Source of the DNA: a virus
Lineage: Duplodnaviria > Heunggongvirae > Uroviricota > Caudoviricetes
IMG/VR virus record: IMGVR_UViG_2861079508_000001
DNA: 64,000 bases
Strand: one strand, 5' to 3'
Part shown: positions 1 to 64,000 of the stretch, piece after piece
Position numbering within the stretch: position 1 is the stretch's first letter
Layout: each line of letters starts with the position of its first letter
The notes under the pieces: generated by a model
Databases searched by the model: none
What the model was told of the DNA's origin: nothing
Seen by the model: the letters and a program-made list of their open reading frames with translations, nothing else
Position numbers and translations under genes: made by a program

Positions 1-1095
1 ATGTCCACAAAAAATAAAAAAGGTAAAAATAACAAAGAAGTAGAAGATAACATCGACAACTTTGAAGAAGGTTCCCTTGAATTGTACACAGGGGAACTTG
101 TCCCTAATAGCAACAATACAGTCCAACCAATTGCGTTGATGCGACTGGGGTTGTTCGTCCCCACGCTTAAGGGAACAAAATACAGTAAACGTAACAAGCC
201 AAATGAGATCGATGCTTCAAAGGAGCTTGTCCAGCTCGAAGTAGCCCGTTCTGAAGGCTATTCCGATATCAAGATAACCGGTCCTCGTCTCGACATGGAT
301 CATGATTTCAAAACGTGGGTGGGCGTTGTGCGTTCGCTGGCAGAATACGGCGAACCTAACGGTCGTGTCGAGTTAAGCATCACGAAATTTGCGAAGTTTT
401 GTGGCTATCCATCGTCACAGATCCGCAAAACACTCCGCGACCGGCTTACAAACAGTCTTTTGAAGATCATGCGTACAACTCTGTCTTTCCAGAGAACGTA
501 TGAAGAAAAGAACGTCGACGGCTCTAACAAGATCTCGCTTCTGATGGTGCACCTCATCAATAGCGTGGACTACAACGAGCAGAAAGATACGGTGGTGTTC
601 TATGCAGAACCGAAGCTGGCCGAACTATATCGCTTTGACCATAAGGTTCTTTTGCAGTTAAAGGTTATCAATAAGCTACCACGCAAAGAAACAGCACAGG
701 CTCTGTACACCTTCATCGAAAGTCTTCCAACCAAGCCTGCGCCGGTATCGCTTGCTCGATTGCGTGCGCGACTCAATTTGAGTAGCAGGAATGTCAGCTC
801 GCAGAATCAGACTATACGTAACGGCTTAAAAGCTCTCCAAGATTTGGGCTATCTCGAATACAGCGAGATTAAGCGTGGGCGGTCGATCTATATCCAGATT
901 CACAGCCGCAATCCAAAACTCAAAGTCGCACCGCCAAAACCTGAAGACATCGAACCCAAAAAACCAGATGAGAAAGCCGGGGAAATTGATGCCAAACAGA
1001 ACATTATCAATAAGATAACCGAACTTTCGCAGAATTTGACGCCTGAAAATATCAAGATGATTGAGATCCTTTCCAATAGTCTCAAACTGCTTTGA
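1..1095 (+). CDS. repA: RepA-type iteron-binding plasmid replication initiator (P1/P7 RepA-like)
   Basis: 364-aa ORF starting at window base 1; segments SNNTVQPIALMRLGLFVP, DIKITGPRLDMD, ALYTFIESLP and HSRNPKLK match P1 RepA as I recall it; followed directly by iterons. Confidence 0.85.
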   Translation: MSTKNKKGKNNKEVEDNIDNFEEGSLELYTGELVPNSNNTVQPIALMRLGLFVPTLKGTKYSKRNKPNEIDASKELVQLEVARSEGYSDIKITGPRLDMDHDFKTWVGVVRSLAEYGEPNGRVELSITKFAKFCGYPSSQIRKTLRDRLTNSLLKIMRTTLSFQRTYEEKNVDGSNKISLLMVHLINSVDYNEQKDTVVFYAEPKLAELYRFDHKVLLQLKVINKLPRKETAQALYTFIESLPTKPAPVSLARLRARLNLSSRNVSSQNQTIRNGLKALQDLGYLEYSEIKRGRSIYIQIHSRNPKLKVAPPKPEDIEPKKPDEKAGEIDAKQNIINKITELSQNLTPENIKMIEILSNSLKLL

Positions 1096-1096
1096 T

Positions 1097-1212
1097 ATGC
1101 TGTCAGCGGTGAAATGTATGCTATCAGCGGCTATTTTTCTGAAAAGTATGCTGTGAACGGTTAAAGATATGCTACCAGCGGTATAGTGAGATGAACGTAT
1201 GCTGTGAGCGGT
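1097..1212. repeat. iteron array 1: five direct ~14-bp repeats ATGCT(G/A)(T/C)(C/G)A(G/A)CGGT, starts 1097/1118/1148/1169/1199
   Basis: read directly; same orientation; alternating 21/30-bp spacing; begins 2 bp after repA stop. Confidence 0.85.
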
Positions 1213-1374
1213 AAATCATCTATCACCACTCAATGCTCTGCCATACCTCCCCAGTGGTTACTAACCTCGAAGAGTGCATTCCATATAGGTTTGCGCTCAC
1301 TAACATTCTATTGCTATTGCGCTGATTGCTTGTAGTGAAAGGCATTTATTGCCTGCTACTCCCTGATAGAATGT

Positions 1375-1627
1375 ATGCTGTCAGCGGTGTTTTATTGAGG
1401 AATTTTTGTTTGGATATGCTATCAGCGGTAATTAATGGTATATGTCAGACCTTCGTATGCTGCCAGCGGTAATTTTGTTCTGGTTATACCCATACCGGGA
1501 CACATTATTCATGCAATGTCTTAAGTATGCTGTCAGCGGTAAAAAATCGAGTAAAGTATGCTGTGAGCGGTGAGATAGACTCTCGATATGCTATCAGCGG
1601 TAGTTGATTGTGTATGCTGTCAGCGGT
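1375..1627. repeat. iteron array 2: seven more copies of the same iteron (starts 1375,1416,1457,1527,1558,1588,1614)
   Basis: read directly; incA-like copy-control locus by analogy with P1. Confidence 0.8.
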
Positions 1628-1642
1628 GACGACTATGAAATA

Positions 1643-1666
1643 TGACTGCGGAACGTGCCGCAGTCA
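1643..1666. terminator. hairpin TGACTGCGG-aacgtg-CCGCAGTCA after the iterons; possible terminator
   Basis: perfect 9-bp inverted repeat; weak T-tract. Confidence 0.35.
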
Positions 1667-1674
1667 GTTTGCAT

Positions 1675-1887
1675 TTAGTGTATTTTCTTTAACAGACCCC
1701 AAAGTGTTCCGGCTTTTGTAGTCAGTTTTCCTGTTTCTGGATCGTACATACGCCATTCACGCCGCTGGTGGACGATATACCCATCTTCACGTTCCAGACG
1801 CTCAAGAATGCCAGGCTGCTTGAAACCCTTAGCACGCCAGTAGCCGCTTGTTTTCTCGATTTCCAGACCTGCCAGTGTTAATGCCAT
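1675..1887 (-). CDS. hypothetical protein (70 aa)
   Basis: ORF in track; stop overlaps start of upstream gene; no recognisable motif. Confidence 0.4.
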   Translation of the reverse strand: MALTLAGLEIEKTSGYWRAKGFKQPGILERLEREDGYIVHQRREWRMYDPETGKLTTKAGTLWGLLKKIH

Positions 1888-2222
1888 TACCCAACCTCCT
1901 TGCAGTCATCGAAAAGGTAGCTGTCGTTCTTCGCGTGAACGCCGTATACATCACCCGATTTGTTGTAAACGAACCTATCTTTACCTACGCCAGATAGTTC
2001 GCCGTTACGTTTAGTGAGAAACGGGGAAGACAGGACGCGATCATCGCGTACCACATAAAACTGTTCGCCACGGTCCACAACCATCGCGCCGTAATTAGCT
2101 TTAACGGCGTTGCGGATCAGGCCGTTTTTCGCTTCGACCACAAACATTTCGCACTCATAGACATGTGTGTCCGCAAAGACGGGGAGAGTGAGCAGCGCCA
2201 GTACCAGGGCTGTTTTCTTCAT
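1887..2222 (-). CDS. secreted hypothetical protein with N-terminal signal peptide
   Basis: N-terminus MKKTALVLALLTLPVFA is signal-peptide-like; 111 aa. Confidence 0.5.
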   Translation of the reverse strand: MKKTALVLALLTLPVFADTHVYECEMFVVEAKNGLIRNAVKANYGAMVVDRGEQFYVVRDDRVLSSPFLTKRNGELSGVGKDRFVYNKSGDVYGVHAKNDSYLFDDCKEVG

Positions 2223-2436
2223 GCCACGACTCCTTTGAAAACGCCTAATGCTGAGTCGAAGACCAGTACTACGGCCAGCGCATTGATCATCACATCATTA
2301 ACAGGCGCCAGCGCTTTACGGATTGCCCCTGTGAAGATGCAGTCGAGCACAAAGGCTATCGAGATAATAAGTAACGTGATATCTAATAAAATTTTCACGA
2401 TAGGTAAATGCTAACTTATATATTTTGCTGTAAATA

Positions 2437-2775
2437 TCACTCAAAAGTGCTGATACCCAAAATGCGCTCAAGATGGGCCGCGTCTTCATCGCTTACCAGC
2501 ATTGTGTCGTCTACGTACCAGCAGCTACCGTTGTGCCAACAAACACCGTCATCATCGATATAAATAGAATCCGCATCCATTCCTGTGTATTCAACTAGAT
2601 TGCGTTCAATTGCCGCTTGAATTTCTTCATCGTTCAGCCCGTCGCACTTGATCATGAACAACGGGTAAACGTCATAGTCGGTACTAGATGAAATGCGAAC
2701 CAAAGTCTTCATGTGTTTTCTCCTTGTTGGTAAGTACTTATCTATCTTAATGGGCGCTATAAGGCGCACAATCAT
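2437..2775 (-). CDS. hypothetical protein; real start probably ATG at 2712 (MKTLVRISS...)
   Basis: GGAG ribosome-binding site a few bases upstream of the ATG at 2712; track start is a longer alternative. Confidence 0.4.
   Translation of the reverse strand: MIVRLIAPIKIDKYLPTRRKHMKTLVRISSSTDYDVYPLFMIKCDGLNDEEIQAAIERNLVEYTGMDADSIYIDDDGVCWHNGSCWYVDDTMLVSDEDAAHLERILGISTFE
2729..2746. promoter_or_regulatory. motif B (inverted ATAAGT/ACTTAT hexamers) upstream of 2437..2712 gene
   Basis: GGTAAGTACTTATCTATC read directly. Confidence 0.4.
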
Positions 2776-2891
2776 TGTGTTCAGGCTGGTGGAAAGAACT
2801 TCTCCAGCGTGTGGTTGATAGCCTTATCAATGTGCATCAGGTGCCAGACGACCATATCTTTGCTTCCAATGCCGCGAGTGTAGATGAAGTG

Positions 2892-6610
<3,719 letters not shown>

Positions 6611-6624
6611 AATTGTAAGTTCCC

Positions 6625-7788
6625 TTAATCAAAATTCTTCTGTTTCATTGCCTCAGCCGCTTTTTGCAGCGGTCCTTTTAAGGCTTTTTCTAACTTTGTC
6701 ATCTGCTCTAAGTGCCACGCAACCGCTTGGGGCCAAGTCTCTTTGTTAAACCCGTCAGCTTTGGTCGAAAACTGGATACGGCAAGATTTCTTCTCATCCA
6801 GCCTCATCCACTCAAGTTCTGCACCAAAAGTATGCTCAATGTCTTGTTTGGACTGACTCAACAAATCAAAAAGGTATTTATTCTCTTCGGTAACCCCACG
6901 GCTGATCCAAAGCTCTACTCGAAGCTCTTTTTGCAGAAATATCAGGTTATACGGACATCCACTTAGCCCTGAGCCTGCTGATAACCAATGATCTTTGCTT
7001 GGGCTAATGTTGTTATAGAGTTGGCAAGAGCTTTTCTGAAACGCCTCTAAGGCACGCTCCCAGTACTCGCGACGCACGGTATGGCGGTTTTTTAGTACCA
7101 CTTCGGTGGTTTTTTCTTCCGCTTCCTTGGCATTAATGCCGATCATCAACTCTTTCGCTTCTGGCGTTGGAATGATCTGGTCAATATTAATCAGTAGCTG
7201 TTCACCCAGTGAATAAGGCGTGATTTTGAAGCAGGCAATGCTAATGCCTTGACCCAATAACCACAGCGCGGTGCTGGTCACTTCTTTGCGAAAGTTTGCC
7301 GCAACTAACATAATGCGCTGGCTGTTACCCAGGTTGAGCTTTAACTCATCGAGATCGGGCGCATCCAAAAACTCACATATTCTAGCAGAGGCACTTGCAG
7401 GGGTATTAAACAAGTCAACCTCTCCTGTTACAGGCTCATAGCGGTCTAAGTACTGCTGGTAAATTTCAACGATTTGCGCTTTGGTTAAACTTGCGCAGTA
7501 GGAGGCATATTTAAGCGCCTGCCACACCACATCGCGGCCACTGTCGTCCAGCTTGTTTTCAATAATGACCAAGTTGCCATCTTTATCCAGTGCCAGTAAA
7601 TCTAAGCGTTCACGGGTGTCATCAAAGCCATCGAACTCTTTTTGAATAATCAGCAGCTCTTCACCCAGTGCGGAAGGCTCGTGTGCCAACCATTCCTGAA
7701 GATTTTTGCGCTCAGTAAAGCCCAACTCACTGAATCTCTTCGTCTTAACCGGACTAATCCTGTTGGTCTGATGATTTACCGTGAACAT
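6625..7788 (-). CDS. PD-(D/E)xK nuclease-like protein embedded in the type I R-M operon (DUF4268-like)
   Basis: 387 aa; N-terminal LDLLALDKDGNLVIIENK fits a D...ExK nuclease motif; 9-14 bp gaps to hsdS and hsdR; family assignment from memory. Confidence 0.5.
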   Translation of the reverse strand: MFTVNHQTNRISPVKTKRFSELGFTERKNLQEWLAHEPSALGEELLIIQKEFDGFDDTRERLDLLALDKDGNLVIIENKLDDSGRDVVWQALKYASYCASLTKAQIVEIYQQYLDRYEPVTGEVDLFNTPASASARICEFLDAPDLDELKLNLGNSQRIMLVAANFRKEVTSTALWLLGQGISIACFKITPYSLGEQLLINIDQIIPTPEAKELMIGINAKEAEEKTTEVVLKNRHTVRREYWERALEAFQKSSCQLYNNISPSKDHWLSAGSGLSGCPYNLIFLQKELRVELWISRGVTEENKYLFDLLSQSKQDIEHTFGAELEWMRLDEKKSCRIQFSTKADGFNKETWPQAVAWHLEQMTKLEKALKGPLQKAAEAMKQKNFD

Positions 7789-7797
7789 ATTCGCTTC

Positions 7798-9126
7798 CTA
7801 TTGCTCAACCATTTCTGGGGTGATCTTGATTTTTCCTGTCACGGCGCTGTTGATCAGGGTGGTTTTATATTCTTTAAGCTTTTCGATTTGTATTTTTTGA
7901 TACTCTATAGCTCGCTCAACATCACCATTTAATCTGTTAATGTACGTAATAATTCCATCTCGTTCATTTTTAGAAGGGGGGAAAGGCACAAAAATGCTAT
8001 TAAGATTCCCCACTGTAAGCTGATTAATTGTTGATGTAAGAAATGTCCCTGATAACATTTTGAAAACATCACTATTTAGAATGCAAAATAAATACTCATT
8101 GTGTTTAGATCTGAATACCGTAGTAAAGGCCCCGAAGCTGTTTCCCTCATCAGCGTCAGATACAAATGCACACTTGCCAATTAGGTCTCGACTTCCATTC
8201 CTGGAGCATATCAAAATATCACCTTTTTTAAGCTTTAAGTGCTCAGGAATAAAGCAATTGACATAAACATTTTCCTTTTCACCATACTTAAACTTCCCTT
8301 CGTATAAGTTTGATGATCGCGCAACTAGAGTTCCGCCTTTTTCATCACTTAAATCATTTGGCGAATAAGTTAACCCAATGATCGATTTACCAAGATATTT
8401 TAACCTCTTAACGTCCCAATGCGCTGGAATCTTACCAATCCAATCCACACCGGAGTCTTTCATTGGCACATTGGGATCAAGCCCTTGGGTCACCGCCTGT
8501 TGGATGATGATCTGCTTACGCTCTTTCAGCAGGCTAATTTGCTGCTCTTTGATCGAAATCGCTTCGTCGATTAGAGCGGTTTTCTTGTCGAGGAAGCAGG
8601 CAATTAGAAGTTGTTCCTCGGTTGGTGGCAAAAATACCAAGGCTCGTTTTAATTGAGGCCAATATAGGTTTCTCTGAATTGTTCCTACACCTTTTGAGCT
8701 AACTAAGTAATTAGCCACCATTGCCCCATCTCTGAACAGATAGTTACCAAAGCGGGGAACTATATCTTCCGATAAAGAAAGAACTAAGTAAGCTGGGCTG
8801 ACTATTCCTCGGTAATCAGAAACACCGACTGAACCACGCCAAGCTTGCTGATTATTTAAAACAAAGTCACCTGGATCTACCAACTGATACTTAGTCAGAT
8901 CCGAACTGGTTGTATTTGTACGTTTTGCATCAACGTCATCGAATTTTATTACTCCTTTGTCCAAATAGACTGATAGAAGCTCTTCATTTTCATTATTAGA
9001 AATAGATTTTAATTTTGATTTTGCGCACAAAGGAAATGAATTCCAGTGAACTGGTATGGCCCCTATCCATTCAACACCTGAATCTTTATAAGCCTCATAT
9101 TTCGGCATTTCAGAAATCTTCATCAT
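7798..9126 (-). CDS. hsdS: type I restriction-modification specificity subunit (HsdS), two target-recognition domains
   Basis: 442 aa; duplicated (V/I)(E/D)WIG.IP.HW signatures at N-terminus and mid-protein; between hsdM and hsdR. Confidence 0.85.
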   Translation of the reverse strand: MMKISEMPKYEAYKDSGVEWIGAIPVHWNSFPLCAKSKLKSISNNENEELLSVYLDKGVIKFDDVDAKRTNTTSSDLTKYQLVDPGDFVLNNQQAWRGSVGVSDYRGIVSPAYLVLSLSEDIVPRFGNYLFRDGAMVANYLVSSKGVGTIQRNLYWPQLKRALVFLPPTEEQLLIACFLDKKTALIDEAISIKEQQISLLKERKQIIIQQAVTQGLDPNVPMKDSGVDWIGKIPAHWDVKRLKYLGKSIIGLTYSPNDLSDEKGGTLVARSSNLYEGKFKYGEKENVYVNCFIPEHLKLKKGDILICSRNGSRDLIGKCAFVSDADEGNSFGAFTTVFRSKHNEYLFCILNSDVFKMLSGTFLTSTINQLTVGNLNSIFVPFPPSKNERDGIITYINRLNGDVERAIEYQKIQIEKLKEYKTTLINSAVTGKIKITPEMVEQ

Positions 9127-9132
9127 AACGAC

Positions 9133-11592
9133 TTACCCCTGAACCTTTTTTACTTCCGCACCAAGAATCTGCGCAATCAAACCTTCGGCTTTTTGTTCTA
9201 GGTTGATGATGTCGGTTGCGACCTCTTCTAAACTACGCAGCGGTTTATGACGGTAGAAATACTTATTGAAGCTGATTTCATAGCCAATTTTTACCGTATC
9301 TAGGTTTATCCATGCTTCATCGACATGAGGCTTCACTTCATCTAGGAAGTACTGGTAAATGCTTTGCTTTAATGGAACAGATTCTGTATCTCGCAGGTCT
9401 GAATTGGTCTCGTAAGTGATATACTCGCCTTTTTTACCGCCTTCTGCTGAAGGAACGGGGTAATAACCAAAATCTGGCAAGTCAGCGACTTCACACTCAT
9501 AGCGCTCCAGCAGGTCGTTTAATTTATCACCCGTTAATTTAACTACCTTTTTAACCACTTTCTTGGCGGTTTCGTCATACCAGCTCACCGCGTGAAGAAT
9601 GGCATTTTTCTCAGGTGCTGAAAGCTTAATAGCATGGGCTTTTAGCGATTTATCAACTTGGGTTTTAAAGCTATTGAAGTCATCAAATTCAATGCTACCG
9701 ATGTCAGCCATCAGCGTTTGTGCAGTTTCAAGCAATGCTTTTAGCGCCAGCCAGTGTTTCACATCAAGCAGTTTGGCCTTAGCCTTAGCATTGAGACTGA
9801 TGTCGTTATCTTCACACCAAGAAAGAATGTCTTTCTCGATGGATTTTAAGAAGCTCTTTTTCTGATCTGACCCGTAGCCAGTTTTTTCGTAAACACGTTC
9901 GCCGTGCTCTGCGTACACGTACTCCATCACTTCACTAAGTTGCTTATCAAAACGCAGTGGGGCTATGGCATCTTGAGTAAACTTGGCTTTGCGGCGATCT
10001 GGGCGCTCGATAGTGACTTTGTAGTAGCCAAAATCGTCATTGCTGAATACCTTACTGGCGATGCCAACAGGATCATTGTTTGCATCCAGTGCTCTTTCAA
10101 CATCCTTACACGCGAGGTAAGTATCGGTAATTTCCGTGATGTGCTCAGGCGCAAATTCGCAGTTTTTGTTACCTAAGTTCTTGCGCAACTTACGGTAGAG
10201 CAAGCTGGCATCAATTAATTGCACCTTACCTTTACGCGCCTCAGGTTTATTGTTGTTCAACACCCAAATGTAAGTGGTAATGCCAGTGTTATAGAACAGG
10301 TTATTAGGTAACTGAACGATGGCATCTAGCATGTCGTTTTCAATGATGAAGCGACGAATATTACTTTCGCCACCGCCCGCATCACCGGTAAAGAGCGATG
10401 AGCCGTTATGAACAGAGGCAATCCGGCTGCCTAATGGACTTACGCTCGGATCTTTCATCTTGTTGACCATCTCCATTAAGAAAAGCAGCTGGCCATCACT
10501 CGAACGTGGCGTGGCATCCACCACTTCGAGATTTCCCCAATAGTCTTTCAGGCTAACCTTAAAACGCGGGTCAATCACATCGCTGCCGTCTTTAATGTAC
10601 TTCTGTTCAGACGCCCAACTCTTACCGTATGGCGGGTTAGACAACATAAAGTCAAAGCGAGAAGCCGCAAACTCGTCGGTAGACAAGGTTGAGCCTACCT
10701 TGATGTTCTCAGGGTTGTTACCTTTGATCATCATGTCCGATTTACAAATCGCGTAGGTCTCGTCATTGATCTCTTTGCCGTAAAGGTAAATATCTCGGCT
10801 GTCGTTCGGGTATTTCTCTTCAATGAAGTTTTGAGATTCAGTGAGCATACCACCGCTACCACACGCAGGGTCGTAAACGGTCATGGTCAATGGTAGCTGC
10901 TCTTTCACTGGGTCAAAAACCAAGTGTGTCATCAGCTCAATCACTTCCCTAGGTGTAAAGTGCTCACCGGCTTCTTCGTTATTCTCCTCGTTGAACTTAC
11001 GGATCAACTCTTCGAACACGTACCCCATACCCAGGTTAGTAAGGGCTGGCATCTTGTTGCCATCTGGGTCTTCGATCGTTTCATGAGTTAAGTTGATGTA
11101 AGGGGAAACAAACTTTTCGACGACATCAAGAAGGACTTGCTTTGAGGCCATGTGACGAATTTGCGACTTGAGGTTAAAGCATTCAATGATTTCTTTAACA
11201 TTATCGCTAAAGCCAAGCAGGTACTCTTCAAAGTTGGCGAGTAATATCTGTTGGTTATTCGTTGCGGTGTTGAACAGGGATTTCAGGGTCCATTTAGATG
11301 TATTGTAAAAAACATAACCACTAGCCGCCTTCAATGGTTCATCATCAAGCTCCGTGGCTTGCATCTCTTCTTTTTGGAACTTGACCTCTTCAAGCACGGC
11401 TTCTTTGGTGGGTTCAAGTAACGTATCTAAACGTCGTAATACCACCATAGGTAAAATCACATCGCGGTACTTACCGCGAACGTACACATCACGTAAACAG
11501 TCGTCGGCAATGTTCCATATAAATGAGATGAGCTTGTTATGTACACTATGATCCATTTTCTTTTCCTGTTCAGTGTTGGTTGCACCCCACAA
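9133..11592 (-). CDS. hsdM: type I R-M N6-adenine DNA methyltransferase (HsdM) with long C-terminal extension; start probably MDHSV (about 11556)
   Basis: AdoMet motif DPACGSGGML and catalytic NPPYG; N-terminal IWNIADDCLR HsdM-N signature; about 800 aa versus roughly 520 typical. Confidence 0.85.
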   Translation of the reverse strand: MWGATNTEQEKKMDHSVHNKLISFIWNIADDCLRDVYVRGKYRDVILPMVVLRRLDTLLEPTKEAVLEEVKFQKEEMQATELDDEPLKAASGYVFYNTSKWTLKSLFNTATNNQQILLANFEEYLLGFSDNVKEIIECFNLKSQIRHMASKQVLLDVVEKFVSPYINLTHETIEDPDGNKMPALTNLGMGYVFEELIRKFNEENNEEAGEHFTPREVIELMTHLVFDPVKEQLPLTMTVYDPACGSGGMLTESQNFIEEKYPNDSRDIYLYGKEINDETYAICKSDMMIKGNNPENIKVGSTLSTDEFAASRFDFMLSNPPYGKSWASEQKYIKDGSDVIDPRFKVSLKDYWGNLEVVDATPRSSDGQLLFLMEMVNKMKDPSVSPLGSRIASVHNGSSLFTGDAGGGESNIRRFIIENDMLDAIVQLPNNLFYNTGITTYIWVLNNNKPEARKGKVQLIDASLLYRKLRKNLGNKNCEFAPEHITEITDTYLACKDVERALDANNDPVGIASKVFSNDDFGYYKVTIERPDRRKAKFTQDAIAPLRFDKQLSEVMEYVYAEHGERVYEKTGYGSDQKKSFLKSIEKDILSWCEDNDISLNAKAKAKLLDVKHWLALKALLETAQTLMADIGSIEFDDFNSFKTQVDKSLKAHAIKLSAPEKNAILHAVSWYDETAKKVVKKVVKLTGDKLNDLLERYECEVADLPDFGYYPVPSAEGGKKGEYITYETNSDLRDTESVPLKQSIYQYFLDEVKPHVDEAWINLDTVKIGYEISFNKYFYRHKPLRSLEEVATDIINLEQKAEGLIAQILGAEVKKVQG

Positions 11593-11764
11593 AGTTGCTG
11601 CAACGGCTTCACTATAAATTTAAAATTCTGTTCTTTCTGTAACGCCTAAATGGCCGCTACATCGTTCGATTAACTTGTTCTACCCGGCGCTAGATTTAAG
11701 TTTATGACACCATAAAGTGAATCGCCACAGGTTTAACAGACACCTCAGAGTCATTTAAGATGAC

Positions 11765-11956
11765 TTAAAGAGAGGTGTACAGCTCGGTATTCAGACCAGT
11801 CCACTGACGGCCAACGCCGACAACTTCACCGATACCTTTGTCTTCACCCAATTTGTTTACTTTGATGCCAACGTACCCAGGCTCAACACGATCGCAGCCT
11901 GTAAGACCCATTGTGCAAACAGCAGCCACGATCACTGCCAGTAAACCTTTCTTCAT
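11765..11956 (-). CDS. small lipoprotein (63 aa)
   Basis: N-terminus MKKGLLAVIVAAVCTMGLTGC has a lipobox. Confidence 0.5.
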   Translation of the reverse strand: MKKGLLAVIVAAVCTMGLTGCDRVEPGYVGIKVNKLGEDKGIGEVVGVGRQWTGLNTELYTSL

Positions 11957-11959
11957 TAC

Positions 11960-12160
11960 TTACTTCCCCTTCGAATTAATTAGTGACTTCAGAAAGTTAC
12001 GACCAACATTAAAGCCGATAACAGGAGCGCCAAAAGCAACAATGATTCCAAGCATTACGGCAATATCGCTTTTAGCCGAGATCAGCGACGGAACCAGCAA
12101 ACAGTAGATGAAAACTACAGATATACCTGTAGCCACTGCCATCAGATAGAGTTTGATCAT
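11960..12160 (-). CDS. small integral membrane protein (66 aa)
   Basis: two hydrophobic helices; 4 bp from the lipoprotein gene. Confidence 0.45.
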   Translation of the reverse strand: MIKLYLMAVATGISVVFIYCLLVPSLISAKSDIAVMLGIIVAFGAPVIGFNVGRNFLKSLINSKGK

Positions 12161-12250
12161 GTGTTTTCCTATGTGGCTATTGTGTGTAGATGGTGAGTAA
12201 GTGTTTATATATTTTCAAGGTATAAAGGCGTCCATTCGGACGCCTGAAAA

Positions 12251-13324
12251 TTAATCTTCTAATTCATCTGTCGGTGATGTCTTCTCGCGCCTGTCATCTA
12301 TTGCCTGTAACGCAGCAATGATTTCAGCTAATGGCTTCTCCCGGTACATCTCGACGATCTGTGATTTGGTGTATTTCTTCTCGCCAATTTCCACACGCCC
12401 GCTGGCGCTCTTGGGCAGGTATCCTTCCTCCAGCATGTATTCAACCAGAGACTCGACGACGTCCAGCCCGCGAGTCGGGTCGAAGTAGAATTTCCATGAG
12501 CATTTGCCAAACGGAGGCGCGACTTTGTTTTTAATGCACTCGGCGCCAACGTCCTGTCCGATCTTCTCTTTGCCATCCTTCATGACGGATGCACCCAGAC
12601 GGATGCGCACCGACGCGTAGAACTTCGGAGAGTCGCCACCCGGAGACGTAGTCGGATCGCCAAACATCACACCAATTTTGGTACGCACCTGGTTCAAGAA
12701 GATGATGCACGCGTTGTACTTACGCGCCCAAAGCGCCAGAGTAGGGAAGTTCGCACTTGTCGCGCGCGCCAGCGCCGTGTTGTCGTTCATGTTCAGCTGA
12801 TCTTTGTCTTTCGCAGTGCCTTCTGCCATCTTGTCGAACTTCTCAGCCTTCGAGTTCGGAACCATCGACGCCAGAGAGTCGGCTACGATGCAGATAGGGG
12901 CTGTTTCCGGAATAAGCTCTTCGTCGCGCACCAGCTTGAGGATTGTGCCGATCAGCTCTACGGAGTCTTCGAAGGTATCCGGCTGTTTGTAGACCCACTG
13001 ACCGTCATCCTCATCTGCGTTCAGGCCATTGGCTACAGCCAGGCCAACGTCAAAACTGTTTTCATGATCGAGGAATACCGCCAGACCATCTTGTTTTTGA
13101 GCGGAGATCATCGCTGCTGTTGCAAGGAACGTTTTCCCTGCACTTGGAGGACCGAATACTTCGACGATACGACCACATGGGAAGCCGCCATCGTAACGAC
13201 CAGAAATAGCTTTGTTTAACGGTGGAAAGCCTGTATCAATCCAATAAGTTACTTTCTGAATTTCGTCGTTGCTACCGATTTTCTTTTTCAGAGCAAGTGC
13301 CAGTGCGGATTTTCCTTTTGCCAT
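12251..13324 (-). CDS. RecA-family recombinase (UvsX/Sak4-like)
   Basis: 357 aa; Walker A GPPSAGKT; RecA-like core. Confidence 0.7.
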   Translation of the reverse strand: MAKGKSALALALKKKIGSNDEIQKVTYWIDTGFPPLNKAISGRYDGGFPCGRIVEVFGPPSAGKTFLATAAMISAQKQDGLAVFLDHENSFDVGLAVANGLNADEDDGQWVYKQPDTFEDSVELIGTILKLVRDEELIPETAPICIVADSLASMVPNSKAEKFDKMAEGTAKDKDQLNMNDNTALARATSANFPTLALWARKYNACIIFLNQVRTKIGVMFGDPTTSPGGDSPKFYASVRIRLGASVMKDGKEKIGQDVGAECIKNKVAPPFGKCSWKFYFDPTRGLDVVESLVEYMLEEGYLPKSASGRVEIGEKKYTKSQIVEMYREKPLAEIIAALQAIDDRREKTSPTDELED

Positions 13325-13326
13325 GA

Positions 13327-13599
13327 TCAGGCTCCTTTTGTTTCGTTGATTCGTTTTAAAGCGGCGGATTCGTCGAATACAATCGCATCGTGGTTAAGGA
13401 GTCTGGATACACGAGCGAGGATTTTTACGACCTGCTCGCTGACTAATCCAAACTCGCGATCTGTCGCTTTCATTCCGGCAGCGCCTAGAATTGACGGCAG
13501 TGCGATGACAGCGTACTCACCGTGATAAAAGACAATCTCTTTTGCCAGTTGGGCAGGGGTGGTTGTAGCGCCATTGATAATCGATTTAAGCATTAGCAA
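13327..13599 (-). CDS. hypothetical protein (90 aa)
   Basis: ORF between exonuclease and recombinase genes. Confidence 0.35.
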   Translation of the reverse strand: MLMLKSIINGATTTPAQLAKEIVFYHGEYAVIALPSILGAAGMKATDREFGLVSEQVVKILARVSRLLNHDAIVFDESAALKRINETKGA

Positions 13600-14588
13600 T
13601 ACCTTTCGAATGGAAGAACAAACACTTCAAGGTCTTCAAGGAACGAACGGAAATTCAGCTCGTAGCACAGTTGCTCGAATGCTTTCACGTCACGATTGCC
13701 TTTGATTGTTTCGATTTCGGTAGGCGGAAACTTCGTCTCAATCAGGTTCATTAGCGTGATGTTTCTCTTGAACGCTTCGAGCATTCGACAGCCTGTTTTC
13801 TCGTTGAAGGCATTCTTCGCTAGTTTGTTGAAGGCGGTCTTATGGCGTCCTTTGTCAACCACGATTGAGCCGTCGTTGATGCCGCGTACCATCGTTGCGA
13901 CACTTCCCCATTCATGCAGCAGCTCTTTCGCACCGCCAGCACCAATGCCACCAACACCGCTAATGTTGTCCGATTTATCGCCTTGTAATGCTTTTGCTTC
14001 CAAAAATGCGCGAGGAGTAGCGAATCCTGTCAGCTCCGCAAATTGCTCAAAATTAACCTGCTTGTTTTTGGCGTCTTCGCGCAGGCTTACCCAGCTTACG
14101 TTTTCGCGAACTAACTGAAGCCAGTCGCTATCGCCTGTTAACAGATAGATGTGTTCAACGATTGGCTGCGGTGCAATGCTGGCTACCAGCAGCCCGGCCA
14201 GATCATCCGCTTCTGCATCTTTTGCAATGAGTTGGGTAACTCCAAGCGCGGTCATCATTTTGAGGATGTATGGCTTCTGGATAGCAAAGCCTTCCTTCAT
14301 CTTTTTCATATCAGGATCGTCGTCGCGATTTGCTTTGTAGTCCGGGTAAAAGTCGCGACGCTTGTCACTAAATCCATCCCAAAGAATCATAGGTCGGGCA
14401 TGGAGGATGGAGGCATAACGACGGACGTTCTTAACAAAGCCGAAAGCAGCCTGTACTTCCATTTCGCCGTTGTGCAATTTGTCAGATTGTTGGTGGTAAT
14501 AACCCAGGCTATTGCCATCTACGAAGAGATAATTCACCGGTACATTCCTTCCAAAAAGTAAGGCGTCCGTAGACGCCTTACTGGTCAC
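13593..14588 (-). CDS. 5'-3' exonuclease / flap endonuclease (T5 D15 / T4 RNase H-like); real start probably downstream of track start
   Basis: NYLFVDGNSLGYY N-terminal, LLTGDSDWLQL and GDKSDNISGVGGIGAGGAKEL helix-hairpin-helix motifs. Confidence 0.8.
   Translation of the reverse strand: MTSKASTDALLFGRNVPVNYLFVDGNSLGYYHQQSDKLHNGEMEVQAAFGFVKNVRRYASILHARPMILWDGFSDKRRDFYPDYKANRDDDPDMKKMKEGFAIQKPYILKMMTALGVTQLIAKDAEADDLAGLLVASIAPQPIVEHIYLLTGDSDWLQLVRENVSWVSLREDAKNKQVNFEQFAELTGFATPRAFLEAKALQGDKSDNISGVGGIGAGGAKELLHEWGSVATMVRGINDGSIVVDKGRHKTAFNKLAKNAFNEKTGCRMLEAFKRNITLMNLIETKFPPTEIETIKGNRDVKAFEQLCYELNFRSFLEDLEVFVLPFERYC
14551..14580 (-). terminator. intrinsic terminator after SSB gene (stem TAAGGCGTC-cgta-GACGCCTTA, then CTTTTTGG on the minus strand)
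   Basis: read directly; lies inside the over-extended 5' end of the track exonuclease ORF. Confidence 0.55.
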
Positions 14589-14597
14589 GTAATGGGA

Positions 14598-15626
14598 TTA
14601 CAGAGAGTCCAGCTCTCTCAGTAGGTCATCCAGACCTTCATCTTCCGTCGCAGATGCGGCTGCTACAGATGTCGCTGCGACTGCTTCAGACTCTTTGACT
14701 GATACTGCAACGGCAGCGGGACTTGCTTCTGGTTTAAATTCAGTTTCAACGGCACGGAGGATTTCTTCATCAACCAGACTGGTTGGTTCAGAAGCTGGGG
14801 TATGAGCGGTAGCTACAGCAGTCGCACCCTCCGTATGACCAGTGACAGAGCCAAATCCAGGTAGTGCCGCAGCCGATGTTTTCGCGGTTGAGGAAATTGC
14901 TGGTGCAGATGCTGCGGCAGTTGGTGCAGCGATGCCAATCAGACGACCCATAGTGCGAACTGTCGACAGAAGACGAGTTTCATCAGCCTGATTTGCGTAT
15001 GCGATCAGATCATGCTGGGTGTTCCAGAATTTATCTTCGATATCGCCTTTGTAGACTTTACGCTTAGGCGAGACGTCATATTTGGTATCGCGACCAGAGC
15101 CAGTACGTTTAATCAGGAATGCGTAGCCTTCCTCTTTGCTCAGTGGATTGCCGATATCATCAGCGATGTCTTCGGTGATTGCTTTGCAGATATCATCGAA
15201 TACAGTAGACGGCAGCTCGATTAACTGGCATTTCTCAGCATCTGCGAAATCCTCACGAGCAGAAAGAATGCCGTTGACCAGGTAGCGAGGAGTGGCACGC
15301 ATTTGACCGATGCGTTCTTCCATTGCTTTGTTACCCTTGTGACGAGCGCGACCTTCCATCACCATTTCGCATAGCTGACAAGCGCGACCGTGAGTATGTT
15401 GCTCACAAATATAAGCGTTGGTTGCTTCTTTACCTTCCTCGTTCTGATACTTAACGTAGTGCATACCGAAAGTCTGGAAGAACTTACCGTTTGGGTCGTC
15501 TTTATTCGGGAAGATGCGGATATAGTTGACGCCGTCTTTTAAGCGAGTCAGATCAACGTTGTTACCACGTTTGGCGGCAATGTCTTCACGAGTTTTGTTA
15601 AGCAAATCAAGTAATGTCTTAGACAT
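14598..15626 (-). CDS. single-stranded DNA-binding protein, T4 gp32-like
   Basis: GVNYIRIFPNKDDPNG and zinc-site-like CEQHTHGRACQLC resemble gp32; Ala/Ser-rich linker; acidic C-terminus EDEGLDDLLRELDSL. Confidence 0.55.
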   Translation of the reverse strand: MSKTLLDLLNKTREDIAAKRGNNVDLTRLKDGVNYIRIFPNKDDPNGKFFQTFGMHYVKYQNEEGKEATNAYICEQHTHGRACQLCEMVMEGRARHKGNKAMEERIGQMRATPRYLVNGILSAREDFADAEKCQLIELPSTVFDDICKAITEDIADDIGNPLSKEEGYAFLIKRTGSGRDTKYDVSPKRKVYKGDIEDKFWNTQHDLIAYANQADETRLLSTVRTMGRLIGIAAPTAAASAPAISSTAKTSAAALPGFGSVTGHTEGATAVATAHTPASEPTSLVDEEILRAVETEFKPEASPAAVAVSVKESEAVAATSVAAASATEDEGLDDLLRELDSL

Positions 15627-15709
15627 GTGTTTCTCCTTGTTGTGATTTGGCCGATGGCGCTATGCGCGTTGGGCTTTCGTTCATTCGTGGCTCTTTCGAG
15701 CTGTTAAAT

Positions 15710-15738
15710 GATAGATCAGTACTTACTTATTATCTATC
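15710..15738. promoter_or_regulatory. motif B upstream of SSB gene
   Basis: GATAGATCAGTACTTACTTATTATCTATC. Confidence 0.4.
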
Positions 15739-15743
15739 AAAAA

Positions 15744-16199
15744 TCAACGGGGAGTAATAAAGCGTTCAGAGCCTAATCGCTCTAATTCAACGATGGCCAT
15801 CTTTGACGCCTGAACGATCATGTCTCGGCGATGCGAAAAGGCGGCGACAGCATGTTTGTATATGTCTGCGATGTGCCGTGCTTCATCCAACTTCTGCCTT
15901 TTAGACAGATACTGTGGGTTTGTTTTAACCTTAGCGTCCAGTACAGATTCGTTGAACTTAATGCCGTTCATACTCAAGTTCTTACGCTCTGTGTCGTATA
16001 GCTTTGCTTCAACAGCTTCAAGGTTAAGTTTTGCCTCTGCGACACTTCTTTCTGCATGAGCGAGTTTTGAGCCATACTCCATTAAAAGGCGGGGTTGTCT
16101 ACGCCAGACTTCCTCCAGATTGTCTCGGTCAAACTCGAGATCAGACATTATTTTCTCGTAAATATCGGCGATCATGCACATTTCCTTATCACTTATCAT
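15744..16199 (-). CDS. hypothetical protein (151 aa, predicted helical)
   Basis: ORF in replication module; no motif recognised. Confidence 0.4.
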   Translation of the reverse strand: MISDKEMCMIADIYEKIMSDLEFDRDNLEEVWRRQPRLLMEYGSKLAHAERSVAEAKLNLEAVEAKLYDTERKNLSMNGIKFNESVLDAKVKTNPQYLSKRQKLDEARHIADIYKHAVAAFSHRRDMIVQASKMAIVELERLGSERFITPR

Positions 16200-16300
16200 T
16201 TTGTATTGATTATATCATTGTAATGATGAGGCAATGAGCTTGAAGATAGGGGGGTGAGGGGATAAGGGAAAACATGGCCTTTATGGCCATGTTTATTGGA

Positions 16301-17470
16301 TCACGTCTTAATAGTTTCTGCTACGTCGGCTAATATCGCTTCTAGTCGTTCTCCCTCTTCAGGTCTGAAGTAAAGAATGTTGGGGTTAAACCCGTAAAAG
16401 ACAGTAACGTCAAGGTCTGGAAGATACTCCTTCCTGCCGACCAAATCGGATGGCTTGTTTTTGTTGTTAAACAATGAAGTTGCCCGGCTGCCACACGTCA
16501 GCACATAGGTCGGACGCACCAGATTGATCTCTTCACGCATAAAGTCGGTGAACTGGCCGATCTCGTCTTTGGTGTAGTCTTTTTCTTTGTCTTTAACCTT
16601 CTTGCAAACACCTGTGACATAGAGATCGCCCATGCGTAAATCTCCAGCCGTCAATAGCTTGGCCTTAAAGTCGTCGTATCCGTTCTCCATAAAGTAACCG
16701 GTTCGAGCATCATTGCCGTTCGCATTGTCCAGAATGATCATGATTTTCGGCTTAATACCAATGCTGGGGCGGATTAGTTCATCACCTAAGCCCATTTCAG
16801 CCGCCATCCGCGTCATGAGTACGTTAATTTCAGCCGAACGTTTGGGGTTCATCTCAAACGGACGTGAGGCTTTAACTGCGTCTATGACAAGGTTTCCCAT
16901 CAATTCAGCCTGGTCGCGTAGGCGCTCTGGATCAGTTGCTGGCAGACTGCCTGGCTCGATGGATGCAAACGCCCCTACTTTTTGCAGCGATTCGCGCACT
17001 CGACTATTACAGGCACGTTTCTCGACAGCTTCTTCGAATTGCGCCAGTGACTCGAATTTGCCGCCAACTTTTTCTCGCGCTCTCATGATGGCTTGGCAGC
17101 CATTCTCAGAACACCCCTTCACAGCAGAGAAGGGCGCATACAGCACCTGGCTGCCATCTTCAAGCGTGCGGATCTCGATTCGGTTAGATGACACGTTAAC
17201 GTCTGGTGGCAATACGCGAATGCCATAGGTCAGCGCATCTTTAACCAGCCCCTGGTGTTTATCTTCGCCAAGAATAGTGAGAGCAGCAGCGAAAAACTCT
17301 GCGGGATAATGAGTTTTCAACCACATAGATTGATAACTGATTAAGGAGTAAGCAACAGAGTGTGATTTGTTGAAGGCATACGCGCCGGATTTCTCAAACA
17401 TATTCCAGATTTCTTCGGCTCGTTCGTGCGTCAGGCCATTGCTCTCTTCGACAACACCGGTAATTTTCAT
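16301..17470 (-). CDS. dnaE: DNA polymerase III alpha (DnaE) C-terminal fragment
   Basis: starts at the conserved FNKSHSVAYSLISYQSMWLKTHYPAEFFAA region; ATG overlaps HNH stop (ATGA). Confidence 0.8.
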   Translation of the reverse strand: MKITGVVEESNGLTHERAEEIWNMFEKSGAYAFNKSHSVAYSLISYQSMWLKTHYPAEFFAAALTILGEDKHQGLVKDALTYGIRVLPPDVNVSSNRIEIRTLEDGSQVLYAPFSAVKGCSENGCQAIMRAREKVGGKFESLAQFEEAVEKRACNSRVRESLQKVGAFASIEPGSLPATDPERLRDQAELMGNLVIDAVKASRPFEMNPKRSAEINVLMTRMAAEMGLGDELIRPSIGIKPKIMIILDNANGNDARTGYFMENGYDDFKAKLLTAGDLRMGDLYVTGVCKKVKDKEKDYTKDEIGQFTDFMREEINLVRPTYVLTCGSRATSLFNNKNKPSDLVGRKEYLPDLDVTVFYGFNPNILYFRPEEGERLEAILADVAETIKT

Positions 17471-18201
17471 GCAGTCACCTCATCAATCTTCACGAACTCA
17501 TACCCATTGGAGGCCAGCCAGTTCCGTTGGCGCTCCCAGCTCCATATCTCTTCACGCATTTCACTATGCAGGCGAATGTGGGCGTCTTCTGGAAGTGCTA
17601 CAAGATTCCCAGGGGCGTTATCTATCGTATCGCGGTTAATATGGTGGACATGTTCATCGTCACGTAGCTCCCGACCGAGACGTTCTTTCGCTATCAATCG
17701 ATGAACGTATTCGTATTGCGAAACGCCATTGTTACCAACCAGCTGCATCATGTAGCCGTTGGTTTTTACGATGATGCCACCTTTGTAGTTGTTCGCTTCT
17801 TCTCCGATCTTTCCGCGTTTGGCAGCCGCCAGCTTTTCCTTCGTCTCCGCGCGGATTGTTCTGCCGGTTAGCTTTTTCGAAACGGTAGCCACTCGCTCAT
17901 CGATATCAGCACGCAGACCGGCATTCCACGAGGTTTTCCCATACATAGGGTTGCCAGTGCCAGTCCGGGCTTCGGAGAGACGCTTCATACGTTCGTCATT
18001 ATTTTTGTTTTTGCCACGATTCCAGGCTGGGGTAGCGGAGATCCGCGCGCTTCCGCGCCTGATCCCCCATTTGGCTAATAAGCGGTCAATATTTGCCTTG
18101 CTGCAACCAGCTTCGGCGGCAATGTCTTCTTTTCTCATCAGGTCAACCATGTAACGCTGACGTAACCATTCTTCTGTGATTTTGTACTTCGTACTCGGCA
18201 T
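17467..18201 (-). CDS. HNH homing endonuclease, free-standing, inserted within dnaE
   Basis: C-terminal HNH motif EHVHHINRDTIDNAPGNLVALPEDAHIRLH; N-terminal helix-turn-helix-like and NUMOD-like segments. Confidence 0.8.
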   Translation of the reverse strand: MPSTKYKITEEWLRQRYMVDLMRKEDIAAEAGCSKANIDRLLAKWGIRRGSARISATPAWNRGKNKNNDERMKRLSEARTGTGNPMYGKTSWNAGLRADIDERVATVSKKLTGRTIRAETKEKLAAAKRGKIGEEANNYKGGIIVKTNGYMMQLVGNNGVSQYEYVHRLIAKERLGRELRDDEHVHHINRDTIDNAPGNLVALPEDAHIRLHSEMREEIWSWERQRNWLASNGYEFVKIDEVTA

Positions 18202-18215
18202 TTCTAAGACTCACT

Positions 18216-18232
18216 AAACAAATTGTTTTCTT
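18216..18232. promoter_or_regulatory. motif A (AAACAAATTGTTTTCT) upstream of HNH / dnaE-C operon
   Basis: near-palindrome 15-30 bp upstream of start codon. Confidence 0.4.
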
Positions 18233-18249
18233 ATCTTATAAATTAATTC

Positions 18250-20613
18250 TCAAATATCGAAGCTCGTTATGTCGGCATTTATTGCCATTGCTTCGGCATA
18301 AGTGCGACGCTCACCATCAGCACAAAGTAGGCGTGCTGCTTTATGGATTTTTCTCGTAGAACCATCATCCAGTGACACTGTCACCCAGCCTTCCTCCGCT
18401 CGCTTAATGAAGTCGCCGCCAATGGATTTCATTTTCTCCATATCTTTTTTCCCGATCGCTTTCCTGACCGAGTCTGCTTCCGCCATTGAGAACCCCGCCA
18501 AGATTCGCGTAGCAGCCATGATCTGTTCCTGATAAATCAGAACTCCGTTTGTGTCGCGAGAGATGTCGTCCAGCATTGGGTGTAAGGAATGTGGGGCCAT
18601 GAAGCCTTTGGCCACGGACACATAATCGTCCAACATGCCGGATTGAATCGGGCCAGGTCGGAAGAGCGCAGTTGTAGCGACGACCGTTTTAAAGCTCATT
18701 GGCTCAATTCCACCACCTAAATCTTTAAGCAGCTTGCGCATTGGGCCTGATTCAAGCTGGAATACGCCCTGTGTATACCCTGCAGCAAAACCATCCAGCA
18801 CCTTGCGATCTTCAAGAGAAATGGCATCAAGATTGATATCTTCACCTGTGTTCTCTTTTATGTAGCGTTTTGCACTATCGAGCAAATCGAGAGTTGCCAG
18901 GCCAAGCACGTCCAGCTTAATTAGGCCCATAGCCTCGCAGTAACGCTTGTCAAATGCGATACAACGCGCGTCACCACGGCGTTCAACCGGTGTACGTTCT
19001 GTCAGAGGAACACCTGCTACGATCATCCCTGCCGCATGTCTACCAAAGCCACGCATAAGGCTTTGTAACTTGCAGGCTGCATTGAATGCATCAGGATATT
19101 TTGTTGCGTATTTGTCGAGACTTGCCAGTTGTTCGCGCAGCTCTTCCAATGGAAGGCTATCATCCTCGACGTTCTTCAGTTCTTTTGATACCGCCATATC
19201 TGCGGACTCCACACCATAAATACGAGCGGTGTCACGTAGTGCAGAGGCTGCGCCCAGGTAGGTGAAGTTCGGAATGCCTGCAACGTAATCTTCGCCGTAG
19301 CGTTCATTCAGATACTCGATCACCTCATGGCGACGTGCCTGGCTGAAGTCCAAGTCCGCATCCGGCAAGTCGAGACGCTCAGGGTTGATGAAACGCTCAA
19401 ACAGAAGACCGTGACGGATTGGGTCGACGTTGGTTATGCCTATGCACCACGCCACCAGAGAACCGGCAGAGGAACCACGACCAGGCCCGACAGGAATGCC
19501 AGTTTCACGGCTGTGATTCATCAGATCGCGTACCATCAGGAAGTAACCACAAAATCCCAGGCGAGTAAGCGTGTCCATTTCGTACTTAAGTCGCTCAACA
19601 TAAACCCTGTTCTCAGAAGCAGGTGGTGTGTATCCAAACTCTTTTGTGGTAAGACGTTTACGCAGCCCTGCAACAGCCAGTTTCATCAGCGTTGCAGGTT
19701 CGTCGTCTGCCATCTTGGGCAGTGCTGGTGGCAATTCATGCCAGCGCCATGTGCAGGCATCGATAATGGAGTCCTGCGTTGTTGAGGCCATTGCAGCTGT
19801 TACCGGCACATCCATGCGAACGGAGAAGGCTTTAAGCGCCTCAAGGAGATGGCGACGACCATTGATGGCGTTATCTCGCTGGTGGGGGATACGCAGACGA
19901 TGCGGCTGGTCGATTTTTATGTTGTTCGTAACCATGTGCGCAATGTCTTTAATGTCTGCATCGTCGATCGATTCGTAATAAGCGGGATAGAACGCTACTG
20001 GCTCTATTTTCAGTGCGCTGGCGACTTTCATCGCCCGGACGTTAATCTGGTCGTAGAATGGGGTAGGGTGCGGATAAACCACACTATAGAAGTTGTCTTT
20101 TCCACCCGCTGTAATCAGTGTGCTTATGATTTTTGCAAAATCGTTGCGTTGGAACACGCTACCGATGTCGGAAGTAAGCAGGATGATGTTGCCTTTGGCA
20201 TATGTAGAAACCAACTGTTCGAGCGAGAGACGCGGTACAAAGTAGAACTGTTCTCGTGTGTTGGCCGCCGTCATTAGTTCGCAGATGTCGCGATATCCTT
20301 TCTCATTTTTAATTAGAGCGGTAAACGAGTAGTTACGTCCTCGCTCTAATGATTCCATACATCTCATAGATTCTTTAGCAAGTTTAGCCCGGTGCTCGTA
20401 TGTGGGATCATCAACAATGTTTAGTTTCACACCACAAATAACCGCCATGTCGTCACCAGCGGCACGTTGTAGTGGAATAACGCTCGCAATATTCATGCTA
20501 TCTGCTGAAATTACAGCGGTGTAGCCAGCTTCTCTGGCAATCTTCACCGCGTTTTCTGCTTTTAGAGCCGACTCCCCAAGTGAGAAGTCAGTTCGAACCA
20601 TCAGTGCCTTCAT
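18250..20613 (-). CDS. dnaE: DNA polymerase III alpha (DnaE) N-terminal fragment (PHP domain plus polymerase core)
   Basis: 787 aa; GRGSSAGSLVAWCIGITNVDPIRHGLLFERFINPERLDLPDADLDF and FQLES...LFRPGP...YQEQIM match the DnaE core; last ~45 aa have no DnaE counterpart. Confidence 0.85.
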   Translation of the reverse strand: MKALMVRTDFSLGESALKAENAVKIAREAGYTAVISADSMNIASVIPLQRAAGDDMAVICGVKLNIVDDPTYEHRAKLAKESMRCMESLERGRNYSFTALIKNEKGYRDICELMTAANTREQFYFVPRLSLEQLVSTYAKGNIILLTSDIGSVFQRNDFAKIISTLITAGGKDNFYSVVYPHPTPFYDQINVRAMKVASALKIEPVAFYPAYYESIDDADIKDIAHMVTNNIKIDQPHRLRIPHQRDNAINGRRHLLEALKAFSVRMDVPVTAAMASTTQDSIIDACTWRWHELPPALPKMADDEPATLMKLAVAGLRKRLTTKEFGYTPPASENRVYVERLKYEMDTLTRLGFCGYFLMVRDLMNHSRETGIPVGPGRGSSAGSLVAWCIGITNVDPIRHGLLFERFINPERLDLPDADLDFSQARRHEVIEYLNERYGEDYVAGIPNFTYLGAASALRDTARIYGVESADMAVSKELKNVEDDSLPLEELREQLASLDKYATKYPDAFNAACKLQSLMRGFGRHAAGMIVAGVPLTERTPVERRGDARCIAFDKRYCEAMGLIKLDVLGLATLDLLDSAKRYIKENTGEDINLDAISLEDRKVLDGFAAGYTQGVFQLESGPMRKLLKDLGGGIEPMSFKTVVATTALFRPGPIQSGMLDDYVSVAKGFMAPHSLHPMLDDISRDTNGVLIYQEQIMAATRILAGFSMAEADSVRKAIGKKDMEKMKSIGGDFIKRAEEGWVTVSLDDGSTRKIHKAARLLCADGERRTYAEAMAINADITSFDI

Positions 20614-20791
20614 GTGTTTTTACCTTTCTGGTTTTTTTGATTTTGTCATTGGGGAAGCCTACGAACTTCCCATGCATCGAAATCGCAACTTCTTTTGCTG
20701 ATTGGTGACAATCGGGCTTGTCTGGACACACCAGACAAGCCTTACCTGTTTCAGAAGCAGCGATAAGAGAGCCGAAACATCCTTTACGCAC
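20588..20791 (-). CDS. small Cys-rich hypothetical protein (67 aa)
   Basis: CLVCPDKPDCH zinc-ribbon-like cluster; overlaps dnaE start by 26 bp. Confidence 0.3.
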   Translation of the reverse strand: MRKGCFGSLIAASETGKACLVCPDKPDCHQSAKEVAISMHGKFVGFPNDKIKKTRKVKTHEGTDGSN

Positions 20792-20793
20792 GA

Positions 20794-22029
20794 TTAACCA
20801 AATATTTTTTGAACAACTTCACGAGCCGCTTGTGCAGAAGCTGAAGGGAGTTTGTTAATGAAAGAACGCTCAATACCTGTCACAAAGTCGCCTCGCATCA
20901 TTCCAATCTTGGCTGACAACAAAAGTTCACGAGGGCCAATTGGCTGACTAATAAGGTGTTCTTCGTATCCATCGCGAACGATACCGGCAAACTTAACCAT
21001 CTTTTCAGCGTATTCATCCACGATGCCTGCATTTGTCAACATGTTGATCTCTGCGTCTTTGCTCATGTATTTCACATTCGAAACGATGCCAAAACGCGAA
21101 AAGTTCGCGGCGTTCTGGATGTTTGTACCCTGGTACAAGCCGGTTTCATCACCAGATCCGTTCGTGTTGCCAGTGCCAATGAAAGCAAACCGTTCATGCG
21201 GAGTAATGCGACGCCATTCTGGAGTTGCCTCTTTGATGACCAACGCTTCACCTTCCAGCACTGGCTGATACACGCCAAGAATTTGTGGAAACGCAAAGTC
21301 GTATTCATCCGCGAGGTAAACCCAGCCATGCTTCATTGCGAGCGCAAGCAAGCCAGGTTCGAAATACGTAGAGCCATCACGCGCCAGAATTTGCCCCGTA
21401 ACATGTGCCTCTTCCATTGATGCTGTATGTTGGGCACGGATCAACGGACGATTGAGCAAAGCACATAGCTGTGTAGGCAATGACGATTTGCCTGTTCCTG
21501 CATGACCCCACAAATAGCCAGGTATGCCAAGTTCAAGCATCATGAAAATATCTTTGATCAGTTCGAAGTCGCCATATACGTAGCCCTTCTTCACTTCTGG
21601 AACGAACTCTGGATACGGCGTATTGACGTTGACGCTAACCATGAGCGGCGTCCCACGTTTTGTTCCGAGTTCTTCCACCGTTACGTTTAGCAGTTCGTGA
21701 GCTGCGACCAGATCTGTCTTGTACTCAACTGTGCCTGTGTAGCCAGGGCTACTGGTCAAGACAGAAGATTTGGCCATTTCGCTTTTTTGCTCGGCACGTT
21801 TAGCTTGAATTGCATCAAGTGCCTTTTTCGATAGCGTTGGTTCATCTGGAAACTGCGTTGTGTACATTTTCAGTACGGTGTCAGGATCGGCATCTTTTAC
21901 TGACTCAGGAATGCCCTCGCAATTACCATTGGCTACATGGGACTTAAAATAGTGAAATGATTTGCCGCACCACTTGCAAACAAGGTAATCAGAAGGATTT
22001 TTTTCATTTTGCAGTGCAGTAGTCGTCAT
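20794..22029 (-). CDS. CobS-like MoxR-family AAA+ ATPase
   Basis: 411 aa; Walker A LWGHAGTGKSSL; paired with a downstream VWA protein as in pHCM2-type phage-plasmids. Confidence 0.7.
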   Translation of the reverse strand: MTTTALQNEKNPSDYLVCKWCGKSFHYFKSHVANGNCEGIPESVKDADPDTVLKMYTTQFPDEPTLSKKALDAIQAKRAEQKSEMAKSSVLTSSPGYTGTVEYKTDLVAAHELLNVTVEELGTKRGTPLMVSVNVNTPYPEFVPEVKKGYVYGDFELIKDIFMMLELGIPGYLWGHAGTGKSSLPTQLCALLNRPLIRAQHTASMEEAHVTGQILARDGSTYFEPGLLALAMKHGWVYLADEYDFAFPQILGVYQPVLEGEALVIKEATPEWRRITPHERFAFIGTGNTNGSGDETGLYQGTNIQNAANFSRFGIVSNVKYMSKDAEINMLTNAGIVDEYAEKMVKFAGIVRDGYEEHLISQPIGPRELLLSAKIGMMRGDFVTGIERSFINKLPSASAQAAREVVQKIFG

Positions 22030-22090
22030 GCGTTTTTCCTTTGTTCTCTAATGAGCGTTCAACTTCTTATATAAATATATCATTATATAT

Positions 22091-22109
22091 CGTAAGTGGT
22101 TACTTATCG
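22091..22109. promoter_or_regulatory. motif B upstream of cobS-like gene
   Basis: CGTAAGTGGTTACTTATCG. Confidence 0.4.
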
Positions 22110-22124
22110 TTAAGGCTGTTTTGT

Positions 22125-24233
22125 TCACTTTAAAATGATACGAGATAGTTCAGTAACTACAGATGAACCAAGACTATCAACGCTCGTTACCAGGGCATGA
22201 TTTGAGTAAAATCTCTCCGGTGCGTCAGTCATGATGCCAATTGCCATCAAATCAATATCAGTCTGCGTTTCAATTTGCTTCGCAACTGAACGCAAATGAG
22301 CGTCAAAACCTCTCCCAACAGCCCACGGCGCGCCATCACTCAGAACAAGCATGATCTTCCTGTCCTCCATGCGACCGGAAAATAACGATGCAAGGCTGGC
22401 TATGCTTTCACCATCCACGTTATTAAGAAGTGGGAATGTGTAGCCTACGCACCCCATACGTGAGCGAACTTCGCGAGAATTTACCTTTTCATTCCAATTT
22501 TTGATGATAGGTAGCATTAAAGATTCAAAGCGAGAGAACTCATACTTGACAGCCTTAAGTTCTCCTGCCGCCATATGACTACCAAATGTAGTGAAGCCGG
22601 TGATAATGTTGGGAACATTTATTCGATCAAGGGCATCGGCGATGGTATATGCACTTGCAAGAGCCAGTTTAATCGTTATACCACTCATTGAACCTGATAA
22701 ATCAATCACTTGTTGAACACAGGCGTTAACGGCTTTAGATTCTTCTTTTTTACGAAACACGCGAGCATCATTCATTGCTAATCTGTAGATACTAGAACCA
22801 TGAATGCGCCCCCGACGCTGGCCCGGTATAAACTGAACTCTGTTTCTGCTTGCTATTGCTCGCTCCAGGTCTTTTGCCAGCGTCGACGAAACACCTGACG
22901 AAAGATGCTTTTCAATATATTTGTCGAAGAGCTGGTTGCCTTCAGGAACGATGCGATAGCGGCTGATTGGATATCCTCCCAAATCAATATCGGAGAATGT
23001 TTTAATAAGCCGTTTGATATGGGCTTCTGCCTGATCAATCGAGCCGATGAAGTCGTATGAGCGATTGTATGGCCTGTATTCGCTTTTCGAGCTTTCTGTT
23101 AACTCGCTTTTAATCGTTTCGGATAGAGCATCTTCTGTCATGCCTCCGACTTCATCTTCTATGCTATCCAGCTCCTCTAAAGCCTCTTCCAGACTCATTT
23201 TTGACGGAGTTGGGATATCTGAAGAGCCATCTTCTGTCGTTTTTCTTTTTTCGTGGTCAGCGGTTAATGATTCTGACGCCGCGTTATCAGAAGCATCAGA
23301 ATCTGATACCTCTTTATCATTTTCTGTATCATCGAATATTGTTTCTGATGATTCAGAATTATCTGAATCATCACTGTCGCTATTATCATGTTTGTACTTA
23401 CTATGTGATTCTGATTTGATAGATTTGTGATTATCTAACACTGAGGGTGTCTCATGATCTTCGTTGTCTTCATTGTTTTCTCCAGAGGCATCCGTCTGGT
23501 CAGCGTCTGAAGGATCGGAAGTTTTTCCCGGAGCTGACTCCTTACCTTTGCTTTCACTTTCAGTGTCTTTGAGGATCTTAGCTATGGTCGCAGCCACCTT
23601 TACACAATCCTCGGTGCAAGACATGTTACGCACGGCCACATCGATACCATGTTCTTTTAATAATGAAATTGGTTTCTCAATGACAGGCCAATGTTCATCC
23701 ATGAAATCTACGAACGGTGCTTGGCCATCCCAGGCTCTTACAACCGGACAGAGAAAGAAGTTTAGAAAAAGCGCGCGCTGATCTTTGCCACAATAAGCAA
23801 TAGCCTCTGAAGCCTTTGGTTTAAAGACTTTTTCGATTATAAGGCGCTGAGTTGCCATCAGATTACGTCTTGTTCCGTTAAAGACCTGACCCATTTTTCG
23901 CTCGATGAACACGTCTTCTAAGGCATTCCATAGCGACCAGGAAGGAACGCGTCCTTTTTCTCTCATTTTGTTGGACACACGAATATCGGTAAACAAAATG
24001 TGAGCAACCTCATGATCGAGAAATCCGCGCACAGCATTCATCAATGCCGGTGTTGCGTTATCCGGGATTGATGGGATGTTTACGAAAATTGGCTCTCCAT
24101 CATCGTTATAGCGTACATAAGCGTCGTCCCCTCGTTCTGCAACAGGGATGTTTTTACCTGAAAGGAGAGCGACTACTCGTTTTACACTGTCACGGAAGTC
24201 CTGAACCTCTTTGATGGAACGTTTTTTAGACAT
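22125..24233 (-). CDS. CobT-like von Willebrand factor A domain protein
   Basis: 702 aa; VWA/MIDAS-like IDLSGSMSG; long acidic Ser/Asp-rich linker. Confidence 0.65.
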   Translation of the reverse strand: MSKKRSIKEVQDFRDSVKRVVALLSGKNIPVAERGDDAYVRYNDDGEPIFVNIPSIPDNATPALMNAVRGFLDHEVAHILFTDIRVSNKMREKGRVPSWSLWNALEDVFIERKMGQVFNGTRRNLMATQRLIIEKVFKPKASEAIAYCGKDQRALFLNFFLCPVVRAWDGQAPFVDFMDEHWPVIEKPISLLKEHGIDVAVRNMSCTEDCVKVAATIAKILKDTESESKGKESAPGKTSDPSDADQTDASGENNEDNEDHETPSVLDNHKSIKSESHSKYKHDNSDSDDSDNSESSETIFDDTENDKEVSDSDASDNAASESLTADHEKRKTTEDGSSDIPTPSKMSLEEALEELDSIEDEVGGMTEDALSETIKSELTESSKSEYRPYNRSYDFIGSIDQAEAHIKRLIKTFSDIDLGGYPISRYRIVPEGNQLFDKYIEKHLSSGVSSTLAKDLERAIASRNRVQFIPGQRRGRIHGSSIYRLAMNDARVFRKKEESKAVNACVQQVIDLSGSMSGITIKLALASAYTIADALDRINVPNIITGFTTFGSHMAAGELKAVKYEFSRFESLMLPIIKNWNEKVNSREVRSRMGCVGYTFPLLNNVDGESIASLASLFSGRMEDRKIMLVLSDGAPWAVGRGFDAHLRSVAKQIETQTDIDLMAIGIMTDAPERFYSNHALVTSVDSLGSSVVTELSRIILK

Positions 24234-24252
24234 GGCTAATCCTTTGTTATGA

Positions 24253-24268
24253 AAACAAATTATTTACT
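24253..24268. promoter_or_regulatory. motif A variant (AAACAAATTATTTACT) upstream of cobT-like gene
   Basis: 20-35 bp upstream of ATG 24233. Confidence 0.35.
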
Positions 24269-24331
24269 AGTGTGTTTAATGTAGCACTGCGCGAACAGGG
24301 AACTAAGCCATTCGCGCAGGGAGAAGAGGGG

Positions 24332-24544
24332 TTAACAGATTCTGACGGCTAAAGACCCGGAGCCGATATTGAGAAGCGTGAAGCGTTTGTTGTTAAGTTC
24401 GAATATAAAGCCAGTTGTGTCATTCACACCAACCTGAATCTGCTCATTCGGTAGATCGGTGAGGATGTCAGCTACACACTCATCAGCTAATTTCTGTACG
24501 TGTCCGATCTCAAGAGCGATTAGGCTGGAAATAGTGGTGTTCAT
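24332..24544 (-). CDS. hypothetical protein (70 aa)
   Basis: ORF only. Confidence 0.3.
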   Translation of the reverse strand: MNTTISSLIALEIGHVQKLADECVADILTDLPNEQIQVGVNDTTGFIFELNNKRFTLLNIGSGSLAVRIC

Positions 24545-24795
24545 TCAATCAATCCATTCTAACTTATACTATGGTAAGGAATACTACTAAAATTTATATC
24601 AATACTGAATACATTCATATCATATGCAAGTTAATTTTCTTACCTGTTTTGGGCTAATTTTTCTCCGTGCAATGGCCTTTAACCGGTCTTTTAAGTGCCT
24701 ATCGAAAAAAATGATAATAGCTTTACAACCCTAACCTTTGATGTAATATCGGTAAGCACTTACCAGAGAGAATTGAACGCGCAAAGGTTGTAACA

Positions 24796-25182
24796 ATGTC
24801 TGACAACAAGATTGAATTTATAGAAAGTCGCTATGCTGCTTTTATCGCAGGGCTGATTGAATCCTCACCTATGAGTCAGGCCCAAATAGCCAGACTTATT
24901 GGTTATAAAAATGCCAACAACCTTTCTTTAATTAAAAGTGGCAAAATTCCTTTGCCTATCGATAAGGTTCGTCCGTTGGCGCTGGCGCTGGGTATTGAGC
25001 CAAGTCGTCTTATGATGATGGTGCTGGAAGAACGCCAACCTGAACTCGCAGCATTTTTATACAAAGAAGGCACCGCTCCTCTTAACGAGGACGAAAAACA
25101 GGTTCTTGCTGCATATAACGAGCGATTCGGTAAAGAGAAAGGCGCATCACAAAAGGTTGTTGAGGCCATAAAGTCTCTATGA
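24796..25182 (+). CDS. helix-turn-helix (XRE-like) transcriptional regulator
   Basis: 128 aa; SQAQIARLIGYKNANNLSLIKSGK helix-turn-helix; AT-rich 250-bp upstream region. Confidence 0.55.
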   Translation: MSDNKIEFIESRYAAFIAGLIESSPMSQAQIARLIGYKNANNLSLIKSGKIPLPIDKVRPLALALGIEPSRLMMMVLEERQPELAAFLYKEGTAPLNEDEKQVLAAYNERFGKEKGASQKVVEAIKSL

Positions 25183-26280
25183 AAAATTTACACGAATAAG
25201 CTCTGTTGATAGACGATCTCCCTTGAATTTGTGGTCAATTTCGTCTAAATCCGGTTGCTCTACGATTGATGCGATGTACGTCGAGAAACTTTCTAAGGCG
25301 TCTCGCATCTCGTCCATATAATCGTGCCGGTCGTAGACTCGATCTATCCCCTCAAGACTGTGGTTCATGATTTTGCGTGATACCTCCTGGCTTATGCCTA
25401 ATGCTGGGAAGTAACTACGCGCAGTGCGGCGCAAGTCTCGGGGTGTAAATGGCTCAAGCTCCATCAGTTCTGGTCGTTCCAGAATACGACGTAATGCCTG
25501 GGCTATTGCCACTTTAGACATAGGAAGGTCTTTCCCGATTTTTTTATTCGAAGGCACGAGCCACTGGCTGCCTTTACCGTATTCGAACAACTCTTCAATG
25601 CATGTGCGCATTAATGAGCTTAAAGGCAGAGAATGCTCACGGGCAGATTTGTTCCTCTTGCCTTGATTCCAAACCCCACGCTTAAGATTGAACTCACTTT
25701 TTTTAGCCCGCAGTACTTCGTCAGGTCGTCTTGCGGATACAAGACATAGCCTGGCCGCCCATTTTGTACCAGCACACACATTGAAGTAGTCCCATATATT
25801 CCAGAACACCCATACCTCTGCGTCGGTTAGCTTCCGCTCGCGAGGTGTGGGCTTTGCGCCACCGGCAACTTTGTTAAGTGACATATCGTTTAACGGTGAC
25901 ACGTCGATCATCCCCTGGAAGGCGCACCAGCTGAGGAACTGCTTCATCAGAGAGAAAACGCGGCGACCCATAACAATTTTGCCATCCAGTATTAGTGGGT
26001 TGACCAGTTGGTTCACCATGAACCTATTAATATCACTTACTTTTACATCGGCAATGTGCGGCAAAACATGTATCAAAATACAATGAACAGCGATCTCTGG
26101 CCGACGTCTTGTTATCAGCAGAGATAAGCGAGTGAATAACATGAATGCGTCCGAGAATCTCATGTCATTGCTGACCTGGGAGATCATAACGGCCTGCATT
26201 TGAGATGCTCTTTCGAGATACTCAATCGCCTCTTTTGAGGTGTTCTCCGCAGCGCGTGCTCTGTCAAAGCTATTTTTCAT
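25177..26280 (-). CDS. tyrosine recombinase / integrase (lambda Int-like catalytic domain)
   Basis: 367 aa; C-terminal TPRDLRRTARS and NHSLEGIDRVYDRHDY (box II, His, Tyr nucleophile). Confidence 0.7.
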   Translation of the reverse strand: MKNSFDRARAAENTSKEAIEYLERASQMQAVMISQVSNDMRFSDAFMLFTRLSLLITRRRPEIAVHCILIHVLPHIADVKVSDINRFMVNQLVNPLILDGKIVMGRRVFSLMKQFLSWCAFQGMIDVSPLNDMSLNKVAGGAKPTPRERKLTDAEVWVFWNIWDYFNVCAGTKWAARLCLVSARRPDEVLRAKKSEFNLKRGVWNQGKRNKSAREHSLPLSSLMRTCIEELFEYGKGSQWLVPSNKKIGKDLPMSKVAIAQALRRILERPELMELEPFTPRDLRRTARSYFPALGISQEVSRKIMNHSLEGIDRVYDRHDYMDEMRDALESFSTYIASIVEQPDLDEIDHKFKGDRLSTELIRVNFS

Positions 26281-26530
26281 ATGACAATCACCGAGTTACG
26301 CCGATGCACTGTATAAGTAAACAGTATATTAGGCATAGATTCTTATAGGATCAAGAGTAAAAGTAACTCATTTTCAGTAATGATTCCATACATAGTAGGT
26401 ATGGAATCATTGTAGGCCTTTTTTATAAAATCTGTGATTCTTCTCAGGATAAATTATCTAAACTAAAAATTGTGTTTTGTGTTGGCATCTGCTTGAATAG
26501 ACGCATGTTTATTCAGATATGGAATAATCA

Positions 26531-27067
26531 GTGAACAACCAAATTCATTGGGACTACCCATTCTCAGAAGAATTCGGCAGTGGGATGGTACACAGACAAT
26601 TCACTGTGGGAAGCACTATTTATGCCGTTGGGTTTGAACAAATATTGACGATGGATGATTTCACACGTAAGGGAGTTGATATCCTAAATGTACATCCAAC
26701 ATTCCGGTTTCCTCTGAGTGGTGTATGGGGAGTGATTTTTGACGAAATTGACCCTGTAGAAATGGATTTCAAAGGATTTCGGCATATCCAACATCAAGGC
26801 TTGGCAGGTGGTCAAGTGCTTTTGAATGTTGCAAGTATAATCTTTGACCATTATACTGTTTGTAACGCAGGAGCTTATGTCTTCTCCGCCGCAGACGACC
26901 ATCAGCATTTACGCAGAACTGACTTGGTAGACATTTACTGTAAGATACTAGGTCTAAATGGAAAACGTAAAAGTAGATTGTTCGCCAATGGTTTTCCTGG
27001 ATGGGAGGCATACTGTGATGTACCAACAGGAGGAAGAGGCTATGTCGTCACGACTGAAAGTTATTAA
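26531..27067 (+). CDS. hypothetical protein (178 aa, GTG start)
   Basis: plus-strand ORF in a minus-strand backbone; overlaps next small gene by 26 bp. Confidence 0.35.
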   Translation: MNNQIHWDYPFSEEFGSGMVHRQFTVGSTIYAVGFEQILTMDDFTRKGVDILNVHPTFRFPLSGVWGVIFDEIDPVEMDFKGFRHIQHQGLAGGQVLLNVASIIFDHYTVCNAGAYVFSAADDHQHLRRTDLVDIYCKILGLNGKRKSRLFANGFPGWEAYCDVPTGGRGYVVTTESY

Positions 27068-27269
27068 TTATTACCCCACCTCTGCAGAACGTTTGAGCCT
27101 TGAAATGGGCGAAAGACTACAGAAAGCTGCTGGTCAGGATTTAAAGAACAAGTTGGGTTCAGGGGAAATTAAACTGATTAACGGTAAATATGTAGGTGAA
27201 AGCCTGAAAGTTAATAGCACCTCTATGCTAAAAGCGCGGTTGCGTAAAGCGTATATCCCCGCTAAATGA
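27042..27269 (+). CDS. small hypothetical protein (75 aa, MSSRLKVINYYPT...)
   Basis: strong ribosome-binding site AGGAGGAAGAGG before ATG 27042; ends at an intrinsic terminator; track shows a longer ORF from 26958. Confidence 0.45.
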   Translation: MSSRLKVINYYPTSAERLSLEMGERLQKAAGQDLKNKLGSGEIKLINGKYVGESLKVNSTSMLKARLRKAYIPAK

Positions 27270-27298
27270 AAAGGCCTATATGGGCCTTTTCATTTTTA
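27270..27298. terminator. bidirectional intrinsic terminator (AAAGGCC-tatat-GGGCCTTTT plus T-run)
   Basis: read directly between convergent genes ending at 27269 and 27296. Confidence 0.6.
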
Positions 27299-27541
27299 TA
27301 GTGTACTCACCAGCGCCGCAAATTCCGTATACCCCCCAATATGCTCTCCATGTATGAATATCTGAGGTATGGTATCCACTGGTTTACCAACCTGGTTGCT
27401 CAACGTTTCTTTGTTGATCCCCGCAGATGTAATATCTATATACTCATAATCACCGTAGCCATGTCCCTTTAGTTGCTTCGCCAACTCGACCGCACGTTTG
27501 CAGTATGAGCAGTTATCTCGTCCGTAGATAGTGATCGTCAT
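27296..27541 (-). CDS. glutaredoxin-like protein (NrdC/GrxA-type)
   Basis: 81 aa; CSYC active site near N-terminus; thioredoxin-fold size. Confidence 0.7.
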   Translation of the reverse strand: MTITIYGRDNCSYCKRAVELAKQLKGHGYGDYEYIDITSAGINKETLSNQVGKPVDTIPQIFIHGEHIGGYTEFAALVSTL

Positions 27542-27608
27542 AACTTAACAAATACCTTTATAAATATTGATTCGAACATATCAGACTATACTACAAACAG
27601 ATTTTTTT

Positions 27609-27629
27609 GATAAGTATGTAGTAACTTAT
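27609..27629. promoter_or_regulatory. motif B upstream of the AT-rich orphan gene (plus orientation)
   Basis: GATAAGTATGTAGTAACTTAT; AAACAATTG half-site of motif A at 27643-27651. Confidence 0.4.
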
Positions 27630-27714
27630 TGATTGACTAGTAAACAATTGAAGTGATTACGACAATAGATTACAGTAAGGATTGCCTTGAAATGTACATT
27701 TTATAGAGGTTTTA

Positions 27715-28623
27715 ATGATTGGTAAGTTGTCTGATTCTTTGATTGAAAATAAATACAACGAATTTAGAGAAGAAATATCTTTACTTTTTGACTATTTAAA
27801 TCAGATAAATGATACAACAAAGAAAAATATAAAACGTCTTCTTAAAGAAGTGGAGTATGCACAAAATCCAGATACTATTATTAATATTAATGAAACTATT
27901 AAGATTAAGTGTGGCACAACGTTAGCTCGCCATTTATGTTCAAACCCATATACAGGTTCAACATTAGAGATAGGTAACAGCGCCATTGATTTAGAAGAAA
28001 AGATAAGATTGTGTAATACTTTGAAAAATAAACAATATCAGTGGGTTATTACTGAAGCCTATGAGTTACTGGAAGACTATATTGAGGCAATATATGTCTA
28101 TACTGTATGTGTTCGAAATGATTTATGGTCCTCAAGTGATTTTGGTAAGGTTGAAGATGATGAAATTGGGAAAAGGGAAGTTTATTACAGATTATTAAAA
28201 GCAAAAAGTAACCCATCGAAAAAAATAACTAAAATTTTCAGAAATAAAATACCTGGCTTCAAAGAGATAGAAACAAACAACAAGATTGGCAAAAACTATC
28301 GCTTTAACATCAAGCTAATTGAACTACTAAGACATACAATAGTACACAATAGTGGACGATTCAATGATACAGAAAAATTTATAAATAAGGTTTTAGATGA
28401 ATCTGAAATAAACGGTAAGAAAAGAGTTATTGGAGAAAGAGCTGTTAGAAGTTACATTACTAAAGTGCAAGAAGATGATATTGTGATGCTCTTAGAAAGA
28501 CCATCTGAAATTTTAGGTTCTTTTGGTGGGTATTTTAACAGAGCAAAATTTTTACTAAGTGATATTTTAGAATACTCACTAATCATTAAAGAAGAACTAA
28601 AATCATATCTAGGCAATCATTAA
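27715..28623 (+). CDS. AT-rich orphan protein with HEPN-like Rx4H motif; candidate Abi-like defence/anti-defence
   Basis: 302 aa; coding region visibly AT-rich versus flanks; motif LLRHTIVHNSGRF (R-x4-H); own upstream motif and own terminator; function is inference. Confidence 0.5.
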   Translation: MIGKLSDSLIENKYNEFREEISLLFDYLNQINDTTKKNIKRLLKEVEYAQNPDTIININETIKIKCGTTLARHLCSNPYTGSTLEIGNSAIDLEEKIRLCNTLKNKQYQWVITEAYELLEDYIEAIYVYTVCVRNDLWSSSDFGKVEDDEIGKREVYYRLLKAKSNPSKKITKIFRNKIPGFKEIETNNKIGKNYRFNIKLIELLRHTIVHNSGRFNDTEKFINKVLDESEINGKKRVIGERAVRSYITKVQEDDIVMLLERPSEILGSFGGYFNRAKFLLSDILEYSLIIKEELKSYLGNH

Positions 28624-28630
28624 CAAAAAA

Positions 28631-28658
28631 GGGGCCGAAGCCCCTTTGGATTTTGCGC
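28631..28658 (+). terminator. intrinsic terminator GGGGCCGAAGCCCC plus TTTGGATTTT
   Basis: read directly, 8 bp after the 27715..28623 stop. Confidence 0.65.
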
Positions 28659-28720
28659 TTAAAAAAGTGTTGCTAGGATGTTAGCAAGCTATGGTTAAGA
28701 ACGTCTGCCGTAATTGTCTA

Positions 28721-28799
28721 TCACAGCGTTGAGCGGTCTGGTTTATGTTAGCGGAGTCTTAATCGAGTTGATTAAAAGGCCAAACCGCTCAACGCTGTG
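28721..28799. repeat. long hairpin H0 (arms CACAGCGTTGAGCGGTCTGG / CCAAACCGCTCAACGCTGTG, ~38-nt loop)
   Basis: inverted repeat read directly, just 3' of tRNA-Ser on the minus strand. Confidence 0.5.
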
Positions 28800-28801
28800 T
28801 C

Positions 28802-28888
28802 TGGCGGAGAGTAATGGAATCGAACCATCATCGCTTGCGCAATGGGACGGTTTTCAAGACCGCTTGAGCACCATGCTCCCTACTCTCC
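28802..28888 (-). tRNA. tRNA-Ser (anticodon UGA), class II long variable arm
   Basis: folded by hand from the reverse complement: acceptor GGAGAGT/ACTCTCC, anticodon loop CTTGAAA, T-loop TTCGATT, 3' CCA. Confidence 0.8.
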
Positions 28889-28987
28889 AGCTATTGTGAT
28901 GGTCGGTGCTGAACTCCGACACAGGGTTGTAGCAAGCCCCGCAAAGCGCGCACTACTGTAGTTGCGGCACATCAGCCTGTGCATTCA

Positions 28988-29070
28988 TCACAACGGTAAG
29001 ATCACTACCTTTCGACCAGTCATTGTGCACATGAACGACGATTAACCGTAATGATCTTATCGTTGTGTTG
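28988..29070. repeat. long hairpin H1 (arms CACAACGGTAAGATCA / TGATCTTATCGTTGTG)
   Basis: inverted repeat read directly between tRNA-Ser and tRNA-Thr. Confidence 0.5.
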
Positions 29071-29115
29071 TGAAGCCAGATGCTTATCTTCTGGTTGCTT
29101 CAAAGAGCTGCACTT

Positions 29116-29208
29116 CCTCACAACGGTAAGAGCACTGGTCTGACTCTATCGATTTACGGCCTTGTGGGTCAGTATCGCCGATTCGCCCAATGCTCTTACC
29201 TGTTGTGT
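29116..29208. repeat. long hairpin H2 (arms CACAACGGTAAGAGCA / TGCTCTTACCTGTTGTG), paralogue of H1
   Basis: inverted repeat read directly; ends at tRNA-Thr. Confidence 0.5.
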
Positions 29209-29284
29209 TGGTGCCGGTTAACGGACTTGAACCGCTGGCCATTCGCTTACAAAGCGACTGCTCTACCAACTGAGCTAAACCGGC
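29209..29284 (-). tRNA. tRNA-Thr (anticodon UGU)
   Basis: hand fold: acceptor GCCGGTT/AACCGGC, D-arm GCTCAGTTGGTAGAGC, anticodon loop TTTGTAA, T-loop TTCAAGT, CCA. Confidence 0.8.
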
Positions 29285-29288
29285 AATT

Positions 29289-29375
29289 TGGTGGGGAGTG
29301 ATGGAGTCGAACCACCCGAGTCGCCATGACAGTAGATTTACAGTCTACACCGCTACCTCTACGGACTAACTCCCC
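29289..29375 (-). tRNA. tRNA-Tyr (anticodon GUA), class II
   Basis: hand fold: anticodon arm CAGACTGTAAATCTG-like (GACTGTAAATC), long variable arm, T-loop TTCGACT, CCA. Confidence 0.85.
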
Positions 29376-29380
29376 TAAAT

Positions 29381-29455
29381 TGGCGATGGTGGGTGGATTC
29401 GAACCACCGACCAGTTGGTTAACAGCCAACTGCTCTACCGCTGAGCTACACCATC
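29381..29455 (-). tRNA. tRNA-Asn (anticodon GUU)
   Basis: hand fold: perfect 7-bp acceptor GATGGTG/CACCATC, anticodon loop CTGTTAA, T-loop TTCGAAT, CCA. Confidence 0.85.
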
Positions 29456-29717
29456 AATTCAGCACTGCCAGTATTTATTACTCAACAGTGCCAATCGCGA
29501 CGGTTTAGTTTCTGCCAGGAAACGCACCGCTACTTGCACTTTTCGTTAGTGCCAGACGCTTTCGACTTCGCTCAATAGTAGAAGGCAAAATCTTTAAGTA
29601 GATGATGTTTCTGAGGACAGCACCTACTTTGTAATTTATACAATGTGATGTATGGAATCATTTGTTGTGAAAACAGGCACCAATGGCAACAGTGGTTAAA
29701 CCTACACAACAATCCCG

Positions 29718-29846
29718 TCTTCACAACGTTGAGGCCACTACTCCGATTGAATGTTTGCCCAACATGTTACATATCAACGCTCGCCGGTATCTCTGTGAAT
29801 AGAACCTTAGAATTGATAAAAATGTAATGGCCTCAACGTTGTGTGC
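29718..29846. repeat. long hairpin H3 (arms CACAACGTTGAGGCCAC / ATGGCCTCAACGTTGTG, ~93-nt loop)
   Basis: inverted repeat read directly in the non-coding region. Confidence 0.45.
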
Positions 29847-30004
29847 TGGCTAACCATACCAGCCGGGCTACGTCGCCGCTTTTTAACCCAGTATAAACGA
29901 CATAATTGAACAAAATGACGTAACAGGATGGGCGGTCAGTGGCTAAGAATCCGGGAGTCATATGGAGTTGAAAATATACCAACCGCCCATTCTGTTACTT
30001 CATC

Positions 30005-30028
30005 GGAGGGAACATGAATGTTCCCTCC
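30005..30028. other. perfect 10-bp stem hairpin GGAGGGAACA-tgaa-TGTTCCCTCC
   Basis: read directly; contains a GGAGG and ATG. Confidence 0.45.
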
Positions 30029-30202
30029 TGCGTTCTGCAATCACACTCGCTCAGTGTGTCCCATTTCGGTAACGAGGCTGGAAACTGACCTCGCTGGTGT
30101 TTGGCTTATTAGGCTACTGCCAGATAGACTTCTTCGTTTGCACTTGTATTTAAGTTCAAACAGTCGCGTCTCAACGAAAACAAAGTCATCTTATACATAA
30201 AA

Positions 30203-30225
30203 GATAGGTAAGTAAATACTTATCG
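30203..30225. promoter_or_regulatory. motif B at the edge of the 770-bp non-coding region
   Basis: GATAGGTAAGTAAATACTTATCG. Confidence 0.35.
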
Positions 30226-30233
30226 AAATGTTT

Positions 30234-30524
30234 TTATTCGGTTGTGACTTTTTTGATCAAGGCCACTCTACGATCAGGTGTTCTTGTGATGGTGGCAGTG
30301 AATCGTTTCGCTTGGATAGTAATGGTTTCGTTCTCATTAAGTTGCCCGTAGCGAGTTTCCACAAGGGTACCAAGACGCCACAGGCCATCATCAATACGTT
30401 TATGGCTAGCAAATTTAATCAGCAGCAGTTTTACGACTAACTGCCCTACGTAAAAAGCGAATGCGACTCCGGCTGCCATAAAATAGGTTGCCAACCACCA
30501 TTCCCAAGAAGTTAAATTGCTCAT
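30234..30524 (-). CDS. small membrane protein (96 aa)
   Basis: N-terminal hydrophobic helix WWLATYFMAAGVAFAFYVGQLVV. Confidence 0.4.
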   Translation of the reverse strand: MSNLTSWEWWLATYFMAAGVAFAFYVGQLVVKLLLIKFASHKRIDDGLWRLGTLVETRYGQLNENETITIQAKRFTATITRTPDRRVALIKKVTTE

Positions 30525-30669
30525 TTTCTCACCTTTGTTTCATGAACTACCCGATACACACGCTTTCCGATGCACAGTGTTTTGGTTTTAAGTTCCTGCT
30601 TAATTAAGTCACGACAGATGCCGAAGCCGATAAGGAAGCCACCCATAAAAGCTAATGAGATGTATGGAA

Positions 30670-30885
30670 TCATTTTAACACTCCTGATTCTACTAATTGC
30701 TGTAGCAATACTTTCCCTTTATCAGTTAACTGGTAGTTGGCCGAACACTTCGTTTCAGAAACGTTTGCAACCAACCCTAAACGCTCTAACTTAGCTCGCG
30801 TTTTAGGCTTCCAGTACTCAGGGAACTCCGGCCACTTACTGATTTCATGAAGCGTTTCCTTCTCCCGTTTACTTAATACGATCAT
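30670..30885 (-). CDS. hypothetical protein (71 aa)
   Basis: ORF only. Confidence 0.35.
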   Translation of the reverse strand: MIVLSKREKETLHEISKWPEFPEYWKPKTRAKLERLGLVANVSETKCSANYQLTDKGKVLLQQLVESGVLK

Positions 30886-31044
30886 CCTTAATCTCCTTCA
30901 CGGTGTTGGTTATTTCTACAATGCGATAAATGCGACCGCGTCTTTCTATAACACCGTTTTTAATGTAGTCATTAATGCAACTGGACATCACCACAATACC
31001 GATGAAAAAACCAACTGCTAAAAATGCAATCATCCAGCCGAGCA

Positions 31045-32367
31045 TCATTCTTTATCTCCGATTCGATCTTCTGTATCGCGTAAGCAACGCGGCCATTTCA
31101 GTCGTGGGTGGCGTAAGCTGCCATCAGGTGTTTTCTCGTGACAATGAACCTCGACAATACGACCACGGTACTTCTCTTTGTTGTTCCAGATCTCGTCCAG
31201 ATATTTATGCTTAATGCCGCTCGCACGAACGATGACGCCGTTTTCAAGACGAATAACAATTTTTCCAAGCGTGTTGGCAAAACCAGAGTCCGGGTCGCCC
31301 GGCTCAAAATCGATAATTTCACCATCTTCTGAATCTTCGTCTTTTAACTTCCACCAGCTGCGGGTACGTTTAAATTCGTAAACAGAGTTCGGATCTTTGC
31401 CCATCTCCCCTTCTTCGTTATCGTCCAGGCGTTTCATGAAGCGTTCGATGAAGTCTTCGTGGCTATGGATGATGTAGAACGGATGCAGGTGAATGTCTTG
31501 TGCGTAGCCTTCACTGCGATCGTTTTTGAACAACGCCACGAGCATAGCCAGGCGCTCTTTCAGCTTCATACCTGTCTTTGCATACTCTTTGGATTTAGCC
31601 TGTGCTCGCCATTCCGGTAGGAAGAAGTCGAAAACATGATAAATAGCGCCAATTGCCTGCACGTTCTTTTTGCGCAATGCAGATACGGACTGGTTAAATG
31701 AACCGGCTGTGCCTTCACCATCGAAGAAGATGTGTTTGTGGCCTGAAAGTTTGCCTAATTCGAGCATGGCTGGCTTTAGGTGATCGAGAGACGTGATTGG
31801 ATTACCAGTACGAGAAAGGAAGTTAACCTCTTCTTCGTCAACAATAACCTCGCAAATTACTCGCAAACCATCGAGCTTAAGGCTGCCAATCATCGGCCAT
31901 TTTGCTTTAGGGTTTGGCTTGAAGGGGTATTTGTCGCCTTTTTCTTTATACGGTGACGCCAGCTGCACCTCGAATTTCGGAATGGGATTTTCAAAAACCT
32001 TGTTACATAGGCTAATCCCAACGCCAGCTTTCGGATCTTTTAAGAGGAAACGACGGAAGACGTCCTGCCCATCGGCGCACATTGACGCCACGATAGACTC
32101 AACAGCAACTATTGCTGCGTTCCCCGTCAGCTCGCGAGAGGCCAGCTTATTCAGTATATCAATGGCTTTTTCGTCACTTGGGACGGACTCACTAAGCGGC
32201 TCTGCCACTTTGTATTTTTTTACCCCAAAACGGATGAAAGGGTTGAGCATCAATGAAACCATGCTTTGCTCGAAGTCATCCATGTTGGCCAATGCCTCTT
32301 TTTTTGCATTGGTTCCCATAGCTTTCATTTCGTCCAGCTTATGCTTAAGTGCGATCAACTTTTTCAT
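31045..32367 (-). CDS. ATP-dependent DNA ligase
   Basis: 440 aa; adenylation motif I SLKLDGLR (KxDG). Confidence 0.8.
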   Translation of the reverse strand: MKKLIALKHKLDEMKAMGTNAKKEALANMDDFEQSMVSLMLNPFIRFGVKKYKVAEPLSESVPSDEKAIDILNKLASRELTGNAAIVAVESIVASMCADGQDVFRRFLLKDPKAGVGISLCNKVFENPIPKFEVQLASPYKEKGDKYPFKPNPKAKWPMIGSLKLDGLRVICEVIVDEEEVNFLSRTGNPITSLDHLKPAMLELGKLSGHKHIFFDGEGTAGSFNQSVSALRKKNVQAIGAIYHVFDFFLPEWRAQAKSKEYAKTGMKLKERLAMLVALFKNDRSEGYAQDIHLHPFYIIHSHEDFIERFMKRLDDNEEGEMGKDPNSVYEFKRTRSWWKLKDEDSEDGEIIDFEPGDPDSGFANTLGKIVIRLENGVIVRASGIKHKYLDEIWNNKEKYRGRIVEVHCHEKTPDGSLRHPRLKWPRCLRDTEDRIGDKE

Positions 32368-32834
32368 TGTTGTTTTACCTCCATATGTTGATCGATTTGC
32401 TCATGTGTTTCTTTTGTTGTTTCTTCAAGCAACGCCGCATACACGTCAGTGATCGCTGTTTGTGATGTGGTGCTCTTCTTAACCATGCTATTAATCGTTA
32501 CACTGTCACGTTTTCGTTTTATAGTTCTGGCTTGTTTATTCCGTTCTTCAACCTCCTTAATGAGCGCGGTCATATCTTCGAAATACAGAGATTCTCCTTT
32601 ACGAATCTCTTCAACCATCATTTTTAACGCCTTGCATTTGCCTGCTTTAATAGCGGTTGCGCACGACTGGAAAGAAGTTCGAGGAAGACGGTTTTCTTTG
32701 AAGGCAAGAATGGTGTGCTGGCAAACGGAATAGCTGCAATATGTCGACTCACCGTTTATCTTTACTTCCTCACAACGAAGTGAATAACCGTTATTTCCTG
32801 AAATAGAAGGGATTTTTGACAAATCAGCTTTCAC
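32364..32834 (-). CDS. hypothetical protein (156 aa)
   Basis: ORF; stop overlaps ligase start. Confidence 0.4.
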   Translation of the reverse strand: MKADLSKIPSISGNNGYSLRCEEVKINGESTYCSYSVCQHTILAFKENRLPRTSFQSCATAIKAGKCKALKMMVEEIRKGESLYFEDMTALIKEVEERNKQARTIKRKRDSVTINSMVKKSTTSQTAITDVYAALLEETTKETHEQIDQHMEVKQQ

Positions 32835-32900
32835 AATTACCGCCAGAAATAATCTTGTGCTTACCTATCATTATTTGCGTAAAAACGACACACAGAGAGC

Positions 32901-33677
32901 TTACCAACTTCCCCAGCTAATCATCTTGCGCTGATCGCTTTCTAAGCGATAAGGGGCAAGAAGCTCTGTGACATGATTGGTGGCGTATGATTTAGCCTCT
33001 TGCTTAATCATCGGTAATTCGTTAGCAATCCTGACCATCTTCCCAGCAAATTCCGCCATTACGCCATCACAAGCCTTCCCCGCATCAACAACGATATGCA
33101 CAAGATCCAACTGGCTTTTGCACATATCCCAAAGAGACGCGTATTCACTCTCTCTGATTACATTTACGGCACTATTAGCCCCTTTATTAATCAAAACTTC
33201 CAACAGATTTTTCGGGGTAACGAAATCTGCTTTCAGAGATAATGTCTTTTCACCACTTATCGAACGCAAGTACTCTTCGTAGTTATTCTTCATCAAACCG
33301 CTGCTGCGCATTGCTAGAACTGCTTCTTGAATGGCCGCTTCAATAGTTTCGTCGTTTGAAAGACAAAAAACGGTATTTGTGTAGATCACTCTGCCATCAA
33401 GCCATGCTCCAACCTGCACTTTAAGACTGAGCGGGTTTTCTTTGCTAATAAAAACAACTAATGCAGAACGCCGTGCACAAGAAGGTTCGCCCCATACGTG
33501 TAACTCAACCTTCAGATAAGGCAACCCTGGTAGCGGGATCTCGTCCATACGAGCAGCGATATGATTCATTGCTGTATTGACGGCCTTTCCAATGATGTCT
33601 AGTCGACTGCCCTCGCTGATTTCTAAACCTGTTTTATCAATGATGTCACAGGCCAATTTCTGAATTTCGTCTTTCAT
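32901..33677 (-). CDS. hypothetical protein (258 aa)
   Basis: ATG at 33677 checked in sequence; motif B site 45 bp upstream. Confidence 0.45.
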   Translation of the reverse strand: MKDEIQKLACDIIDKTGLEISEGSRLDIIGKAVNTAMNHIAARMDEIPLPGLPYLKVELHVWGEPSCARRSALVVFISKENPLSLKVQVGAWLDGRVIYTNTVFCLSNDETIEAAIQEAVLAMRSSGLMKNNYEEYLRSISGEKTLSLKADFVTPKNLLEVLINKGANSAVNVIRESEYASLWDMCKSQLDLVHIVVDAGKACDGVMAEFAGKMVRIANELPMIKQEAKSYATNHVTELLAPYRLESDQRKMISWGSW

Positions 33678-33719
33678 ACCAACTCCTAGCTAACAGATGA
33701 AAGTATTCTTACAAAAAAC

Positions 33720-33739
33720 TAAGTATGTATCTACTTATC
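33720..33739. promoter_or_regulatory. motif B upstream of 32901..33677 gene
   Basis: TAAGTATGTATCTACTTATC. Confidence 0.4.
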
Positions 33740-33802
33740 ATTTTAGGCGCAATAGTTCCCTATACGAAGATGCCGGGCTTATAGTCTGCCCGGCATTCAC
33801 CA

Positions 33803-34216
33803 TTAATGAGCTACAGCCTCACTGTTGCACATCTTTCTGTAGACCTGCTTATAACGCTGTAAGTCATGAGGATCATTAGGTGCCAACGACTTCGATAGGA
33901 TTTTGTATACCACCCCTTTCGAAAACATGCCCTTTGGCTTCATTTCGAGTTCAACAACATATGAGTGATAGCCCACGTATGCACCAAAGCCATTTTTGGC
34001 GTTCAATTCTCCGCACACAAAGCCTGTCACACTCCCATCGTCATGATCAGTCCTGACAAACTTATCTTTCCTAAACATCACCGACGTGGGATCTTTCATA
34101 TCATCCGCAATTGCTTGTTGGCCCAGAGCAATAGCCTTCTCGTCTGTAGGCTTACACCCCACTAAAGCAAACAAAGACAATAAAGCTCCTGTTAAAATCA
34201 GCTTATTTTTGCTCAT
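33803..34216 (-). CDS. lipoprotein (137 aa)
   Basis: N-terminus MSKNKLILTGALLSLFALVGC has a lipobox. Confidence 0.55.
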   Translation of the reverse strand: MSKNKLILTGALLSLFALVGCKPTDEKAIALGQQAIADDMKDPTSVMFRKDKFVRTDHDDGSVTGFVCGELNAKNGFGAYVGYHSYVVELEMKPKGMFSKGVVYKILSKSLAPNDPHDLQRYKQVYRKMCNSEAVAH

Positions 34217-34449
34217 GTTGGCTTCCCTTTATTTATATTTATCGCAGGTATTAGTTAATCAAAACACGAGCAGTGCCACAATAATTAAATGGCGTACTAT
34301 TTCTTATGGTTATTAGTTTCCTAGTAACTTTACCGACCATAAACTAAATCAACAAAGCTGACATATTAACTAAATTTAAGTACCATTTTTCGCACACTTG
34401 ACACTTGCCGCGTCTAAACTGTTCATCCTATATCAACAGAACAAAAAAT

Positions 34450-35595
34450 ATGAAATACATAAAATCTTCATCGTTGCTGGCATTAACTTTGCTTTTTAGC
34501 TCTGGATTCGTTAACGCAGACAATAAACAAACGCTGATAGAAGCCGCTACCGCAGGGGATACCGCAGCACAAAGTGAGTTAGGGACAAATTATTTTGATG
34601 GTATCAATGGTTTTGATAAGGATGTAGTTGAGGCCAAGAAGTGGATTGATCTCGCTGCAGAAAAGGGAGACAAAGTAGCATATTATGCACTTGGGGTTAT
34701 GTACACATTTGGCGAGGGTGTAGATAAAGACTTAAATAAAGCAGTTGAGTACTACAAACTTGCGGGAGATGCTCGTGAAGGTAGAGCCTATAACAATCTT
34801 GGTGCTATTTATCAAAAGGGGATGCTTGGTAAAGTAGATCATGCGCTCGCCATTAAATACTTCAAACTAGCCTCTGATGCCGGGTATGTTAAAGCTAGCT
34901 ACCTTCTTGGTGCGTATTACCAATATGGTAAAGGTGTACAAAAGAGTTATAAAAAAGCTTTTACTTATTACAAAAAAGCGGCGGATCAAGGTAGTTCAGA
35001 TGGCATGTTCGCATTAGGCACCTTATACGATGACGGTTTAGGTGTTAAACGCAACGATGCCGAAGCAATTAAGTGGTATAAAAAAGCTGCTGAACTCGGA
35101 AACGCCGATGCCATGACAAATCTTGGCATTATGTATGAGTATGGTGAAGGGGTTAAAAAAGACTATAAAAAAGCAGCTGAGCTTTATCAGGCTGCTTGTG
35201 ATAAAGAAGATAAAAATGGCTGTGATTACATTGCAGAACTGAAAGAAAGCGGCAAATATCGAGCGCCGGCTTCCAAAGCCAAAACAAAATCCGCCACCCA
35301 GCGACTTATTGCTAAATCCATTGATAAGGGCGTTAACGCTACATTTACCTGGCAGGGTGATGATGCTACCTTCACCGCTAATGATGGCAAAGTTGACTGC
35401 ACCTTCCTGAAGGATTTTTCAGAGAAAGGAGGCAATCTGGCTACCTCGTTTGTTTGCACCGATAACGTTCAAATCATACTGAAGCAATTCAGAGATACCA
35501 AGAATGCCTACCTCGCGGTAATGACTGACAACTTCAACACAGAAGTTAAATCATTTTCGGTCAATGTGTACGTGACTAATACTGGTTCAAACTAA
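34450..35595 (+). CDS. secreted Sel1-repeat (TPR-like) protein
   Basis: signal peptide MKYIKSSSLLALTLLFSSGFVNA; repeated A..YY.LG.MY..G.GV.KD...A..W Sel1 units; ATG at 34450 preferred over track start 34405. Confidence 0.75.
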   Translation: MKYIKSSSLLALTLLFSSGFVNADNKQTLIEAATAGDTAAQSELGTNYFDGINGFDKDVVEAKKWIDLAAEKGDKVAYYALGVMYTFGEGVDKDLNKAVEYYKLAGDAREGRAYNNLGAIYQKGMLGKVDHALAIKYFKLASDAGYVKASYLLGAYYQYGKGVQKSYKKAFTYYKKAADQGSSDGMFALGTLYDDGLGVKRNDAEAIKWYKKAAELGNADAMTNLGIMYEYGEGVKKDYKKAAELYQAACDKEDKNGCDYIAELKESGKYRAPASKAKTKSATQRLIAKSIDKGVNATFTWQGDDATFTANDGKVDCTFLKDFSEKGGNLATSFVCTDNVQIILKQFRDTKNAYLAVMTDNFNTEVKSFSVNVYVTNTGSN

Positions 35596-36840
35596 TGCTG
35601 CTATGCCTTTTACCTTGCTTAAAAGTTCAAGCTGTCGTGAGTAAGGTTTTGCGCAATAGTAGGCTTTGATAATCTGCCCCGGGGTCGCATCGCCGGGGTC
35701 GAGTCCTTCCTCGCCCAAACATGCAATTTTCACATTAAGACCGATACTGGTCAGTCGCCTGGCTGCGGCCATAGTGTTTCGTATAGCTTGCTTTTCACTA
35801 TCCCACATCATGATCACATTACGTAATCCACGCGCCTTGAGCGTCAGGAACGCGCCCAACTGATCTTCTGCATCCTGAGTGGTGTTACCAGATAGATGCA
35901 TCCCGAACGTTCCTATTGGTTCCACGTAATCGCGTAATGTTTCTTCGTCAAAAATAGCTCGTTTGACCCCCATAACATCGAACGCCCCCTCACAGACAAC
36001 TACAGTCTGTTTGCCGACTGCATTGTGGCCGTTGTAGAGAAACTTACCTGAAGCTGGAAGCTGCATAGGAAAGAGGTAGCGGCGTTCTGCTGTACCGGTA
36101 ATGTCTCGTCCTTGAAATGTCTTCATTACCCCATCCAGATCGTAAACCGGTATCAGTATTCGCATATCGAAAATCTGTCCTTTAACCTGATCTGTATACG
36201 GATCTACATAAGCGTGCTTGCCTTCGACGCAGTATCGTAGGTCAAAATACTTTGCCATTTCAGGCGATATATTTCGTTCAACCAGATAGTCTGGAAGATG
36301 GCCATCTATAGGAAGATCGTAATGACGAGGGAGTGCAACTGGTCCCTCTAACTCGACTGTGCTTGCAAGCACTATCTCTTCTTTCTTTGGTGCCCACCCC
36401 TGGGAAAGAAGAGCGTTCTGCACATATTCCTCGAACTGTCGTCGTGATTTACCGCTGTAGTGCTTGAGGAAGACCAGCTTATTGAACTGAATCTCTTCGG
36501 GATGATCACCAGCGAAGCATTTACCGACGCCACTGGTCAGATTGAAATATACCTTCCAGTTGGAGCTGCCGCATACCGGACACTCCTTGATATTCACTTC
36601 ACGACCGCGAGTACTCACGCCTCCACGTCGATAAACGATACCTTCAGTATCCAACCATTGTTCAAAATCTAATTCGGTAATTAGCTCTTTCAGCTCGCTC
36701 ACGATAATTCCACTTTTAACAGGCAATATTGTGACCAACCTAAATGTTGATATAACATAAAGGCTCATGTGTTTTTCTTTTGTGGTTTGGCAAAAGAAAA
36801 GTTGTTTCACCAATGAATCAAGCGTGGAGGTGTTCTCCAC
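35587..36840 (-). CDS. DNA primase (zinc-ribbon plus TOPRIM)
   Basis: CPVCGSSNW...C..GDH zinc ribbon; TOPRIM-like VVVCEGAFDVMG; start uncertain (ATG at 36768 possible). Confidence 0.7.
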   Translation of the reverse strand: MENTSTLDSLVKQLFFCQTTKEKHMSLYVISTFRLVTILPVKSGIIVSELKELITELDFEQWLDTEGIVYRRGGVSTRGREVNIKECPVCGSSNWKVYFNLTSGVGKCFAGDHPEEIQFNKLVFLKHYSGKSRRQFEEYVQNALLSQGWAPKKEEIVLASTVELEGPVALPRHYDLPIDGHLPDYLVERNISPEMAKYFDLRYCVEGKHAYVDPYTDQVKGQIFDMRILIPVYDLDGVMKTFQGRDITGTAERRYLFPMQLPASGKFLYNGHNAVGKQTVVVCEGAFDVMGVKRAIFDEETLRDYVEPIGTFGMHLSGNTTQDAEDQLGAFLTLKARGLRNVIMMWDSEKQAIRNTMAAARRLTSIGLNVKIACLGEEGLDPGDATPGQIIKAYYCAKPYSRQLELLSKVKGIAALV

Positions 36841-36849
36841 GCTTATTTT

Positions 36850-38190
36850 TTAGGTAACGTCTAAGATTCGCTCAATGAAGCGCATTTGTTCGAGGTTTTG
36901 TTTAACGCGAATGCTGATCCCTCCCTGCTGGTTACGCGAACCAGCAAAGTAGAGACGAGCCTCTCCTTTCGCTTCTTCTTCTTCGGTTTTGTTGATCGTT
37001 ATTACCAGGTCAGCAATACGTACTTTTTCGATGTTGTCGGCAGCGTGCATCATTGTGGCAACTTCTGACGCGCCACCTTCACGGTTTGTTTGCGACGCCG
37101 TGATACCAGCAACGTTATGCTTGTCATAAAGAGCACGTAAATCGGTGTAGATACTACGAATGTTGGCGCGATCATCACGAAGGTCATAACTGGCACGCAT
37201 CAAATCTGCGTAGTCGACAACAACCATGTCAGGCACCATGCCATTGGCTTTCATACTGTTAAGCATACGGTCCAGATCTGCCGGTGACATACTTCCTGAC
37301 GGACGCTCAACAACCCACAAACTACCAATCCCCTTCGTGGCTCCCAACTCTGCCAACTTGCGATGAACTTCATCGCGCCGTTCCACCAGCTTGGACATTT
37401 CCGTCTCCGACAATCTTGCATCAAAACGGTCGGACAAAATGGTGGTGTGAACCTCCAGCGAGAGATACAGAACATTGTAGCCAGCAAGCGTAGCGTTTAT
37501 GGAAAACTCACCCATTGCGGTCGATTTACCGGATTTAGCAAAACCCATGAAGAGCACCATTTCGCGCTTTGCCCAGCCTTTTTGGTACAGCAATCTATCA
37601 AGCAGAGGGAGTCCAGTTGTAATGCTGTTTGGCACATACTCCTCTGAAGCCTCATATTCACGCGCTTTCAATCGCTCACTTGCGGAGGTGTAGTAGTCAT
37701 AGATTCCGGTCGCTTCGTTCGAGCCTATCTGCTGAACCTTGGCCATGATTGCCATCGCCCCCTGAAAGTCGCCCTTCTCTTTCAGTTCAGCAGCTTTAAT
37801 CAGAGCATCATCAAACGCTACACTTTTTGCGAATGTGGATACCTGGTCAACCATGTACGAGGTATCAGACAATTTTTCTGCAAGGATGCGCTTAAACGCA
37901 GCAACAACATCCGGGAAGAGTTCCTCACGGATGGTCTTATCGCGTTTCGCACGCTTAAGCATATCCAGAATCGCAGATGAAGAAGGCGCGCTCTTGTACA
38001 TACGGTAATAGCCCGAAACCATATTAACCAATATGGCATTGGCCGCATTGGCAAATTGGCTAGGCACAACCAGATCTCCCGCACGAGTAAGAAACTCGTG
38101 ATCACGACAAAAATATGCCGTCAGTCTGTTCTGGAAATCTTCATCAAACTCTTCGGACAGCCCGCGTCCTGTATGGCAAAGTTCGGTCAT
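36850..38190 (-). CDS. DnaB-like replicative DNA helicase
   Basis: 446 aa; Walker A GFAKSGKST in RecA-like C-terminal domain; ATG at 38190 with AAGGAAAG ribosome-binding site. Confidence 0.8.
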   Translation of the reverse strand: MTELCHTGRGLSEEFDEDFQNRLTAYFCRDHEFLTRAGDLVVPSQFANAANAILVNMVSGYYRMYKSAPSSSAILDMLKRAKRDKTIREELFPDVVAAFKRILAEKLSDTSYMVDQVSTFAKSVAFDDALIKAAELKEKGDFQGAMAIMAKVQQIGSNEATGIYDYYTSASERLKAREYEASEEYVPNSITTGLPLLDRLLYQKGWAKREMVLFMGFAKSGKSTAMGEFSINATLAGYNVLYLSLEVHTTILSDRFDARLSETEMSKLVERRDEVHRKLAELGATKGIGSLWVVERPSGSMSPADLDRMLNSMKANGMVPDMVVVDYADLMRASYDLRDDRANIRSIYTDLRALYDKHNVAGITASQTNREGGASEVATMMHAADNIEKVRIADLVITINKTEEEEAKGEARLYFAGSRNQQGGISIRVKQNLEQMRFIERILDVT

Positions 38191-38209
38191 GTGCTTTCCT
38201 TTGTTTTTT

Positions 38210-38225
38210 AAACAAATTGTTTTCT
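38210..38225. promoter_or_regulatory. motif A (AAACAAATTGTTTTCT) upstream of helicase gene
   Basis: 20-35 bp upstream of ATG 38190. Confidence 0.4.
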
Positions 38226-38233
38226 AGTATTAG

Positions 38234-38983
38234 TTAATTAGATAGGGGATCAATAAACCGCCGTGCTTCTTCCAGTTCTTCTGGAAAGTGGGCGGAAATA
38301 AGGCGCTCTGGAACGATTTCCATTAGCCAGATAGCGGAGAAAATTGCGCGTATGCGCTTGCTGCGGGGGATGGTGCGTAAACGCTCCAGAATCCACTCAA
38401 AATAGCTTTCCTGGATCGGGTTGAACTGCATGTCTCCCATATGCTTAAAGCTAACTAGAGAGTCATCCAGACGGGTTGTTGCGCGTCTGGCTAATTTCTC
38501 TTCGAATATCTCAACCAGCTCTGGCTGCCATAAATGCTGTGGGCGCGGCAGCTTGTCCCACAGCCGTCGTGCAGCTGCGGAAAGAACGGTGGAGATAAAG
38601 TAGTCGTATGAGCAGCAATAGCGGTCAGCAAACTGGCGTGCTTTCCATAGAGACGTTTTATTGGCAGTCGACAACTCCTGATAAGGCAGGCGTTTTAACC
38701 CGGTGGTGAACGGAGCTGTTTCAAAGTGTTCGCGACCGTGCGTCAGCATGATATTTGAGTACTGACGTTTGTATGCCTCCGTAAAAAGACAGGTGGCCAT
38801 GAGAGGATGCATGTCGCGGTAATCAAACCACTTCGTCTCGAAGAGTTCAGCCTCGTCTTTACAGCGCGACAAACCAATGTTTTCAGCGACCCACTTGTCC
38901 ATAACAGCGGTATTCCACTCTGTCATGAAGTCGTACTGGTCGTTGTCGATGGTATCGAAAAAGATTTGGCTCATGTGGCTCAC
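38234..38983 (-). CDS. hypothetical protein (about 246 aa; ATG probably at 38974)
   Basis: ORF with AGGTGA ribosome-binding site; motif B abuts it. Confidence 0.4.
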   Translation of the reverse strand: MSHMSQIFFDTIDNDQYDFMTEWNTAVMDKWVAENIGLSRCKDEAELFETKWFDYRDMHPLMATCLFTEAYKRQYSNIMLTHGREHFETAPFTTGLKRLPYQELSTANKTSLWKARQFADRYCCSYDYFISTVLSAAARRLWDKLPRPQHLWQPELVEIFEEKLARRATTRLDDSLVSFKHMGDMQFNPIQESYFEWILERLRTIPRSKRIRAIFSAIWLMEIVPERLISAHFPEELEEARRFIDPLSN

Positions 38984-38985
38984 CT

Positions 38986-39008
38986 GGTAGGTAGTTACTT
39001 ACTTATCA
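38986..39008. promoter_or_regulatory. motif B upstream of 38234..38974 gene
   Basis: GGTAGGTAGTTACTTACTTATCA. Confidence 0.4.
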
Positions 39009-39090
39009 CAATGAGCGGATGATAGCGACTGGTGGCAGTTTTTGGAAGTGGAAACGGAAGGGAGTTGTTCTGGTGGTGTCTTTTAAAAGA

Positions 39091-39144
39091 CCTGCTTCCG
39101 TATATATTTAATAAGTTACTTATTATTTATATATACAGAAGCAG
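39091..39144. promoter_or_regulatory. 54-bp imperfect palindrome (arms CCTGCTTC(C/T)GTATATAT...) centred on a motif B core AATAAGTTACTTATT
   Basis: read directly; intergenic upstream of the GIY-YIG-like gene. Confidence 0.5.
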
Positions 39145-39256
39145 GCATAACTTGTCGTCTTAGACGCCCAGAAGCTCTACACTTTGAGCCTGTTAAATTG
39201 ATTAAAAACTTATGTGTAAAATAGAACGCATTAGTCAGTAGCAAAGAGATGCAATA

Positions 39257-40024
39257 ATGGACGATTTATCGGTATACGCGAGATCATTGGATAAGGCTAA
39301 ATACTATGTTTACTGTCTCTATGATACAGAAGACAAGATGAAAAGACCGTTTTACATAGGAAAAGGCAAATCGACTCGTTGTCTCGATCACATCAAGTAT
39401 CCCGATGACTCTCCCAAATCCATGCGGATCAAAGAACTTTTGGCTAATAAAAAATTAGGCATAGATATACTTCGTCATGGTATGGATGAAACCACAGCCA
39501 AACTTGTTGAGGCGACATGCATCGACCTTATGGGGGTCGGAGAGCTTACGAATAAGGTACGAGGAAGTGGTTCCATGATGGGCAGAATATCACTGGACGC
39601 CTACCATCACTTAGTGCTGCAAGAGGAAACTGAAATTGCTCCTGAGCACGCCGGTCTTGCCTTCCTGCTAAACAGCACCTACAAGTCAGGAATGTCCGCT
39701 CTGGCATTATATGAGGCTACGCGTGGCGTATGGGCAAAGGTTCCAAGAGACGAGAATCTCAAATATGCCTACGCTACATATGGTGGGCTGATAATGGAAG
39801 TTTATCAGATTGAATGCTGGGTCAAAGCCGGTTCTCAGCAGTACTTTACAAGGGATATAGCTCTTGGCCCCGACACAAAACGTTATGAATTTGTTGGCAG
39901 AATAGCCGATGAGCATATTAGAAAACTGTATGTAGGCAAATTAATCAAGAAGCCACCAAGCTACGGTAGCCCTTTTGTGAAGGTTGGGGTGGTTAGGACT
40001 GAACATAGTGTTAGCGCGGCATAA
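39257..40024 (+). CDS. GIY-YIG-like nuclease domain protein (possible free-standing homing endonuclease)
   Basis: N-terminal KYYVYCLYDTEDKMKRPFYIGKGKSTRCLDH resembles the GIY...YIG...R...H pattern; plus-strand orphan behind a 54-bp palindrome. Confidence 0.4.
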   Translation: MDDLSVYARSLDKAKYYVYCLYDTEDKMKRPFYIGKGKSTRCLDHIKYPDDSPKSMRIKELLANKKLGIDILRHGMDETTAKLVEATCIDLMGVGELTNKVRGSGSMMGRISLDAYHHLVLQEETEIAPEHAGLAFLLNSTYKSGMSALALYEATRGVWAKVPRDENLKYAYATYGGLIMEVYQIECWVKAGSQQYFTRDIALGPDTKRYEFVGRIADEHIRKLYVGKLIKKPPSYGSPFVKVGVVRTEHSVSAA

Positions 40025-40076
40025 AGCTGACACTGTAGTTATGCATTGGCGCAATGTACGCGCCAATGCATGATTT

Positions 40077-40436
40077 TTAACCTTTCTTCATCAACTCTCG
40101 TTTGATTTCATCGGTACGCATCGTGACATCGGCAGCGGTGATCGCCTCATTCAATTTCACGATGTCCTCGATTTCCTGCGGTGACTTCTCTGCCAGATGG
40201 AAAATGGCTGCTCGAATCACGTCAGAACGAGTGAACTTCTCGAAGCGAGGGATGAACTTCATCATCTCCAGCAGTTCGAAGTATTCGTCCTCCAGTGACA
40301 TTGTGCGGCTTTTAATTTTCTCTTTGCCACGAGTCGGGCGTCCCTGTGGTCTGACTGGTTGGCGCAAAGGAGTTGTGTTCTTAGCCGGTGCATCAGGCTC
40401 TTTGCGCTTTGCTAGGTCACCCATTTTCATGGACAT
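40077..40436 (-). CDS. ParG-like centromere-binding protein (ribbon-helix-helix), partner of ParA
   Basis: 119 aa; basic N-terminal tail, C-terminal ribbon-helix-helix-like segment; 1-bp overlap with parA. Confidence 0.5.
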   Translation of the reverse strand: MSMKMGDLAKRKEPDAPAKNTTPLRQPVRPQGRPTRGKEKIKSRTMSLEDEYFELLEMMKFIPRFEKFTRSDVIRAAIFHLAEKSPQEIEDIVKLNEAITAADVTMRTDEIKRELMKKG

Positions 40437-41104
40437 TATTCTTCTTCCTCCAGACTCAACAGATAATCTACAAATTCTTCAAACTCGGCTTCCGCCTTTT
40501 TGTCGCGCTCGCTACCGGTCATTTCAAAGATAGAACGACCAGACTCTTCCGCATCATCATAGACGTTGCGGTTATATAGATTGACTGGCGCAGACTCGAT
40601 GCCAAACGTCTCAACAATCTCTTTAGCCGCCAGAATGCGAGACACTTGTGATGGCAAAGCCGGGCACTGGTTCATGACCGCGCGGACCTTCACTTTATCG
40701 TTTACATTACGAACATTGTCGATAATAGGATCGATGTCACGCAGAGATTTCAAATCACGACGCTTAGGACGAAGCGGGATAATGATAACGTCGGCCATCA
40801 GCATCGCTTGTCGCTGAATTTCGGAGTCAAAGCCACCAGCATCTACCACTACATACTCAGCTCTACCCTGAAGCGATTTTAGGTGCTTAATGATGTCATC
40901 CTGAACGTATGCAAAAGGAATCAGCTCAAGGTCTTCGTTCTGTCGACGGTCTTCACACCAGCTCGTTGTCGTGCGCTGAATATCTATATCGGTGATATAA
41001 ACCTTCTTCTTCTTTTTGACTTTCAGGCAAACGGCAATTTGCTGGGCAACGGTGGATTTGCCAGGCCCGCCCTTTGTGCCGCCAACCACAAAGATCTTGG
41101 TCAT
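40436..41104 (-). CDS. parA: ParA/ParF-type partition ATPase
   Basis: 222 aa; deviant Walker A GGTKGGPGKST. Confidence 0.85.
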   Translation of the reverse strand: MTKIFVVGGTKGGPGKSTVAQQIAVCLKVKKKKKVYITDIDIQRTTTSWCEDRRQNEDLELIPFAYVQDDIIKHLKSLQGRAEYVVVDAGGFDSEIQRQAMLMADVIIIPLRPKRRDLKSLRDIDPIIDNVRNVNDKVKVRAVMNQCPALPSQVSRILAAKEIVETFGIESAPVNLYNRNVYDDAEESGRSIFEMTGSERDKKAEAEFEEFVDYLLSLEEEE

Positions 41105-41139
41105 TGGAGAGTTCCCTTTGCGTATATAATTATCGTCTG

Positions 41140-41155
41140 AAACAACTTGTTTTCT
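41140..41155. promoter_or_regulatory. motif A (AAACAACTTGTTTTCT) upstream of parA
   Basis: 36-51 bp upstream of ATG 41104. Confidence 0.4.
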
Positions 41156-41258
41156 TATATGTGATATAGCCTAAATGCCTACGGCTGTGGTGTAAAGGTT
41201 AAATGGTAGGTGCTGCCTTAGAATTTTTAGGCGAGAATCAATGGCTGTTAACAAAAAA

Positions 41259-41282
41259 GGCGACCAAAGTCGCCTGATTTTT
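41259..41282 (-). terminator. intrinsic terminator GGCGAC-caaa-GTCGCC flanked by A/T runs
   Basis: read directly; minus-strand reading ends in TTTTTTGT after the stem. Confidence 0.65.
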
Positions 41283-42033
41283 AATCTTTTAGGTATAAAC
41301 CTACTGGAGTTCTTGTTTTGCGGGAGATGATAAGTACGATAAATTTCTGAACGTTAACTTGCACTTTGTTTGGGAGCCAAGAGCTTAACTCTGCATCAAG
41401 CAACAATCCTCTGTTCCACGGCAAAAATCCGGTTTCTTTCCCCATCCCGTACTCGCCTAACACATCCTCGAACGTTTCTGTTTTGGCATTGTATATACGC
41501 ACATCGCCGGTTCGCATGAGAGGCCCTGCCCAGATCTTAGCACCAGGAATGGTTTGTGTATCGTCGCAGACTAAATGCTCATACCAATGAAGAAGAAAGA
41601 GATAGGTACGGTGACACAATCCTCGCTGACGACGCTCTCTGACAGTTTCGACACCGGCTACCTGGTAACATTCGATCTCATTACCGTCTTCAACAAAACT
41701 ATATTCACGCAGAGCTATCCTACCAGCGATCGTATTTTTGTTTTCGTCCAGAAGCCCGGACTGGAGCACCTCTTTGATAATCTCTTCTTCAGGGGCATCT
41801 TCATCCGCTCGATCTAAGATGAATTCGCTCAGGTCGCCTTGGTCGCGCGCACCTACAAGTTCCATAGAGACATACAGGCAAATGTCATCTTCTGGTTCAA
41901 TGATTTCAATTTCTGAGATTTTATAGAGGGAGGCTTCATTGATAAGAAAGCCAAAACGAACAACACGAGTCTCCCCTTTATGAGGAAACTCGCTTAGATC
42001 TTTTGAATATGCGCTATCTAGTGTAGGAGCCAT
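41281..42033 (-). CDS. hypothetical protein (250 aa)
   Basis: ORF only. Confidence 0.4.
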   Translation of the reverse strand: MAPTLDSAYSKDLSEFPHKGETRVVRFGFLINEASLYKISEIEIIEPEDDICLYVSMELVGARDQGDLSEFILDRADEDAPEEEIIKEVLQSGLLDENKNTIAGRIALREYSFVEDGNEIECYQVAGVETVRERRQRGLCHRTYLFLLHWYEHLVCDDTQTIPGAKIWAGPLMRTGDVRIYNAKTETFEDVLGEYGMGKETGFLPWNRGLLLDAELSSWLPNKVQVNVQKFIVLIISRKTRTPVGLYLKD

Positions 42034-42401
42034 TTTGTAGCAGAATCATCAGCCTTAACCGTGCTGACAATGCTACCATGATTGCGTAAGAAGCGGCGAA
42101 TAGAATGTTCAATAACCTCCGAAAAAGCCTCGATAAAACGAGACAGCTCAGGGTACTGTTTAGCTGGCTTGACTACAAAACGAACACGACCATTCAGGTA
42201 AATTGCTTCAGCTAATGGCTTCACGCTTGCACCAGCGCGCTCAACATCGTCTTTGAAGGTAACGATGAAGCGTGAGTCTTCCGGTTCAATAGCGTCATTA
42301 TTGAGCTTACGTACTTCAAGCTTGTGCTGATTCAGCACATGAGTCTCGATAATACTCGTGCAATCGCGAATAGTTTGTATAGAACGTTTCTCGTTCAGCA
42401 T
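42018..42401 (-). CDS. hypothetical protein (127 aa)
   Basis: ORF only. Confidence 0.4.
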   Translation of the reverse strand: MLNEKRSIQTIRDCTSIIETHVLNQHKLEVRKLNNDAIEPEDSRFIVTFKDDVERAGASVKPLAEAIYLNGRVRFVVKPAKQYPELSRFIEAFSEVIEHSIRRFLRNHGSIVSTVKADDSATKWLLH

Positions 42402-42625
42402 GTGTCCACCTTAGCCGTTAACACAAGTGTCATTGCGGCACCCCTCTCGGGGTTGAAGGCTACGAGGATGCGTAGCCTGTATGTGCCCACTTACGTGGAT
42501 GCCTAATAAATCTACATCAAATTACTAAATGATTCAACATGAGCTTGAGTGAACAGGCGTGTATATGAGTGAAGATGCCATCTTTAGGATAAAAGGTAAA
42601 CTGAGACCACTCATCAATCATCGAC

Positions 42626-42958
42626 TCAGTTCAGGTGCCCCCACTCACACAGCCTTTCACCTATCGTATTGTGGATAAGCAACTGTCGCTCCGTTTCCTC
42701 AGTCATAAAATCCTCTCTACTCACATAAATAGGATTTGCAGCATCGCAGAATAGCACGCCTGGAGCCTGCGTCTTAATCACGCACCCATTTATCAAACAG
42801 CTCGCGATGAACACCAGAGGCATCTTTTTGCCGCACTTCATTAACCGTTTCATTTTTGACATCCACTGTGCTTTGAAGTCGTTTTCTGTCTTCCTGTTTT
42901 GCCTTCTCTTCCATTGCTCGTCGCGCCGCATTTCCGCCCATCGTGTAAGCGCCGACAA
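42626..42958 (-). CDS. possible o-spanin (Rz1-like lipoprotein), probably starting at an internal Met
   Basis: lipobox-like FIASC within MKRLMKCGKKMPLVFIASCLINGC; out of frame within the upstream gene. Confidence 0.35.
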   Translation of the reverse strand: MSALTRWAEMRRDEQWKRRQNRKTENDFKAQWMSKMKRLMKCGKKMPLVFIASCLINGCVIKTQAPGVLFCDAANPIYVSREDFMTEETERQLLIHNTIGERLCEWGHLN

Positions 42959-43025
42959 GAACGAAAAGAACGGCAGCCAGCGTAATCAAAGCAACTTTTA
43001 GCTTTGTCATCAGGCTGCCTAGCAT
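42774..43025 (-). CDS. possible i-spanin (Rz-like) membrane protein
   Basis: N-terminal helix LKVALITLAAVLFVLVGAY then charged helical region; overlaps the putative o-spanin ORF. Confidence 0.4.
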   Translation of the reverse strand: MLGSLMTKLKVALITLAAVLFVLVGAYTMGGNAARRAMEEKAKQEDRKRLQSTVDVKNETVNEVRQKDASGVHRELFDKWVRD

Positions 43026-43026
43026 A

Positions 43027-43746
43027 TTAGACCATCCCTTTCTGGTGTTTTCTTACCTGCGACCAGGCAATGAATCCTGCCACAACAATAGTGGCAATAC
43101 CGAAGATGATGCGTACTGTATCCCCGCTAGAGATATGACCTTGTGCTTTATCCATAGCAGCGGAAACCTGCGGCATAACATCGGCAAGCTGCGCCAGACC
43201 AATACCTGCTGTGACAGTTGCGCCTGCGGTTTCTTTAGTTACAGGAACAGCCTTCACGGTTTTCACCGGCTTAACGACGCCGGCTCGACGCAGACCTTCC
43301 TCAATAACTTCTGCCGCATACCAGGTGTTCAGCGTTTTTAGTGGACCTCGACCATTCTCGTGGCGAATGATTGCCTCAACCAAAGGTCGAAGGATGTCGT
43401 AATCATGCAGATCGATGATCATGTCTGCGGTTACACCAACGGCTTTAGACACCTCATTAATGTAGGCGTCAGTGTTGTTTTCATTCGGCGGTGCCCAACG
43501 TTCAATAACTTCACGAATGGTATCGATACTTGAGCCGTCTTTTGCGCGACGTTTGTCGTGGTAGGTAATTAGAGTCACCGCCAGCGCACGAATCCCCCAA
43601 ACAGGGTCTTTAAACGTGCAAAAGCGCGGTTCGTCTGGATTCGCAACCAGACCTTGCCACGGTGATCCTTTATCAAGATTACCGGGGTTATTATTACGAA
43701 TGCCTCTCGGAGTCTTCATCCTTGATCTCCTGTTATTGCAGTCCAT
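43027..43746 (-). CDS. putative endolysin / cell-wall hydrolase with C-terminal transmembrane helix
   Basis: position between holin-like and spanin-like genes; N-terminal GIRNNNPGNL motif; C-terminal IIFGIATIVVAGFIAW; family not confidently recognised. Confidence 0.4.
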   Translation of the reverse strand: MDCNNRRSRMKTPRGIRNNNPGNLDKGSPWQGLVANPDEPRFCTFKDPVWGIRALAVTLITYHDKRRAKDGSSIDTIREVIERWAPPNENNTDAYINEVSKAVGVTADMIIDLHDYDILRPLVEAIIRHENGRGPLKTLNTWYAAEVIEEGLRRAGVVKPVKTVKAVPVTKETAGATVTAGIGLAQLADVMPQVSAAMDKAQGHISSGDTVRIIFGIATIVVAGFIAWSQVRKHQKGMV

Positions 43747-44068
43747 TTTTTACGCCATACGCGGCTAACCCCAAAAGCAGTGCAGTAATAATGAACGACG
43801 TTATTTTAGAAACAATGCCGCCAAAGAACCCACTGGAGATGGAATCTAACCGGTTAAGGAGTTTGTCCAGATTGGAGTGTTGAATACTATGTTGCGCCGG
43901 GGTCATATCACCAAAGTAGGTTTTCAGCTGATCATTGACCTCCTGGCCAATTTCTTCACGTAGCTCTTTACCTAATTTGCCAACAACCTCCCGAGCAACG
44001 ATCGCGGCAATACGCTCAACTTGCTCTGTTGTAACGCTCGCCATCTCGTTCGACATGTTTTCCTCCAT
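43733..44068 (-). CDS. holin-like protein with one C-terminal transmembrane helix (start probably ATG at 44057)
   Basis: GGAGGAAAAC then ATG at 44057; C-terminal ITSFIITALLLGLAAYGV. Confidence 0.4.
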   Translation of the reverse strand: MEENMSNEMASVTTEQVERIAAIVAREVVGKLGKELREEIGQEVNDQLKTYFGDMTPAQHSIQHSNLDKLLNRLDSISSGFFGGIVSKITSFIITALLLGLAAYGVKNGLQ

Positions 44069-44118
44069 GAAAAGTCAAATCGGGATGGCGGATTTATATC
44101 ACATTTCACCCTTTTATT

Positions 44119-44140
44119 GTAGGTGTGTACCTACCTATCA
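44119..44140. promoter_or_regulatory. motif B variant upstream of holin-like gene
   Basis: GTAGGTGTGTACCTACCTATCA. Confidence 0.4.
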
Positions 44141-44371
44141 TTCAGCATTGCAACGGACTGATGAGAAAGCACCTACTCCTACCCATCGCCAGTTATAGAT
44201 ACTACCCGCTTTGTATAAGGTATAGTCGTTCACTTTTTTAACAGCATATATGGGTATGACTGTCTCCTGTCCACCAATGATAGCCTCACCGTAACATATA
44301 GGTGTCGGCAATTTCTGGCAGCCAGTAAGAGAGAGAACAACAGCTATTATTAGAAATAATCTTTTCATCAT
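44138..44371 (-). CDS. small lipoprotein (77 aa), possible superinfection-exclusion factor
   Basis: MMKRLFLIIAVVLSLTGC has a lipobox; sits between lysis genes and tail-fiber genes. Confidence 0.5.
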   Translation of the reverse strand: MMKRLFLIIAVVLSLTGCQKLPTPICYGEAIIGGQETVIPIYAVKKVNDYTLYKAGSIYNWRWVGVGAFSSVRCNAE

Positions 44372-44378
44372 TTACTCA

Positions 44379-44987
44379 TCAGTTATACAGATTTCTATTT
44401 ATTACCGGTACTCTGCCATTTACGCTAAAACTATGGCCGCCATTAAGTTGGTTTACGAATATCGAGCTAACAGTATTTCCATATGCCGCATATCCATAAA
44501 CCATTGTCATGGCTCCGCCCGGTACTGGAACAGCGAACACATTCGCATATGTTGGGATTATCGCTGGTGGGTAATCAAAAACATGCCCTCCAGAGCTGTT
44601 CCACTCCGTATTATTAAGAAAGGTAAATGAAAGTGGGATATTTGCCGTATTATAGATTTCCTCCCCTTGTGCATTGAAAAAACTCATGCCCCAAGTTTCT
44701 TTTTTGGCTATACCTTTCGAAAATACGTATATCGTGGCACTAGAGTCGCTACCCTGACCTCCGAAACTGTAAATCACCTGGTTGTTACGCACTATTCTGT
44801 TGGCTATTAATGAAACAGCTTTCGAATAGGCAACAAAAATCATCGGTGAACGATCTGGAGATATTTGGGTGTTAAACTCTGTCCCGCCGGACAAAGAAAC
44901 AACCTGCTTTCTCTGAAAAACGATAGGAGACAAAGAAGGAGACATCCAGACCTTCCCGTCAGATCGATATATCTTGCTTCCGTACAT
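44379..44987 (-). CDS. hypothetical tail-fiber-associated protein (202 aa)
   Basis: ORF directly downstream of the tail fiber locus; Gly/Ser/Asn-rich. Confidence 0.35.
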   Translation of the reverse strand: MYGSKIYRSDGKVWMSPSLSPIVFQRKQVVSLSGGTEFNTQISPDRSPMIFVAYSKAVSLIANRIVRNNQVIYSFGGQGSDSSATIYVFSKGIAKKETWGMSFFNAQGEEIYNTANIPLSFTFLNNTEWNSSGGHVFDYPPAIIPTYANVFAVPVPGGAMTMVYGYAAYGNTVSSIFVNQLNGGHSFSVNGRVPVINRNLYN

Positions 44988-45241
44988 TATTTTTGAAAAA
45001 CCAATATGTTTAAATTACCACTAGCTCCAGACCACGAAATGGTATTTCCAGAAACCGTAAGACTTGTGTATTTTCCATTGGTTACGTCCATTATGTAATA
45101 GTCGATTCCCAATCCCGCCTCAACCTCATATGTTCTACTTCCTGAACCAGAGGGAGTAAAATAATCGAGGTAATAAACAGGGGCCAACGCATCGACCATC
45201 TCCTGTCTTGATGGCGACCAAACCTGTGCACCATAGCTCAT
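44987..45241 (-). CDS. hypothetical tail-fiber-associated protein (84 aa)
   Basis: ORF; 1-bp overlap with the next gene. Confidence 0.35.
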   Translation of the reverse strand: MSYGAQVWSPSRQEMVDALAPVYYLDYFTPSGSGSRTYEVEAGLGIDYYIMDVTNGKYTSLTVSGNTISWSGASGNLNILVFQK

Positions 45242-45266
45242 AAATATATCCTTATACTTTTAAGCA

Positions 45267-45289
45267 GGGGCTGGTTTAGTTCCAGCCCC
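45267..45289. terminator. hairpin GGGGCTGG-tttagtt-CCAGCCCC downstream of tail fiber gene
   Basis: 8-bp GC stem; no clear T-tract. Confidence 0.35.
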
Positions 45290-45301
45290 GATTGAAGTTG
45301 T

Positions 45302-48300
45302 TTATTCTTTAGGTGAATTTAACTTCGTTTCAAGCTCCTCAACCCTTTTGGTCAATTGCTGAATATGATGAATGAGTGGTACAACCAAACGCTCATACAT
45401 CACTCCTTCAGCGACCATACCATTTGAGGAAATATCTTCTGGAGAATCATTATTTGTTGGTTCACGCCAATGGACATATTGCGGGGCAATCTCACCAACC
45501 TCTTCAGCAATAAGGCCGTAATACCCCCAATCCTTTCGGTCACCTCGACAAATTGAACGATACCAAACAGGTCTTAATGACAAAAGTTCATCAGCATATC
45601 GATCTTGTAATGTTTCAATATCCTTTTTATAGCGCCTTGAAGAGGTTGAACGCCAAACTGTATTGATACCTGGGTTTGGATCAATGTACATATTGGCACC
45701 GCTAGTAGTTGTGCCAATATCCCATATAGCAAACCCTCCACTACCGCCTGATTTGACAACCAGTGTTTCAGCAATAATATCCAGGTTGCCACTATAGCCT
45801 GTCAGTGATGATCTGCTTGCATAGGAACTTAGAAGGTTTGTTACCTCTGTTTTCGTGTAAGCATTAAGGTTAGCCGCAGTCAAAGTTATATCGGCAGAGC
45901 CATCAAACGCCACACCAGCAATTTTCCTTGCTGTCTGCAATTTTGTGGCGGTTGCGGCATTACCAGTAGTGTTCTGATTACCAGTTGTATTCACACCAGG
46001 GATTGAATCCTTAGCGGTATATACCTGCGCCCACGCTGACCATGCCGCACCTGTGTTATCTCTTCGTGAGCGAATGAAAACTGGCGCATGTGCACCGCTC
46101 GTACCACTCCAGCCAATAAGCAACTCTCCCTCACCAGCAGCACTCGCACCTTTCATGTGCAATACGTTGCCATACATGGTCGGGTAGCTATTGTTGTACG
46201 CCTCGTACATTTGAATGCCAGCAGTGCCTTGAGTAGAGCCGCTTAACGCCGTAACTCGGCCACGAGATACCAATGTATTAATGTTGATATCGCCTGAGCC
46301 ATCAAACTTAACACCATTGATGTTTCTCGCTGTTTGCAACTTCGTAGCTGTTGAAGCATTACCGTTCAAACTACCATTTACGCCACCAGTCACATTTAGT
46401 CCATTACCAATTGATACAGCACCGCTGGTATTATTAATTGTAATAGGTCGCAAACCGTTCCATGAACCTAATGTGTCTCCTGATGCTGTTAGCATGAAAT
46501 ATGTGTTCGATCCATCATTACGGATAAAGAACCCAAAGCTACCGTAAGCAATGCGGAAACCATTTGCATATTTTGAAATGATCTCGCCAGAAGATGTCAA
46601 ACCTCCAGATAATGTACCACCGGTAAGAGGTAATGCACCGACATCAGAGGCTGTTGGTTTGTTTTTCGTGTTATATACTCTTCGCCATCCCGGAGAATAA
46701 TCTGTGCCATTAAATACATAGATAAACTCCGCATTAGTGAGAGCACCAGAGACACTCGTCGTTGTGGCCGTTGTTATACGGATCGTATAATTGTTTGAGC
46801 TACTACCGTTATTAAATACCTCTATAACAGCTCCTGCCAATGGAATAACGCCACAACCAGTTTCACTATTTGGTATGGTTGCACTATTGGCATAGGCCCA
46901 CGCACATCGAGCAATCCATGACTTTGTGTTAAATGCTCCATTATTTTGCAATAACGTCACTAACTGTGCTGTTGTTATTGCTCCGCCATTACTTCCTGTA
47001 GTTAACCAACCAGTAGGAGATGCCGGGCAACCTATATTTGCTGGCGACAAGGAAATATTTGCCGAGCCGTCAAACGACACCCCATTGATAGTACGCGCAG
47101 TCTGCAACTTCGTAGCAGTAGCCGCGTTGCCCGTTGTATTCTGATTACCAGTCGTATTAACACCTGGCAAATTAATATTCGCAGTACCATCAAAGCTCAC
47201 GCCGCCGATAGTTCTTGCCGTCTGAAGTTTTGTAGCAGTTGCAGCATTACCAGTGGTGTTCTGATTACCCGTAGTATTTACACCTGGAAGGTTGATATTT
47301 GCAGAACCGTCGAAACCAACTCCACCGATAGATCTTGCCGTCTGCAATTTCGTTGCTGTACTTGCATTACCATTTAATGTTCCGGTGATCCCACCAGTAA
47401 CAGACAACGGACCTGAAACTGTTCCTCCGGTTGTTGGCAGTGCTCCAATATCTAACGGCGTCGGTTTCTGATGTGTGCTATACATCGTATAAACAACACC
47501 ATCGGTAACGCTGGAAGGCTTACTAGCTGAATATGTTGGCGATGTATAAATAGAAACTGTCGCATTTGCAGTACAATCCCAATGGATATTTACACGAGTC
47601 GCATAATTGCCAATCTCAACGTAAATATCATATGTATCGCCGGATGTGTTGATCCAGGCGAAATTCGTTAATCCGACAGCTGTACGCTTCCACAAAGCAC
47701 CTGTAATCCCTTTGGGGTTTCCATTGCCTGCTCGTAGAACCAGTTCTGAAATGCCTGCCTGATGTGGGGAGCCGACGTTGTAACCAGCGCCACCAATCAA
47801 TGCGATGTAAACGATGGAACTCGCTTGTGGCATGGTAACCGTAGCCAGTTTGAACCACCCTGCCCCGCCAGAGAAAGACATCGTTACTGAATTTAAAGTA
47901 CCAATATCTTTCGGCGTTAATGTGATATCCGCAGTCAGTGCTTTACCGTTAACTTTTCGGTTAGATGGCACCCTGCTATTCGCATTGTCATTGGCTGCTT
48001 TAACTGCTTTTGGCGTTGCGGCCAGCGATTCACTGGTGCTGTCGACAGCACTGCTAAGTTTCACAACACCTTTAGTTGTAAGGCTTGCGTCTTCCATCGC
48101 AACTGCACCGGCAATCTCTTCAGCACGATCAGCAGCAGCTTCCGCACGGGTCGCAGCGGATTCAGCAGCAGTTTTGCTCTGAGATGCTGCCGTCGCACTG
48201 CCTGCCGCCTCTGTTGCTTTCGTGGATGCCGTCGTGGCGCTGCCCTTCGCTGCTGACGCCTGTCTGGTCGCCTCATCTTTTGAAGCAGACGCAGATGATG

Positions 48301-49459
48301 CCGATGACGCTGCCGAACTGGCGGACGATGCGGCTGCCGTTTTTGAGGATTCTGCACGGGTTTCCGACGCTTTCGCGTTCGTTTCGGATGTCTTCGCTGC
48401 GGAAGCAGACCTCGCTGCTGCGCTGGCCTGTTCAGTGGCTTCGCCAGCCTTCGTTGTGGCTGTTGAAGCAGACGATGCGGCACTTTCTGCCGATTTTCCG
48501 GCGGCTGTGGCACTGGCTGAGGCCTGCCCGGCACTTGTTGACGCGGCACTGGCAGACGACGCAGCCGCTGTTTTTGAGCCTGCTGCAGCCGAGGCGCTCT
48601 GTCCCGCTGCCGTTTCAGAAGACTTGGCGTTCGTCTCGGACGTTTTTGCCGCCTTCGCGGAATTTCCTGCCGCCGTTGCCGAGGAAGCTGCGCTACTGGC
48701 GCTCGAGGATGCGTTCGTTTCTGATGATTTCGCTGCCTCTTTTGAGGCCGCCGCATCCCGGGCTGAGGTGGCAGCTTCTGACGCTTTCGTGGTCGCGGTG
48801 GATGCAGAAGTGGCTGCTGATTGTTGTGACGCTGCGGCATTCGTTTCAGATTTTTTCGCAGCAGTTGCACTCGCACTTGCGGCACTTTGTGAGGATGCCG
48901 CAGCGGATGCACTTTGAGACGCTTGAGAGGCTTTTTCTCCAGCGGTATTGGCGCTTTCTGCTGCTGCGGCAGCACTGGCCGCCGCCTCACGAGCTTTGTC
49001 GCCAGCAGCATCAATCGCGTCAGTGTTATTTTTATACCACTCAACGTTTTCGTTGTGCTCGTTGACGATCTGCATTAGCGGCTTAACGGTTACTTCTGAA
49101 CCGTCTTCACGCTCGATTGTCACCTCATCCAGAGCAGTCAACCAACTGCGCATGGACTTGGAATCAGCCGACATACGCGACATTAGTGCTGTAAAGCGCG
49201 CGCTAAACTGTGTTAAGTCGCCTTCATAGGTCGTAATGATTCGGCACGGAACTTCAGACTGAGTTTCGCCGGTATAAGGTTCTGAGAGAACAATGTTCGT
49301 ATCACTGGTTACGCGCTTGATCTCATACAGCTTATTGTCGGGGCCAATGACGATCATCCCCGGCAACACACCATTAGCTGTTACGTTCCAGGCTGTCCCT
49401 GCCCCAACCAGAGTATTGCTGCCCTGTGTAAATGTGATAGTACCTTCCCTGTACCACAT
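45302..49459 (-). CDS. tail fiber protein with Ala/Ser-rich region, repeated NTTGNQNTTGNAATATKLQTAR modules and C-terminal S74-type self-cleaving chaperone domain
   Basis: 1385 aa; repeats visible in protein and DNA; C-terminal STSSRRYKKDIETL...LSLRPVWYR motif. Confidence 0.8.
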   Translation of the reverse strand: MWYREGTITFTQGSNTLVGAGTAWNVTANGVLPGMIVIGPDNKLYEIKRVTSDTNIVLSEPYTGETQSEVPCRIITTYEGDLTQFSARFTALMSRMSADSKSMRSWLTALDEVTIEREDGSEVTVKPLMQIVNEHNENVEWYKNNTDAIDAAGDKAREAAASAAAAAESANTAGEKASQASQSASAAASSQSAASASATAAKKSETNAAASQQSAATSASTATTKASEAATSARDAAASKEAAKSSETNASSSASSAASSATAAGNSAKAAKTSETNAKSSETAAGQSASAAAGSKTAAASSASAASTSAGQASASATAAGKSAESAASSASTATTKAGEATEQASAAARSASAAKTSETNAKASETRAESSKTAAASSASSAASSASSASASKDEATRQASAAKGSATTASTKATEAAGSATAASQSKTAAESAATRAEAAADRAEEIAGAVAMEDASLTTKGVVKLSSAVDSTSESLAATPKAVKAANDNANSRVPSNRKVNGKALTADITLTPKDIGTLNSVTMSFSGGAGWFKLATVTMPQASSIVYIALIGGAGYNVGSPHQAGISELVLRAGNGNPKGITGALWKRTAVGLTNFAWINTSGDTYDIYVEIGNYATRVNIHWDCTANATVSIYTSPTYSASKPSSVTDGVVYTMYSTHQKPTPLDIGALPTTGGTVSGPLSVTGGITGTLNGNASTATKLQTARSIGGVGFDGSANINLPGVNTTGNQNTTGNAATATKLQTARTIGGVSFDGTANINLPGVNTTGNQNTTGNAATATKLQTARTINGVSFDGSANISLSPANIGCPASPTGWLTTGSNGGAITTAQLVTLLQNNGAFNTKSWIARCAWAYANSATIPNSETGCGVIPLAGAVIEVFNNGSSSNNYTIRITTATTTSVSGALTNAEFIYVFNGTDYSPGWRRVYNTKNKPTASDVGALPLTGGTLSGGLTSSGEIISKYANGFRIAYGSFGFFIRNDGSNTYFMLTASGDTLGSWNGLRPITINNTSGAVSIGNGLNVTGGVNGSLNGNASTATKLQTARNINGVKFDGSGDININTLVSRGRVTALSGSTQGTAGIQMYEAYNNSYPTMYGNVLHMKGASAAGEGELLIGWSGTSGAHAPVFIRSRRDNTGAAWSAWAQVYTAKDSIPGVNTTGNQNTTGNAATATKLQTARKIAGVAFDGSADITLTAANLNAYTKTEVTNLLSSYASRSSLTGYSGNLDIIAETLVVKSGGSGGFAIWDIGTTTSGANMYIDPNPGINTVWRSTSSRRYKKDIETLQDRYADELLSLRPVWYRSICRGDRKDWGYYGLIAEEVGEIAPQYVHWREPTNNDSPEDISSNGMVAEGVMYERLVVPLIHHIQQLTKRVEELETKLNSPKE
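47040..47400. repeat. three tandem ~120-bp repeats inside the tail fiber gene (further diverged copies near 45890-46010 and 46270-46390)
   Basis: repeated ...gtattaacacctgg...gccgatagttcttgccgtctg... blocks seen directly. Confidence 0.6.
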
Positions 49460-49503
49460 GTTGAATATGCTCCTTGATTTGGTGGGCTATCCTTGCCCAC
49501 CAT

Positions 49504-49522
49504 TAAGTATGTACCTACTTAT
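49504..49522. promoter_or_regulatory. motif B upstream of tail fiber gene
   Basis: TAAGTATGTACCTACTTAT. Confidence 0.4.
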
Positions 49523-49551
49523 TTTTACCGATATAAATATTTTTTTCTACA

Positions 49552-52500
49552 TTACAGAAGGCCAATTCTTACTCGTAGGACGTTGTTATCGTCATAAACG
49601 TCAATCCGCTGACCATTTATGACCAGTCGCCCATTACCCCCGCTATTACCGTTGATCTCAAGCGTTCCATTTTTGCCGAACCGCCATCCAGATCTACCGC
49701 TAACAAAATTGGTAGATTGCAGATCGCCTACTTTTGCATTGGTGATTGTGCCATCCTTGATATACGCACCATTCATATAGGCGATACTGTTTTCGATAAC
49801 AAATGGCGTGGTGATCTTCCCGTTAACAGAGTTGACCAAACCAAACCTGTCAGCCTGCACCAAAAACTGAGAAAGGCCAGTGGTGTCGATACCAAGCGCA
49901 ATACCAGCAACATACTTCTGCCCTCCGCTCGTTGAAGTTTCCATTTTCAACGTCCACGCGGTTGACACTTTTTTGTTGGTATCAGCAATAGCTGTTGCCT
50001 GCTGTTGAATTGTCGCGGTATTTCCATCCACCTCTGCTTTCAGAGTATCGATTCGCCCACTCAGAGCATTATCTGCCTGCGTTCTCGCTGTCGTTTCAGT
50101 TGTTACCGCCGCGGAAATGTTGGCTGCCGTTTGAGACTCTAAGTTTGTGATTTGAGTCGCCAATGCAGCATCTTGCTCTGTACGCGTTTTCGTTTCGGTT
50201 GCTACAGCCGCTTTAATATCCTCTTTGTATTGAGAGGTCAGCTTGGTGATCTGAGACGACAACGCCGAGTCAGCATCAGTTCGAGCCTGCGTTTCAACTG
50301 CAACGGCCGCACTAATATCTTTCGCTGTCTGTGCTTTTAAACTTGAAACCTCTTTTGTTAAAGCGGTATCACCATCAGCACGAGCCGTTGTTTCTCTGGC
50401 AAGAGATGCCTCGAGATCATTAGCTTTTGCTGTAAGAGACGAAATCTGAGTGGACAATGCACTATCGGCATCAGTCCTTGCCTTTGTCTCTACAGCAACC
50501 GCTGCGGCAATATCAGTTCCGGTTTGTGCTCGCAGGCTGTTAATTTCTCGTGAGAGCGCCTGGTCAGCACTTGCTCTGGCCTCCTGCTCCTGAGTGATGG
50601 CAGCGGATATATCACCGTCAACCTTTGACTGAAGCTGGTTTATTTGTTTGGCTAACGCAGAGTCCCCGCTTGCTCGGGCCTCCTGCTCACTACGTATTGC
50701 AGCAGAAATATCATCATCAACCTTTGCCTGAAGTTGGGTGATCTGGCTTGCCAGAGCCGAATCTTCCGTTGCTCGGGCTTCTTGCTCTTCCTTAATAGCT
50801 GCGACGATATCGTTGCTTACTTTCGACTCAAGCTGAGTGATCTGTGTCGTCAGAGCTTCATCGGCAGATGTGCGAGCCTCCTGCTCTGTACTAATCGCCG
50901 CGCTGATATCTCCTTCAAACTTAGATTGCAGCTGAGTGACACGCTTTGCCAACGCTTCATCGCCATCGGCACGAGCGGTGGACTCTTCCAGAATACTGGC
51001 CTTAATGTCTTCGCCAATTTCTACGCGAATTTCCTCAACCTTCGTGGCCATTGCAGACATATCATCAGCAAAGGTTTTCTGTGTTGTTGCGATCTTCGCG
51101 TTATTGACCATCTGCTTGTGCTGGTCTTCATCTTGACGAAGAGCTAGGTCAATATTTGTTTTGGCTAACGCCTCAATGTTCGTAGTCAGTTCTGCACTGG
51201 CACGATCGACCTCTGCAACCGTCTTTTTCATTTCTTCAACGGCAGCGGAGCTTTCCTCTACCGTTGACTGCAACACTTCCAGTTGTTTAGCGTTTGCAGC
51301 ATCGCCTTCAACACGAGCCTCGCTTTCCTTAGCAATAAGAGCCGCCGCTTCATCTCTTGCAGCCTTTATTGCCTCGACTGTATTAGCGAGAGCTTTATCG
51401 TGTTCAGATACGGTGTTTTCGATTTCAACAATTGCAGCATCAGTAGCATCAATTTTTTCAAACGCTTCATTGACCTTGTCGATCGTTGCCGAAACCTCAC
51501 CTTTAAGCTCGGTTTGTGCGTTCTCCAAAGCATCGCTACGCTCGTTGAATTTTATTTCAAAACCCGCGAGGTTATCGCTGAACTGCTTATCTAATTCAGC
51601 TATATCTTCCTTAACGTCGTTTACCGACCCCTCCAAAGATTCGACGCTCTGGTTGATATGCTCATTTAACTCGTCAACTGCTTCTTGAGAGGCTTTGCTG
51701 TTGATGTCCTCAAGCAGAGCCTGACCAAGCTCGGAAGATGTAATTTTGCCAGCCAGGAACGACAGTACATCGCGAGTTGTCGCCTCTGTACCCAAGTTTG
51801 AGTTCGGAGGGCTTAACATACCTCGCTTGTTCGATGCTCGAACCCAGTAATACCACGTTTCGCTATCCCCAAGACCAGCATGTGTAAAGGTGGTGCTTGC
51901 AGACTCTGCGATCAGTTTCGCCGTATCCAGATTGTTGGTCTGGGATGCGTAAACATTAATGTGATCAAGGTCTACCGAATCTGGATTAACCCAATTCAGT
52001 ATCACATTACGATAGTCTCCAACGGCCGTTAATGACGTTGGTGCATCCGGCGGTGTCATTGTGCCCAGCACCTGATAAACGGTACTGATAATTTCTGTTT
52101 TTTTACCGTTGAATGAAACCGCATACAGTTGGAAGTCGTAGCGTCCATTCTCCGCGACATTAACGATTTCGTATTGTTCTTCGGTTACACGCGCCGATTG
52201 CCAGTTCGATACATTGTTTTCATCAGAACGTCGCCAACTGATCCAATACTCTGGAGATTTCCCTTCCCATGTTGCAGTCAGTTTTACTGACAGGTTGCCC
52301 GGGCTTGAGAGGTAAGTCCCTTCAGTGATTTGCAAATTAGACGGCTTGGAGTAAGTCGGGTCCAATACCGTCGTATTCTGCGGGATAAGCGTTGCACCAT
52401 TGTCGATCGCCTCATATTTAGACGGATTGTTTTCAACAGCGGTGATGTCAAAGCTACCCGACGTTTCCCCCTGAGCGATGTTAACGATGCGAACGCGCAT

Positions 52501-54270
52501 AGGTTCGAGATCTGGTTCTGTAATTGTCCAGACACCGTTCAAAACAGGCGTTTCCGCTGACGACAGAGCTTTTGAAAACGTAACCTTTGTTATGTTTTCG
52601 CCAGTTTCAAGAACATCGCGCTCAACGATTTTGCCTTCCTGATTCAATATCCGAATAAAGCTGCCGCTTTTAGCTAACGACACAGGCGCATCGAGAGTGA
52701 TGCTGTTTTTGGTAAACTCCACAATTCGACCGGAGTTACGTTTACCTGCACGATATTTGTTCTGAATCAGAACGGTTTCACCGGGCATCAGAAATGAGGC
52801 GTCTAAGCCGGCAGTAAATGTAATTACATCCGACTCCATTCTGGCGGTATACAAAAGCCACAAACCAACTCGGTGAGCCTGGCCTCGGCTTGTACATCCA
52901 AATGCTACGACTTCTGTTTTACGCTCACCATAACGGCGCATTGCGTCCTGATCTTCAACGTACTCGATGTTTTGCTTATAACCGTCCTCCTTGTTGTTGT
53001 AGGTTACGAGCGCAACGGATGGGCGATCTTTACGCGCAGAACCTTTATAGGTAAACAGTCCATCTTTGACGTTGGAGTTGGTAAACATCATTACTGGATC
53101 TGATGGGCTATCCTGCATGATGTTAACCATGCCACCAGCCCAAAACACCATGCCGCGGAATGCACCGGCAATATCCTGAATTAATCGGTATGCGTCTTGT
53201 CGACTGGTGATCTGCGTATTGATTGCAAAGCGTTTCTCTTTACCCCCAAAGCCATCATCGACCTCTTCGTCACAATATCGACCAATCTGGTAGAGCTGGC
53301 CGAGGTCAATCATGGATTCCGACACAAATTGCCCAAGACCATACCGAGTATTGGTAAGCAAATCGTAGAGAATCCACGCAGGGTTTGAAGAAGACAACAG
53401 CTTAAAAGTACCGTCCCATACGCCGACATAAGTATTGGTGTATTCGTTGTCTCGGATTTTGATACCGCGCACCAAATACGAACGGGAAGGCATTGTGCTA
53501 CCAAACTGCTCTGAATTGACCTTCAAGCCAACAAGAGCAGAGTTAGGGTAGTTCATTGGCGTGTCGACAATCTCACCTATGGAATCAACCCATGTGTCGT
53601 TGTAGAGGTACTGGCTACTGTTATCATCTGTAAGACGAATCACCCTAACCTTGTATGCACGACCAGGCTTAGGTAGTTTCAGCTCATAGCTACGGTAATA
53701 CACGCCGGTTTTCTTTGCCGTTAGCGTGATATCAACGCTTTTCTCACCTTCTGCCACTACATCAGAAAATGTTGCGTCTCCGTTGGCGATCTGGAATTTG
53801 TACTTCACCGTAGTGCCATTTGTATCGCCAGAGCTTTTATCAACGCTACGTAAAGAGGGGAATTTCATGATGACACGAACGCGATCAGCTTCATCGTTAT
53901 CGATTGAAACCGTAACGTCGTGTGTTTTTTTAAGCTGAATATTTACGGACTTAGGCGTTTCGACAAAATCAAAACCAGCCATTGGCGTCTGGTCTTGTGA
54001 GCCGTCACGAAAATCCCATGTAATACCGCTGAAGTTGGAAGAGCCATCTTCATTCAAGATCGGTAAATCGTCGATGAAGATCGACTTTGCGCCATTTACC
54101 AGGCCACCGATAACCCCCTCGCCAAGAAGGTCGAGGATGGCTGCCATAGCACGAGAATTGACAGTATCATCAGCTTCAACCGGGGTACGGCTGGAGCTTT
54201 TACTTTTCTTGCCACCAGCACCGGCAATAAGAAGCGGTAATTTTTTCTTCTTGAACTGTTCCATGTCCAA
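49552..54270 (-). CDS. lambda J-like tail tip / host-specificity protein with long coiled-coil repeat insertion
   Basis: 1572 aa; ILDLLGEGVIGGLVNGAKSIFIDD, YPNSALVGLKVNSEQFGS and VVAFGCTSRGQAHRVGLWLL match lambda J; ~330 aa of ~28-aa helical repeats. Confidence 0.85.
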   Translation of the reverse strand: MDMEQFKKKKLPLLIAGAGGKKSKSSSRTPVEADDTVNSRAMAAILDLLGEGVIGGLVNGAKSIFIDDLPILNEDGSSNFSGITWDFRDGSQDQTPMAGFDFVETPKSVNIQLKKTHDVTVSIDNDEADRVRVIMKFPSLRSVDKSSGDTNGTTVKYKFQIANGDATFSDVVAEGEKSVDITLTAKKTGVYYRSYELKLPKPGRAYKVRVIRLTDDNSSQYLYNDTWVDSIGEIVDTPMNYPNSALVGLKVNSEQFGSTMPSRSYLVRGIKIRDNEYTNTYVGVWDGTFKLLSSSNPAWILYDLLTNTRYGLGQFVSESMIDLGQLYQIGRYCDEEVDDGFGGKEKRFAINTQITSRQDAYRLIQDIAGAFRGMVFWAGGMVNIMQDSPSDPVMMFTNSNVKDGLFTYKGSARKDRPSVALVTYNNKEDGYKQNIEYVEDQDAMRRYGERKTEVVAFGCTSRGQAHRVGLWLLYTARMESDVITFTAGLDASFLMPGETVLIQNKYRAGKRNSGRIVEFTKNSITLDAPVSLAKSGSFIRILNQEGKIVERDVLETGENITKVTFSKALSSAETPVLNGVWTITEPDLEPMRVRIVNIAQGETSGSFDITAVENNPSKYEAIDNGATLIPQNTTVLDPTYSKPSNLQITEGTYLSSPGNLSVKLTATWEGKSPEYWISWRRSDENNVSNWQSARVTEEQYEIVNVAENGRYDFQLYAVSFNGKKTEIISTVYQVLGTMTPPDAPTSLTAVGDYRNVILNWVNPDSVDLDHINVYASQTNNLDTAKLIAESASTTFTHAGLGDSETWYYWVRASNKRGMLSPPNSNLGTEATTRDVLSFLAGKITSSELGQALLEDINSKASQEAVDELNEHINQSVESLEGSVNDVKEDIAELDKQFSDNLAGFEIKFNERSDALENAQTELKGEVSATIDKVNEAFEKIDATDAAIVEIENTVSEHDKALANTVEAIKAARDEAAALIAKESEARVEGDAANAKQLEVLQSTVEESSAAVEEMKKTVAEVDRASAELTTNIEALAKTNIDLALRQDEDQHKQMVNNAKIATTQKTFADDMSAMATKVEEIRVEIGEDIKASILEESTARADGDEALAKRVTQLQSKFEGDISAAISTEQEARTSADEALTTQITQLESKVSNDIVAAIKEEQEARATEDSALASQITQLQAKVDDDISAAIRSEQEARASGDSALAKQINQLQSKVDGDISAAITQEQEARASADQALSREINSLRAQTGTDIAAAVAVETKARTDADSALSTQISSLTAKANDLEASLARETTARADGDTALTKEVSSLKAQTAKDISAAVAVETQARTDADSALSSQITKLTSQYKEDIKAAVATETKTRTEQDAALATQITNLESQTAANISAAVTTETTARTQADNALSGRIDTLKAEVDGNTATIQQQATAIADTNKKVSTAWTLKMETSTSGGQKYVAGIALGIDTTGLSQFLVQADRFGLVNSVNGKITTPFVIENSIAYMNGAYIKDGTITNAKVGDLQSTNFVSGRSGWRFGKNGTLEINGNSGGNGRLVINGQRIDVYDDNNVLRVRIGLL

Positions 54271-54281
54271 AAAATCCTTGA

Positions 54282-54872
54282 TTACATAAGCTGGTCGATG
54301 GTGATAGAAGAACTCACGACCTGTGAGCCAACTAAAATTTCCTCGCCATAGATAAGCTGTACAGGGTTCCCCTGGTTTGTTGTGTTTTGAGGTCCATCAA
54401 AGTAATAAGAGTTCGAGTTATCCGCCTGCCTCACACTTTCGTTAGTGGCTTGCGGAGATATGATTTGCGCTATACCGCCCATCATCAGTGACAAACCGAG
54501 AGGCGCAAGAGCGGGCACCCATATCGAGGCAACCATTAATACTGCTCCAACAACCGTCTGAAACCATCCAAAAGCAGATCCACCACTTCCTCGCGGAACA
54601 GGGGTAATGCGGATTTTTGCAATATTGTCAGACTGCCCCATCATCTGATATTCACTCTCGTCCACAGACCACTTGTGGCCCTGTTTATTGGTGATCTGGA
54701 TGTGGTATCTGTCATAGGTTTTGATATTGCGCTTCATCCATGCTTTAAACCCAGGCTTGTTGGCCTCAATTAAATCCAGAGCCTGTTTTGTATTACGCAC
54801 CTTTAGATGCCAGTGGCGGCCAAAATGTTTGGCCATAGGGCCGCCAAGCTGCACATGAACTAACTCAGACAC
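54282..54872 (-). CDS. lambda I-like tail assembly protein
   Basis: 196 aa; position between K-like and J-like genes; C-terminal hydrophobic segment. Confidence 0.75.
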   Translation of the reverse strand: MSELVHVQLGGPMAKHFGRHWHLKVRNTKQALDLIEANKPGFKAWMKRNIKTYDRYHIQITNKQGHKWSVDESEYQMMGQSDNIAKIRITPVPRGSGGSAFGWFQTVVGAVLMVASIWVPALAPLGLSLMMGGIAQIISPQATNESVRQADNSNSYYFDGPQNTTNQGNPVQLIYGEEILVGSQVVSSSITIDQLM

Positions 54873-55684
54873 GTCTCATCTCCCTTGAGCAAGTCTCTGT
54901 GACGCAAGTGATGCGTCGTATGTTTCTGATACATTCCGCCGTAATAAGCACGACAACTTAGGCGGTCGATCTGGTGATGAAGAATCATTCCATCGCCGAT
55001 ATAAACCGCGCAGTGGTCAGGCATTTTCCCGTATTGGATAAAGAATACGTCCCCACGTTGAGGCTCTGTTCCGGGCGCAAGACGCACCAATCCCTCGTTA
55101 CGGTAGTTCTGATCGAGAATGTCGTTATCGCCGGTGTACCACGATGGAATATGCAGGTGTGCGTTCGGGTTTAGTTCGACGTTAAACTCACGCTTCAAAT
55201 AGTCCCGACACAACATCCAGCAATCAAATACGCCAAATACATACGGTCTGCCCAGGTATGGCATTTCGAAACCATCAGGTGTGATCACATTCATCTCGCT
55301 AAAATGGAAAGGGGCATCTCCCTCAACATTCTTGCGAATAGCCAGAATCATCCACGGAACTTCCGTCGCTTCGCAGCCTGCACGATCGGCATCAGATGCT
55401 TCTGCTGATTCATCAGTATGTGAATGCCAGATTGCGATAACATCACCCGCATCCTCTGCCGCCATAATGTCGTCAACGTGCATTACAAAAGTGTTCTGCG
55501 GGTTCTCCGAAACATTCCGCGCTTCCATAAAGCGATATTTGTCGCCATTAGTTCTAACCAGAAAGCCACACGCTTCATTAGGGTAGCGATTTATGGCGCA
55601 GAGATAGATTTGCTGCATAACGTCAGAGCCAAGCTCAGGGATTGCTTTATTACCCATACCGCGTAGCTCCAATAAATCCGCCAA
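54860..55684 (-). CDS. lambda K-like tail assembly protein (JAMM/MPN plus NlpC/P60)
   Basis: JAMM-like WHSHTDESAEASDAD and Cys/His C-terminal domain. Confidence 0.8.
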   Translation of the reverse strand: MADLLELRGMGNKAIPELGSDVMQQIYLCAINRYPNEACGFLVRTNGDKYRFMEARNVSENPQNTFVMHVDDIMAAEDAGDVIAIWHSHTDESAEASDADRAGCEATEVPWMILAIRKNVEGDAPFHFSEMNVITPDGFEMPYLGRPYVFGVFDCWMLCRDYLKREFNVELNPNAHLHIPSWYTGDNDILDQNYRNEGLVRLAPGTEPQRGDVFFIQYGKMPDHCAVYIGDGMILHHQIDRLSCRAYYGGMYQKHTTHHLRHRDLLKGDETCLS

Positions 55685-56381
55685 AATGGATCACACCGTC
55701 GGCAAAATAATTCCGACGCGCATTACAGGCGTCATAACGTTTTGTGCAGTAATCCGCACCAGACATAGACGTCTGCTGGTTATTTTTGTCGAAATATGGA
55801 CCGGTATAGCCGCATTCTGGCCCTCGGTATTTCCACGGGCAGGTGTTTTTAATGATCTGACGATACGGCAGTTGCACCCCCATCAAATCGAACACACTGG
55901 ACAATTCAAACTCGACAACCTGATGAGTTTCGAGAGTTTTCTGTTCGATAAACCACATTTCATCCGGGAAATGTTGGTTTGGATCTGCTGTTGGGTTGCC
56001 GTCTTTAAAATTAACGGCATCGAGGAAGCGAGCCAGCGTCATCTTGCGAATAATGCGGCAGCCAACAAGATCGTCGTTCGCCTGAACTTCCGCAGAGACG
56101 GTTCCGGCAAAGTTCGATACCTGAATTTTTGGACGTGGCAACGTTCCCTGGCCCGTTTTGTCAAAGCCTGATGCTTTTATTGGCCACGGCTCGTATGTCA
56201 CTCCTTGCCAGACGACCGGTTGCATCAGTTCGTTTGTTCCGGCGTGGAAGAATAGCTTCCCCCCTGAAGTTGTGTTCGACATATCCAGTACGAACAACTC
56301 AATGAGTGCAGAGGGAGATAAGCTCTGAATATCAGCTTTAATTCCCATTGTTTCATCCTTGAAATAAGTAGGCGCTAACAT
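55650..56381 (-). CDS. lambda L-like minor tail protein (real start probably ATG at 56348)
   Basis: KNTCPWKYRGPECGY matches the lambda L motif; AAGGA ribosome-binding site before 56348. Confidence 0.8.
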   Translation of the reverse strand: MLAPTYFKDETMGIKADIQSLSPSALIELFVLDMSNTTSGGKLFFHAGTNELMQPVVWQGVTYEPWPIKASGFDKTGQGTLPRPKIQVSNFAGTVSAEVQANDDLVGCRIIRKMTLARFLDAVNFKDGNPTADPNQHFPDEMWFIEQKTLETHQVVEFELSSVFDLMGVQLPYRQIIKNTCPWKYRGPECGYTGPYFDKNNQQTSMSGADYCTKRYDACNARRNYFADGVIHFGGFIGATRYG

Positions 56382-56403
56382 CCTGTCAGCGCCACAATGA
56401 TAG

Positions 56404-56424
56404 TAAATCAGTACTTACTTATCC
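56404..56424. promoter_or_regulatory. motif B upstream of L-like gene, followed by hairpin 56371-56393
   Basis: TAAATCAGTACTTACTTATCC then GGCGCT...AGCGCC. Confidence 0.4.
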
Positions 56425-56430
56425 AGATGC

Positions 56431-56766
56431 TTAAGCCTCAAATACTTGTCTGAATGTAGCAGTTAAGACACAGTACCCCTGATATCGCTTGACCGTATGA
56501 CTGTCACATACAACTACAATCTGCTTGCCTCTTGGATTAACCCAATAGAACGATTCAACGCCTGATCGCTCAGTCAGGAAGTCATCGATTGCATTAATTT
56601 CGTTGTATGATCTGGTAAAGGTTAACGACCATTCTTCTTTAATACGATTAAGACCTTGAGCCTGTCGCTGCTCGTAGTCATCACCAAAATTAAGTACCGT
56701 TACATTCGGTTTTACGCTTTTTTCAGATTCGTAATCTGGATACCAATTAAACGTTTGTCTTTCCAT
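56431..56766 (-). CDS. lambda M-like minor tail protein
   Basis: 111 aa; LNFGDDYEQRQAQGLN resembles lambda M; position. Confidence 0.75.
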   Translation of the reverse strand: MERQTFNWYPDYESEKSVKPNVTVLNFGDDYEQRQAQGLNRIKEEWSLTFTRSYNEINAIDDFLTERSGVESFYWVNPRGKQIVVVCDSHTVKRYQGYCVLTATFRQVFEA

Positions 56767-56808
56767 CTCACATCCTTGTGAGACTGCCCCGGTCGGGGCA
56801 GTCGATAG

Positions 56809-59800
56809 TTAGTTACGTTGAGTGTTTGGGTTGAGAGATCCGCCAGGGCGTTTCTCTTGAGCGATAGTCTCAAGCGCGATTGCTTTCATCCGTTGAGCGG
56901 CATTGTTCCATATGCTTTCTGTATCGCCGGATTCAGTTGTGCTACCGTCACTATGGACGTTGATCTCAATTGATACCGGAGAAAGAACATTTCCTCCTCC
57001 ACTCATACCATCGGTACTGAGCGTTACAGGGATTGTTCGACCATCAGGCAATGGAACATACGCCTCATTCATATCGCCTTCCCCAAACAACGCCAATTGA
57101 GGTGAGTTGGCGATACCGCCTTTCTGGTATGCCCGGAGCGGGATCACGCCGTCTTTTCCGAATATGCCACCATTTGCAAACTTCGGAATTGCAGGAATAC
57201 CATTCGTGCCATCGGCAGCAGAACTGGTCAGATTGTTGAACCCGGAAGTTGAGCCAGAAGAACCGGACATCAATCCATCGAATCCACCACCAGCCCATAC
57301 TGAAACCAAACCAGATGCAACTGTCGCGCCGAAATTCAACCACTTATTACCAGAGCCGGAAGCATTAGCTCCAAGCATTGCAAACGCGGCAGACAGAGCG
57401 CCGGTAACAGAGCTGAGGTTCTGCATCGAGAAGATGGAGTCCTTCACTGCTTTTGTCTCAGCATCTTTGGCTTCGGTGCTATCAAATAGCCCCGATACCC
57501 AGCTACCAATCGCATTTGTTGCTGTGCCAATTGCGCTGGTGGTCTGCTGTGTTGTTTGCCCCAATCCAGTTACCGAACTGGACGTCTCCTTCGTGGCTTC
57601 TCCTACCGACTTGTCGCCATTAACAGTGTTGCCCATTCGTACACCTTGATTGGCAACGGCAGAAGCAACTCCAGTGAGCAAATTGCCACTCTGTGAACTA
57701 CCAGCTGCGGTGGTTCCCATCCCCAACATGTTCATTAGAGGCAGCGTGATTTGCGACTTCACGACCATATTGGTGATATCTTTCAAAATGGACTGAGATA
57801 GGCTGGAGAAGCTCATCTTCCCGTTAATAACGAAATCAGTCAGGACATCAGTTAAGCCACTAAACAAATCAGTCCAGGTGCTTTCGATCTGCTCTGCCAA
57901 GTTTTCGTATTCCAGTGCCAACTTCTGCGTCGCAGTCCCCGTCTCTTTAATAAGCGCGGTATTGCCAGCAGCAATCAGTTGATTGATTTTCTTTGTATAA
58001 AGCGCCACAACTTTAGGATCAGACGCCTTATCACGAAGTTCTATCAACGCTTTGAGATTGCGGTTGTAGGTGTCTTCGAAATCGGCAACTTTCTCTTCGC
58101 GAGACGGCGTATAGCCAGCACTAATAATGGAATCCGCCTCCGGTGCCCAAGTGGAGATCATCTGCTCAACATTGCGGCGATTAAACATCTCACGATATTC
58201 AGGTGTCGCATTTTTGAGGTCTTCAAGACGTTTTTTCGCCTTGTCGATCATCTCTTGAGTGATGAACTCGTTAGGAACCGCATTAGCCAAATCTGTCAGC
58301 GATTTCGTTGTATCGCGAAGAGACTGATCAAACGATACCGTAGCCTTAGAGCTTTCACCCATTTGCCCCATAAGCTGATCGGCTTTGTCCAGAGCCTTCT
58401 GGTATCCGGCTGCCAGTTTCTGTTGCGCTGCCTGTTCCTTCTTGGCCGCACGCTGCGAGGCGTTAGCTGATCGTTGGGCTGCTTTCTCGGCAGCTGCTGC
58501 ATCCTGTTCACGAGCTTTAGTTAGTGCAGCAATGGCTGCGGCACGCTCTTCATCGCTCATTTTCTCCAGAGAGCTGGCGCTGGATGCTTTCTGCAAATTA
58601 AGCTGCGTCTTGAGTTGTTTAGGCCCAATAATCGGCTTACCTTCGAAGTCCATCATCGGAGTGCCGTCAGGCAAAGTACGCTGATAAGTCGCAGAATTCA
58701 TCTGGTTTCGCATATATTGCGCCAACGCCTTCTGAGCAGCTTTATCAGTTGTACCTAACCCAAGAACAGTCCCCTGGTTTGACATTACGCCCTTACCAGT
58801 TTTGGCCGCGTTATCTCTCTCGAACTCTGCCTGAGTAAGTTCCTGAGCAACGGCTTCCAAATGCTCCTGATAACCACGAATACTGCCTTGCAGTTTCTGG
58901 ATTTGCTCGGTATTGCCATCCTTTTTGGCTTTTTCAAGCTGATCATTAAGAGTCGCGATTTGCTTCTCGGTCGCATTCTTACGAGAAGAAAGTGAATCAA
59001 CCAGTTTTTGCGCAGGCTCCAGATAGCTTTTGTTTACCGTTTCACGTAACGGTGCCAATAGCTTGTTCTTTTCGTCATCTGAAAGTGAACCGTCATCATT
59101 GATTTTCTGGATCTTATCCAGAGCCTCCTGCCGGGCTTTCACGAATGTTGCCGCGAAAATCTGGTTTTCCGCTCGAATTTTCTCAATCTGAGATTCGGCA
59201 GCCTCTTTAGCCAAACGCTTTGCTACAGCGCCGTCACCAAGAGCTATCGTGCCGGTTATCTTTTGATACTCTTCCTGATTTTTTTTCAGGCGTGCTTCGA
59301 TGTCAGCCTTCGACTCTTTGTGAGTAATAACACCGGCAGAGTTAGATACGTAATTAACACCCTCACCAGTTTTTAATGCTCGTTGATCAGCAAGAATCTG
59401 CTTTTCGAGCTTTTCTGCGCGGTCGGCCATTTGTGCACGTTTGGCCGCCGTCATCGCCTCTGGTATTTTCCTAATCTCGTCAACGACCTTTGAAGTTTCG
59501 CTGCGGAGCATGGTCATGTACGTGATTAGGCCAGCAACAGCTACAGTGGCAACTGTAAATGCTGCCCCTATAGGGTTTGCTGCAATGAACGCCGTTAATC
59601 CAGCAAAAGCGCCTTTAAGCCCCGTAATCGCCCCACGGATGGCGAAAATAAGAGAGGGGATCGGAGCCAGCCCCATACGTGCCGCACGATTGAATCGGGT
59701 TACTGCTGTAGCGCCGAGGTTAAATGGAGTCTGTATGGCGGTCGCCATCGTGGCAAAGGTGCTAACCATCTGGCTGCCTGCGCCAACTACCCCCATGATC

Positions 59801-60547
59801 CCTGCTCGCATCAGTTTGAACGCAACCATCGCGGCCACGACCTTACCGAGATTAATTACCAGCTCTTGGTTCTTTGCTAACCATTGAGCAAGCTGACGCA
59901 ACCCATCAATTGCCGTCGTTAACCCCGAGCCTAAAGAATTGGCAAACGAAATCCCTTCGGCGCTATTCATGATTGAAGCCAGTTCTTTCATCCCCTTCGA
60001 TAGAGAATCCAGATATCCGGCCTGACCAACCCGATCAGCAAATAACGTGAATGACGTCTGAAGTTGCGCCAGCGCACCTGTGTAGGTTTGCATCATGTCT
60101 TTCGCTGCGTTCTCATTCTCCGCACGCAGACCAACAAACATCAGAGACAACGCCTGTTTTGCCTCAACCGTACCGCTGGCAACGGCTTTAGTCAGTTCCC
60201 CCATAGTGATGCCTGCGGCGTCTGCCATTGCCTGCATCGCGTTAGGAACGGCTTCACCTAATTGCTGACGTAGCTCTTCCATTGACACAACGCCCTTACC
60301 GGACATCTGCTGAACGGCCACAGCCGCACGTTTCAACAGCTCACTATCACCACCAAAACGAGCAACGGAGTCCACCAGCGCCTTCAGAGAACCATCGGTT
60401 GGATCTAAGCCAGCAGAACGAAACTTCACGAAGGAATCTGTTAACGCCTGCATCGCGAACGGCGCATTTTGCGCCATGTCTACGATGTACTTCATATCAT
60501 CAGCGGCAGCCTGGCCAGGGTTGGACTTCTCCTTATTCAACCCTCGA
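56809..60547 (-). pseudogene. tail tape-measure protein, C-terminal ~1245 codons, separated from its 5' part by IS629
   Basis: long helical Ala/Gln-rich ORF upstream of M; reading frame stays open up to the IS boundary at 60547. Confidence 0.8.
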
Positions 60548-60601
60548 TGAACCGCCCCGGGAATCCTGGAGACTAAACTCCCTGAGAAAGAGGTAAACAG
60601 G

Positions 60602-60928
60602 ATGACTAAAAATACTCGTTTTTCCCCCGAAGTCCGTCAGAGGGCGATTCGTATGGTTCTGGAAAGTCAGGGCGAATATGACTCACAGTGGGCGGCAATT
60701 TGTTCCATTGCCCCAAAGATTGGCTGTACACCGGAGACTCTGCGTGTCTGGGTACGCCAGCATGAGCGGGATACCGGAGGCGGTGATGGCGGGCTCACCA
60801 CCGCTGAACGTCAGCGTCTGAAAGAGCTGGAACGTGAAAATCGTGAACTGCGCCGCAGTAACGATATCCTTCGCCAGGCTTCCGCTTATTTTGCGAAGGC
60901 GGAGTTCGACCGCCTCTGGAAAAAATGA
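60602..60928 (+). CDS. IS629 OrfA
   Basis: 108 aa [23 protein letters not shown]...; A6 run at 60920-60925 at orfA/orfB overlap. Confidence 0.9.
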
Positions 60929-61815
60929 TGCCACTGCTGGATAAGCTGCGTGAGCAGTACGGGGTCGGACCGCTATGCAGCGAACTGCATATTGCCCCGT
61001 CAACGTATTACCACTGTCAGCAACAGCGACATCATCCGGATAAACGCAGTGCCCGTGCGCAGCGCGATGACTGGCTGAAGAAAGAGATACAGCGCGTATA
61101 CGATGAAAATCATCAGGTGTACGGTGTGCGTAAAGTCTGGCGTCAGTTGTTACGGGAAGGTATCAGAGTGGCCAGATGCACTGTGGCACGTCTCATGGCG
61201 GTTATGGGACTTGCCGGTGTTCTCCGGGGTAAAAAGGTCCGTACGACCATCAGCCGGAAAGCCGTTGCCGCAGGCGACCGCGTAAACCGTCAGTTCGTGG
61301 CAGAACGACCTGACCAGCTGTGGGTGGCTGATTTTACTTACGTCAGCACATGGCGGGGCTTCGTCTATGTGGCGTTCATCATTGATGTGTTTGCCGGATA
61401 CATCGTGGGGTGGCGGGTCTCATCGTCTATGGAAACGACATTCGTGCTGGATGCTCTGGAGCAGGCGTTATGGGCCCGTCAACCGTCCGGCACAGTCCAT
61501 CACAGTGATAAAGGTTCTCAGTATGTATCGCTGGCCTACACACAGCGGCTTAAGGAAGCCGGATTACTGGCATCAACAGGAAGTACTGGTGACTCGTATG
61601 ACAACGCGATGGCGGAGAGCATCAATGGCCTTTACAAAGCGGAGGTAATACACCGTAAGAGCTGGAAAAACCGGACAGAAGTGGAGCTGGCCACACTCAC
61701 GTGGGTGGACTGGTATAACAATCGACGATTGCTGGAAAGGCTGGGCCATATCCCACCGGCAGAAGCAGAAAAAGCTTATTATGCTTCCATCGGAAACGAT
61801 GATCTGGCAGCCTGA
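60925..61815 (+). CDS. IS629 OrfB (DDE transposase), -1 frame relative to OrfA
   Basis: 296 aa with rve core (WVADFTYV...HHSDKGSQY...YDNAMAES). Confidence 0.9.
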
Positions 61816-61857
61816 GTTCACAGATAAAACACTCTCCAGGAAACCCGGGGCGGTTCA

Positions 61858-62714
61858 CGAAGCATCACCCGCATACGTTCCATTTCGGCCGCAGCTTCAA
61901 CAATAGGCTTCTGCCACCCAAACATGATGTCAGTAACCGTTCTGGCTGCATCTCCGATCTCGCCAAGCAGGAAAATGTTGCCACGAAGGCCAGAGAACAT
62001 ACCTCCTTCGTTACTTTTACCGCTATGGCCAGAAGCGCCGCTACGCCGCCCGCTACCACCATCGCCACTTCCAGATGTACGAACGCGTACCGGCTTGCTA
62101 ATCAGTTGCTGACGTCCGATAACTTCGTCCATCTGCTCACGAACCTTTTTCAGTCCCTCGGCAGCCTGACTCGTTGTGACACCCCAATTACTGAGTCGCT
62201 TCGTCGTGGTATTAAGGCGCGTATTCATGCCACTCACGGACGCAGAGGCTTCTTTGACCTCCGTACCAAAGCGGCTTGCGCTTTTGCTTGCATAGGTCGC
62301 CCAATCAGAGAAATCATTTAGCTCTGATTGCACTTTACGTAATGACGCGGTGAGTTTATCTACTGAAGAAGTTGTCGTATCGACGCGCTCAATCAGGGCT
62401 TTAAGACCAGAATTGAGGCTGGTGATGTTGCCACGCATTTTACGCGTAGCATCTGAAGCAAGCTCAAAACCGGCAGCTACATCCTGTAGTTTATCTGCTG
62501 TAGAATCGAGCTTGCTTTCCAGAACGCCAATGATACGGGCGACCGAACCCAAAGAGCGTTCAAAGGTTTGGATTTTTTGAGCAGGCTTTGTTACCTGCTC
62601 ACCAAATCGAGTAAGCAGTTTCCCCGCACGATCGATTGACGCTGTAAACTGTTTGTCTTCCAGCGACAGGATAAACTCTACGTTTTGTGACATTCCCTTG
62701 TCATCCTCTGCCAA
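61858..62714 (-). pseudogene. tail tape-measure protein, N-terminal ~285 codons (track ORF continues into the IS to 61818)
   Basis: follows G/T chaperone genes; frame arithmetic shows continuity with 56809..60547 after removing IS plus one CGA. Confidence 0.8.
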
Positions 62715-62970
62715 ATATTTGCATCAGTTGCTCTTTGGCGTCAGGGTCTGCCTTATCCTGGCTTGGATCGTAGACTTTATCTGTTACGACTGGTCTTCCA
62801 ATCCTGAGTTGCAAACCCTCCATGAACGCCTTCACAGCCTCGCCATCCGCCTGGGACGCACGAGCGACTTGTAAGTTGCGGACATCCTCTTCCGCACGCA
62901 GACGGTCTATATTGCGACTGAGCATCCAGAACATCGTGAGAGGAACGTTCAGTAGCTCTAATGGCGACAC
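62701..62970 (-). CDS. tail assembly chaperone T-frame segment (GT-like, probably via -1 frameshift from G)
   Basis: in the -1 frame relative to G and overlapping the tape-measure start; lambda G/GT synteny. Confidence 0.45.
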   Translation of the reverse strand: MSPLELLNVPLTMFWMLSRNIDRLRAEEDVRNLQVARASQADGEAVKAFMEGLQLRIGRPVVTDKVYDPSQDKADPDAKEQLMQIFGRG

Positions 62971-63050
62971 GGCGTAGTGAGCAACTACACGACTGAAATA
63001 GAATCCGAGATCTATTGAGACGGTCCTTGTCCCGGATTCATCGCGGGAAA

Positions 63051-63368
63051 TTACTTTGCCCCTTCGCCAGCCGCTTTTTCGTTTTCTTCATCAATCACTT
63101 CCATAGCGAAGGTGAAGATCTGCTGGAGTTGCGGAACAGTCAGTTTTTCAAGAACTTCATCAGGCACTGAAGGGATAACCTTACGAACCAGATCTGCATA
63201 AGCTGTCACTTGCTCAACAGGAGACATGTTCATGAGATCTTTGCCTTCCATCTGCTTGATGGAAACGAACAAACCTACCGTCATTTCAACGATGGGATAT
63301 TCCTGACCGCCAAATTTGATGCTTTTCTTCGGAGGCAGAATGGAATCGAGATCGAGTAATTTGGTCAT
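63051..63368 (-). CDS. tail assembly chaperone (lambda G-like)
   Basis: 105 aa acidic protein between major tail gene and tape-measure gene. Confidence 0.6.
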   Translation of the reverse strand: MTKLLDLDSILPPKKSIKFGGQEYPIVEMTVGLFVSIKQMEGKDLMNMSPVEQVTAYADLVRKVIPSVPDEVLEKLTVPQLQQIFTFAMEVIDEENEKAAGEGAK

Positions 63369-63423
63369 TGGTTTAAATCCTTTTAAAAGAGAGGCTCATC
63401 CTGAGCCTCTGCTTAGTTACTGA

Positions 63424-64000
63424 TTAATCTGCGGAGTTAATCGTTACTGACTTAGTAGCCTTCTTAGAACCGCTATTGCTGGTGAAGGAGATGTTTGCAG
63501 TACCCTGCGCCACACCGCGCACAAGACCCGTTTGATCTACCGTGGCCTTTTCCTGGTCTTCGGATTCCCAAACACCGGTTTTGTCTGCGGCATCAGCTGG
63601 AGTGATTTCGGCTGTCAGTTGCACAGTTTCTCCAGCTTTTACGGTTGGAGATTCCGGTTTGATCGACACGGTTTTTACCGGTTTAGGGCCGCTCATTCTT
63701 CCCAGAACGCCTTCGTCATCAGGGTACGCACTGAACTGAACAGAGAACACACGAACATCATCAGACTGGTAAGTCATGGTGAAGTTACCTGCGGTCGCAG
63801 CTTTCGGGATGGTCAGAACGTAGTCGGTAGTGTCCTGCGGAGTCAGAACCAGCTCTTTGGCTACGTCGATCAGGTTGACACCCTGTGCGGAAGTGATGGT
63901 CACAGCGTTGTCGTCTTCGTTCAGAGTAGACCCCGGCATCAGATCGACCATATTTTTCAACACAGACTCGGCCAGCGGCGCAGTAATGGTAATGTTACGA
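63424..64000 (-). CDS. major tail protein (lambda V-like) with C-terminal Ig-like domain; 5' end beyond window
   Basis: frame stays open to base 64000; C-terminal VQLTAEITPADAADKTGVWESEDQEKATVDQTGLVRGVAQGTANISF is Ig-like. Confidence 0.7.
   Translation of the reverse strand, partial: RNITITAPLAESVLKNMVDLMPGSTLNEDDNAVTITSAQGVNLIDVAKELVLTPQDTTDYVLTIPKAATAGNFTMTYQSDDVRVFSVQFSAYPDDEGVLGRMSGPKPVKTVSIKPESPTVKAGETVQLTAEITPADAADKTGVWESEDQEKATVDQTGLVRGVAQGTANISFTSNSGSKKATKSVTINSAD

Follow-up and report, generated by a model that had tools for sequence, protein, structure and literature searches.

What does a phage-plasmid keep in a long interval between its tRNA genes and its next protein gene? The element considered here is an SSU5-like phage-plasmid, and in the window (the whole 64,000-nt stretch of DNA that was analysed) the interval 29456-30233, between the tRNA-Asn gene (up to 29455) and a 96-aa ORF (from 30234), is free of protein genes, as the initial annotation had described it. 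That annotation offered an origin, a packaging site or a non-coding RNA locus as explanations for the gap. Only the RNA locus is supported, and no features of an origin or of a packaging site were found. The first reading nevertheless missed the nature of the RNA, which has a tmRNA-like coding core and an arm antisense to host tmRNA.

Setting and distribution of the RNA locus

The gap RNA locus lies on the minus strand and is co-oriented with the tRNAs (features are collected in Table 1). The minus-strand RNA of the whole gap folds at -253.3 kcal/mol, compared with -202.0 +/- 4.9 for shuffled sequences (z = -10.4). None of the four mechanical ORFs (49-60 aa) inside the gap matches a PHROG family, and no CDS is annotated in the corresponding region of either Cyrano or SSU5. 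The downstream tRNAs (Asn, Tyr, Thr and Ser) are probably on one transcript with the gap RNA; the sole terminator-like site on the minus strand (28647-28628) is placed after the last of them.

Table 1. Features in and around the gap, by position in the window
Feature	Positions	Strand	Description
tRNA-Asn	29381..29455	-	ARAGORN and Rfam; first of the downstream tRNAs Asn, Tyr, Thr, Ser
Conserved 16-mer, AAUGAUUCCAUACAUC	29647..29662	-	Nearly invariant in 13 SSU5-like representatives; flanks diverge
CACAACG...CGUUGUG hairpin	29722..29843	-	20-bp stem; A-X-A' module, one of four
Two small conserved helices	29845..29905	-	Alignment columns 354-372 and 310-349: 6-bp stem with 7-nt loop (29845-29863); 7-bp helix (29868-29874 with 29899-29905)
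Long hairpin	29915..30003	-	22-bp arms (29915-29936 and 29982-30003)
Palindrome H3	30005..30028	-	Closing hairpin of the module
Pseudoknot b	30027..30058	-	Hairpin CACAC-UGAGCG-GUGUG (30058-30042) and downstream strand
Pseudoknot a	30059..30093	-	Stem CGAGG (30093-30089)/CCUCG (30077-30073); loop UUCCA/downstream UGGGA (30063-30059)
Helix 5 equivalent	30094..30123	-	CUGG...CCAG outer stem, GC/GC inner stem, stop codons in loop
Tag reading frame	30106..30141	-	Resume GCA (30141-30139), then 9 codons, then UAA UAA (30111-30106)
Antisense block 2, GCGACUGUUU	30158..30167	-	Complementary to host tmRNA nt ~81-91
Antisense block 1, GUUUUCGUUG	30172..30181	-	Complementary to host tmRNA nt ~96-105, tag codons GAC GAA AAC
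Promoter-like element	30188..30216	-	-35 TTTACT (30216-30211), 17-nt spacer, -10 TAAGAT (30193-30188)
Motif B	30203..30224	.	Inverted repeat over the -35 box of the conserved promoter-like element
96-aa ORF	30234-30524	-	Next real gene; phrog_4507, E 8e-58

Transcription of the module may start near 30181, downstream of a promoter-like element. A consensus promoter scan did not call the element in the window (8/12 matches). The layout of a -35 box, 17 nt and a -10 box is retained in diverged SSU5-like loci (TTTACC-17-TATAGT and TTTACT-17-TATGAT), and the equivalent position holds a perfect TTGACA-17-TATAGT in Felix O1-like loci and TTGACA-17-TAGATT in the L010 type. In all three of these groups (SSU5-like, Felix O1-like and L010-like) the conserved unit has a promoter-like start and a hairpin end. 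The motif B listed initially is indeed present as the inverted repeat GATAgGTA-N6-TACTTATC. Its palindromic form is kept in SSU5-like relatives (TAAGTAtttACTTA vs. TAGGTAtttACCTA), and the window has looser, TAAGTAnnTACTTA-like copies at 7 sites (8 matches with both strands counted, vs. 0.56 expected). We infer that it is an operator-like site for a regulator of the phage-plasmid.

The 5' module of the RNA (about 30181-30005) defines a family present in 763 phage records, 772 plasmid records and 135 of 5426 E. coli genomes; another phage search recovered 317 phage records. Covariance-model matches number one per locus and score 110-211 bits. A loose anchor pattern (ACACCAG...TGATTAATAA) returned mostly chance matches, with three useful variants gained. 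The family occurs in Felix O1-like, Vi01-like, N4-like, P1-like, lambdoid and SSU5-like phages at differing genome positions, and its carriers include lambdoid prophages of STEC strains and phage-plasmids of the SSU5/pHCM2/pMT1 type, the latter in E. coli, Klebsiella, Salmonella and Yersinia. In these unrelated phages the element is always in sense with neighbouring tRNAs or with the lambdoid late operon or leader; tRNA genes are its commonest neighbours, and in the lambdoid late leaders the module is found without a nearby tRNA. The family is unannotated and corresponds to no Rfam family at threshold, and our full-text literature search on phage tmRNA-like, antisense or mimic RNAs found no description of it.

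A coding core resembling that of tmRNA

After its resume GCA, the window tag reads AAC GAA GAA GUC UAU CUG GCA GUA GCC, giving the peptide ANEEVYLAVA. There are 39 distinct tag ORFs in the family, each of exactly 10 codons plus a stop, and TAA, TAG and TGA are all used as stops. Within related groups the differences among tags of one peptide class are mostly synonymous (CTG/TTG, GTT/GTC/GTA and the GCN series), and in one locus (L213) the peptide is unchanged despite GCA>GCT and AAC>AAT. No in-frame ATG, GTG or TTG lies upstream of the tag in Mijalis and HK620. The leader is A-rich, with A at -4 in 114/114 sequences and at -5 a U in 102 and a C in 12; this pattern matches the frame-setting A86/U85 rule of tmRNA (PMC2481249). 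The mRNA-like features of tmRNA are found here in order, namely a resume codon without initiation, a short tag ORF with its stop, a stop-codon helix and then pseudoknots. Judged by its sequence, the module reproduces the mRNA-like core of tmRNA, and its tag frame is under peptide-level selection.

Software built to find tmRNA responds to this core in part. In the Mijalis homolog ARAGORN detects both the resume consensus and the tag, and in the window it reports no tmRNA. Four Rfam tmRNA models give sub-threshold matches at every locus; in the window these cover the tag region, and 29456-30233 holds no further Rfam match to tmRNA or tRNA. The best scores of 21.8-29.8 bits lie below the gathering thresholds of 47-84. 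In L003 the standard tmRNA model is matched only at positions 51-311 of 374, that is, in its interior. Rfam scans of the window and 14 homolog loci, at both E-value and gathering thresholds, returned only tRNAs, ALIL and the sub-threshold tmRNA matches. Since no tRNA-like domain (acceptor stem with G3.U70, T-arm, 3' CCA) was found in the gap, the phage RNA as predicted is not a tmRNA.

The structure of the module is well conserved at the level of base pairing. Among 57 aligned sequences, 33 pairs are 91.5% paired, vs. 35-48% when the partners are slid, and changes on both sides of a pair occupy 124 cells, vs. 35.7 +/- 4.9 in shuffles (0/500 shuffles reach 124). Compensatory changes affect 18 pairs in the 13 SSU5-like sequences. 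G.U pairs are frequent on the minus strand, and their plus-strand equivalents would be C.A mismatches. Because the helices covary, the G.U pairs are strand-asymmetric and the element is in sense with adjacent transcription, we read the conservation at the RNA level.

The two stems of the helix 5 equivalent are 100% and 91% paired in the 57-sequence alignment; its outer stem is invariant and so uninformative either way. In pseudoknot a the stem pairs vary UA/CG and GC/AU, and the pairs between loop and downstream strand vary CG/UA, GC/AU/CG and AU/GC, with CCAG:CUGG, CCGA:UCGG, CCAA:UUGG, UUCCA:UGGGA and CUCCA:UGGAG among its variants. The helices of pseudoknot b covary CG/UA/GC; its second stem, of ~3 bp in SSU5-type members and weak for the window sequence, is longer elsewhere, with loop-downstream pairs in relatives such as GCCCAC:GUGGGC, GCCCUGA:UCAGGGC and GGCGGGAG:CUCCCGCC. 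Both stems of both pseudoknots show compensatory changes.

The perfect palindrome reported initially as H3 is real, with arms of 11 nt (30005-30015 and 30018-30028) that are 100% complementary and 2 nt apart, and its description as a 10-bp stem with a 4-nt loop holds. In other phages its homolog is the A:A' helix GGUAAGAGCAUU...AGUGCUCUUUCC, with an insert where the window has the 4-nt loop. Relatives preserve this helix through compensatory changes (alignment columns 162-166 with 202-206; GGAGGGAACAU/AUGUUCCCUCC in the window, AUAGGGCAUG/CAUGCCCUAU in SSU5 and GGUAGGGCA.../...UGCCCUUACC in others), which argues that it is more than a chance palindrome.

Downstream of the module, the long hairpin (RNAalifold columns 207-300) has compensatory changes at 218/289, 219/288 and 229-233, and in the CACAACG...CGUUGUG hairpin, which has paralogs at 28722-28799, 28986-29070 and 29119-29205, columns 383-391 covary with 506-514. 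The small helices between these hairpins are mostly invariant or show one-side changes only. A 15-mer of the conserved 16-mer has four copies in the window. Pairing of the 16-mer with tmRNA 317-330 was considered and is not significant (p = 0.086), and a long-range CGCG:CGCG helix from arm to 3' end in the RNAalifold output was dismissed as a 4-bp palindrome match.

Complementarity of the 5' arm to host tmRNA

The invariant motifs at the 5' end of the module, GUUUUCG and GCGACU, are antisense to two sites of the host tmRNA, respectively tag codons 3-5 and the resume site. The GUUUUCG core of block 1 is Watson-Crick complementary to tmRNA 97-103 in 85 of 87 distinct arms. The target of block 2, AAAUAGUC|GC, spans U85, A86 and positions 1 and 2 of the resume codon, and the variants of this block (A/G, C/U and G/A) still pair with the fixed host partner by wobble. 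Over the 87 distinct arms the nucleotides that pair are the invariant ones, and where substitutions occur, most of them still allow a wobble pair. The two blocks and their target sites are collinear (spacing 14 nt vs. 13 nt; p about 8e-5 by composition-matched simulation), and among Enterobacterales tmRNAs the target sequence AAUAGUCGCAAACGACGAAAACUA hardly varies. Pairing of the arm in cis with the phage's own tag was rejected as the cause of its invariance, since the phage's own codons 3-5 vary freely.

In RNAduplex diagrams all families fall on tmRNA nt 54-108 or 80-107. For most lambdoid and Carvaje-like members dG is -39 to -44, compared with -28 +/- 3 for shuffles (z about -3.5 to -6), and two weaker duplexes in these groups have dG about -36 (z -1.9 to -2.4). 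Alignment to the tmRNA reverse complement with Watson-Crick pairs only gave z of 4-10 and p <= 0.003 in 9 of 13 arms; lambdoid, Carvaje-like, Felix O1-like, Vi01-like and RCS47 members are among the significant arms. The end of the duplex lies 10-11 nt from the resume codon in the lambdoid, RCS47 and Bp4 types. Local alignment detected no significant sense-strand similarity of the arms to tmRNA anywhere, and a relationship to tmRNA nt 12-40 (D-loop/P2) as a sense-strand homolog was set aside on this ground.

The predicted pairing is statistically strong in the lambdoid, Felix O1-like, Vi01 and RCS47 relatives and only modest, or marginal, for the arm of the window itself. This SSU5-type arm can form 20 bp in two blocks with E. 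coli tmRNA (nt 81-105, -26.3 kcal/mol); by energy 12/150 shuffles are as good, z is about 0 with a longer arm, and the Watson-Crick-only alignment yields an 8-mer only. RNAduplex energy has low power for so short an arm, since shuffles alone give -21 to -28 kcal/mol. For the free RNA, folding predicts an arm of uneven accessibility (P(unpaired) 0.2-0.7) that can pair partly with the resume region of the same RNA; we count both against docking. Whole-molecule RNAcofold of phage RNA and tmRNA gave scattered, uninterpretable pairs.

A search for arms adapted to Pasteurellaceae tmRNA (TTGTTCG) found chance matches only. In this search no arm fitted to a divergent tmRNA turned up, and hence no covariation of phage arm and host target was seen. 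The Salmonella tmRNA tag, which we take to be ANDETYALAA (GAA ACC), would introduce one mismatch into block 1, yet Salmonella phages keep GUUUUCG.

Possible function and related RNAs

The explanation we favour, to which we give slightly under an even chance, is that this RNA with a tmRNA core attaches itself to host SsrA, covers the tag template there and presents a tag template of its own. A bimolecular hijack of trans-translation, with antisense docking on the charged host tmRNA and replacement of the host tag by the phage tag, is possible but rather doubtful. The phage RNA would have its 5' end at GUUUUCG, by transcription start or processing, and would anneal to host SsrA in the 5' half of its mRNA-like region, which is single-stranded, with lambdoid-type members additionally invading pseudoknot 1. 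Annealing would hide the host frame-setting nucleotides and resume codon, and the duplex would tether the phage leader, resume codon and tag template to the host alanyl-tRNA-like domain and SmpB. Stalled ribosomes would still be rescued by host SsrA-SmpB and would append AN(D/E)xx(Y/F)LAVA or ANDDxxxxAA in place of ANDENYALAA. The outcome would be a changed fate of the tagged proteins, seen by different adaptors and proteases; presumably the phage tag retains the SspB-binding positions (AANDxxY) and differs at the ClpX-binding end (LAA). The hairpins and tRNAs further downstream would be co-transcribed with the module and then separated by processing. We know of no system in which a tag template is supplied in trans to a complete tmRNA.

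The RNA could instead be a pure antisense inhibitor or sponge that binds host tmRNA across the resume site and blocks or destabilises it, the tag frame being an untranslated leftover; tagging and degradation of phage proteins would then be prevented, or ribosome rescue altered. The complementarity to tmRNA fits this equally, and some BLAST matches (RCS47, Bp4 and phiMAM1) conserve mainly the arm. But the frame looks translated in every subfamily, RCS47 and Bp4 included (10 codons and a stop, synonymous changes, A at -4), and a leftover would decay, so we consider a sponge unlikely. Less likely still is a tmRNA-derived RNA that acts without pairing to host tmRNA, either as a decoy for factors that recognise the pseudoknots and mRNA-like region of tmRNA (ribosomal protein S1, the second site of SmpB or RNase R), or as one part of a split tmRNA, the coding piece, with the tRNA-like piece coming from a phage tRNA-like module or an adjacent tRNA. 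Such a role would suit the prevalence of tRNA neighbours, the tRNA-like minihelices with a T-arm that lie beside the element in L009, L041, L023 and L046, and the permuted tmRNA that ARAGORN assembles in Mijalis. The T-arm modules are, however, absent from SSU5-like, Felix O1-like and L010-like units, where the promoter abuts GUUUUCG, and SSU5-like loci have no two-piece tmRNA acceptor piece just upstream that would pair with the 5' end of the coding piece. ARAGORN makes a permuted call in only 2/126 loci (Mijalis and L107), and we judge the tRNA-like part of both to be an artefact; in Mijalis the tRNA domains are 300-570 nt off, with three real tRNA genes intervening before the tag. The match of the invariant arm nucleotides to host tmRNA would also be left unexplained.

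It is improbable that the hairpins serve the architecture of the transcript only, as processing, stability or punctuation signals of a tRNA operon (RNase III/E/P sites), with a functionally meaningless resemblance to tmRNA. A-X-A' hairpins do recur between tRNAs, shuffled among loci, and the single terminator-like site follows the last tRNA, but neither accounts for the 10-codon frame, the A at -4, the two covarying pseudoknots or the antisense blocks, nor for a module that also occurs in the tRNA-free lambdoid late leaders. Ordinary small protein genes or a leader peptide have very little probability. Mechanical ORFs of 29-60 aa exist in the gap and many members have an ATG (in the window, a GTG) that overlaps with the resume codon; against this, PHROG matches are lacking, the overlapping frame begins with CTG in SSU5 and changes non-conservatively (MQTKKCIWP, xQTKIRTWQ, MQTIMFFWQ) where the tag frame is conserved, and an MIPYI start motif is followed in relatives by unrelated short frames. 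We give the least credence of all to a DNA-level element, be it a replication origin, a packaging site or another protein-binding region. The size of the non-coding gap, its many inverted repeats and the one operator-like palindrome would be in keeping with it, but the gap has no iterons or tandem repeats, its GC content of 43-50% is not AT-rich and shows no local skew switch, the G.U-rich helices are strand-asymmetric, and at least six phage groups carry the module at unrelated positions of their genomes, in sense with transcription.

If the docking explanation is true, a family with the coding core only and an arm aimed at host tmRNA would be a new form of viral interference with ribosome rescue and protein quality control, in which the phage may reprogram or block host ribosome rescue. 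It would provide a concrete function for one of the so far unexplained RNAs found together with phage tRNA clusters, and it offers a natural model for designs that re-target the ssrA tag in trans. The family also makes the tmRNA dependence of some phages testable; the lambda-immP22 hybrid and Mu are reportedly tmRNA-dependent. Even with the docking model wrong, the family, currently invisible in about 1,600 public records, merits an Rfam entry and annotation.

Until now tmRNA has been viewed as one self-contained molecule or as two halves of one gene. With one-piece tmRNA (SsrA, 10Sa RNA) the phage RNA shares the A-rich single-stranded leader, the A at -4, the start-less GCA resume codon, a tag of ~10 codons that opens A-N-D/E and ends in small hydrophobic residues, stop codons in a helix followed by H-type pseudoknots, and weak matches to the four Rfam models. 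Unlike it, the phage RNA has neither the P2 helix that closes the ring nor an acceptor stem, T-arm or CCA, so that it is predicted not to be chargeable and not to bind SmpB or EF-Tu in the manner of tmRNA; it is antisense to tmRNA at the 5' end, its genes lie on phages and phage-plasmids, and its tag ends in LAVA (or VAA/MAA), not LAA. With the two-piece permuted tmRNAs of alpha- and beta-proteobacteria and cyanobacteria it would share the division of tRNA-like and mRNA-like functions between two base-paired RNAs, and the permuted models of ARAGORN and Rfam are the ones that respond to it. There a single gene supplies the two pieces, which are held together by the acceptor and P2 helices, whereas the proposed partner here is a complete host tmRNA paired at its coding region.

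Trans-acting antisense sRNAs and prophage-encoded anti-sRNAs, for example AgvB and AsxR of EHEC, likewise are encoded by mobile elements and direct a short seed at or near the 5' end against a conserved host RNA. Unlike theirs, the target of the phage RNA would be tmRNA rather than an mRNA or an Hfq-dependent sRNA, and the arm is fused to a replacement coding module. GOLLD, ROOL and T4 species 1 and 2 RNAs are also large, structured phage RNAs beside tRNA genes, but are unrelated in architecture and sequence; Rfam models of GOLLD and ROOL gave no match at E up to 10 in 27500-31500. Previously reported phage tmRNAs are either complete copies or the mycobacteriophage form with a tRNA-like domain only. 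Full tmRNAs are known in mycobacteriophages and Bacillus phage G, and in a 2014 survey covering 543 bacterial viruses no ssrA was seen beyond the mycobacteriophages; in mycobacteriophage DS6A the tmRNA consists of the tRNA-like domain only and has been suggested to inhibit trans-translation (PMC4131195). The DS6A RNA is, like the gap RNA, a phage-encoded tmRNA derivative, and as it keeps the tRNA-like domain and has no coding part, the gap RNA family is its mirror image.

The gap beside the tRNA genes

The window is an SSU5-like phage-plasmid. It matches Escherichia phages CMS-2020a and Cyrano best and Salmonella phage SSU5 next. The initial annotation had described a protein-free gap at 29456-30233, and this is borne out: the ORFs found there are all mechanical, with at most 60 aa, none of them has a PHROG match, and the region carries no annotation in the Cyrano and SSU5 records. 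The perfect palindrome reported in the gap is exact, and the reported motif B is present at 30203-30224.

As minus-strand RNA, the gap has a folding energy of -253.3 kcal/mol versus -202.0 +/- 4.9 in shuffles (z = -10.4), and RNAalifold analysis of 13 diverged SSU5-like sequences retains its helices (see table), with compensatory changes in 18 pairs. G.U pairs are common in these helices on the minus strand, where the plus strand would show C.A mismatches. There are no tandem repeats in the gap, and neither an AT-rich stretch nor a skew switch was found, so the replication origin and packaging site that had been offered as possible functions are not supported; the third suggestion, a non-coding RNA locus, is the right one.

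At the upstream edge of the gap lies a promoter-like element whose -35 box is overlain by motif B. Its -35/17 nt/-10 layout is retained in diverged relatives, and in three independent groups a promoter-like element abuts the first conserved motif. The element (30216-30188) is too weak to be called by a consensus promoter scan, and so the RNA start near 30181 is one that we infer. Palindromic TAAGTAnnTACTTA-like sites of the motif B type occur at seven places in the window (8 matches versus 0.56 expected) and probably serve a phage-plasmid regulator as operators or promoter elements.

Features of the gap, of its surroundings and of related loci (window positions unless a locus is named)
Feature	Position	Strand	Remarks
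tRNA-Ser	28802-28888	minus	
tRNA-Thr	29209-29284	minus	
tRNA-Tyr	29289-29375	minus	
tRNA-Asn	29381-29455	minus	
96-aa ORF	30234-30524	minus	phrog_4507; next gene upstream of gap
Promoter-like element, -35	30216-30211	minus	TTTACT; 17-nt spacer
Promoter-like element, -10	30193-30188	minus	TAAGAT
Arm block 1	30181-30172	minus	GUUUUCGUUG; predicted 10-bp pairing
Arm block 2	30167-30158	minus	GCGACUGUUU; predicted 10-bp pairing
Palindrome	30005-30028	minus	retained by RNAalifold
22-bp hairpin	29915-30003	minus	retained by RNAalifold
Two small helices	29845-29905	minus	retained by RNAalifold
20-bp CACAACG hairpin	29722-29843	minus	retained by RNAalifold
Conserved 16-mer	29662-29647	minus	AAUGAUUCCAUACAUC
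15-mer copies	20348-20362, 26379-26393	plus	AATGATTCCATACAT
15-mer copies	29647-29662, 30659-30674	minus	AATGATTCCATACAT
Paralogous hairpins	28722-28799, 28986-29070, 29119-29205, 29722-29843	minus	20-bp stems
Motif B-like sites	15716, 22093, 30209, 33724, 38988, 49504, 56408		30209 copy overlaps -35 box
T-arm modules	L009 5283-5297; L041 3112-3126; upstream modules of L023 and L046		in lambdoid loci

A tmRNA-like tag frame and fold

The RNA is a very widespread, previously undescribed phage relative of tmRNA, which has no tRNA-like domain and carries an arm against the host tmRNA (SsrA). Its conserved core on the minus strand, ...AAAUACAAGU GCA AAC GAA GAA GUC UAU CUG GCA GUA GCC UAA UAA..., contains the tag ANEEVYLAVA, a tmRNA-style frame like that of the E. 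coli SsrA tag, ANDENYALAA. A tag-anchored pattern scan of IMG/VR, in which the pattern did not demand a stop codon, gave 126 loci, 125 of them with an immediate stop. An arm-anchored scan with no constraint past codon 3 gave 39 distinct ORFs, of which all genuine ones have exactly 10 codons plus the stop, and which fall into two tag classes, ...(Y/F)LAVA and ANDDxxxxAA. Further tag classes of the family, also with 10 codons, are ANDDLMMVAA in the P1-like phage RCS47 (locus L340), ANDDVVLMAA in the N4-like phage Bp4 (L341) and the host-like ANDNYALAAA at locus L372. Synonymous differences are seen within a peptide class (CTG/TTG, GTT/GTC/GTA, GCG/GCT/GCA/GCC, TAT/TAC and GAG/GAA), the stop is TAA, TAG or TGA, and one member preserves ANDNTFLAVA despite GCA>GCT and AAC>AAT changes. 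No in-frame ATG, GTG or TTG lies upstream of the tag in Citrobacter phage Mijalis or HK620, and an overlapping ATG frame is unconserved, with CTG in SSU5. All 114 distinct sequences have A at position -4, while at -5 there are 102 with U and 12 with C, in agreement with the requirement of tmRNA frame selection for A86/U85 (PMC2481249).

We built a covariance model, which hits each locus exactly once with a score of 110-211 bits. On its alignment, 33 pairs from the stop-codon helix, two H-type pseudoknots and the hairpin stems are 91.5% paired, versus 35-48% with slid partners, and changes on both sides occupy 124 cells versus 35.7 +/- 4.9 in shuffles (0 of 500 reach 124). The stem sequences of RCS47 and Bp4 are quite different and their layout is the same. 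The module closes with a hairpin, GGUAAGAGCAUU...AGUGCUCUUUCC, usually with CACAAC/GUUGUG flanks, and the palindrome first noticed in the window is this closing hairpin with its insert shrunk to a tetraloop.

Identity with tmRNA itself is rejected, since the conserved unit has no tRNA-like domain. ARAGORN finds no tRNA-like domain or tmRNA in the window, Rfam tmRNA matches are all sub-threshold and confined to the tag region, and the standard tmRNA model aligns with the Mijalis locus (L003) over positions 51-311 of 374 only. In Felix O1-like phages the next tRNA begins 13 nt past the closing hairpin. A permuted tmRNA called by ARAGORN in Mijalis was also rejected; its tRNA-like pieces are distant, and three real tRNA genes lie between them and the tag. 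The 3' tRNA domain of that call (L003 ~2150-2201, minus strand) has a T-arm, a 3' acceptor strand and GCCA, with the complementary 5' acceptor strand GAAGGGU 4 nt on, an arrangement like that of a circularly permuted tRNA-like gene. In the feature table of this phage (KY654690.2), the tRNA coordinates are shifted 58 nt from the tRNA positions in the sequence. A 2014 survey that covered phage genomes exhaustively found ssrA in mycobacteriophages only, and also names, outside its RefSeq set, Bacillus phage G and DS6A, the latter with a tRNA-like domain only (PMC4131195); our full-text literature searches returned no description of this phage tmRNA-like RNA family.

The arm against host SsrA and its possible role

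All groups share just two short invariant blocks upstream of the tag, GUUUUCG(U) (block 1) and GCGA(C/U)U (block 2). In comparison with E. coli K-12 SsrA, block 1 is the reverse complement of tag codons 3-5 (GAC GAA AAC, nt 97-103, extending to 96-107) and block 2 that of AGUC-GC (nt 86-91), just before and into the resume codon, with pairing that extends across the SsrA A-run to nt 80. Arms of the lambdoid, Carvaje, Vi01 and RCS47 types reach into pseudoknot 1 (nt 54-79) and pair over 37-40 bp, and most long arms have duplex energies of -39 to -44 kcal/mol versus -28 +/- 3 in shuffles. Watson-Crick-only local alignment to the tmRNA reverse complement gives z of 4-10 and p <= 0.003 for the Felix O1-like, lambdoid, Carvaje-like, Vi01-like and RCS47 arms; no arm shows significant similarity to the tmRNA sense strand. 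Of 87 distinct arms, sampled with the arm unconstrained, 85 have a GUUUUCG core that is all Watson-Crick against the target, substitutions in block 2 are mostly pairing-compatible (A to G opposite U, C to U opposite G, G/A opposite U), and two random motifs of the same composition would match collinearly with p of about 8e-5. Almost no variation is seen in the target AAUAGUCGCAAACGACGAAAACUA among 120 Enterobacterales, Pasteurellales and Aeromonas tmRNAs, and phage-host covariation of arm and target was not found because the target hardly varies in Enterobacterales. The phage's own tag codons 3-5 differ between groups (GAAGAAGUC, GAUGAGCAA, GAUAAUGUU and GACAAUCAG), so the constancy of the arm is not due to cis pairing with its own tag.

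Statistically, the weakest case is the arm of the window itself: its predicted duplex, two 10-bp blocks and a small internal loop over tmRNA nt 81-105, has an energy of -26.3 kcal/mol that 12 of 150 shuffles reach, and its Watson-Crick-only alignment comprises just the 8-mer. We assign it as antisense because it is homologous to the significant arms and because of which nucleotides are invariant. Predictions of arm accessibility in the free RNA are equivocal, and Salmonella SsrA probably has one mismatch to block 1.

A peptide-selected frame without a start codon or tRNA-like domain needs a route of ribosome entry, and the arm suggests one. The phage RNA would dock on the single-stranded coding region of host SsrA, masking the host U85/A86 and resume codon, and would tether the phage leader, resume codon and tag beside the host alanyl-tRNA-like domain and SmpB. 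The tmRNA resume codon lies 12 nt past pseudoknot 1, and the tmRNA tag template is alterable (PMC2481249). From the end of the predicted duplex to the phage resume codon there are 10-11 unpaired nt in the lambdoid, RCS47 and Bp4 types and 16-18 nt in the SSU5 and Felix types. SspB reads the AANDxxY positions of the ssrA tag and ClpX binds its LAA end; the phage tags keep the former and change the latter. Rescue without ClpXP degradation, or adaptor titration, is one plausible outcome of such docking. Simple antisense blocking of tmRNA by the phage RNA and a decoy role are both live alternatives to docking. Judged from its sequence, the RNA lacks a defining feature of tmRNA, yet most likely acts via the tmRNA pathway.

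Distribution of the module and the surrounding region

Sensitive BLAST with the gap returned 317 phage records, and ~110-150 nt (30039-30193) match always unannotated DNA of Felix O1-like phages, HK620 and Klebsiella phage Carvaje. A lambdoid-type query returned 763 phage records, including Vi01-like, N4-like (Bp4) and P1-like (RCS47) phages; the window's version of the module is in 772 plasmid records (Klebsiella, Escherichia, Enterobacter, Yersinia including Y. pestis, Salmonella and others) and the HK620 type in 135 of 5426 complete E. coli genomes. Records practically never annotate the module as RNA; most matches are featureless and a few overlap hypothetical-protein calls. The module lies within a tRNA array on the same strand in Mijalis, between the Q antiterminator/pR' and holin, sense to late transcription, in HK620 and an STEC prophage, and next to tRNA-Ser in Carvaje.

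The SSU5-type RNA runs ~550 nt past the palindrome, with conserved hairpins and the conserved 16-mer of the table, and its first ~400 nt are conserved in Klebsiella relatives. Only one of the four copies of a 15-mer in the window, at 30673, is a real gene start (50 aa, phrog_6302, MIPYI...); the other three open frames of 6, 11 and 29 aa that lack a ribosome-binding site, so the 15-mer resembles a nucleic-acid motif and not a coding start. Four paralogous hairpins, with CACA(A/G)CG...CG(C/U)UGUG stems that covary between copies, are interleaved with the tRNA genes, and Cyrano lacks both of those between tRNA-Ser and tRNA-Thr. They share the module type of the hairpin that closes the tmRNA-like unit in other phages, and our default guess is that such hairpins serve in processing or punctuation of the tRNA transcript. 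In some hairpin modules of lambdoid loci, a canonical T-arm, GGGUUCGAAUCCC, immediately precedes the 3' arm of the stem; the result is a tRNA-like minihelix whose acceptor-like stem is extended and which has no encoded CCA. ARAGORN does not call these minihelices as tRNAs.

The sole terminator-like site on the minus strand (28647-28628) lies past the last tRNA. Just beyond this tRNA-unit terminator, a 302-aa ORF (27715-28623, plus strand) is oriented opposite to all its neighbours, lies in a low-GC island (28-30% versus about 43%) and has the appearance of acquired cargo. An ALIL pseudoknot (Rfam RF01497, 120 bits) at 60883-60999 on the plus strand indicates an insertion sequence near the window end, since ALIL is a programmed-frameshift signal of IS3-family transposases.

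Follow-up and report, generated by a model that had tools for sequence, protein, structure and literature searches.

Genes that are inserted between the backbone genes of some phages and absent from otherwise collinear relatives are described by the moron concept, which is reportedly due to Hendrix and colleagues; examples of such morons, or of lysogenic-conversion genes, are lom and bor of lambda and old, tin and Z/fun of P2. SSU5-like phage-plasmids are known to transport resistance genes, for instance CTX-M-15 in the case of pECOH89. Amongst proteins built from Sel1 repeats, periplasmic precedents include ExoR (which binds a sensor kinase), MotX (flagellar complex), AlgK (polysaccharide-export complex) and MerG (permeability determinant), whilst EsiB of E. 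coli binds secretory IgA, with Helicobacter Hcp and Legionella LpnE acting similarly. EsiB (c5321) consists of Sel1-like repeats only, yet has been detected on the bacterial surface (PMC3735183). Sel1-like repeat proteins also serve as immunity factors: PA5086–88 of P. aeruginosa confer immunity to the periplasm-targeting type VI secretion system (T6SS) effector PldB/Tle5b (PMC6099711), and Sel1E of K. pneumoniae, which has a non-repeat C-terminal extension, confers immunity to the T6SS effector VgrG4 (PMC7108748). Furthermore, the phage superinfection-exclusion lipoproteins Llp (T5) and Cor (phi80, N15 and HK022) block receptors (PMC9586334); the receptor concerned is FhuA. In the literature on SSU5, pHCM2, pECOH89 and phage-plasmids, we found no paper mentioning Sel1 or lipoprotein genes in SSU5-like elements.

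The window analysed here, a stretch of 64,000 nucleotides, lies on an E. coli SSU5/pHCM2-like phage-plasmid that is 100 % identical to NZ_CP080257.1. The original prediction had described a plus-strand Sel1-repeat gene with a signal peptide and a divergent lipoprotein gene within the replication module of a phage-plasmid, and both genes were recovered beside the primase gene, with helicase and ligase genes nearby: the lipoprotein gene at 33803..34216 (−) and the Sel1-repeat gene at 34450..35595 (+). Using blastn against L001, with which homology ends at 33738 and restarts at 35603, we delimited an accessory cassette of 1864 bp (33739..35602), with a GC content of 41.1 % compared with 45.3 % in its flanks. 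At this site phage Cyrano has 30 bp in place of the 1864 bp, and as such the two cassette genes are accessory. On the right the site is bounded by the backbone DNA primase gene (35587..36840, −), whose C-terminal residues are kept though diverged (...SKVKGIAALV-stop here vs ...SKVLGIKALS-stop in Cyrano), and on the left by a backbone gene of 258 aa (32901..33677, −; phrog_4248), the 5′ half of which is itself mosaic. Searching the borders of the cassette, we detected neither flanking repeats, whether direct or inverted, nor att sites or a transposase; insertion most likely proceeded via homologous exchange through the flanks.

Amongst complete E. coli genomes, the backbone was present in 252 of 5,426 (∼5 %) and the cassette sequence in 61 of these 252 (24 %); its 62 places in complete E. 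coli genomes were all on plasmids, with 0 being chromosomal. Similarly, 52–54 of ∼216 E. coli-type plasmids carry the cassette, whilst four sequenced phages lack it (Cyrano, CMS-2020a, PhiR41_1 and SSU5). The original prediction was to be abandoned should the Sel1 gene prove to be a universally conserved backbone gene; as it is not universal in the backbone, this test leaves the prediction standing. A backbone role, in replication or in the virion, would be in keeping with the location of the cassette genes inside the replication module, and with the 9 nt by which the 3′ ends of the Sel1 and primase genes overlap, a convergent arrangement at the primase stop codon whose conservation extends from E. 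coli as far as Enterobacter. Such a role is nevertheless extremely improbable, given that ∼75 % of the E. coli relatives and all four phages named above do without the cassette, and that its products are predicted to be exported, not cytoplasmic.

In other relatives the same site has different contents. We found the Sel1 gene alone in L003 (E. coli), L021 and L007, a set that includes Enterobacter and Citrobacter; the lipoprotein gene alone in L020 (Salmonella); a fimbrial chaperone-usher operon together with Phd/Doc in L002; and, in SSU5, an unrelated gene of 321 aa. SSU5-like phage-plasmids have a cargo hotspot at this post-primase site. Because it is elsewhere empty, or holds the lipoprotein gene alone, the Sel1 gene alone, both genes or other cargo, the two genes are independent accessory genes ('morons') and not replication machinery; both are present or absent amongst otherwise collinear relatives, and both are inserted between backbone genes. 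The pair does not constitute a unit, as each gene occurs alone at this site in other genera. Accordingly, an obligate two-component system of both proteins, acquired and acting jointly (for example, an anchored receptor with a soluble partner), is very unlikely and largely refuted by distribution, even though the genes are adjacent, diverge from one intergenic region and are found together in most of the E. coli plasmids and IMG/VR contigs that bear the cassette. In addition to the solitary genes listed above, Cronobacter and Citrobacter plasmids carry lipoprotein homologues with no Sel1 C-domain match found, and the Sel1 homologues on the chromosomes of L005 and L006 have no homologue of the lipoprotein in their vicinity. 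Moreover, the two proteins are not homologous, kinship of the lipoprotein family with the Sel1 C-domain being ruled out by hhalign (probability 0.5 %).

The lipoprotein gene encodes 137 aa and matches phrog_2320 (E-value 1.9 × 10−39), which is annotated as 'unknown function' in PHROG. At the N-terminus, MSKNKLILTGALLSLFALVG followed by CKP, a positively charged n-region is succeeded by a hydrophobic core and the lipobox L-V-G-C (...LFALVG-C21), in agreement with the pattern used for Lgt/LspA substrates (an N-terminal signal ending [LVI][ASTVI][GAS]C); the lipobox Cys (Cys21), the predicted site of acylation, is invariant across seven homologues. In E. coli the residue after the lipobox Cys governs membrane sorting (the +2 rule), and from the Lys at this position outer-membrane sorting is predicted. 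A Shine–Dalgarno-like AAGGGAAG is located 6 nt 5′ of the start, and directly 3′ of the stop codon is a GC-rich hairpin with a 9-bp stem (33770..33796, −; RNA fold −25.6 kcal/mol, z = −2.95), which is terminator-like but without a clear U-tract and was passed over by a consensus terminator scan. Alignment of homologues revealed a conserved Cys68/Cys130 pair and the motif KDPxS...G.VCG.VNAKNxxGAYxG. Neither the lipoprotein nor its core domain had a match in Pfam, NCBIfam, PADLOC or PDB sequences, and its AlphaFold2 model (pLDDT 47) was too poor for comparing folds. Relatives of the lipoprotein are encoded in the P2-like phage SEN5, between ogr and int, and in temperate siphophages, where they separate the tail genes K and I. 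Some carry fused SPOR or PG_binding_1 domains, and these fusions point to a link of the family with peptidoglycan rather than with an outer-membrane receptor.

The two genes diverge from an AT-rich intergenic region of 233 bp (34217..34449; 33 % GC). Here the strongest sigma-70-like candidate for driving the Sel1 gene (34358–34386; CTGACA-17-TACCAT) has a 9/12 consensus match, and the cassette genes may have their own promoter and terminator, the promoter-like sites being consensus matches only, at a frequency not above that of shuffled sequence. The Sel1 gene is the sole plus-strand gene within ∼9 kb of minus-strand backbone. Its mechanical ORF opens at a TTG (34405); the true start is most likely the ATG at 34450, yielding 381 aa, which agrees with the 381-aa cluster P0009 (240 member sequences) and with the RefSeq gene models of relatives. 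No obvious Shine–Dalgarno sequence is present upstream. The protein matches phrog_8741 over its full length (E-value 4 × 10−209). Judged by sequence rules only, its N-terminus, MKYIKSSSLLALTLLFSSGFVNA followed by DNK, is a typical Sec type-I signal peptide (aa 1–23; 34450..34518, +) with cleavage after VNA, in a region of low pLDDT (residues 1–21), and a hydrophobic N-terminal leader was found in all full-length homologues. The description of the protein as 'secreted' thus stands as far as predicted export across the inner membrane, but goes beyond this support where extracellular release is meant.

The mature protein begins with a Sel1-like repeat solenoid (aa 24–266; 34519..35247, +). Pfam Sel1 (PF08238) was matched with an E-value of 5.6 × 10−53 and 175.9 bits against a cut-off of 30.7, in six stretches, whilst AlphaFold2 places 14 helices, or seven hairpins, across residues 23–266 at pLDDT >90; the modelled fold is the right-handed alpha/alpha hairpin solenoid of the Sel1-like repeat family. 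Cys250 and Cys258 are the only Cys of the repeat region and both lie in the last hairpin. Both the Sel1 protein and the lipoprotein have conserved Cys pairs, which could form disulfide bonds were the proteins located in an oxidising compartment. The best NCBIfam matches of the Sel1 protein were MerG (78.3 bits, cut-off 350), MotX (58.1, cut-off 330), AlgK (57.2, cut-off 700) and ExoR (34.8, cut-off 450); since all of these scores are far under the cut-offs, we rejected membership in any of the four families. A match to PtuA (PADLOC 2.0, 21.7 bits) was of the repeat type, with no stretch passing alone, and was regarded as spurious; the PADLOC 2.0 defence models gave no meaningful match for the Sel1 protein and none for the lipoprotein.

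A non-repeat C-terminal domain of ∼120 aa had also been proposed, and corresponds to residues 267–381 (115 aa). This region comprises a disordered linker of 18 aa (aa 267–284; 35248..35301, +; pLDDT <50 at residues 275–284), which is the least conserved segment (22–56 % aa identity to homologues), and a family-specific all-beta domain of ∼97 aa (aa 285–381; 35302..35592, +), with eight sequential strands at 285–376 and invariant Cys317 and Cys336. Its profile had 0 matches to PDB sequences at E ≤ 10, and DUF3617 was rejected as a relative, the similarity being insignificant (Pfam E = 0.17, in 3 of 12 members only). In an exhaustive C-terminal profile search, five 50 %-identity clusters covered the C-domain and generic Sel1 proteins flooded the rest, because two rows of the search alignment (A2) still held a repeat, and weaker relatives with the C-domain only were possibly hidden as a result.

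Comparison of close relatives set the two parts of the protein apart. On backbones that are ≥95 % identical, the central Sel1 repeats are mosaic, with 50–66 % nt identity (dS ∼1.6), whilst the C-domain is 95–99 % identical (dS ∼0.1). The number of repeats also varies, with 5–7 recognised by Pfam in proteins of 345, 381 and 417 aa. Amongst the E. coli elements, conservation of the C-domain largely reflects ancestry recently shared with the backbone, given the dS of ∼0.1, and not selection alone. These patterns bear on the idea that the Sel1 protein modulates or scaffolds a host envelope machine, binding a resident periplasmic partner and rewiring the physiology of the host envelope to the element's advantage. 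A constant C-domain would be expected if it docked onto a conserved host protein, and MerG, MotX, AlgK and ExoR, weak as the matches are, all come from this functional sphere. However, the four scores lie far below cut-offs of 330–700 bits, and a conserved partner leaves unexplained why deeply diverged repeat alleles are swapped on near-identical backbones; we therefore consider modulation unlikely.

Homologues of the Sel1 protein occupy further prophage slots: at the ends of lambdoid prophages, following the tail-fibre genes (L008, L009 and L048, with a pseudogene in L017), within or beside P2-like tail clusters (L012 and L044), in an IS-flanked islet (L015) and, in a single case, in a contact-dependent inhibition (CDI) orphan-toxin region, amongst orphan CdiA fragments only (L005). 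Such moron slots, together with the mosaic repeats, suit a role in conflict at the envelope, be it bacterial or phage-related, no less than the originally suggested 'host interaction or signalling', which echoes the generic reputation of Sel1 proteins. As prophage moron slots often hold virulence genes too, context cannot separate protection from host interaction. The latter would make the Sel1 protein a colonisation factor that binds an animal-host molecule from the cell surface or from outer-membrane vesicles, a lysogenic conversion towards immune evasion or adhesion. In line with this, EsiB is surface-detected despite having Sel1-like repeats only, the same hotspot houses a fimbrial operon in some relatives, and the hosts of cassette plasmids include gut, urine and blood isolates. 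Conversely, similarity to EsiB, HcpC and LpnE is of the generic Sel1-repeat kind (25–32 % identity) and excludes the C-domain, and the protein is without a surface-export device or anchor. Furthermore, the carriers of cassette plasmids show no pathotype signal, their sources being chicken, pig, cattle, dog, soil, water and human, and homologues exist in plant-associated or environmental Pantoea and in Leclercia. A host-interaction role is, as such, doubtful.

The explanation that we tentatively favour, at a probability of roughly 0.4, is that the cassette consists of two independently acquired morons whose products are envelope binders protecting the carrier lysogen or modifying its envelope, by superinfection exclusion or toxin immunity. 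We infer expression during lysogeny, periplasmic residence and a protective function for both products. In the lysogen, each gene would be driven by a promoter of its own, its product binding stoichiometrically in the envelope and so shielding the carrier cell. The lipoprotein, with its predicted anchorage on the periplasmic side of the outer membrane, may be an exclusion factor associated with peptidoglycan or with that membrane. Soluble and periplasmic, the Sel1 protein would have a different build, joining a protein-binding alpha-solenoid of about seven Sel1-like repeats via a flexible linker to a constant, disulfide-containing beta domain. Its variable solenoid might capture an incoming or variable periplasmic protein, for example an entry component of a superinfecting phage, or alternatively a periplasm-acting toxin delivered by a T6SS, CDI or a bacteriocin, whilst the constant beta domain could dock onto an invariant envelope component; as the fold of this domain is unclassifiable, the docking role is a guess. 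A bolder version, which we think rather unlikely, holds that proteins combining Sel1 repeats with this beta domain make up a new family, restricted to Enterobacterales, of exclusion or immunity factors that phages carry and that act in the periplasm, in which the beta domain is docked and swappable repeats set the phage or toxin protein targeted, the post-primase site being a dedicated exchange hotspot for envelope 'armour'.

The post-primase hotspot shows annotators where to seek lysogenic-conversion genes in SSU5-like elements. Should either of the two proteins turn out to block phages or contact-dependent toxins, a periplasmic, repeat-based specificity module would join the prophage-encoded protection systems, with a bearing on host-range prediction for phage therapy.

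Set against the described systems, the lipoprotein resembles Llp and Cor in being small and phage-encoded and in its predicted place on the outer membrane, facing the periplasm, and its relatives are embedded amongst the tail genes of temperate siphophages; no sequence relationship to Llp or Cor was, however, detected via the phrog_2320, Pfam, NCBIfam and PDB searches. The Sel1 protein shares with EsiB, HcpC/HcpB and LpnE a signal peptide and Sel1 repeats, and with Hcp a Cys pair predicted to bridge the last repeat. In contrast, EsiB contains 11 repeats but lacks a beta domain, and Hcp has a disulfide in every repeat, whereas the Cys pair of the phage-plasmid protein is confined to the last one. 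With PA5086–88 and Sel1E it has in common a Sel1-like repeat solenoid, which in those proteins neutralises an incoming toxin, and variable paralogues; Sel1E likewise has a non-repeat C-terminal extension, but one described as loop-rich and without a recognised domain, unlike the eight-strand beta domain found here. The resemblance to these immunity proteins is weaker than that to generic Sel1-repeat proteins. Their genes adjoin the cognate effector gene, whilst no such effector or toxin gene (tle5/pldB, evolved vgrG) lies beside the Sel1 gene in the window, L003–L009, L011–L012, L015, L017, L021, L044 or L048. Finally, the cassette differs from known morons in residing in the replication module of a phage-plasmid and not near tail, lysis or integration genes, but is like them in its patchy presence in close relatives, its position between backbone genes, its apparent transcription against or independently of the backbone, a GC content under that of its surroundings, its putative envelope products and homologues in lambdoid and P2-like moron slots. 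The cassette is well defined as an accessory, and its genes are prophage 'extras' of a commonplace type.

The window belongs to an SSU5/pHCM2-like phage-plasmid of E. coli; the 113-kb plasmid NZ_CP080257.1 is 100 % identical to it across 33600–35700, and the flanks of this stretch match the phages Cyrano, CMS-2020a and PhiR41_1 and, at a greater distance, SSU5. The backbone here lies on the minus strand and includes an ATP-dependent DNA ligase (31045–32367), two genes without known function (156 aa and 258 aa, the latter at 32901–33677), a DNA primase (35587–36840) and a DnaB-like helicase (36850–38190). The 258-aa gene and the primase gene are separated by a minus-strand lipoprotein gene of 137 aa (33803–34216) and a plus-strand Sel1-repeat gene. 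The latter was present as originally predicted, with its start moved: it most likely begins at ATG 34450 and specifies 381 aa, in line with a protein cluster of 240 members and with the RefSeq gene models of relatives.

The two genes occupy an accessory cassette. Homology to Cyrano, which carries nothing at this post-primase site, ends at 33738 and restarts at 35603, with 1864 bp standing in place of 30 bp. The primase C-terminus is kept at the border, where the Sel1 stop region and the primase 3′ end overlap by 9 nt, as they do in Enterobacter plasmids. No repeats, att-like sequences or transposase were found at the cassette borders, and GC content is 41.1 % in the cassette vs 45.3 % in the flanks. 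The 5′ half of the neighbouring 258-aa gene (33100–33700) is only 74–89 % identical to plasmids L003 and L004, and the DNA to its left (32300–33000) is 95–100 % identical to them; 33100–33700 is a second recombination patch, directly adjoining the cassette. Among ~216 E. coli-type SSU5-like plasmids in PLSDB, 52–54 hold the whole cassette. The primase–helicase backbone was detected in 252 of 5,426 complete E. coli genomes, and universal conservation in the backbone, which the original prediction had named as what would refute it, was not seen: cassette sequence was found in 61 of the 252 (24 %; at least 80 % of the cassette in 44 of these). All 62 cassette places in complete E. coli genomes are on plasmids and none is chromosomal; the C-terminal domain of the Sel1 protein was found in 0 of 50,697 phage records.

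The contents of the post-primase site differ among relatives: Sel1 alone in E. coli pRM13322 (345 aa) and in Enterobacter/Citrobacter (417 aa), the lipoprotein alone in Salmonella NZ_CP149263 (same orientation as the primase), a fimbrial chaperone-usher operon with Phd/Doc in pYPE3-114k, and SSU5_041 in Salmonella phage SSU5. Because of these differences, the lipoprotein and Sel1 genes are regarded as independent cargo, on this distribution neither a functional pair nor backbone. An obligate two-gene system of lipoprotein and Sel1 protein is largely excluded by the distribution and very improbable, and a backbone role is more improbable still. SSU5_041 (321 aa; 1023–1988 of the SSU5 locus, on the opposite, minus, strand) looks cytoplasmic, is unrelated to the cassette genes and gave no hit in Pfam or PADLOC; it could be an accessory or defence gene not yet characterised. 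On the SSU5-like E. coli plasmid NZ_CP041451.1 (locus L002, 1–4880), the fimbrial operon, of chaperone-usher-adhesin type, and the Phd/Doc toxin–antitoxin pair lie left of the primase gene, and the last ~30 bp of the Sel1 gene still adjoin it (match from window 35573); this remnant suggests that an earlier Sel1 cassette has been replaced.

The Sel1 protein has a Sec-type signal peptide (...GFVNA/DNK) and six stretches of Sel1 repeats (Pfam, E = 5.6 × 10−53). It had been described as secreted, which holds only as far as export across the inner membrane. In an AlphaFold2 model (18-sequence alignment, mean pLDDT 82), residues 23–266 form 14 helices, making up seven hairpins (pLDDT >90), residues 267–284 a disordered linker and residues 285–376 eight consecutive beta-strands at moderate confidence (55–75). 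The C-terminal domain (aa 285–381) contains the invariant cysteines C317 and C336 and, over 18 sequences, 32 invariant columns. Even at E ≤ 10 the PDB yielded no sequence match to it, and it matches no family in Pfam; DUF3617 was rejected as a relative, its E-value of 0.17 in the Pfam comparison not being significant. Only five clusters covered the domain in an exhaustive search of 1.84 billion representatives, which was compromised by a Sel1 repeat still contained in the query.

Two E. coli plasmids with a flanking backbone 95–100 % identical to that of the window served for comparison. The C-terminal domain showed 95–99 % nucleotide identity and a dS of 0.10–0.12, the same as the backbone, and the central Sel1 repeats only 50–66 % identity and a dS of ~1.6 (omega 0.13–0.16), with breakpoints falling within the repeat array. 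Gain or loss of one repeat unit yields Sel1 proteins of 345, 381 and 417 aa. In IMG/VR contigs the three allele classes recur, again deeply diverged, on primase backgrounds 96–100 % identical, and across genera amino acid identity to the window's protein is 64–73 % in the C-terminal domain, 50–58 % in the repeats and 22–33 % in the linker. From these identities we conclude that the repeat cassette is swapped by recombination whilst the C-terminal domain stays constant. Contact of the solenoid with a variable partner, and of the beta domain with a constant one, would give such a mosaic.

Full-length Sel1 homologues with this domain are found in Enterobacterales only (Escherichia, Enterobacter, Citrobacter, Pseudenterobacter, Leclercia and Pantoea). 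The domain is encoded on 90 PLSDB plasmids (59 Escherichia, 22 Enterobacter, 8 Citrobacter and 1 uncultured), and in all records examined or listed the gene adjoins the primase gene of ~110-kb elements. By gene context, the non-plasmid homologues occupy typical moron positions: after tail-fibre genes at lambdoid prophage ends (L008, L009, L048 and, as a frameshifted copy, Leclercia L017), between tail tube and tape-measure genes of a P2-like prophage (IMG/VR contig L044), beside tail-fibre assembly and invertase genes of another (L012), between yciB and yciA of E. whittamii in an islet flanked by IS elements (L015), and, in Pseudenterobacter, among orphan CdiA fragments (L005). L044 encodes both the Sel1/beta-domain homologue (2564–3400) and a PG_binding_1 protein (6047–7288, between tail fibre and sheath genes), two envelope-directed extra genes within one tail operon. 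In L005, from the Pseudenterobacter timonensis chromosome (5768–13894), the CdiA fragments carry Fil_haemagg_2 and PT-VENN, a NERD protein and IS remnants lie nearby, and a small ORF directly downstream of CdiA-CT is in the immunity-gene position; this is the sole context hinting at a link to contact-dependent inhibition.

The lipoprotein gene has a good Shine–Dalgarno sequence, and its product begins with MSKNKLILTGALLSLFALVG-C, a lipoprotein signal with the lipobox LVGC; Lys at +2 predicts sorting to the outer membrane under the E. coli +2 rule. The ORFs, lipobox, Pfam matches and AlphaFold2 model thus bear out the predicted Sel1-repeat gene with signal peptide and non-repeat C-terminus, and the divergent lipoprotein. 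The lipoprotein matches phrog_2320 (E = 1.9 × 10−39), a PHROG family without known function, and has no relative in Pfam, NCBIfam, PADLOC or PDB. Its homologues, on 100 plasmids and in 14 phages, have in common the motif KDPxS...G.VCG.VNAKNxxGAYxG and a conserved Cys pair. In the P2-like phage SEN5 the homologue lies between ogr and int, and in siphophages of E. coli and Pseudomonas between tail genes K and I. Fusions of the domain to SPOR or PG_binding_1 domains, seen in phages of Pseudomonas and Paracoccus, link the family with the peptidoglycan layer.

Elsewhere in the window, a low-GC island (26500–28700; 0.36–0.40) holds plus-strand ORFs of 178, 103 and 302 aa with no Pfam or PADLOC match; adjoining a minus-strand integrase (25177–26280), it is probably a further cargo module beside the tyrosine recombinase and tRNA cluster. 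Four minus-strand tRNA genes (28802–29455) specify Ser-tga, Thr-tgt, Tyr-gta and Asn-gtt; as the Cyrano annotation has only tRNA Ser, Thr and Asn, tRNA-Tyr is seemingly extra. The ALIL pseudoknot (Rfam RF01497), by which IS3-family transposases signal their frameshift, is matched with 120 bits at 60883–60999 on the plus strand, within raised GC (0.54) at 60–62 kb; an IS element is thus inserted in the phage-plasmid. In a minus-strand, tail-fibre-like ORF of 1385 aa (45302–49459), a low-complexity stretch with much Ala, Ser and Thr runs for several hundred residues and explains a GC spike (0.595) and strong AT skew (−0.34) at 48–49 kb.

The Sel1 gene is the sole plus-strand gene in ~9 kb, and the AT-rich divergent intergenic region upstream of it holds one 9/12 sigma-70-like site, such sites being no commoner than chance. 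Each of the two genes would be expressed autonomously in the lysogen, and each product, whose conserved Cys pair is compatible with disulfide bonds, may be a periplasmic binder that protects or remodels the carrier envelope. By analogy we tentatively favour protection (probability about 0.4), as exclusion of superinfecting phages or as immunity to toxins that act in the periplasm: the Sel1-repeat proteins PA5086-88 confer immunity to PldB, an effector that targets the periplasm (PMC6099711), Sel1E is an immunity protein to VgrG4 (PMC7108748), and Llp is a phage exclusion lipoprotein (PMC9586334). A host-interaction role like that of EsiB, which lies exposed at the surface and binds secretory IgA (PMC3735183), seems unlikely. 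Slightly less likely again is that a resident envelope machine is modulated, along the lines of ExoR, MotX, AlgK or MerG.

RefSeq already annotates both genes ('tetratricopeptide repeat protein' and 'hypothetical protein'), PHROGs clusters both proteins with no function assigned, and our literature search found no paper on either gene in SSU5-like elements. The present analysis demonstrates that the post-primase site is a hotspot for several cargoes and that the two genes are independent, and it adds the family-specific beta domain and the mosaic repeat cassette. Of modest importance until a phenotype is shown, the Sel1/lipoprotein cargo is of the same kind as the prophage morons that encode envelope proteins.

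Follow-up and report, generated by a model that had tools for sequence, protein, structure and literature searches.

A divergent PD-T4-3/CMoRE-family nuclease gene in a variable cargo slot of an SSU5-like phage-plasmid

At one locus of the window, the 64,000-nucleotide stretch of DNA analyzed here, a plus-strand gene stands behind a palindrome among genes that run the other way. This arrangement raises three questions: what the gene encodes, why it occupies this position, and whether the palindrome belongs to it. An initial annotation had described a GIY-YIG-like orphan gene that might be a homing endonuclease or a nuclease effector, with the palindrome as its possible target site. The region from 39091 to 40024 consists of a 55-bp imperfect palindrome, a 111-bp spacer, and a plus-strand open reading frame. 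The locus and its flanks contain the following features:

38234-38983, minus strand: PHROG 2500 gene, conserved backbone, left flank of the slot
39085-39145, minus strand: palindrome (39091-39145) with a minus-strand T-tract (TCTTTT, 39085-39090)
39146-40076, no strand assigned: variable cargo slot in an SSU5-like backbone, filled here by a 931-bp nuclease cassette
39146-39256, plus strand: 5' part of the cassette, read from the sequence; backbone homology ends at 39145/39146
39257-40024, plus strand: nuclease coding sequence, 255 amino acids, stop codon included, with PHROG 5356, PADLOC, and PDB matches
40041-40078, plus strand: predicted cassette terminator, a perfect 12-bp stem (40041-40052 / 40060-40071) followed by TTTTT (40074-40078)
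40077-41104, minus strand: backbone partition operon encoding a ParA-type ATPase and a ParG-like protein, right boundary of the slot
40077-40436, minus strand: ParG-like small protein of the partition operon, 119 amino acids (PHROG 5111)
40436-41104, minus strand: ParA-type ATPase (PHROG 164 ParA, E 2e-51; Pfam ParA/MipZ/CbiA)

The 3 kb surrounding the nuclease gene are 100% identical to the E. coli plasmid pSJC33-2 and 98.5–99.2% identical to Escherichia phages CMS-2020a and PhiR41_1, while phage Cyrano and Salmonella phage SSU5 have only the flanks of the locus in common with the window. Based on these identities and shared flanks, the window represents an SSU5-like E. coli phage-plasmid. 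All substantial genes on either side (35587-38983 and 40077-45241) are encoded on the minus strand. To the left these are the genes for a primase, a DnaB-like helicase, and the PHROG-2500 protein, the last of which opens an operon that runs on into the helicase and primase; to the right they encode the ParG-like protein, ParA, lysis proteins, and the tail-fibre region. The nuclease gene is thus inverted relative to its neighbours, as originally annotated. The gene for a Sel1/TPR protein (34405-35595) is another plus-strand accessory gene.

Upstream of the coding sequence, the 5' part of the cassette contains TAAAAT (39217-39222), which resembles a -10 element, and AAGAGA (39244-39249), which resembles a Shine-Dalgarno site. 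A consensus scan of positions 38900-40200 called neither a sigma-70 promoter nor a terminator. The predicted cassette terminator lies directly 3' of the nuclease stop codon and abuts the one that ends the convergent ParG-like gene. Its stem is 100% complementary and the plus-strand RNA folds at -25.1 kcal/mol (z -5.8). The U-tract of this hairpin is present on the plus strand only. Like the putative terminator formed by the palindrome, discussed below, it is predicted from folding and position. The GC content of the cassette (0.37–0.47) is slightly below that of the backbone (about 0.48–0.50), a drop too small to be informative.

Family, fold and active site of the nuclease

The protein encoded by the cassette is identical to RefSeq WP_000342417.1, a 'LEM-3-like GIY-YIG domain-containing protein' whose entry comprises 372 member sequences. 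An exhaustive homolog search returned 1781 representative clusters at E<=1e-3, 632 of them reaching E<=1e-10; the gene therefore cannot be considered an orphan. A Pfam search gave a single match, to the LEM-3-like GIY-YIG domain (PF22945), with 30.1 bits against a cutoff of 27 over residues 32-104. PHROGs assigns the whole protein to family 5356, which is of unknown function (E 1e-99), and NCBIfam returned no match for it. The sole PADLOC match was to PDLC04031, PD-T4-3 (E 1.3e-23, 81.9 bits), aligning residues 11-231 of 255 with positions 11-238 of the 256-position model. When all PDB sequences were searched with phmmer, the only matches were four entries for CMoRE, the renamed PD-T4-3, including 9u7u and 9u75 (E 2e-15), and the alignment spans residues 12-230 and hence both domains:

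39296-39565, plus strand: GIY-YIG part of the coding sequence (Y17-V-Y19 ... Y33-I-G, R41, H45, E85, N99)
39590-39991, plus strand: C-terminal domain, about residues 112-245, homologous to the modification-sensing domain of CMoRE

An AF2 model built with 33 homologs (pLDDT 83, pTM 0.77) revealed two domains joined by a low-confidence linker. Surveying the PDB with Foldseek placed PD-T4-3 structures at ranks 1 to 4 over the full length (E 8e-12 to 9e-11, probability 1.0), followed by the GIY-YIG domains of UvrC. The global TM-score to the PD-T4-3 crystal structures is low (0.38), which probably reflects a differing relative orientation of the two modelled domains across a flexible linker. A profile match above the curated threshold and an alpha/beta GIY-YIG fold together place the protein in the GIY-YIG superfamily, so the annotated resemblance withstood both the sequence and the structural search.

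The signature that had drawn attention to the N-terminus, residues 17-45 of open reading frame 39257-40024, reads YVYCLYDTEDKMKRPFYIGKGKSTRCLDH. Y17, Y19, Y33, G35, G37, R41, H45, E85, and N99 are invariant in the 33 homologs with at least 50% identity. The protein carries the third tyrosine of the 'GIYxY-YIG' motif: K-Y-Y17-V-Y19 ... F-Y33-I-G aligns with G-W-Y17-V-Y19 ... F-Y31-V-G of CMoRE. The catalytic arginine and glutamate, R41 and E85, likewise align with CMoRE residues, as do the catalytic histidine and asparagine, H45 and N99. The nuclease is a member of the PD-T4-3/CMoRE family by overall homology, fold, and catalytic residues.

PD-T4-3 was discovered in E. coli ECOR68 as a defence against T-even phages that consists of one gene, and has since been renamed CMoRE (PMC12923530). 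The family is described as cutting 5hmC/5ghmC DNA while sparing C and 5mC DNA. It is a type IV restriction endonuclease whose C-terminal domain binds 5-hydroxymethylcytosine (5hmC) or glucosyl-5hmC, whose GIY-YIG domain cleaves at CN11/N9G, and in which an acidic loop over the active site blocks attack on ordinary DNA (PMC12923530). The enzyme is a tetramer that protects against T2, T4, and T6 by direct defence and not by abortive infection, and the authors of that work report no homologue of the sensor domain (PMC12923530). The characterized enzymes (E. coli O157:H7, APEC O1, and ECOR68; PDB 9U75, 9U7U, 9U7Z, and 9U8D) are, like the window protein, products of single genes of about 255 amino acids with an N-terminal GIY-YIG domain, the GIYxY-YIG motif, the catalytic Arg/Glu pair, and a homologous C-terminal sensor, and they are its best match by profile, sequence, and structure. 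They were tested from other gene contexts, whereas the window gene is borne on a phage-plasmid and known from its sequence.

Despite these similarities, the window protein is divergent. Its identity to the characterized CMoRE enzymes is 26–32%, and 32% in a pairwise comparison with the APEC O1 enzyme. In most family members the autoinhibitory loop is described as 15 residues long and negatively charged, with four consecutive acidic residues (PMC12923530). The corresponding alpha2-alpha3 loop of the window protein is five residues shorter than in CMoRE and contains two acidic residues (D50 and D51) in place of DDDE; HIK-YPDDSPKSMR, with the short Y48-P-D-D-S52 segment, aligns with the longer acidic lid. 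A short loop with 1–5 scattered acidic residues is found throughout the subfamily. The beta1-beta2 loop is two residues longer than in CMoRE. With respect to the CMoRE dimer interface, R80 and V92 align with R73 and V84 of the window protein, while L96 aligns with a cysteine (C88) that is invariant in the window subfamily.

The C-terminal domain also bears a weak structural resemblance to the PUA-like readers ASCH, EVE, and YTH. In known type IV enzymes with a fused PUA-like domain (for example VcaM4I, EVE-HNH, and the YTH-like N-terminal domain of McrB), the partner is HNH or McrC and not the GIY-YIG domain observed here. Their structural similarity to the window protein is marginal, and a search for a link at the sequence level found none.

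A variable cargo slot beside the partition operon

We retrieved 80 related IMG/VR loci through the PHROG-2500 protein and used tblastn to map ParG, PHROG-2500, and the nuclease in each. Both flanks were found in 74–75 of the 80, and with the window itself and two copies of this element from databases the two-flank loci total 78; the bounds of the slot were also derived from alignment with Cyrano and SSU5. The nuclease cassette occupies the same place and orientation in 25 of 74 two-flank loci; SSU5, Cyrano, and most relatives lack the gene. Five of the 78 loci have an empty slot, in which about 28 nt separate the parG stop codon from the palindrome and TCTTTT comes next. Elsewhere the slot holds PD-T7-5 (E 6e-138), DUF2971 proteins matching PADLOC PDC-S31, a 567-amino acid P-loop protein matching PDC-S49 (a PDC-S49-like NTPase), membrane-protein pairs, a lipoprotein, or a 357-amino acid protein without a match. 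The slot accommodates at least seven unrelated cargo types. The junctions vary with the type of cargo; the 28-nt spacer is kept in some and replaced in others. These differences argue against a single site-specific insertion mechanism.

The cassette was found in 106 of 5426 complete E. coli genomes and was plasmid-borne every time. At least 80% of the 3-kb query is covered in 123 of 730 related plasmids in PLSDB. Close homologs in other genera (75–79% identity) are solitary chromosomal genes among housekeeping genes, in unrelated contexts. The cassette itself likewise consists of one gene, and neither it nor the chromosomal homologs have a partner methylase or subunit, in keeping with a single-component system.

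These data bear on the proposal that the gene is a free-standing homing endonuclease of the Seg/I-TevI type, which would cleave gene-less alleles near the insertion, possibly at the palindrome, and spread by repair-mediated co-conversion. Empty alleles do exist, yet the slot exchanges unrelated cargo at differing junctions while the palindrome stays intact in filled and empty alleles alike. No NUMOD, zinc-finger, or helix-turn-helix module was detected with Pfam even at E<=10. I-TevI, the Seg proteins, and T4 EndoII differ in their C-terminal domain: that of the window protein is the CMoRE sensor domain and includes no sequence-specific DNA-binding extension, and I-TevI scores no better against the window protein than UvrC or EndoII. 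The intron or intergenic homing signature of I-TevI and Seg genes is absent here, and the solitary chromosomal setting of the 75–79% identical homologs also speaks against homing. We consider this explanation highly improbable and reject it.

A nuclease serving the phage-plasmid's own lytic cycle, for example in EndoII-like breakdown of unmodified host DNA or in processing replication or recombination intermediates, is also very unlikely. Such a function is difficult to reconcile with an accessory gene that most relatives lack, with full-length homology to a defence enzyme that extends through the sensor domain, with close homologs on bacterial chromosomes outside prophages, and with a slot shared with recognized defence genes. 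We likewise reject the EndoII-like reading.

The pattern of occupancy agrees with a hotspot for defence genes and with a defence system of a single gene, but not with homing. The P2/P4-type defence hotspots of temperate phages and satellites (PMC13586616) similarly have a fixed position and conserved borders between which unrelated defence genes are interchanged among close relatives. Unlike those, the slot described here is framed by a partition operon's stop codon on one side and the hairpin downstream of that operon on the other, and its carrier is an SSU5-like phage-plasmid. Our literature searches turned up no paper on this slot and nothing specific on a par site, origin, or hotspot of SSU5/pHCM2 plasmids.

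The palindrome at the left boundary of the slot

The palindrome noted in the initial annotation is real, although it measures 55 bp (39091-39145) instead of 54 bp (39091-39144) and is imperfect. Its outer arms (17 nt) are 94% complementary and its inner arms (16 nt) 88%; the pairing is broken by one C/A mismatch and a small bulge. A scan of the whole window for inverted repeats with 9-nt seeds misses it, as its longest exact runs are 8 nt. The minus-strand RNA folds at -30.8 kcal/mol (z -7.9, 0 of 200 shuffles), and the plus-strand RNA folds more weakly (-23.7 kcal/mol, z -4.4).

The palindrome is kept in 78 of 78 two-flank loci whether or not the nuclease gene is present and whatever the cargo, and it is also found in Cyrano and SSU5. 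It is thus an element of the backbone that is independent of the nuclease gene. Homology of the backbone picks up again exactly at the arm facing the cargo, which makes the palindrome the left boundary of the slot. Its presence at every locus, with or without the gene, speaks against the proposal that it is the target site of the nuclease, and as unmodified plasmid DNA it would be no substrate for a modification-dependent enzyme.

What the palindrome does was assessed from its position and its variation among relatives. In the empty loci it lies about 28 nt past the parG stop codon, and the T-tract, which occurs on that strand only, is at least 90% conserved while the sequence downstream diverges. 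Across 26 distinct variants, 99.4% of the cells in the outer stem pair when read as the sense strand of the partition operon. Departures at three variable positions of the stem number 11, every one G-U-compatible on that strand and none of the opposite type; all four base combinations occur at one position of the stem. Eight of the 12 outer stem pairs never vary, and with so little variation covariation in the stem did not exceed the shuffle controls. We give a slight preference to the interpretation that the palindrome ends transcription of the parA-parG operon and of minus-strand cargo as an intrinsic terminator, a prediction consistent with its fold and the U-tract at the end of the operon, even though the consensus scan made no call there.

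A lesser but substantial possibility is that the palindrome is a symmetric protein-binding or structural DNA element of the backbone, such as a centromere for the ParA/ParG-like proteins, an operator of the downstream replication operon, or an origin-associated cruciform. The near-invariance of the arms between flanks that diverge on both sides would suit a binding site, as would the position between the partition and replication modules and the missing terminator call. The whole palindrome is flipped in some relatives (L012 and L045), so that its function appears to tolerate inversion. A search upstream of parA for repeats that could serve as an alternative centromere revealed nothing convincing, which also favours a binding site at the palindrome. 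Centromeres and iteron origins are, however, usually arrays, and the arm motif has one true occurrence in the 64-kb window, all other matches being at chance level. The spacing from parG, the strand-specific T-tract, and the one-sided G-U compatibility described above further count against a binding site and in favour of the terminator. Searching Rfam with the palindrome returned only a chance-level match to a miRNA (E 0.59).

Proposed function

Taken together, we consider it likely that the gene encodes a PD-T4-3/CMoRE nuclease that cuts modified phage DNA, carried as a self-contained 931-bp cassette in an accessory slot, and that the palindrome is a backbone element, most likely a terminator. 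By analogy with CMoRE, the C-terminal domain would bind the hypermodified bases of phage DNA entering the cell; cutting of that DNA would then fall to the N-terminal GIY-YIG domain. The substrate bases of CMoRE are the 5-hydroxymethyl- and glucosyl-hydroxymethylcytosine of T-even phages; host and plasmid DNA, being unmodified, would be spared. By this analogy we infer the nuclease activity of the window protein, its dependence on modification, and which modification it would read.

Two further studies of family members independently show modification dependence and activity in a native host. PD-T4-3Capno, a metagenomic homolog from Capnocytophaga, is modification-dependent and cuts both glucosyl-hmC T4 DNA and carbamoylmethyl-adenine Mu DNA (PMC12366544); it belongs to the same family and represents a distant homolog that still defends E. 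coli. In metagenomic selections, PD-T4-3 homologs were almost always tied to restriction of T4 and not of the cytosine-containing T4-GT7 (PMC12366544). A native PD-T4-3 is active in E. coli NILS69, where some Tevenvirinae genera are spared (PMC12409345).

Within the same family and chemistry, the divergent subfamily may read a modification other than 5hmC or glucosyl-5hmC, candidates being the carbamoylmethyl-adenine of Mu, arabinosyl-hmC, and 7-deazaguanines, or the truncated lid may alter its regulation. The low identity to CMoRE and the shorter, less acidic alpha2-alpha3 loop across the subfamily point in this direction, and the latter suggests that regulation and substrate discrimination of the window protein could differ. 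So do the genera spared in NILS69 and the plasticity of specificity seen in PD-T4-3Capno, a 48%-identical homolog that acts on both T4 and Mu DNA. The near-uniform restriction of T4 by the metagenomic homologs and the homology of the sensor domain along its whole length weigh on the other side, and we regard this variant as rather unlikely. [quoted passage not shown]

The orientation of the cassette may also affect its expression. With its U-tract on the plus strand only, the cassette terminator is unlikely to stop transcripts of the partition operon, which would traverse the inverted nuclease gene antisense on their way to the palindrome. Such read-through could dampen expression of the nuclease. 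A composite interpretation, tentative and less likely than not as a whole, would combine three elements: a short-lid subfamily that reads another modification or is restrained by other means, a previously undescribed hairpin-anchored hotspot of SSU5-like elements, and a sensor that is a very divergent PUA-like (ASCH/EVE/YTH) reader and not a new fold. Within this composite, the other restraint might for example be antisense read-through from the partition operon, which now would terminate 931 bp further on.

As judged from sequence comparison, the nuclease is a divergent representative of PD-T4-3/CMoRE, a family already in the literature, and occupies a defence slot on a phage-plasmid that is common. 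Publications from 2022 to 2026 described its family, structure, and mechanism, to which the nuclease adds no new principle. Its presence on these plasmids was known as well: a surveillance preprint based on DefenseFinder reports PD-T4-3 for phage-plasmids of the SSU5 group from E. coli and Shigella and mentions it 44 times in a supplementary table. The locus would nonetheless mean that a common E. coli/Shigella phage-plasmid lineage can equip its host to restrict phages whose DNA is hypermodified. This bears on the competition of phage-plasmids with virulent phages and, because many therapeutic coliphages are T-even-like, on phage therapy. The slot also offers a handle for mining unannotated defence candidates, among them the 357-amino acid protein and the paired membrane proteins, from hundreds of plasmids.

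Variants of the nuclease family and a chromosomal homolog

Three cluster representatives of the nuclease family, P0189, P0231 and P0253 (359-381 aa), produced second BLAST segments revealing a single GIY-YIG domain followed by the C-terminal sensor domain twice in tandem. These tandem-sensor members are probably the extended types of CMoRE reported in PMC12923530. On the Providencia chromosome (L084-L086), a homolog that is 75% identical to the nuclease is present as a single gene. It adjoins a small acetyltransferase gene, in the vicinity of mutS and a gene for an rpoS-like sigma factor. The mutS-rpoS region of enterobacteria is known to be polymorphic.

Unmatched cargo and other accessory genes

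Two types of cargo found in the variable slot between the partition operon and the palindrome had no match in the defence databases. One encodes a conserved protein, 351-357 aa long; the other comprises two-gene pairs encoding membrane proteins of 214 and 136 aa or of 253 and 140 aa (related loci L016, L070, L072; L050, L052, L037, L082). As the slot is common to PD-T4-3, PD-T7-5 and PDC-S31, we consider both types to be candidate unrecognised defence genes.

The window contains accessory or variable genes at two further positions:

34405-35595, plus strand: accessory gene for a 396-aa Sel1-repeat protein, lying, like the nuclease gene, amid minus-strand genes
41281-42401, minus strand: two genes lying upstream of parA, with products of 250 aa and 127 aa

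The product of the first is hydrophobic at its N-terminus and contains six Sel1 repeats (Pfam E 7.6e-53); RefSeq annotates it as a tetratricopeptide repeat protein. The second is another variable position of the backbone, which differs between the window and phage Cyrano. Neither of the two proteins encoded here in the window, a PHROG-3307 protein and the 127-aa protein, had a match in Pfam, NCBIfam or PADLOC. At this position Cyrano encodes an acetyltransferase toxin of the KacT type, together with the cognate antitoxin.

The palindrome and the adjoining non-coding stretch

The stretch from the palindrome to the start codon of the PHROG-2500 gene (38984-39084) is non-coding and strongly conserved. 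Its minus-strand sequence, CCCTTCCGTTTCCACTTCCAAAA, includes three repeats containing TTCC, and it is unchanged from the window through to SSU5. This stretch may serve the replication operon as its promoter, operator or leader.

Comparison of the related loci revealed that the palindrome itself (39091-39145 in the window) varies in orientation. In L012 and L045 it is reversed in its entirety relative to the window, with flanks of unchanged orientation, while L042 displays a swap of one stem pair only. Together these rearrangements suggest recombination or template switching inside the palindrome.

Follow-up and report, generated by a model that had tools for sequence, protein, structure and literature searches.

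A candidate host-recognition module of two putative receptor-binding proteins and the lipoprotein Cor in an SSU5-like phage-plasmid

In small siphoviruses, the loci downstream of gpJ were proposed in the BASEL study to determine receptor specificity and to carry exclusion proteins as well (PMC8594841). A modelling paper of 2025 proposed proteins termed 'Ig-like' and 'hand-like' as receptor-binding proteins (RBPs) for FhuA (JLBYU60) or BamA (tv24B) (PMC12309495). In N15, such a pair together with cor represents genes 22-24 directly after J; the T1 pair likewise lies after J and next to cor, and in Stx phages a homologous pair follows the tail spike. The receptor-binding role of the N15 gp22/gp23 family is a putative one, derived from genomics and structure prediction only, and in the cryo-EM analysis of the T1 tail tip the distal tip is unresolved (PMC11945409). 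The third component, Cor, is known from E. coli prophages to inactivate FhuA functionally by a mechanism noted as unsolved (bioRxiv 10.64898/2026.03.26.714494). Cor is about 20% identical to Llp of phage T5 and predicted to fold similarly, and both are assigned to a single structural family that acts on FhuA (PMC9586334; bioRxiv 10.64898/2026.03.26.714494).

Here we analysed a locus in a 64-kb stretch of viral DNA, which will be referred to as the window. Positions 44100-45300 were 100% identical to the E. coli plasmid pSJC33-2 (NZ_CP080257, 113 kb, non-mobilizable), and 72 plasmid records matched this region at 95-100% identity. As its flanks matched phage SSU5 and the E. coli phage-plasmids Cyrano, PhiR41_1 and CMS-2020a, the window is part of an SSU5-like siphovirus maintained as a plasmid. 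At some distance from the locus, positions 3593-11592 carry four large minus-strand ORFs (1005, 387, 442 and 819 aa), which resemble the type I restriction-modification genes of pSJC33-2 (hsdR, DUF4268, hsdS, hsdM). In this comparison by length and order the first two ORFs were equal in length and the last two agreed within a few codons; on this basis, the four ORFs probably encode a defence system of the phage-plasmid.

The first-pass annotation had placed three small ORFs between the lysis cassette and the tail fibre gene, and their limits (44138-45241, all on the minus strand) proved to be exact. In the direction of transcription, a gene for a lateral tail fibre of 1385 aa (45302-49459, minus strand) is followed by the genes for an 84-aa protein (44987-45241), a 202-aa protein (44379-44987) and a 77-aa lipoprotein (44138-44371), and further downstream by holin, endolysin and Rz/Rz1 spanin genes identified by PHROG matches. 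The central tail-tip protein J (1572 aa; 49552-54270, minus strand; Pfam FNIII-A_GpJ, Phage-tail_3 and Phage_Tail_Tip) is encoded upstream of the fibre gene. Each of the three small ORFs matched a PHROG family (E values from 1e-24 to 5e-49), and the same set of three genes was found in SSU5, N15 and T1. Comparison with SSU5 yielded pN values of 0.17-0.26 and pS values of 0.74-0.85, at which synonymous sites are saturated; judged by these substitutions, all three genes are under strong purifying selection. Based on these three observations, they are real genes rather than chance ORFs. The encoded proteins share 57-75% amino acid identity with their SSU5 counterparts, whereas the adjacent holin and endolysin (43027-44068) share 94-95%, and such a steep divergence is expected for a specificity locus. 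The 64-kb window contained no paralogues of these proteins, and a scan for promoters and terminators returned fewer sites than expected from shuffled sequence. Regarding the neighbouring holin ORF, which is listed as 111 aa, we observed a GGAGG 7 nt before its fifth codon (Met; 44056-44068); the resulting 107-aa start is the one used by PGAP and for SSU5.

The 77-aa protein had been likened to Cor of phi80 and Llp of T5, and it turned out to be a true Cor homologue. It matched the NCBIfam equivalog NF047972 'phage exclusion lipoprotein Cor' with 81.2 bits at a cut-off of 31, the match covering residues 2-75 of the protein and positions 1-77 of the 78 in the profile, and also PHROG 1119 (E 9.2e-31). 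Using tblastn, 220 phage records were matched. Identity was 61% to Cor of SSU5, 57% to that of Stx phages, 47% to that of HK022 and the mEp phages, 42% to N15 gene 24 and 30% to T1 Cor. In pSJC33-2, the plasmid identical to this region, RefSeq lists the gene as cor, and the SSU5 counterpart appears as Cor-like in GenBank; the protein is thus, by its sequence, a previously annotated member of the Cor family. The nearest Cor proteins outside the SSU5 group, those at 57%, are encoded by Stx-converting Traversvirus phages, for example phi315 (L006 5431-6216), in which cor directly follows a 'tail fiber adhesin' gene and lies 3.5 kb upstream of the Ig-like/hand-like pair.

In the N-terminus of the protein, MMKRLFLIIAVVLSLTGC, a basic n-region and a hydrophobic core precede the lipobox LTGC, which occupies residues 15-18; the Pfam model LPAM_1 remained below threshold (16.8 bits versus 20). 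Signal peptide cleavage is predicted at MMKRLFLIIAVVLSLTG|C, which would yield a mature form of 60 aa. Since the residue at +2 is Gln and not Asp, the standard sorting rule predicts that this form is anchored in the inner leaflet of the outer membrane. In an alignment of five sequences including Cor of SSU5, N15, T1 and phi315, the lipobox cysteine C18 as well as C26 and C74 were invariant, and we infer an intramolecular disulfide C26-C74 in mature Cor. A place of Cor in the lysis cassette, for instance as o-spanin, was ruled out, as both Rz and Rz1 are present and its membership in the Cor family is clear. A promoter scan detected none that would express Cor in the lysogen, and the stretch separating cor from the holin gene was devoid of significant RNA structure (z -0.5).

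The 202-aa protein, a member of the hand-like N15 gp23 family, matched PHROG 425 (E 4.5e-49). Its start codon and the preceding stop codon, that of the 84-aa gene, share one base (TAATG), and residues M1, Y2, G3, I6, G11, P17 and P21 are invariant in the homologues of SSU5, N15, T1 and Stx phages. In pSJC33-2, PGAP predicted a 188-aa version which starts at Met15 and is preceded by a GGAAGG Shine-Dalgarno sequence (44946-44987). The longer version is preferred because the first 14 codons are conserved in distant homologues and because of the stop overlap, so the PGAP call is, from the sequence, probably too short. The first, word-indexed searches retrieved relatives of the SSU5 group only, and the distant homologues were obtained with a profile. 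Identity to any homologue outside the SSU5 group is 19-32%, the nearest being full-length proteins of T1-like Drexlerviridae (29-32%). Neither for this protein nor for the 84-aa protein did Pfam yield a significant match or NCBIfam any match, a Pfam hit to CAS_C (E 0.031) being rejected as noise. Sequence searches of the PDB, by phmmer for each protein and with a 93-sequence profile, returned no phage RBP and no meaningful match.

Structure prediction, which the first-pass annotation had suggested as a check, was carried out for both proteins. The AF2 model of the 202-aa protein, calculated from a 93-sequence alignment and of moderate confidence (pLDDT 73, pTM 0.73), is all-beta and matches the solved fold of the Oekolampad RBP, with 137 of 202 residues aligned at 14% identity. 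The 202-aa protein is probably the terminal RBP. The 84-aa protein was modelled, again with moderate confidence, as a small beta sandwich (pLDDT 77) that is all-beta over residues 22-84 behind a disordered stretch of residues 1-19, and a structure search with this model gave no significant match. It belongs to the Ig-like N15 gp22 family, matched PHROG 557 (E 1.3e-24) and aligns with SSU5_023, N15 gp22 and the homologues of T1 and Stx phages. Its probable role is that of an adaptor or co-RBP located at the J tip. Both proteins begin with a motif, (Y/W)G-x-x-[IVF]-[WYF]-x-x-x-G, of which the larger one contains a further copy (residues 2-25 of the 84-aa protein, residues 1-24 and 98-122 of the 202-aa protein; hhalign E 1.3e-4, probability 54%); it could represent a repeated hairpin or a common docking element.

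The 84-aa gene is preceded by an AAGGA Shine-Dalgarno sequence at a distance of 7 nt. The 60-nt spacer between the fibre stop codon and its start contains a GC-rich 8-bp hairpin (45267-45289, minus strand), and a weaker hairpin behind it includes both the start codon of this gene and its ribosome-binding site. The fold of 45236-45310 (minus strand) has a free energy of -24.5 kcal/mol, with z -5.2 compared to shuffles. Lacking a subsequent U-run, the GC-rich hairpin does not qualify as a classical terminator, and it was also passed over by the terminator scan; possibly it acts as a transcript-processing or attenuation signal.

The two candidate RBP genes and cor resemble a known host-recognition module, and the module itself is ordinary. 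In all 78 IMG/VR loci recovered by profile, the hand-like gene is directly preceded by the Ig-like gene. In 23 of the 24 loci with the cassette type present in the window (type A), cor follows directly downstream of the pair, the 24th locus being cut by the contig end. We therefore consider the trio to be one host-recognition module of a temperate SSU5-like siphovirus kept as a plasmid, with a probability of about 0.72. In detail, the 84- and 202-aa proteins would be produced along with the late tail genes, incorporated into the virion and assembled on the C-terminal tip of J. There, the 202-aa protein would engage an outer-membrane beta-barrel protein as terminal RBP and the 84-aa beta-sandwich protein would serve as adaptor or co-RBP. 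By analogy to the action of T5 Llp on FhuA and of Rtp45 on LptD, Cor would bind the periplasmic side of the same receptor and make it unusable for the RBP. An exclusion phenotype of this kind would shield lysogens and infected cells from superinfection and keep progeny from adsorbing to debris.

Concerning the receptor, FhuA is the most likely candidate at roughly even odds, because every Cor tested so far acts on FhuA (bioRxiv 10.64898/2026.03.26.714494; PMC9586334) and because, outside the SSU5 group, the 202-aa protein has its nearest relatives in T1-like phages. A serious alternative, to which we give somewhat less than an even chance, is that the module works as described but is directed at another TonB-dependent transporter, BamA, LptD or another outer-membrane protein, which this variant of Cor would block. 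Identities as low as 19-32% between the 202-aa protein and its homologues outside the SSU5 group would fit this reading; moreover, its family includes members from Stx phages that are reported to depend on BamA (PMC12309495), and it is in Stx phages that the closest Cor outside SSU5 resides. In addition, the best structural match of the 202-aa protein binds LptD. However, LptD-type loci use another exclusion lipoprotein, Rtp45 (PMC12685063), the Cor described here is 42-47% identical to those of N15 and HK022, and the T1-like relatives of the 202-aa protein match over their full length. SSU5 was reported, as cited in PMC12312913, to be specific for the LPS core through its fibre gp22, which is compatible with, and does not exclude, a protein as terminal receptor. 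The supplements of the receptor-prediction preprint make no mention of SSU5 or Cyrano.

The two neighbours of the lipoprotein had been taken for receptor-binding or fibre-accessory proteins. The former role is supported by homology to N15 and T1, by the literature and by the Oekolampad fold, whereas the adjacent fibre is a less likely partner than J. J ends 18 residues after its Phage_Tail_Tip domain (PF09327, residues 1420-1554 of 1572), and by Pfam and C-terminal comparison it has no lambda-type C-terminal receptor-binding domain. Its C-terminus ...VYDDNNVLRVRIGLL resembles those of N15 gp21, T1 J and the spike of Stx phages, with which it has the terminal motif ...VLRVRIGLL in common. Nevertheless, the pair does not directly follow J in the window, nor does it in SSU5, as the 4.2-kb fibre gene intervenes. 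The two proteins lie directly downstream of this gene, which is the usual place for chaperones or adhesins of fibres, and the segment that differs from Cyrano holds the C-terminal tip of the fibre together with the cassette. Both observations would fit assembly chaperones or distal adhesins of the lateral fibre (Tfa or gp38-like) instead of partners of J, a reading we consider unlikely. The fibre (Pfam Gp34_trimer, E 5.9e-29) has its own intramolecular chaperone domain (Peptidase_S74), which argues against this reading. Furthermore, the same pair follows J in N15 and T1 without a lateral fibre in between, SSU5 carries a separate 'tail fiber adhesin' gene between fibre and pair, and in Cyrano-type phage-plasmids the homologous pair is located ~55 kb from any fibre gene. 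Pfam and NCBIfam gave no chaperone or adhesin match for either protein and thus no support for assigning them to fibre assembly or to the gp38 type. Most likely, the partner of the pair is therefore J and not the adjacent lateral fibre. Within the fibre gene, the Ala/Ser-rich repetitive part (48061-49065) gives rise to spurious ORFs of 327, 326 and 231 aa in other frames or on the opposite strand, which are not to be counted as genes.

That the two proteins are membrane or outer-membrane proteins of lysogenic conversion, as the names of PHROG 557 ('outer membrane protein') and PHROG 425 ('membrane associated protein') and the product names copied into the SSU5, N15 and Stx-phage records would have it, is highly improbable, as signal peptide, lipobox and any membrane or hydrophobic segment are absent from both (maximum 19-residue Kyte-Doolittle mean 0.54 and 1.24), their AF2 models are soluble and all-beta, the fold of the 202-aa protein matches a phage RBP and a low membrane affinity was estimated for homologues (PMC12309495).

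Coming back to the trio as a host-recognition module, SSU5-like phage-plasmids were found to carry two types of cassette. The trio is absent from Cyrano, PhiR41_1 and both CMS-2020a records, and in the annotated record of Cyrano the holin gene directly follows the fibre gene. The segment differing from Cyrano corresponds to positions 44140-45819 of the window and comprises the last ~172 codons of the fibre and the three genes. Cyrano-type phages possess instead a second pair (type B), whose proteins are 34-35% and 26% identical to those of the window. It is located at a distance of ~55 kb, flanked by a 189-aa gene and a DUF4942 gene, in surroundings of early or accessory genes and without Cor (CMS-2020a, L007 5717-6615; Cyrano, L011 5934-6832, CYRAN_88/89). 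At the DNA level, the type B pair is 76% identical to the JenP1/JenP2 pair and 65% to the Stx-phage pair. In pSJC33-2 the type B site is empty and the whole plasmid carries one pair (type A) plus Cor; Cyrano carries one pair (type B) and no Cor. The C-termini of J in the window and in Cyrano are 99.6% identical. Mutual exclusivity was checked on four complete genomes: on pSJC33-2 and Cyrano by local tblastn, whereas SSU5 and CMS-2020a were judged by a single matching place each. Among 5426 complete E. coli genomes, 67 carried type A and 150 type B (217 in sum), almost always on plasmids.

A single pair per genome together with an unchanged J tip agrees with the expectation for an RBP module that is essential and can be exchanged. 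We tentatively suggest, with the odds rather against it, that the phage-plasmids switch their terminal receptor by exchanging two non-allelic cassettes on the same J tip, and that the hand-like family and the LptD-binding RBPs, which have been described as unrelated, form one superfamily of monomeric binders of outer-membrane beta-barrels. The type A cassette would presumably be directed at FhuA or another TonB-dependent transporter.

Taken together, the reading of the first-pass annotation was essentially right, and the locus is an instance of a known module in which cor was already annotated. Current understanding is unchanged by it, as a known scheme is extended to another phage group. What is added are modest leads, namely the fold link to a solved RBP, the displacement of the module from J and the two non-allelic cassettes. 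The link to an LptD-binding RBP fold would represent, at the level of a structural model, the first structural support for N15 gp23-type 'hand-like' proteins as RBPs. SSU5-like phage-plasmids are common in E. coli, both cassette types together amounting to ~4% of complete genomes, and can carry resistance genes (PMC9600943). Knowing their host-range genes and the gene that closes the receptor helps to predict which strains they enter. If the receptor is FhuA, Cor would affect ferrichrome uptake and the sensitivity of carriers to albomycin, colicin M and T1/T5-type phages.

Compared with the described systems, the locus is closest to those of N15 and T1. N15 gp22/gp23 and the T1 pair belong to the same two families, in the same order and with the same overlap of start and stop codons, and J of N15 and T1 likewise lacks a C-terminal receptor-binding domain. 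In N15 and T1, however, the pair sits by J, whereas here the lateral fibre gene is inserted between them. With 84 and 202 aa the proteins are also shorter than the homologues of N15, T1 and Stx phages (about 100 and 225 aa), to which they are 19-28% identical. The Cor proteins of phi80, N15 (gp24), HK022, mEp167 and T1 fall into the same curated HMM family and have the same size of 77 aa. They share with the protein described here the lipobox and two conserved cysteines in the mature part, and their genes are likewise located at the end of the receptor-binding locus. Cor of the window forms a subgroup with SSU5 and Stx-phage Cor, those of N15 and HK022 being further off and T1 Cor, at 30%, most distant. 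The spacing differs as well: cor starts 7 nt after the 202-aa gene, compared to a gap of 112 nt in N15, and in T1 it is found on the opposite strand.

T5 Llp, a small outer-membrane lipoprotein with one disulfide whose gene lies beside the RBP gene, blocks FhuA from the periplasmic side (PDB 8A60; PMC9586334), and by analogy we propose that Cor acts in the same way. A comparison of the Cor profile with Llp (8a60_B) yielded a non-significant E value of 0.16 with an alignment limited to the signal peptide and the first cysteine, and the T5 RBP pb5 is unrelated to the 202-aa protein. Oekolampad (Bas18) differs in that its exclusion lipoprotein, Rtp45, belongs to a different family and that LptD is demonstrated as its receptor, whereas the receptor of the 202-aa protein is only predicted. 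Its RBP escaped the profile search of the PDB (0 matches), and the structural alignment showed an identity of 14%. Nevertheless, the fold of this RBP, as solved on LptDE (PDB 9RPT), is shared by the model of the 202-aa protein, and the Oekolampad locus, in which the RBP gene lies beside that of a small periplasmic exclusion lipoprotein (PMC12685063), follows the same logic as the locus described here.
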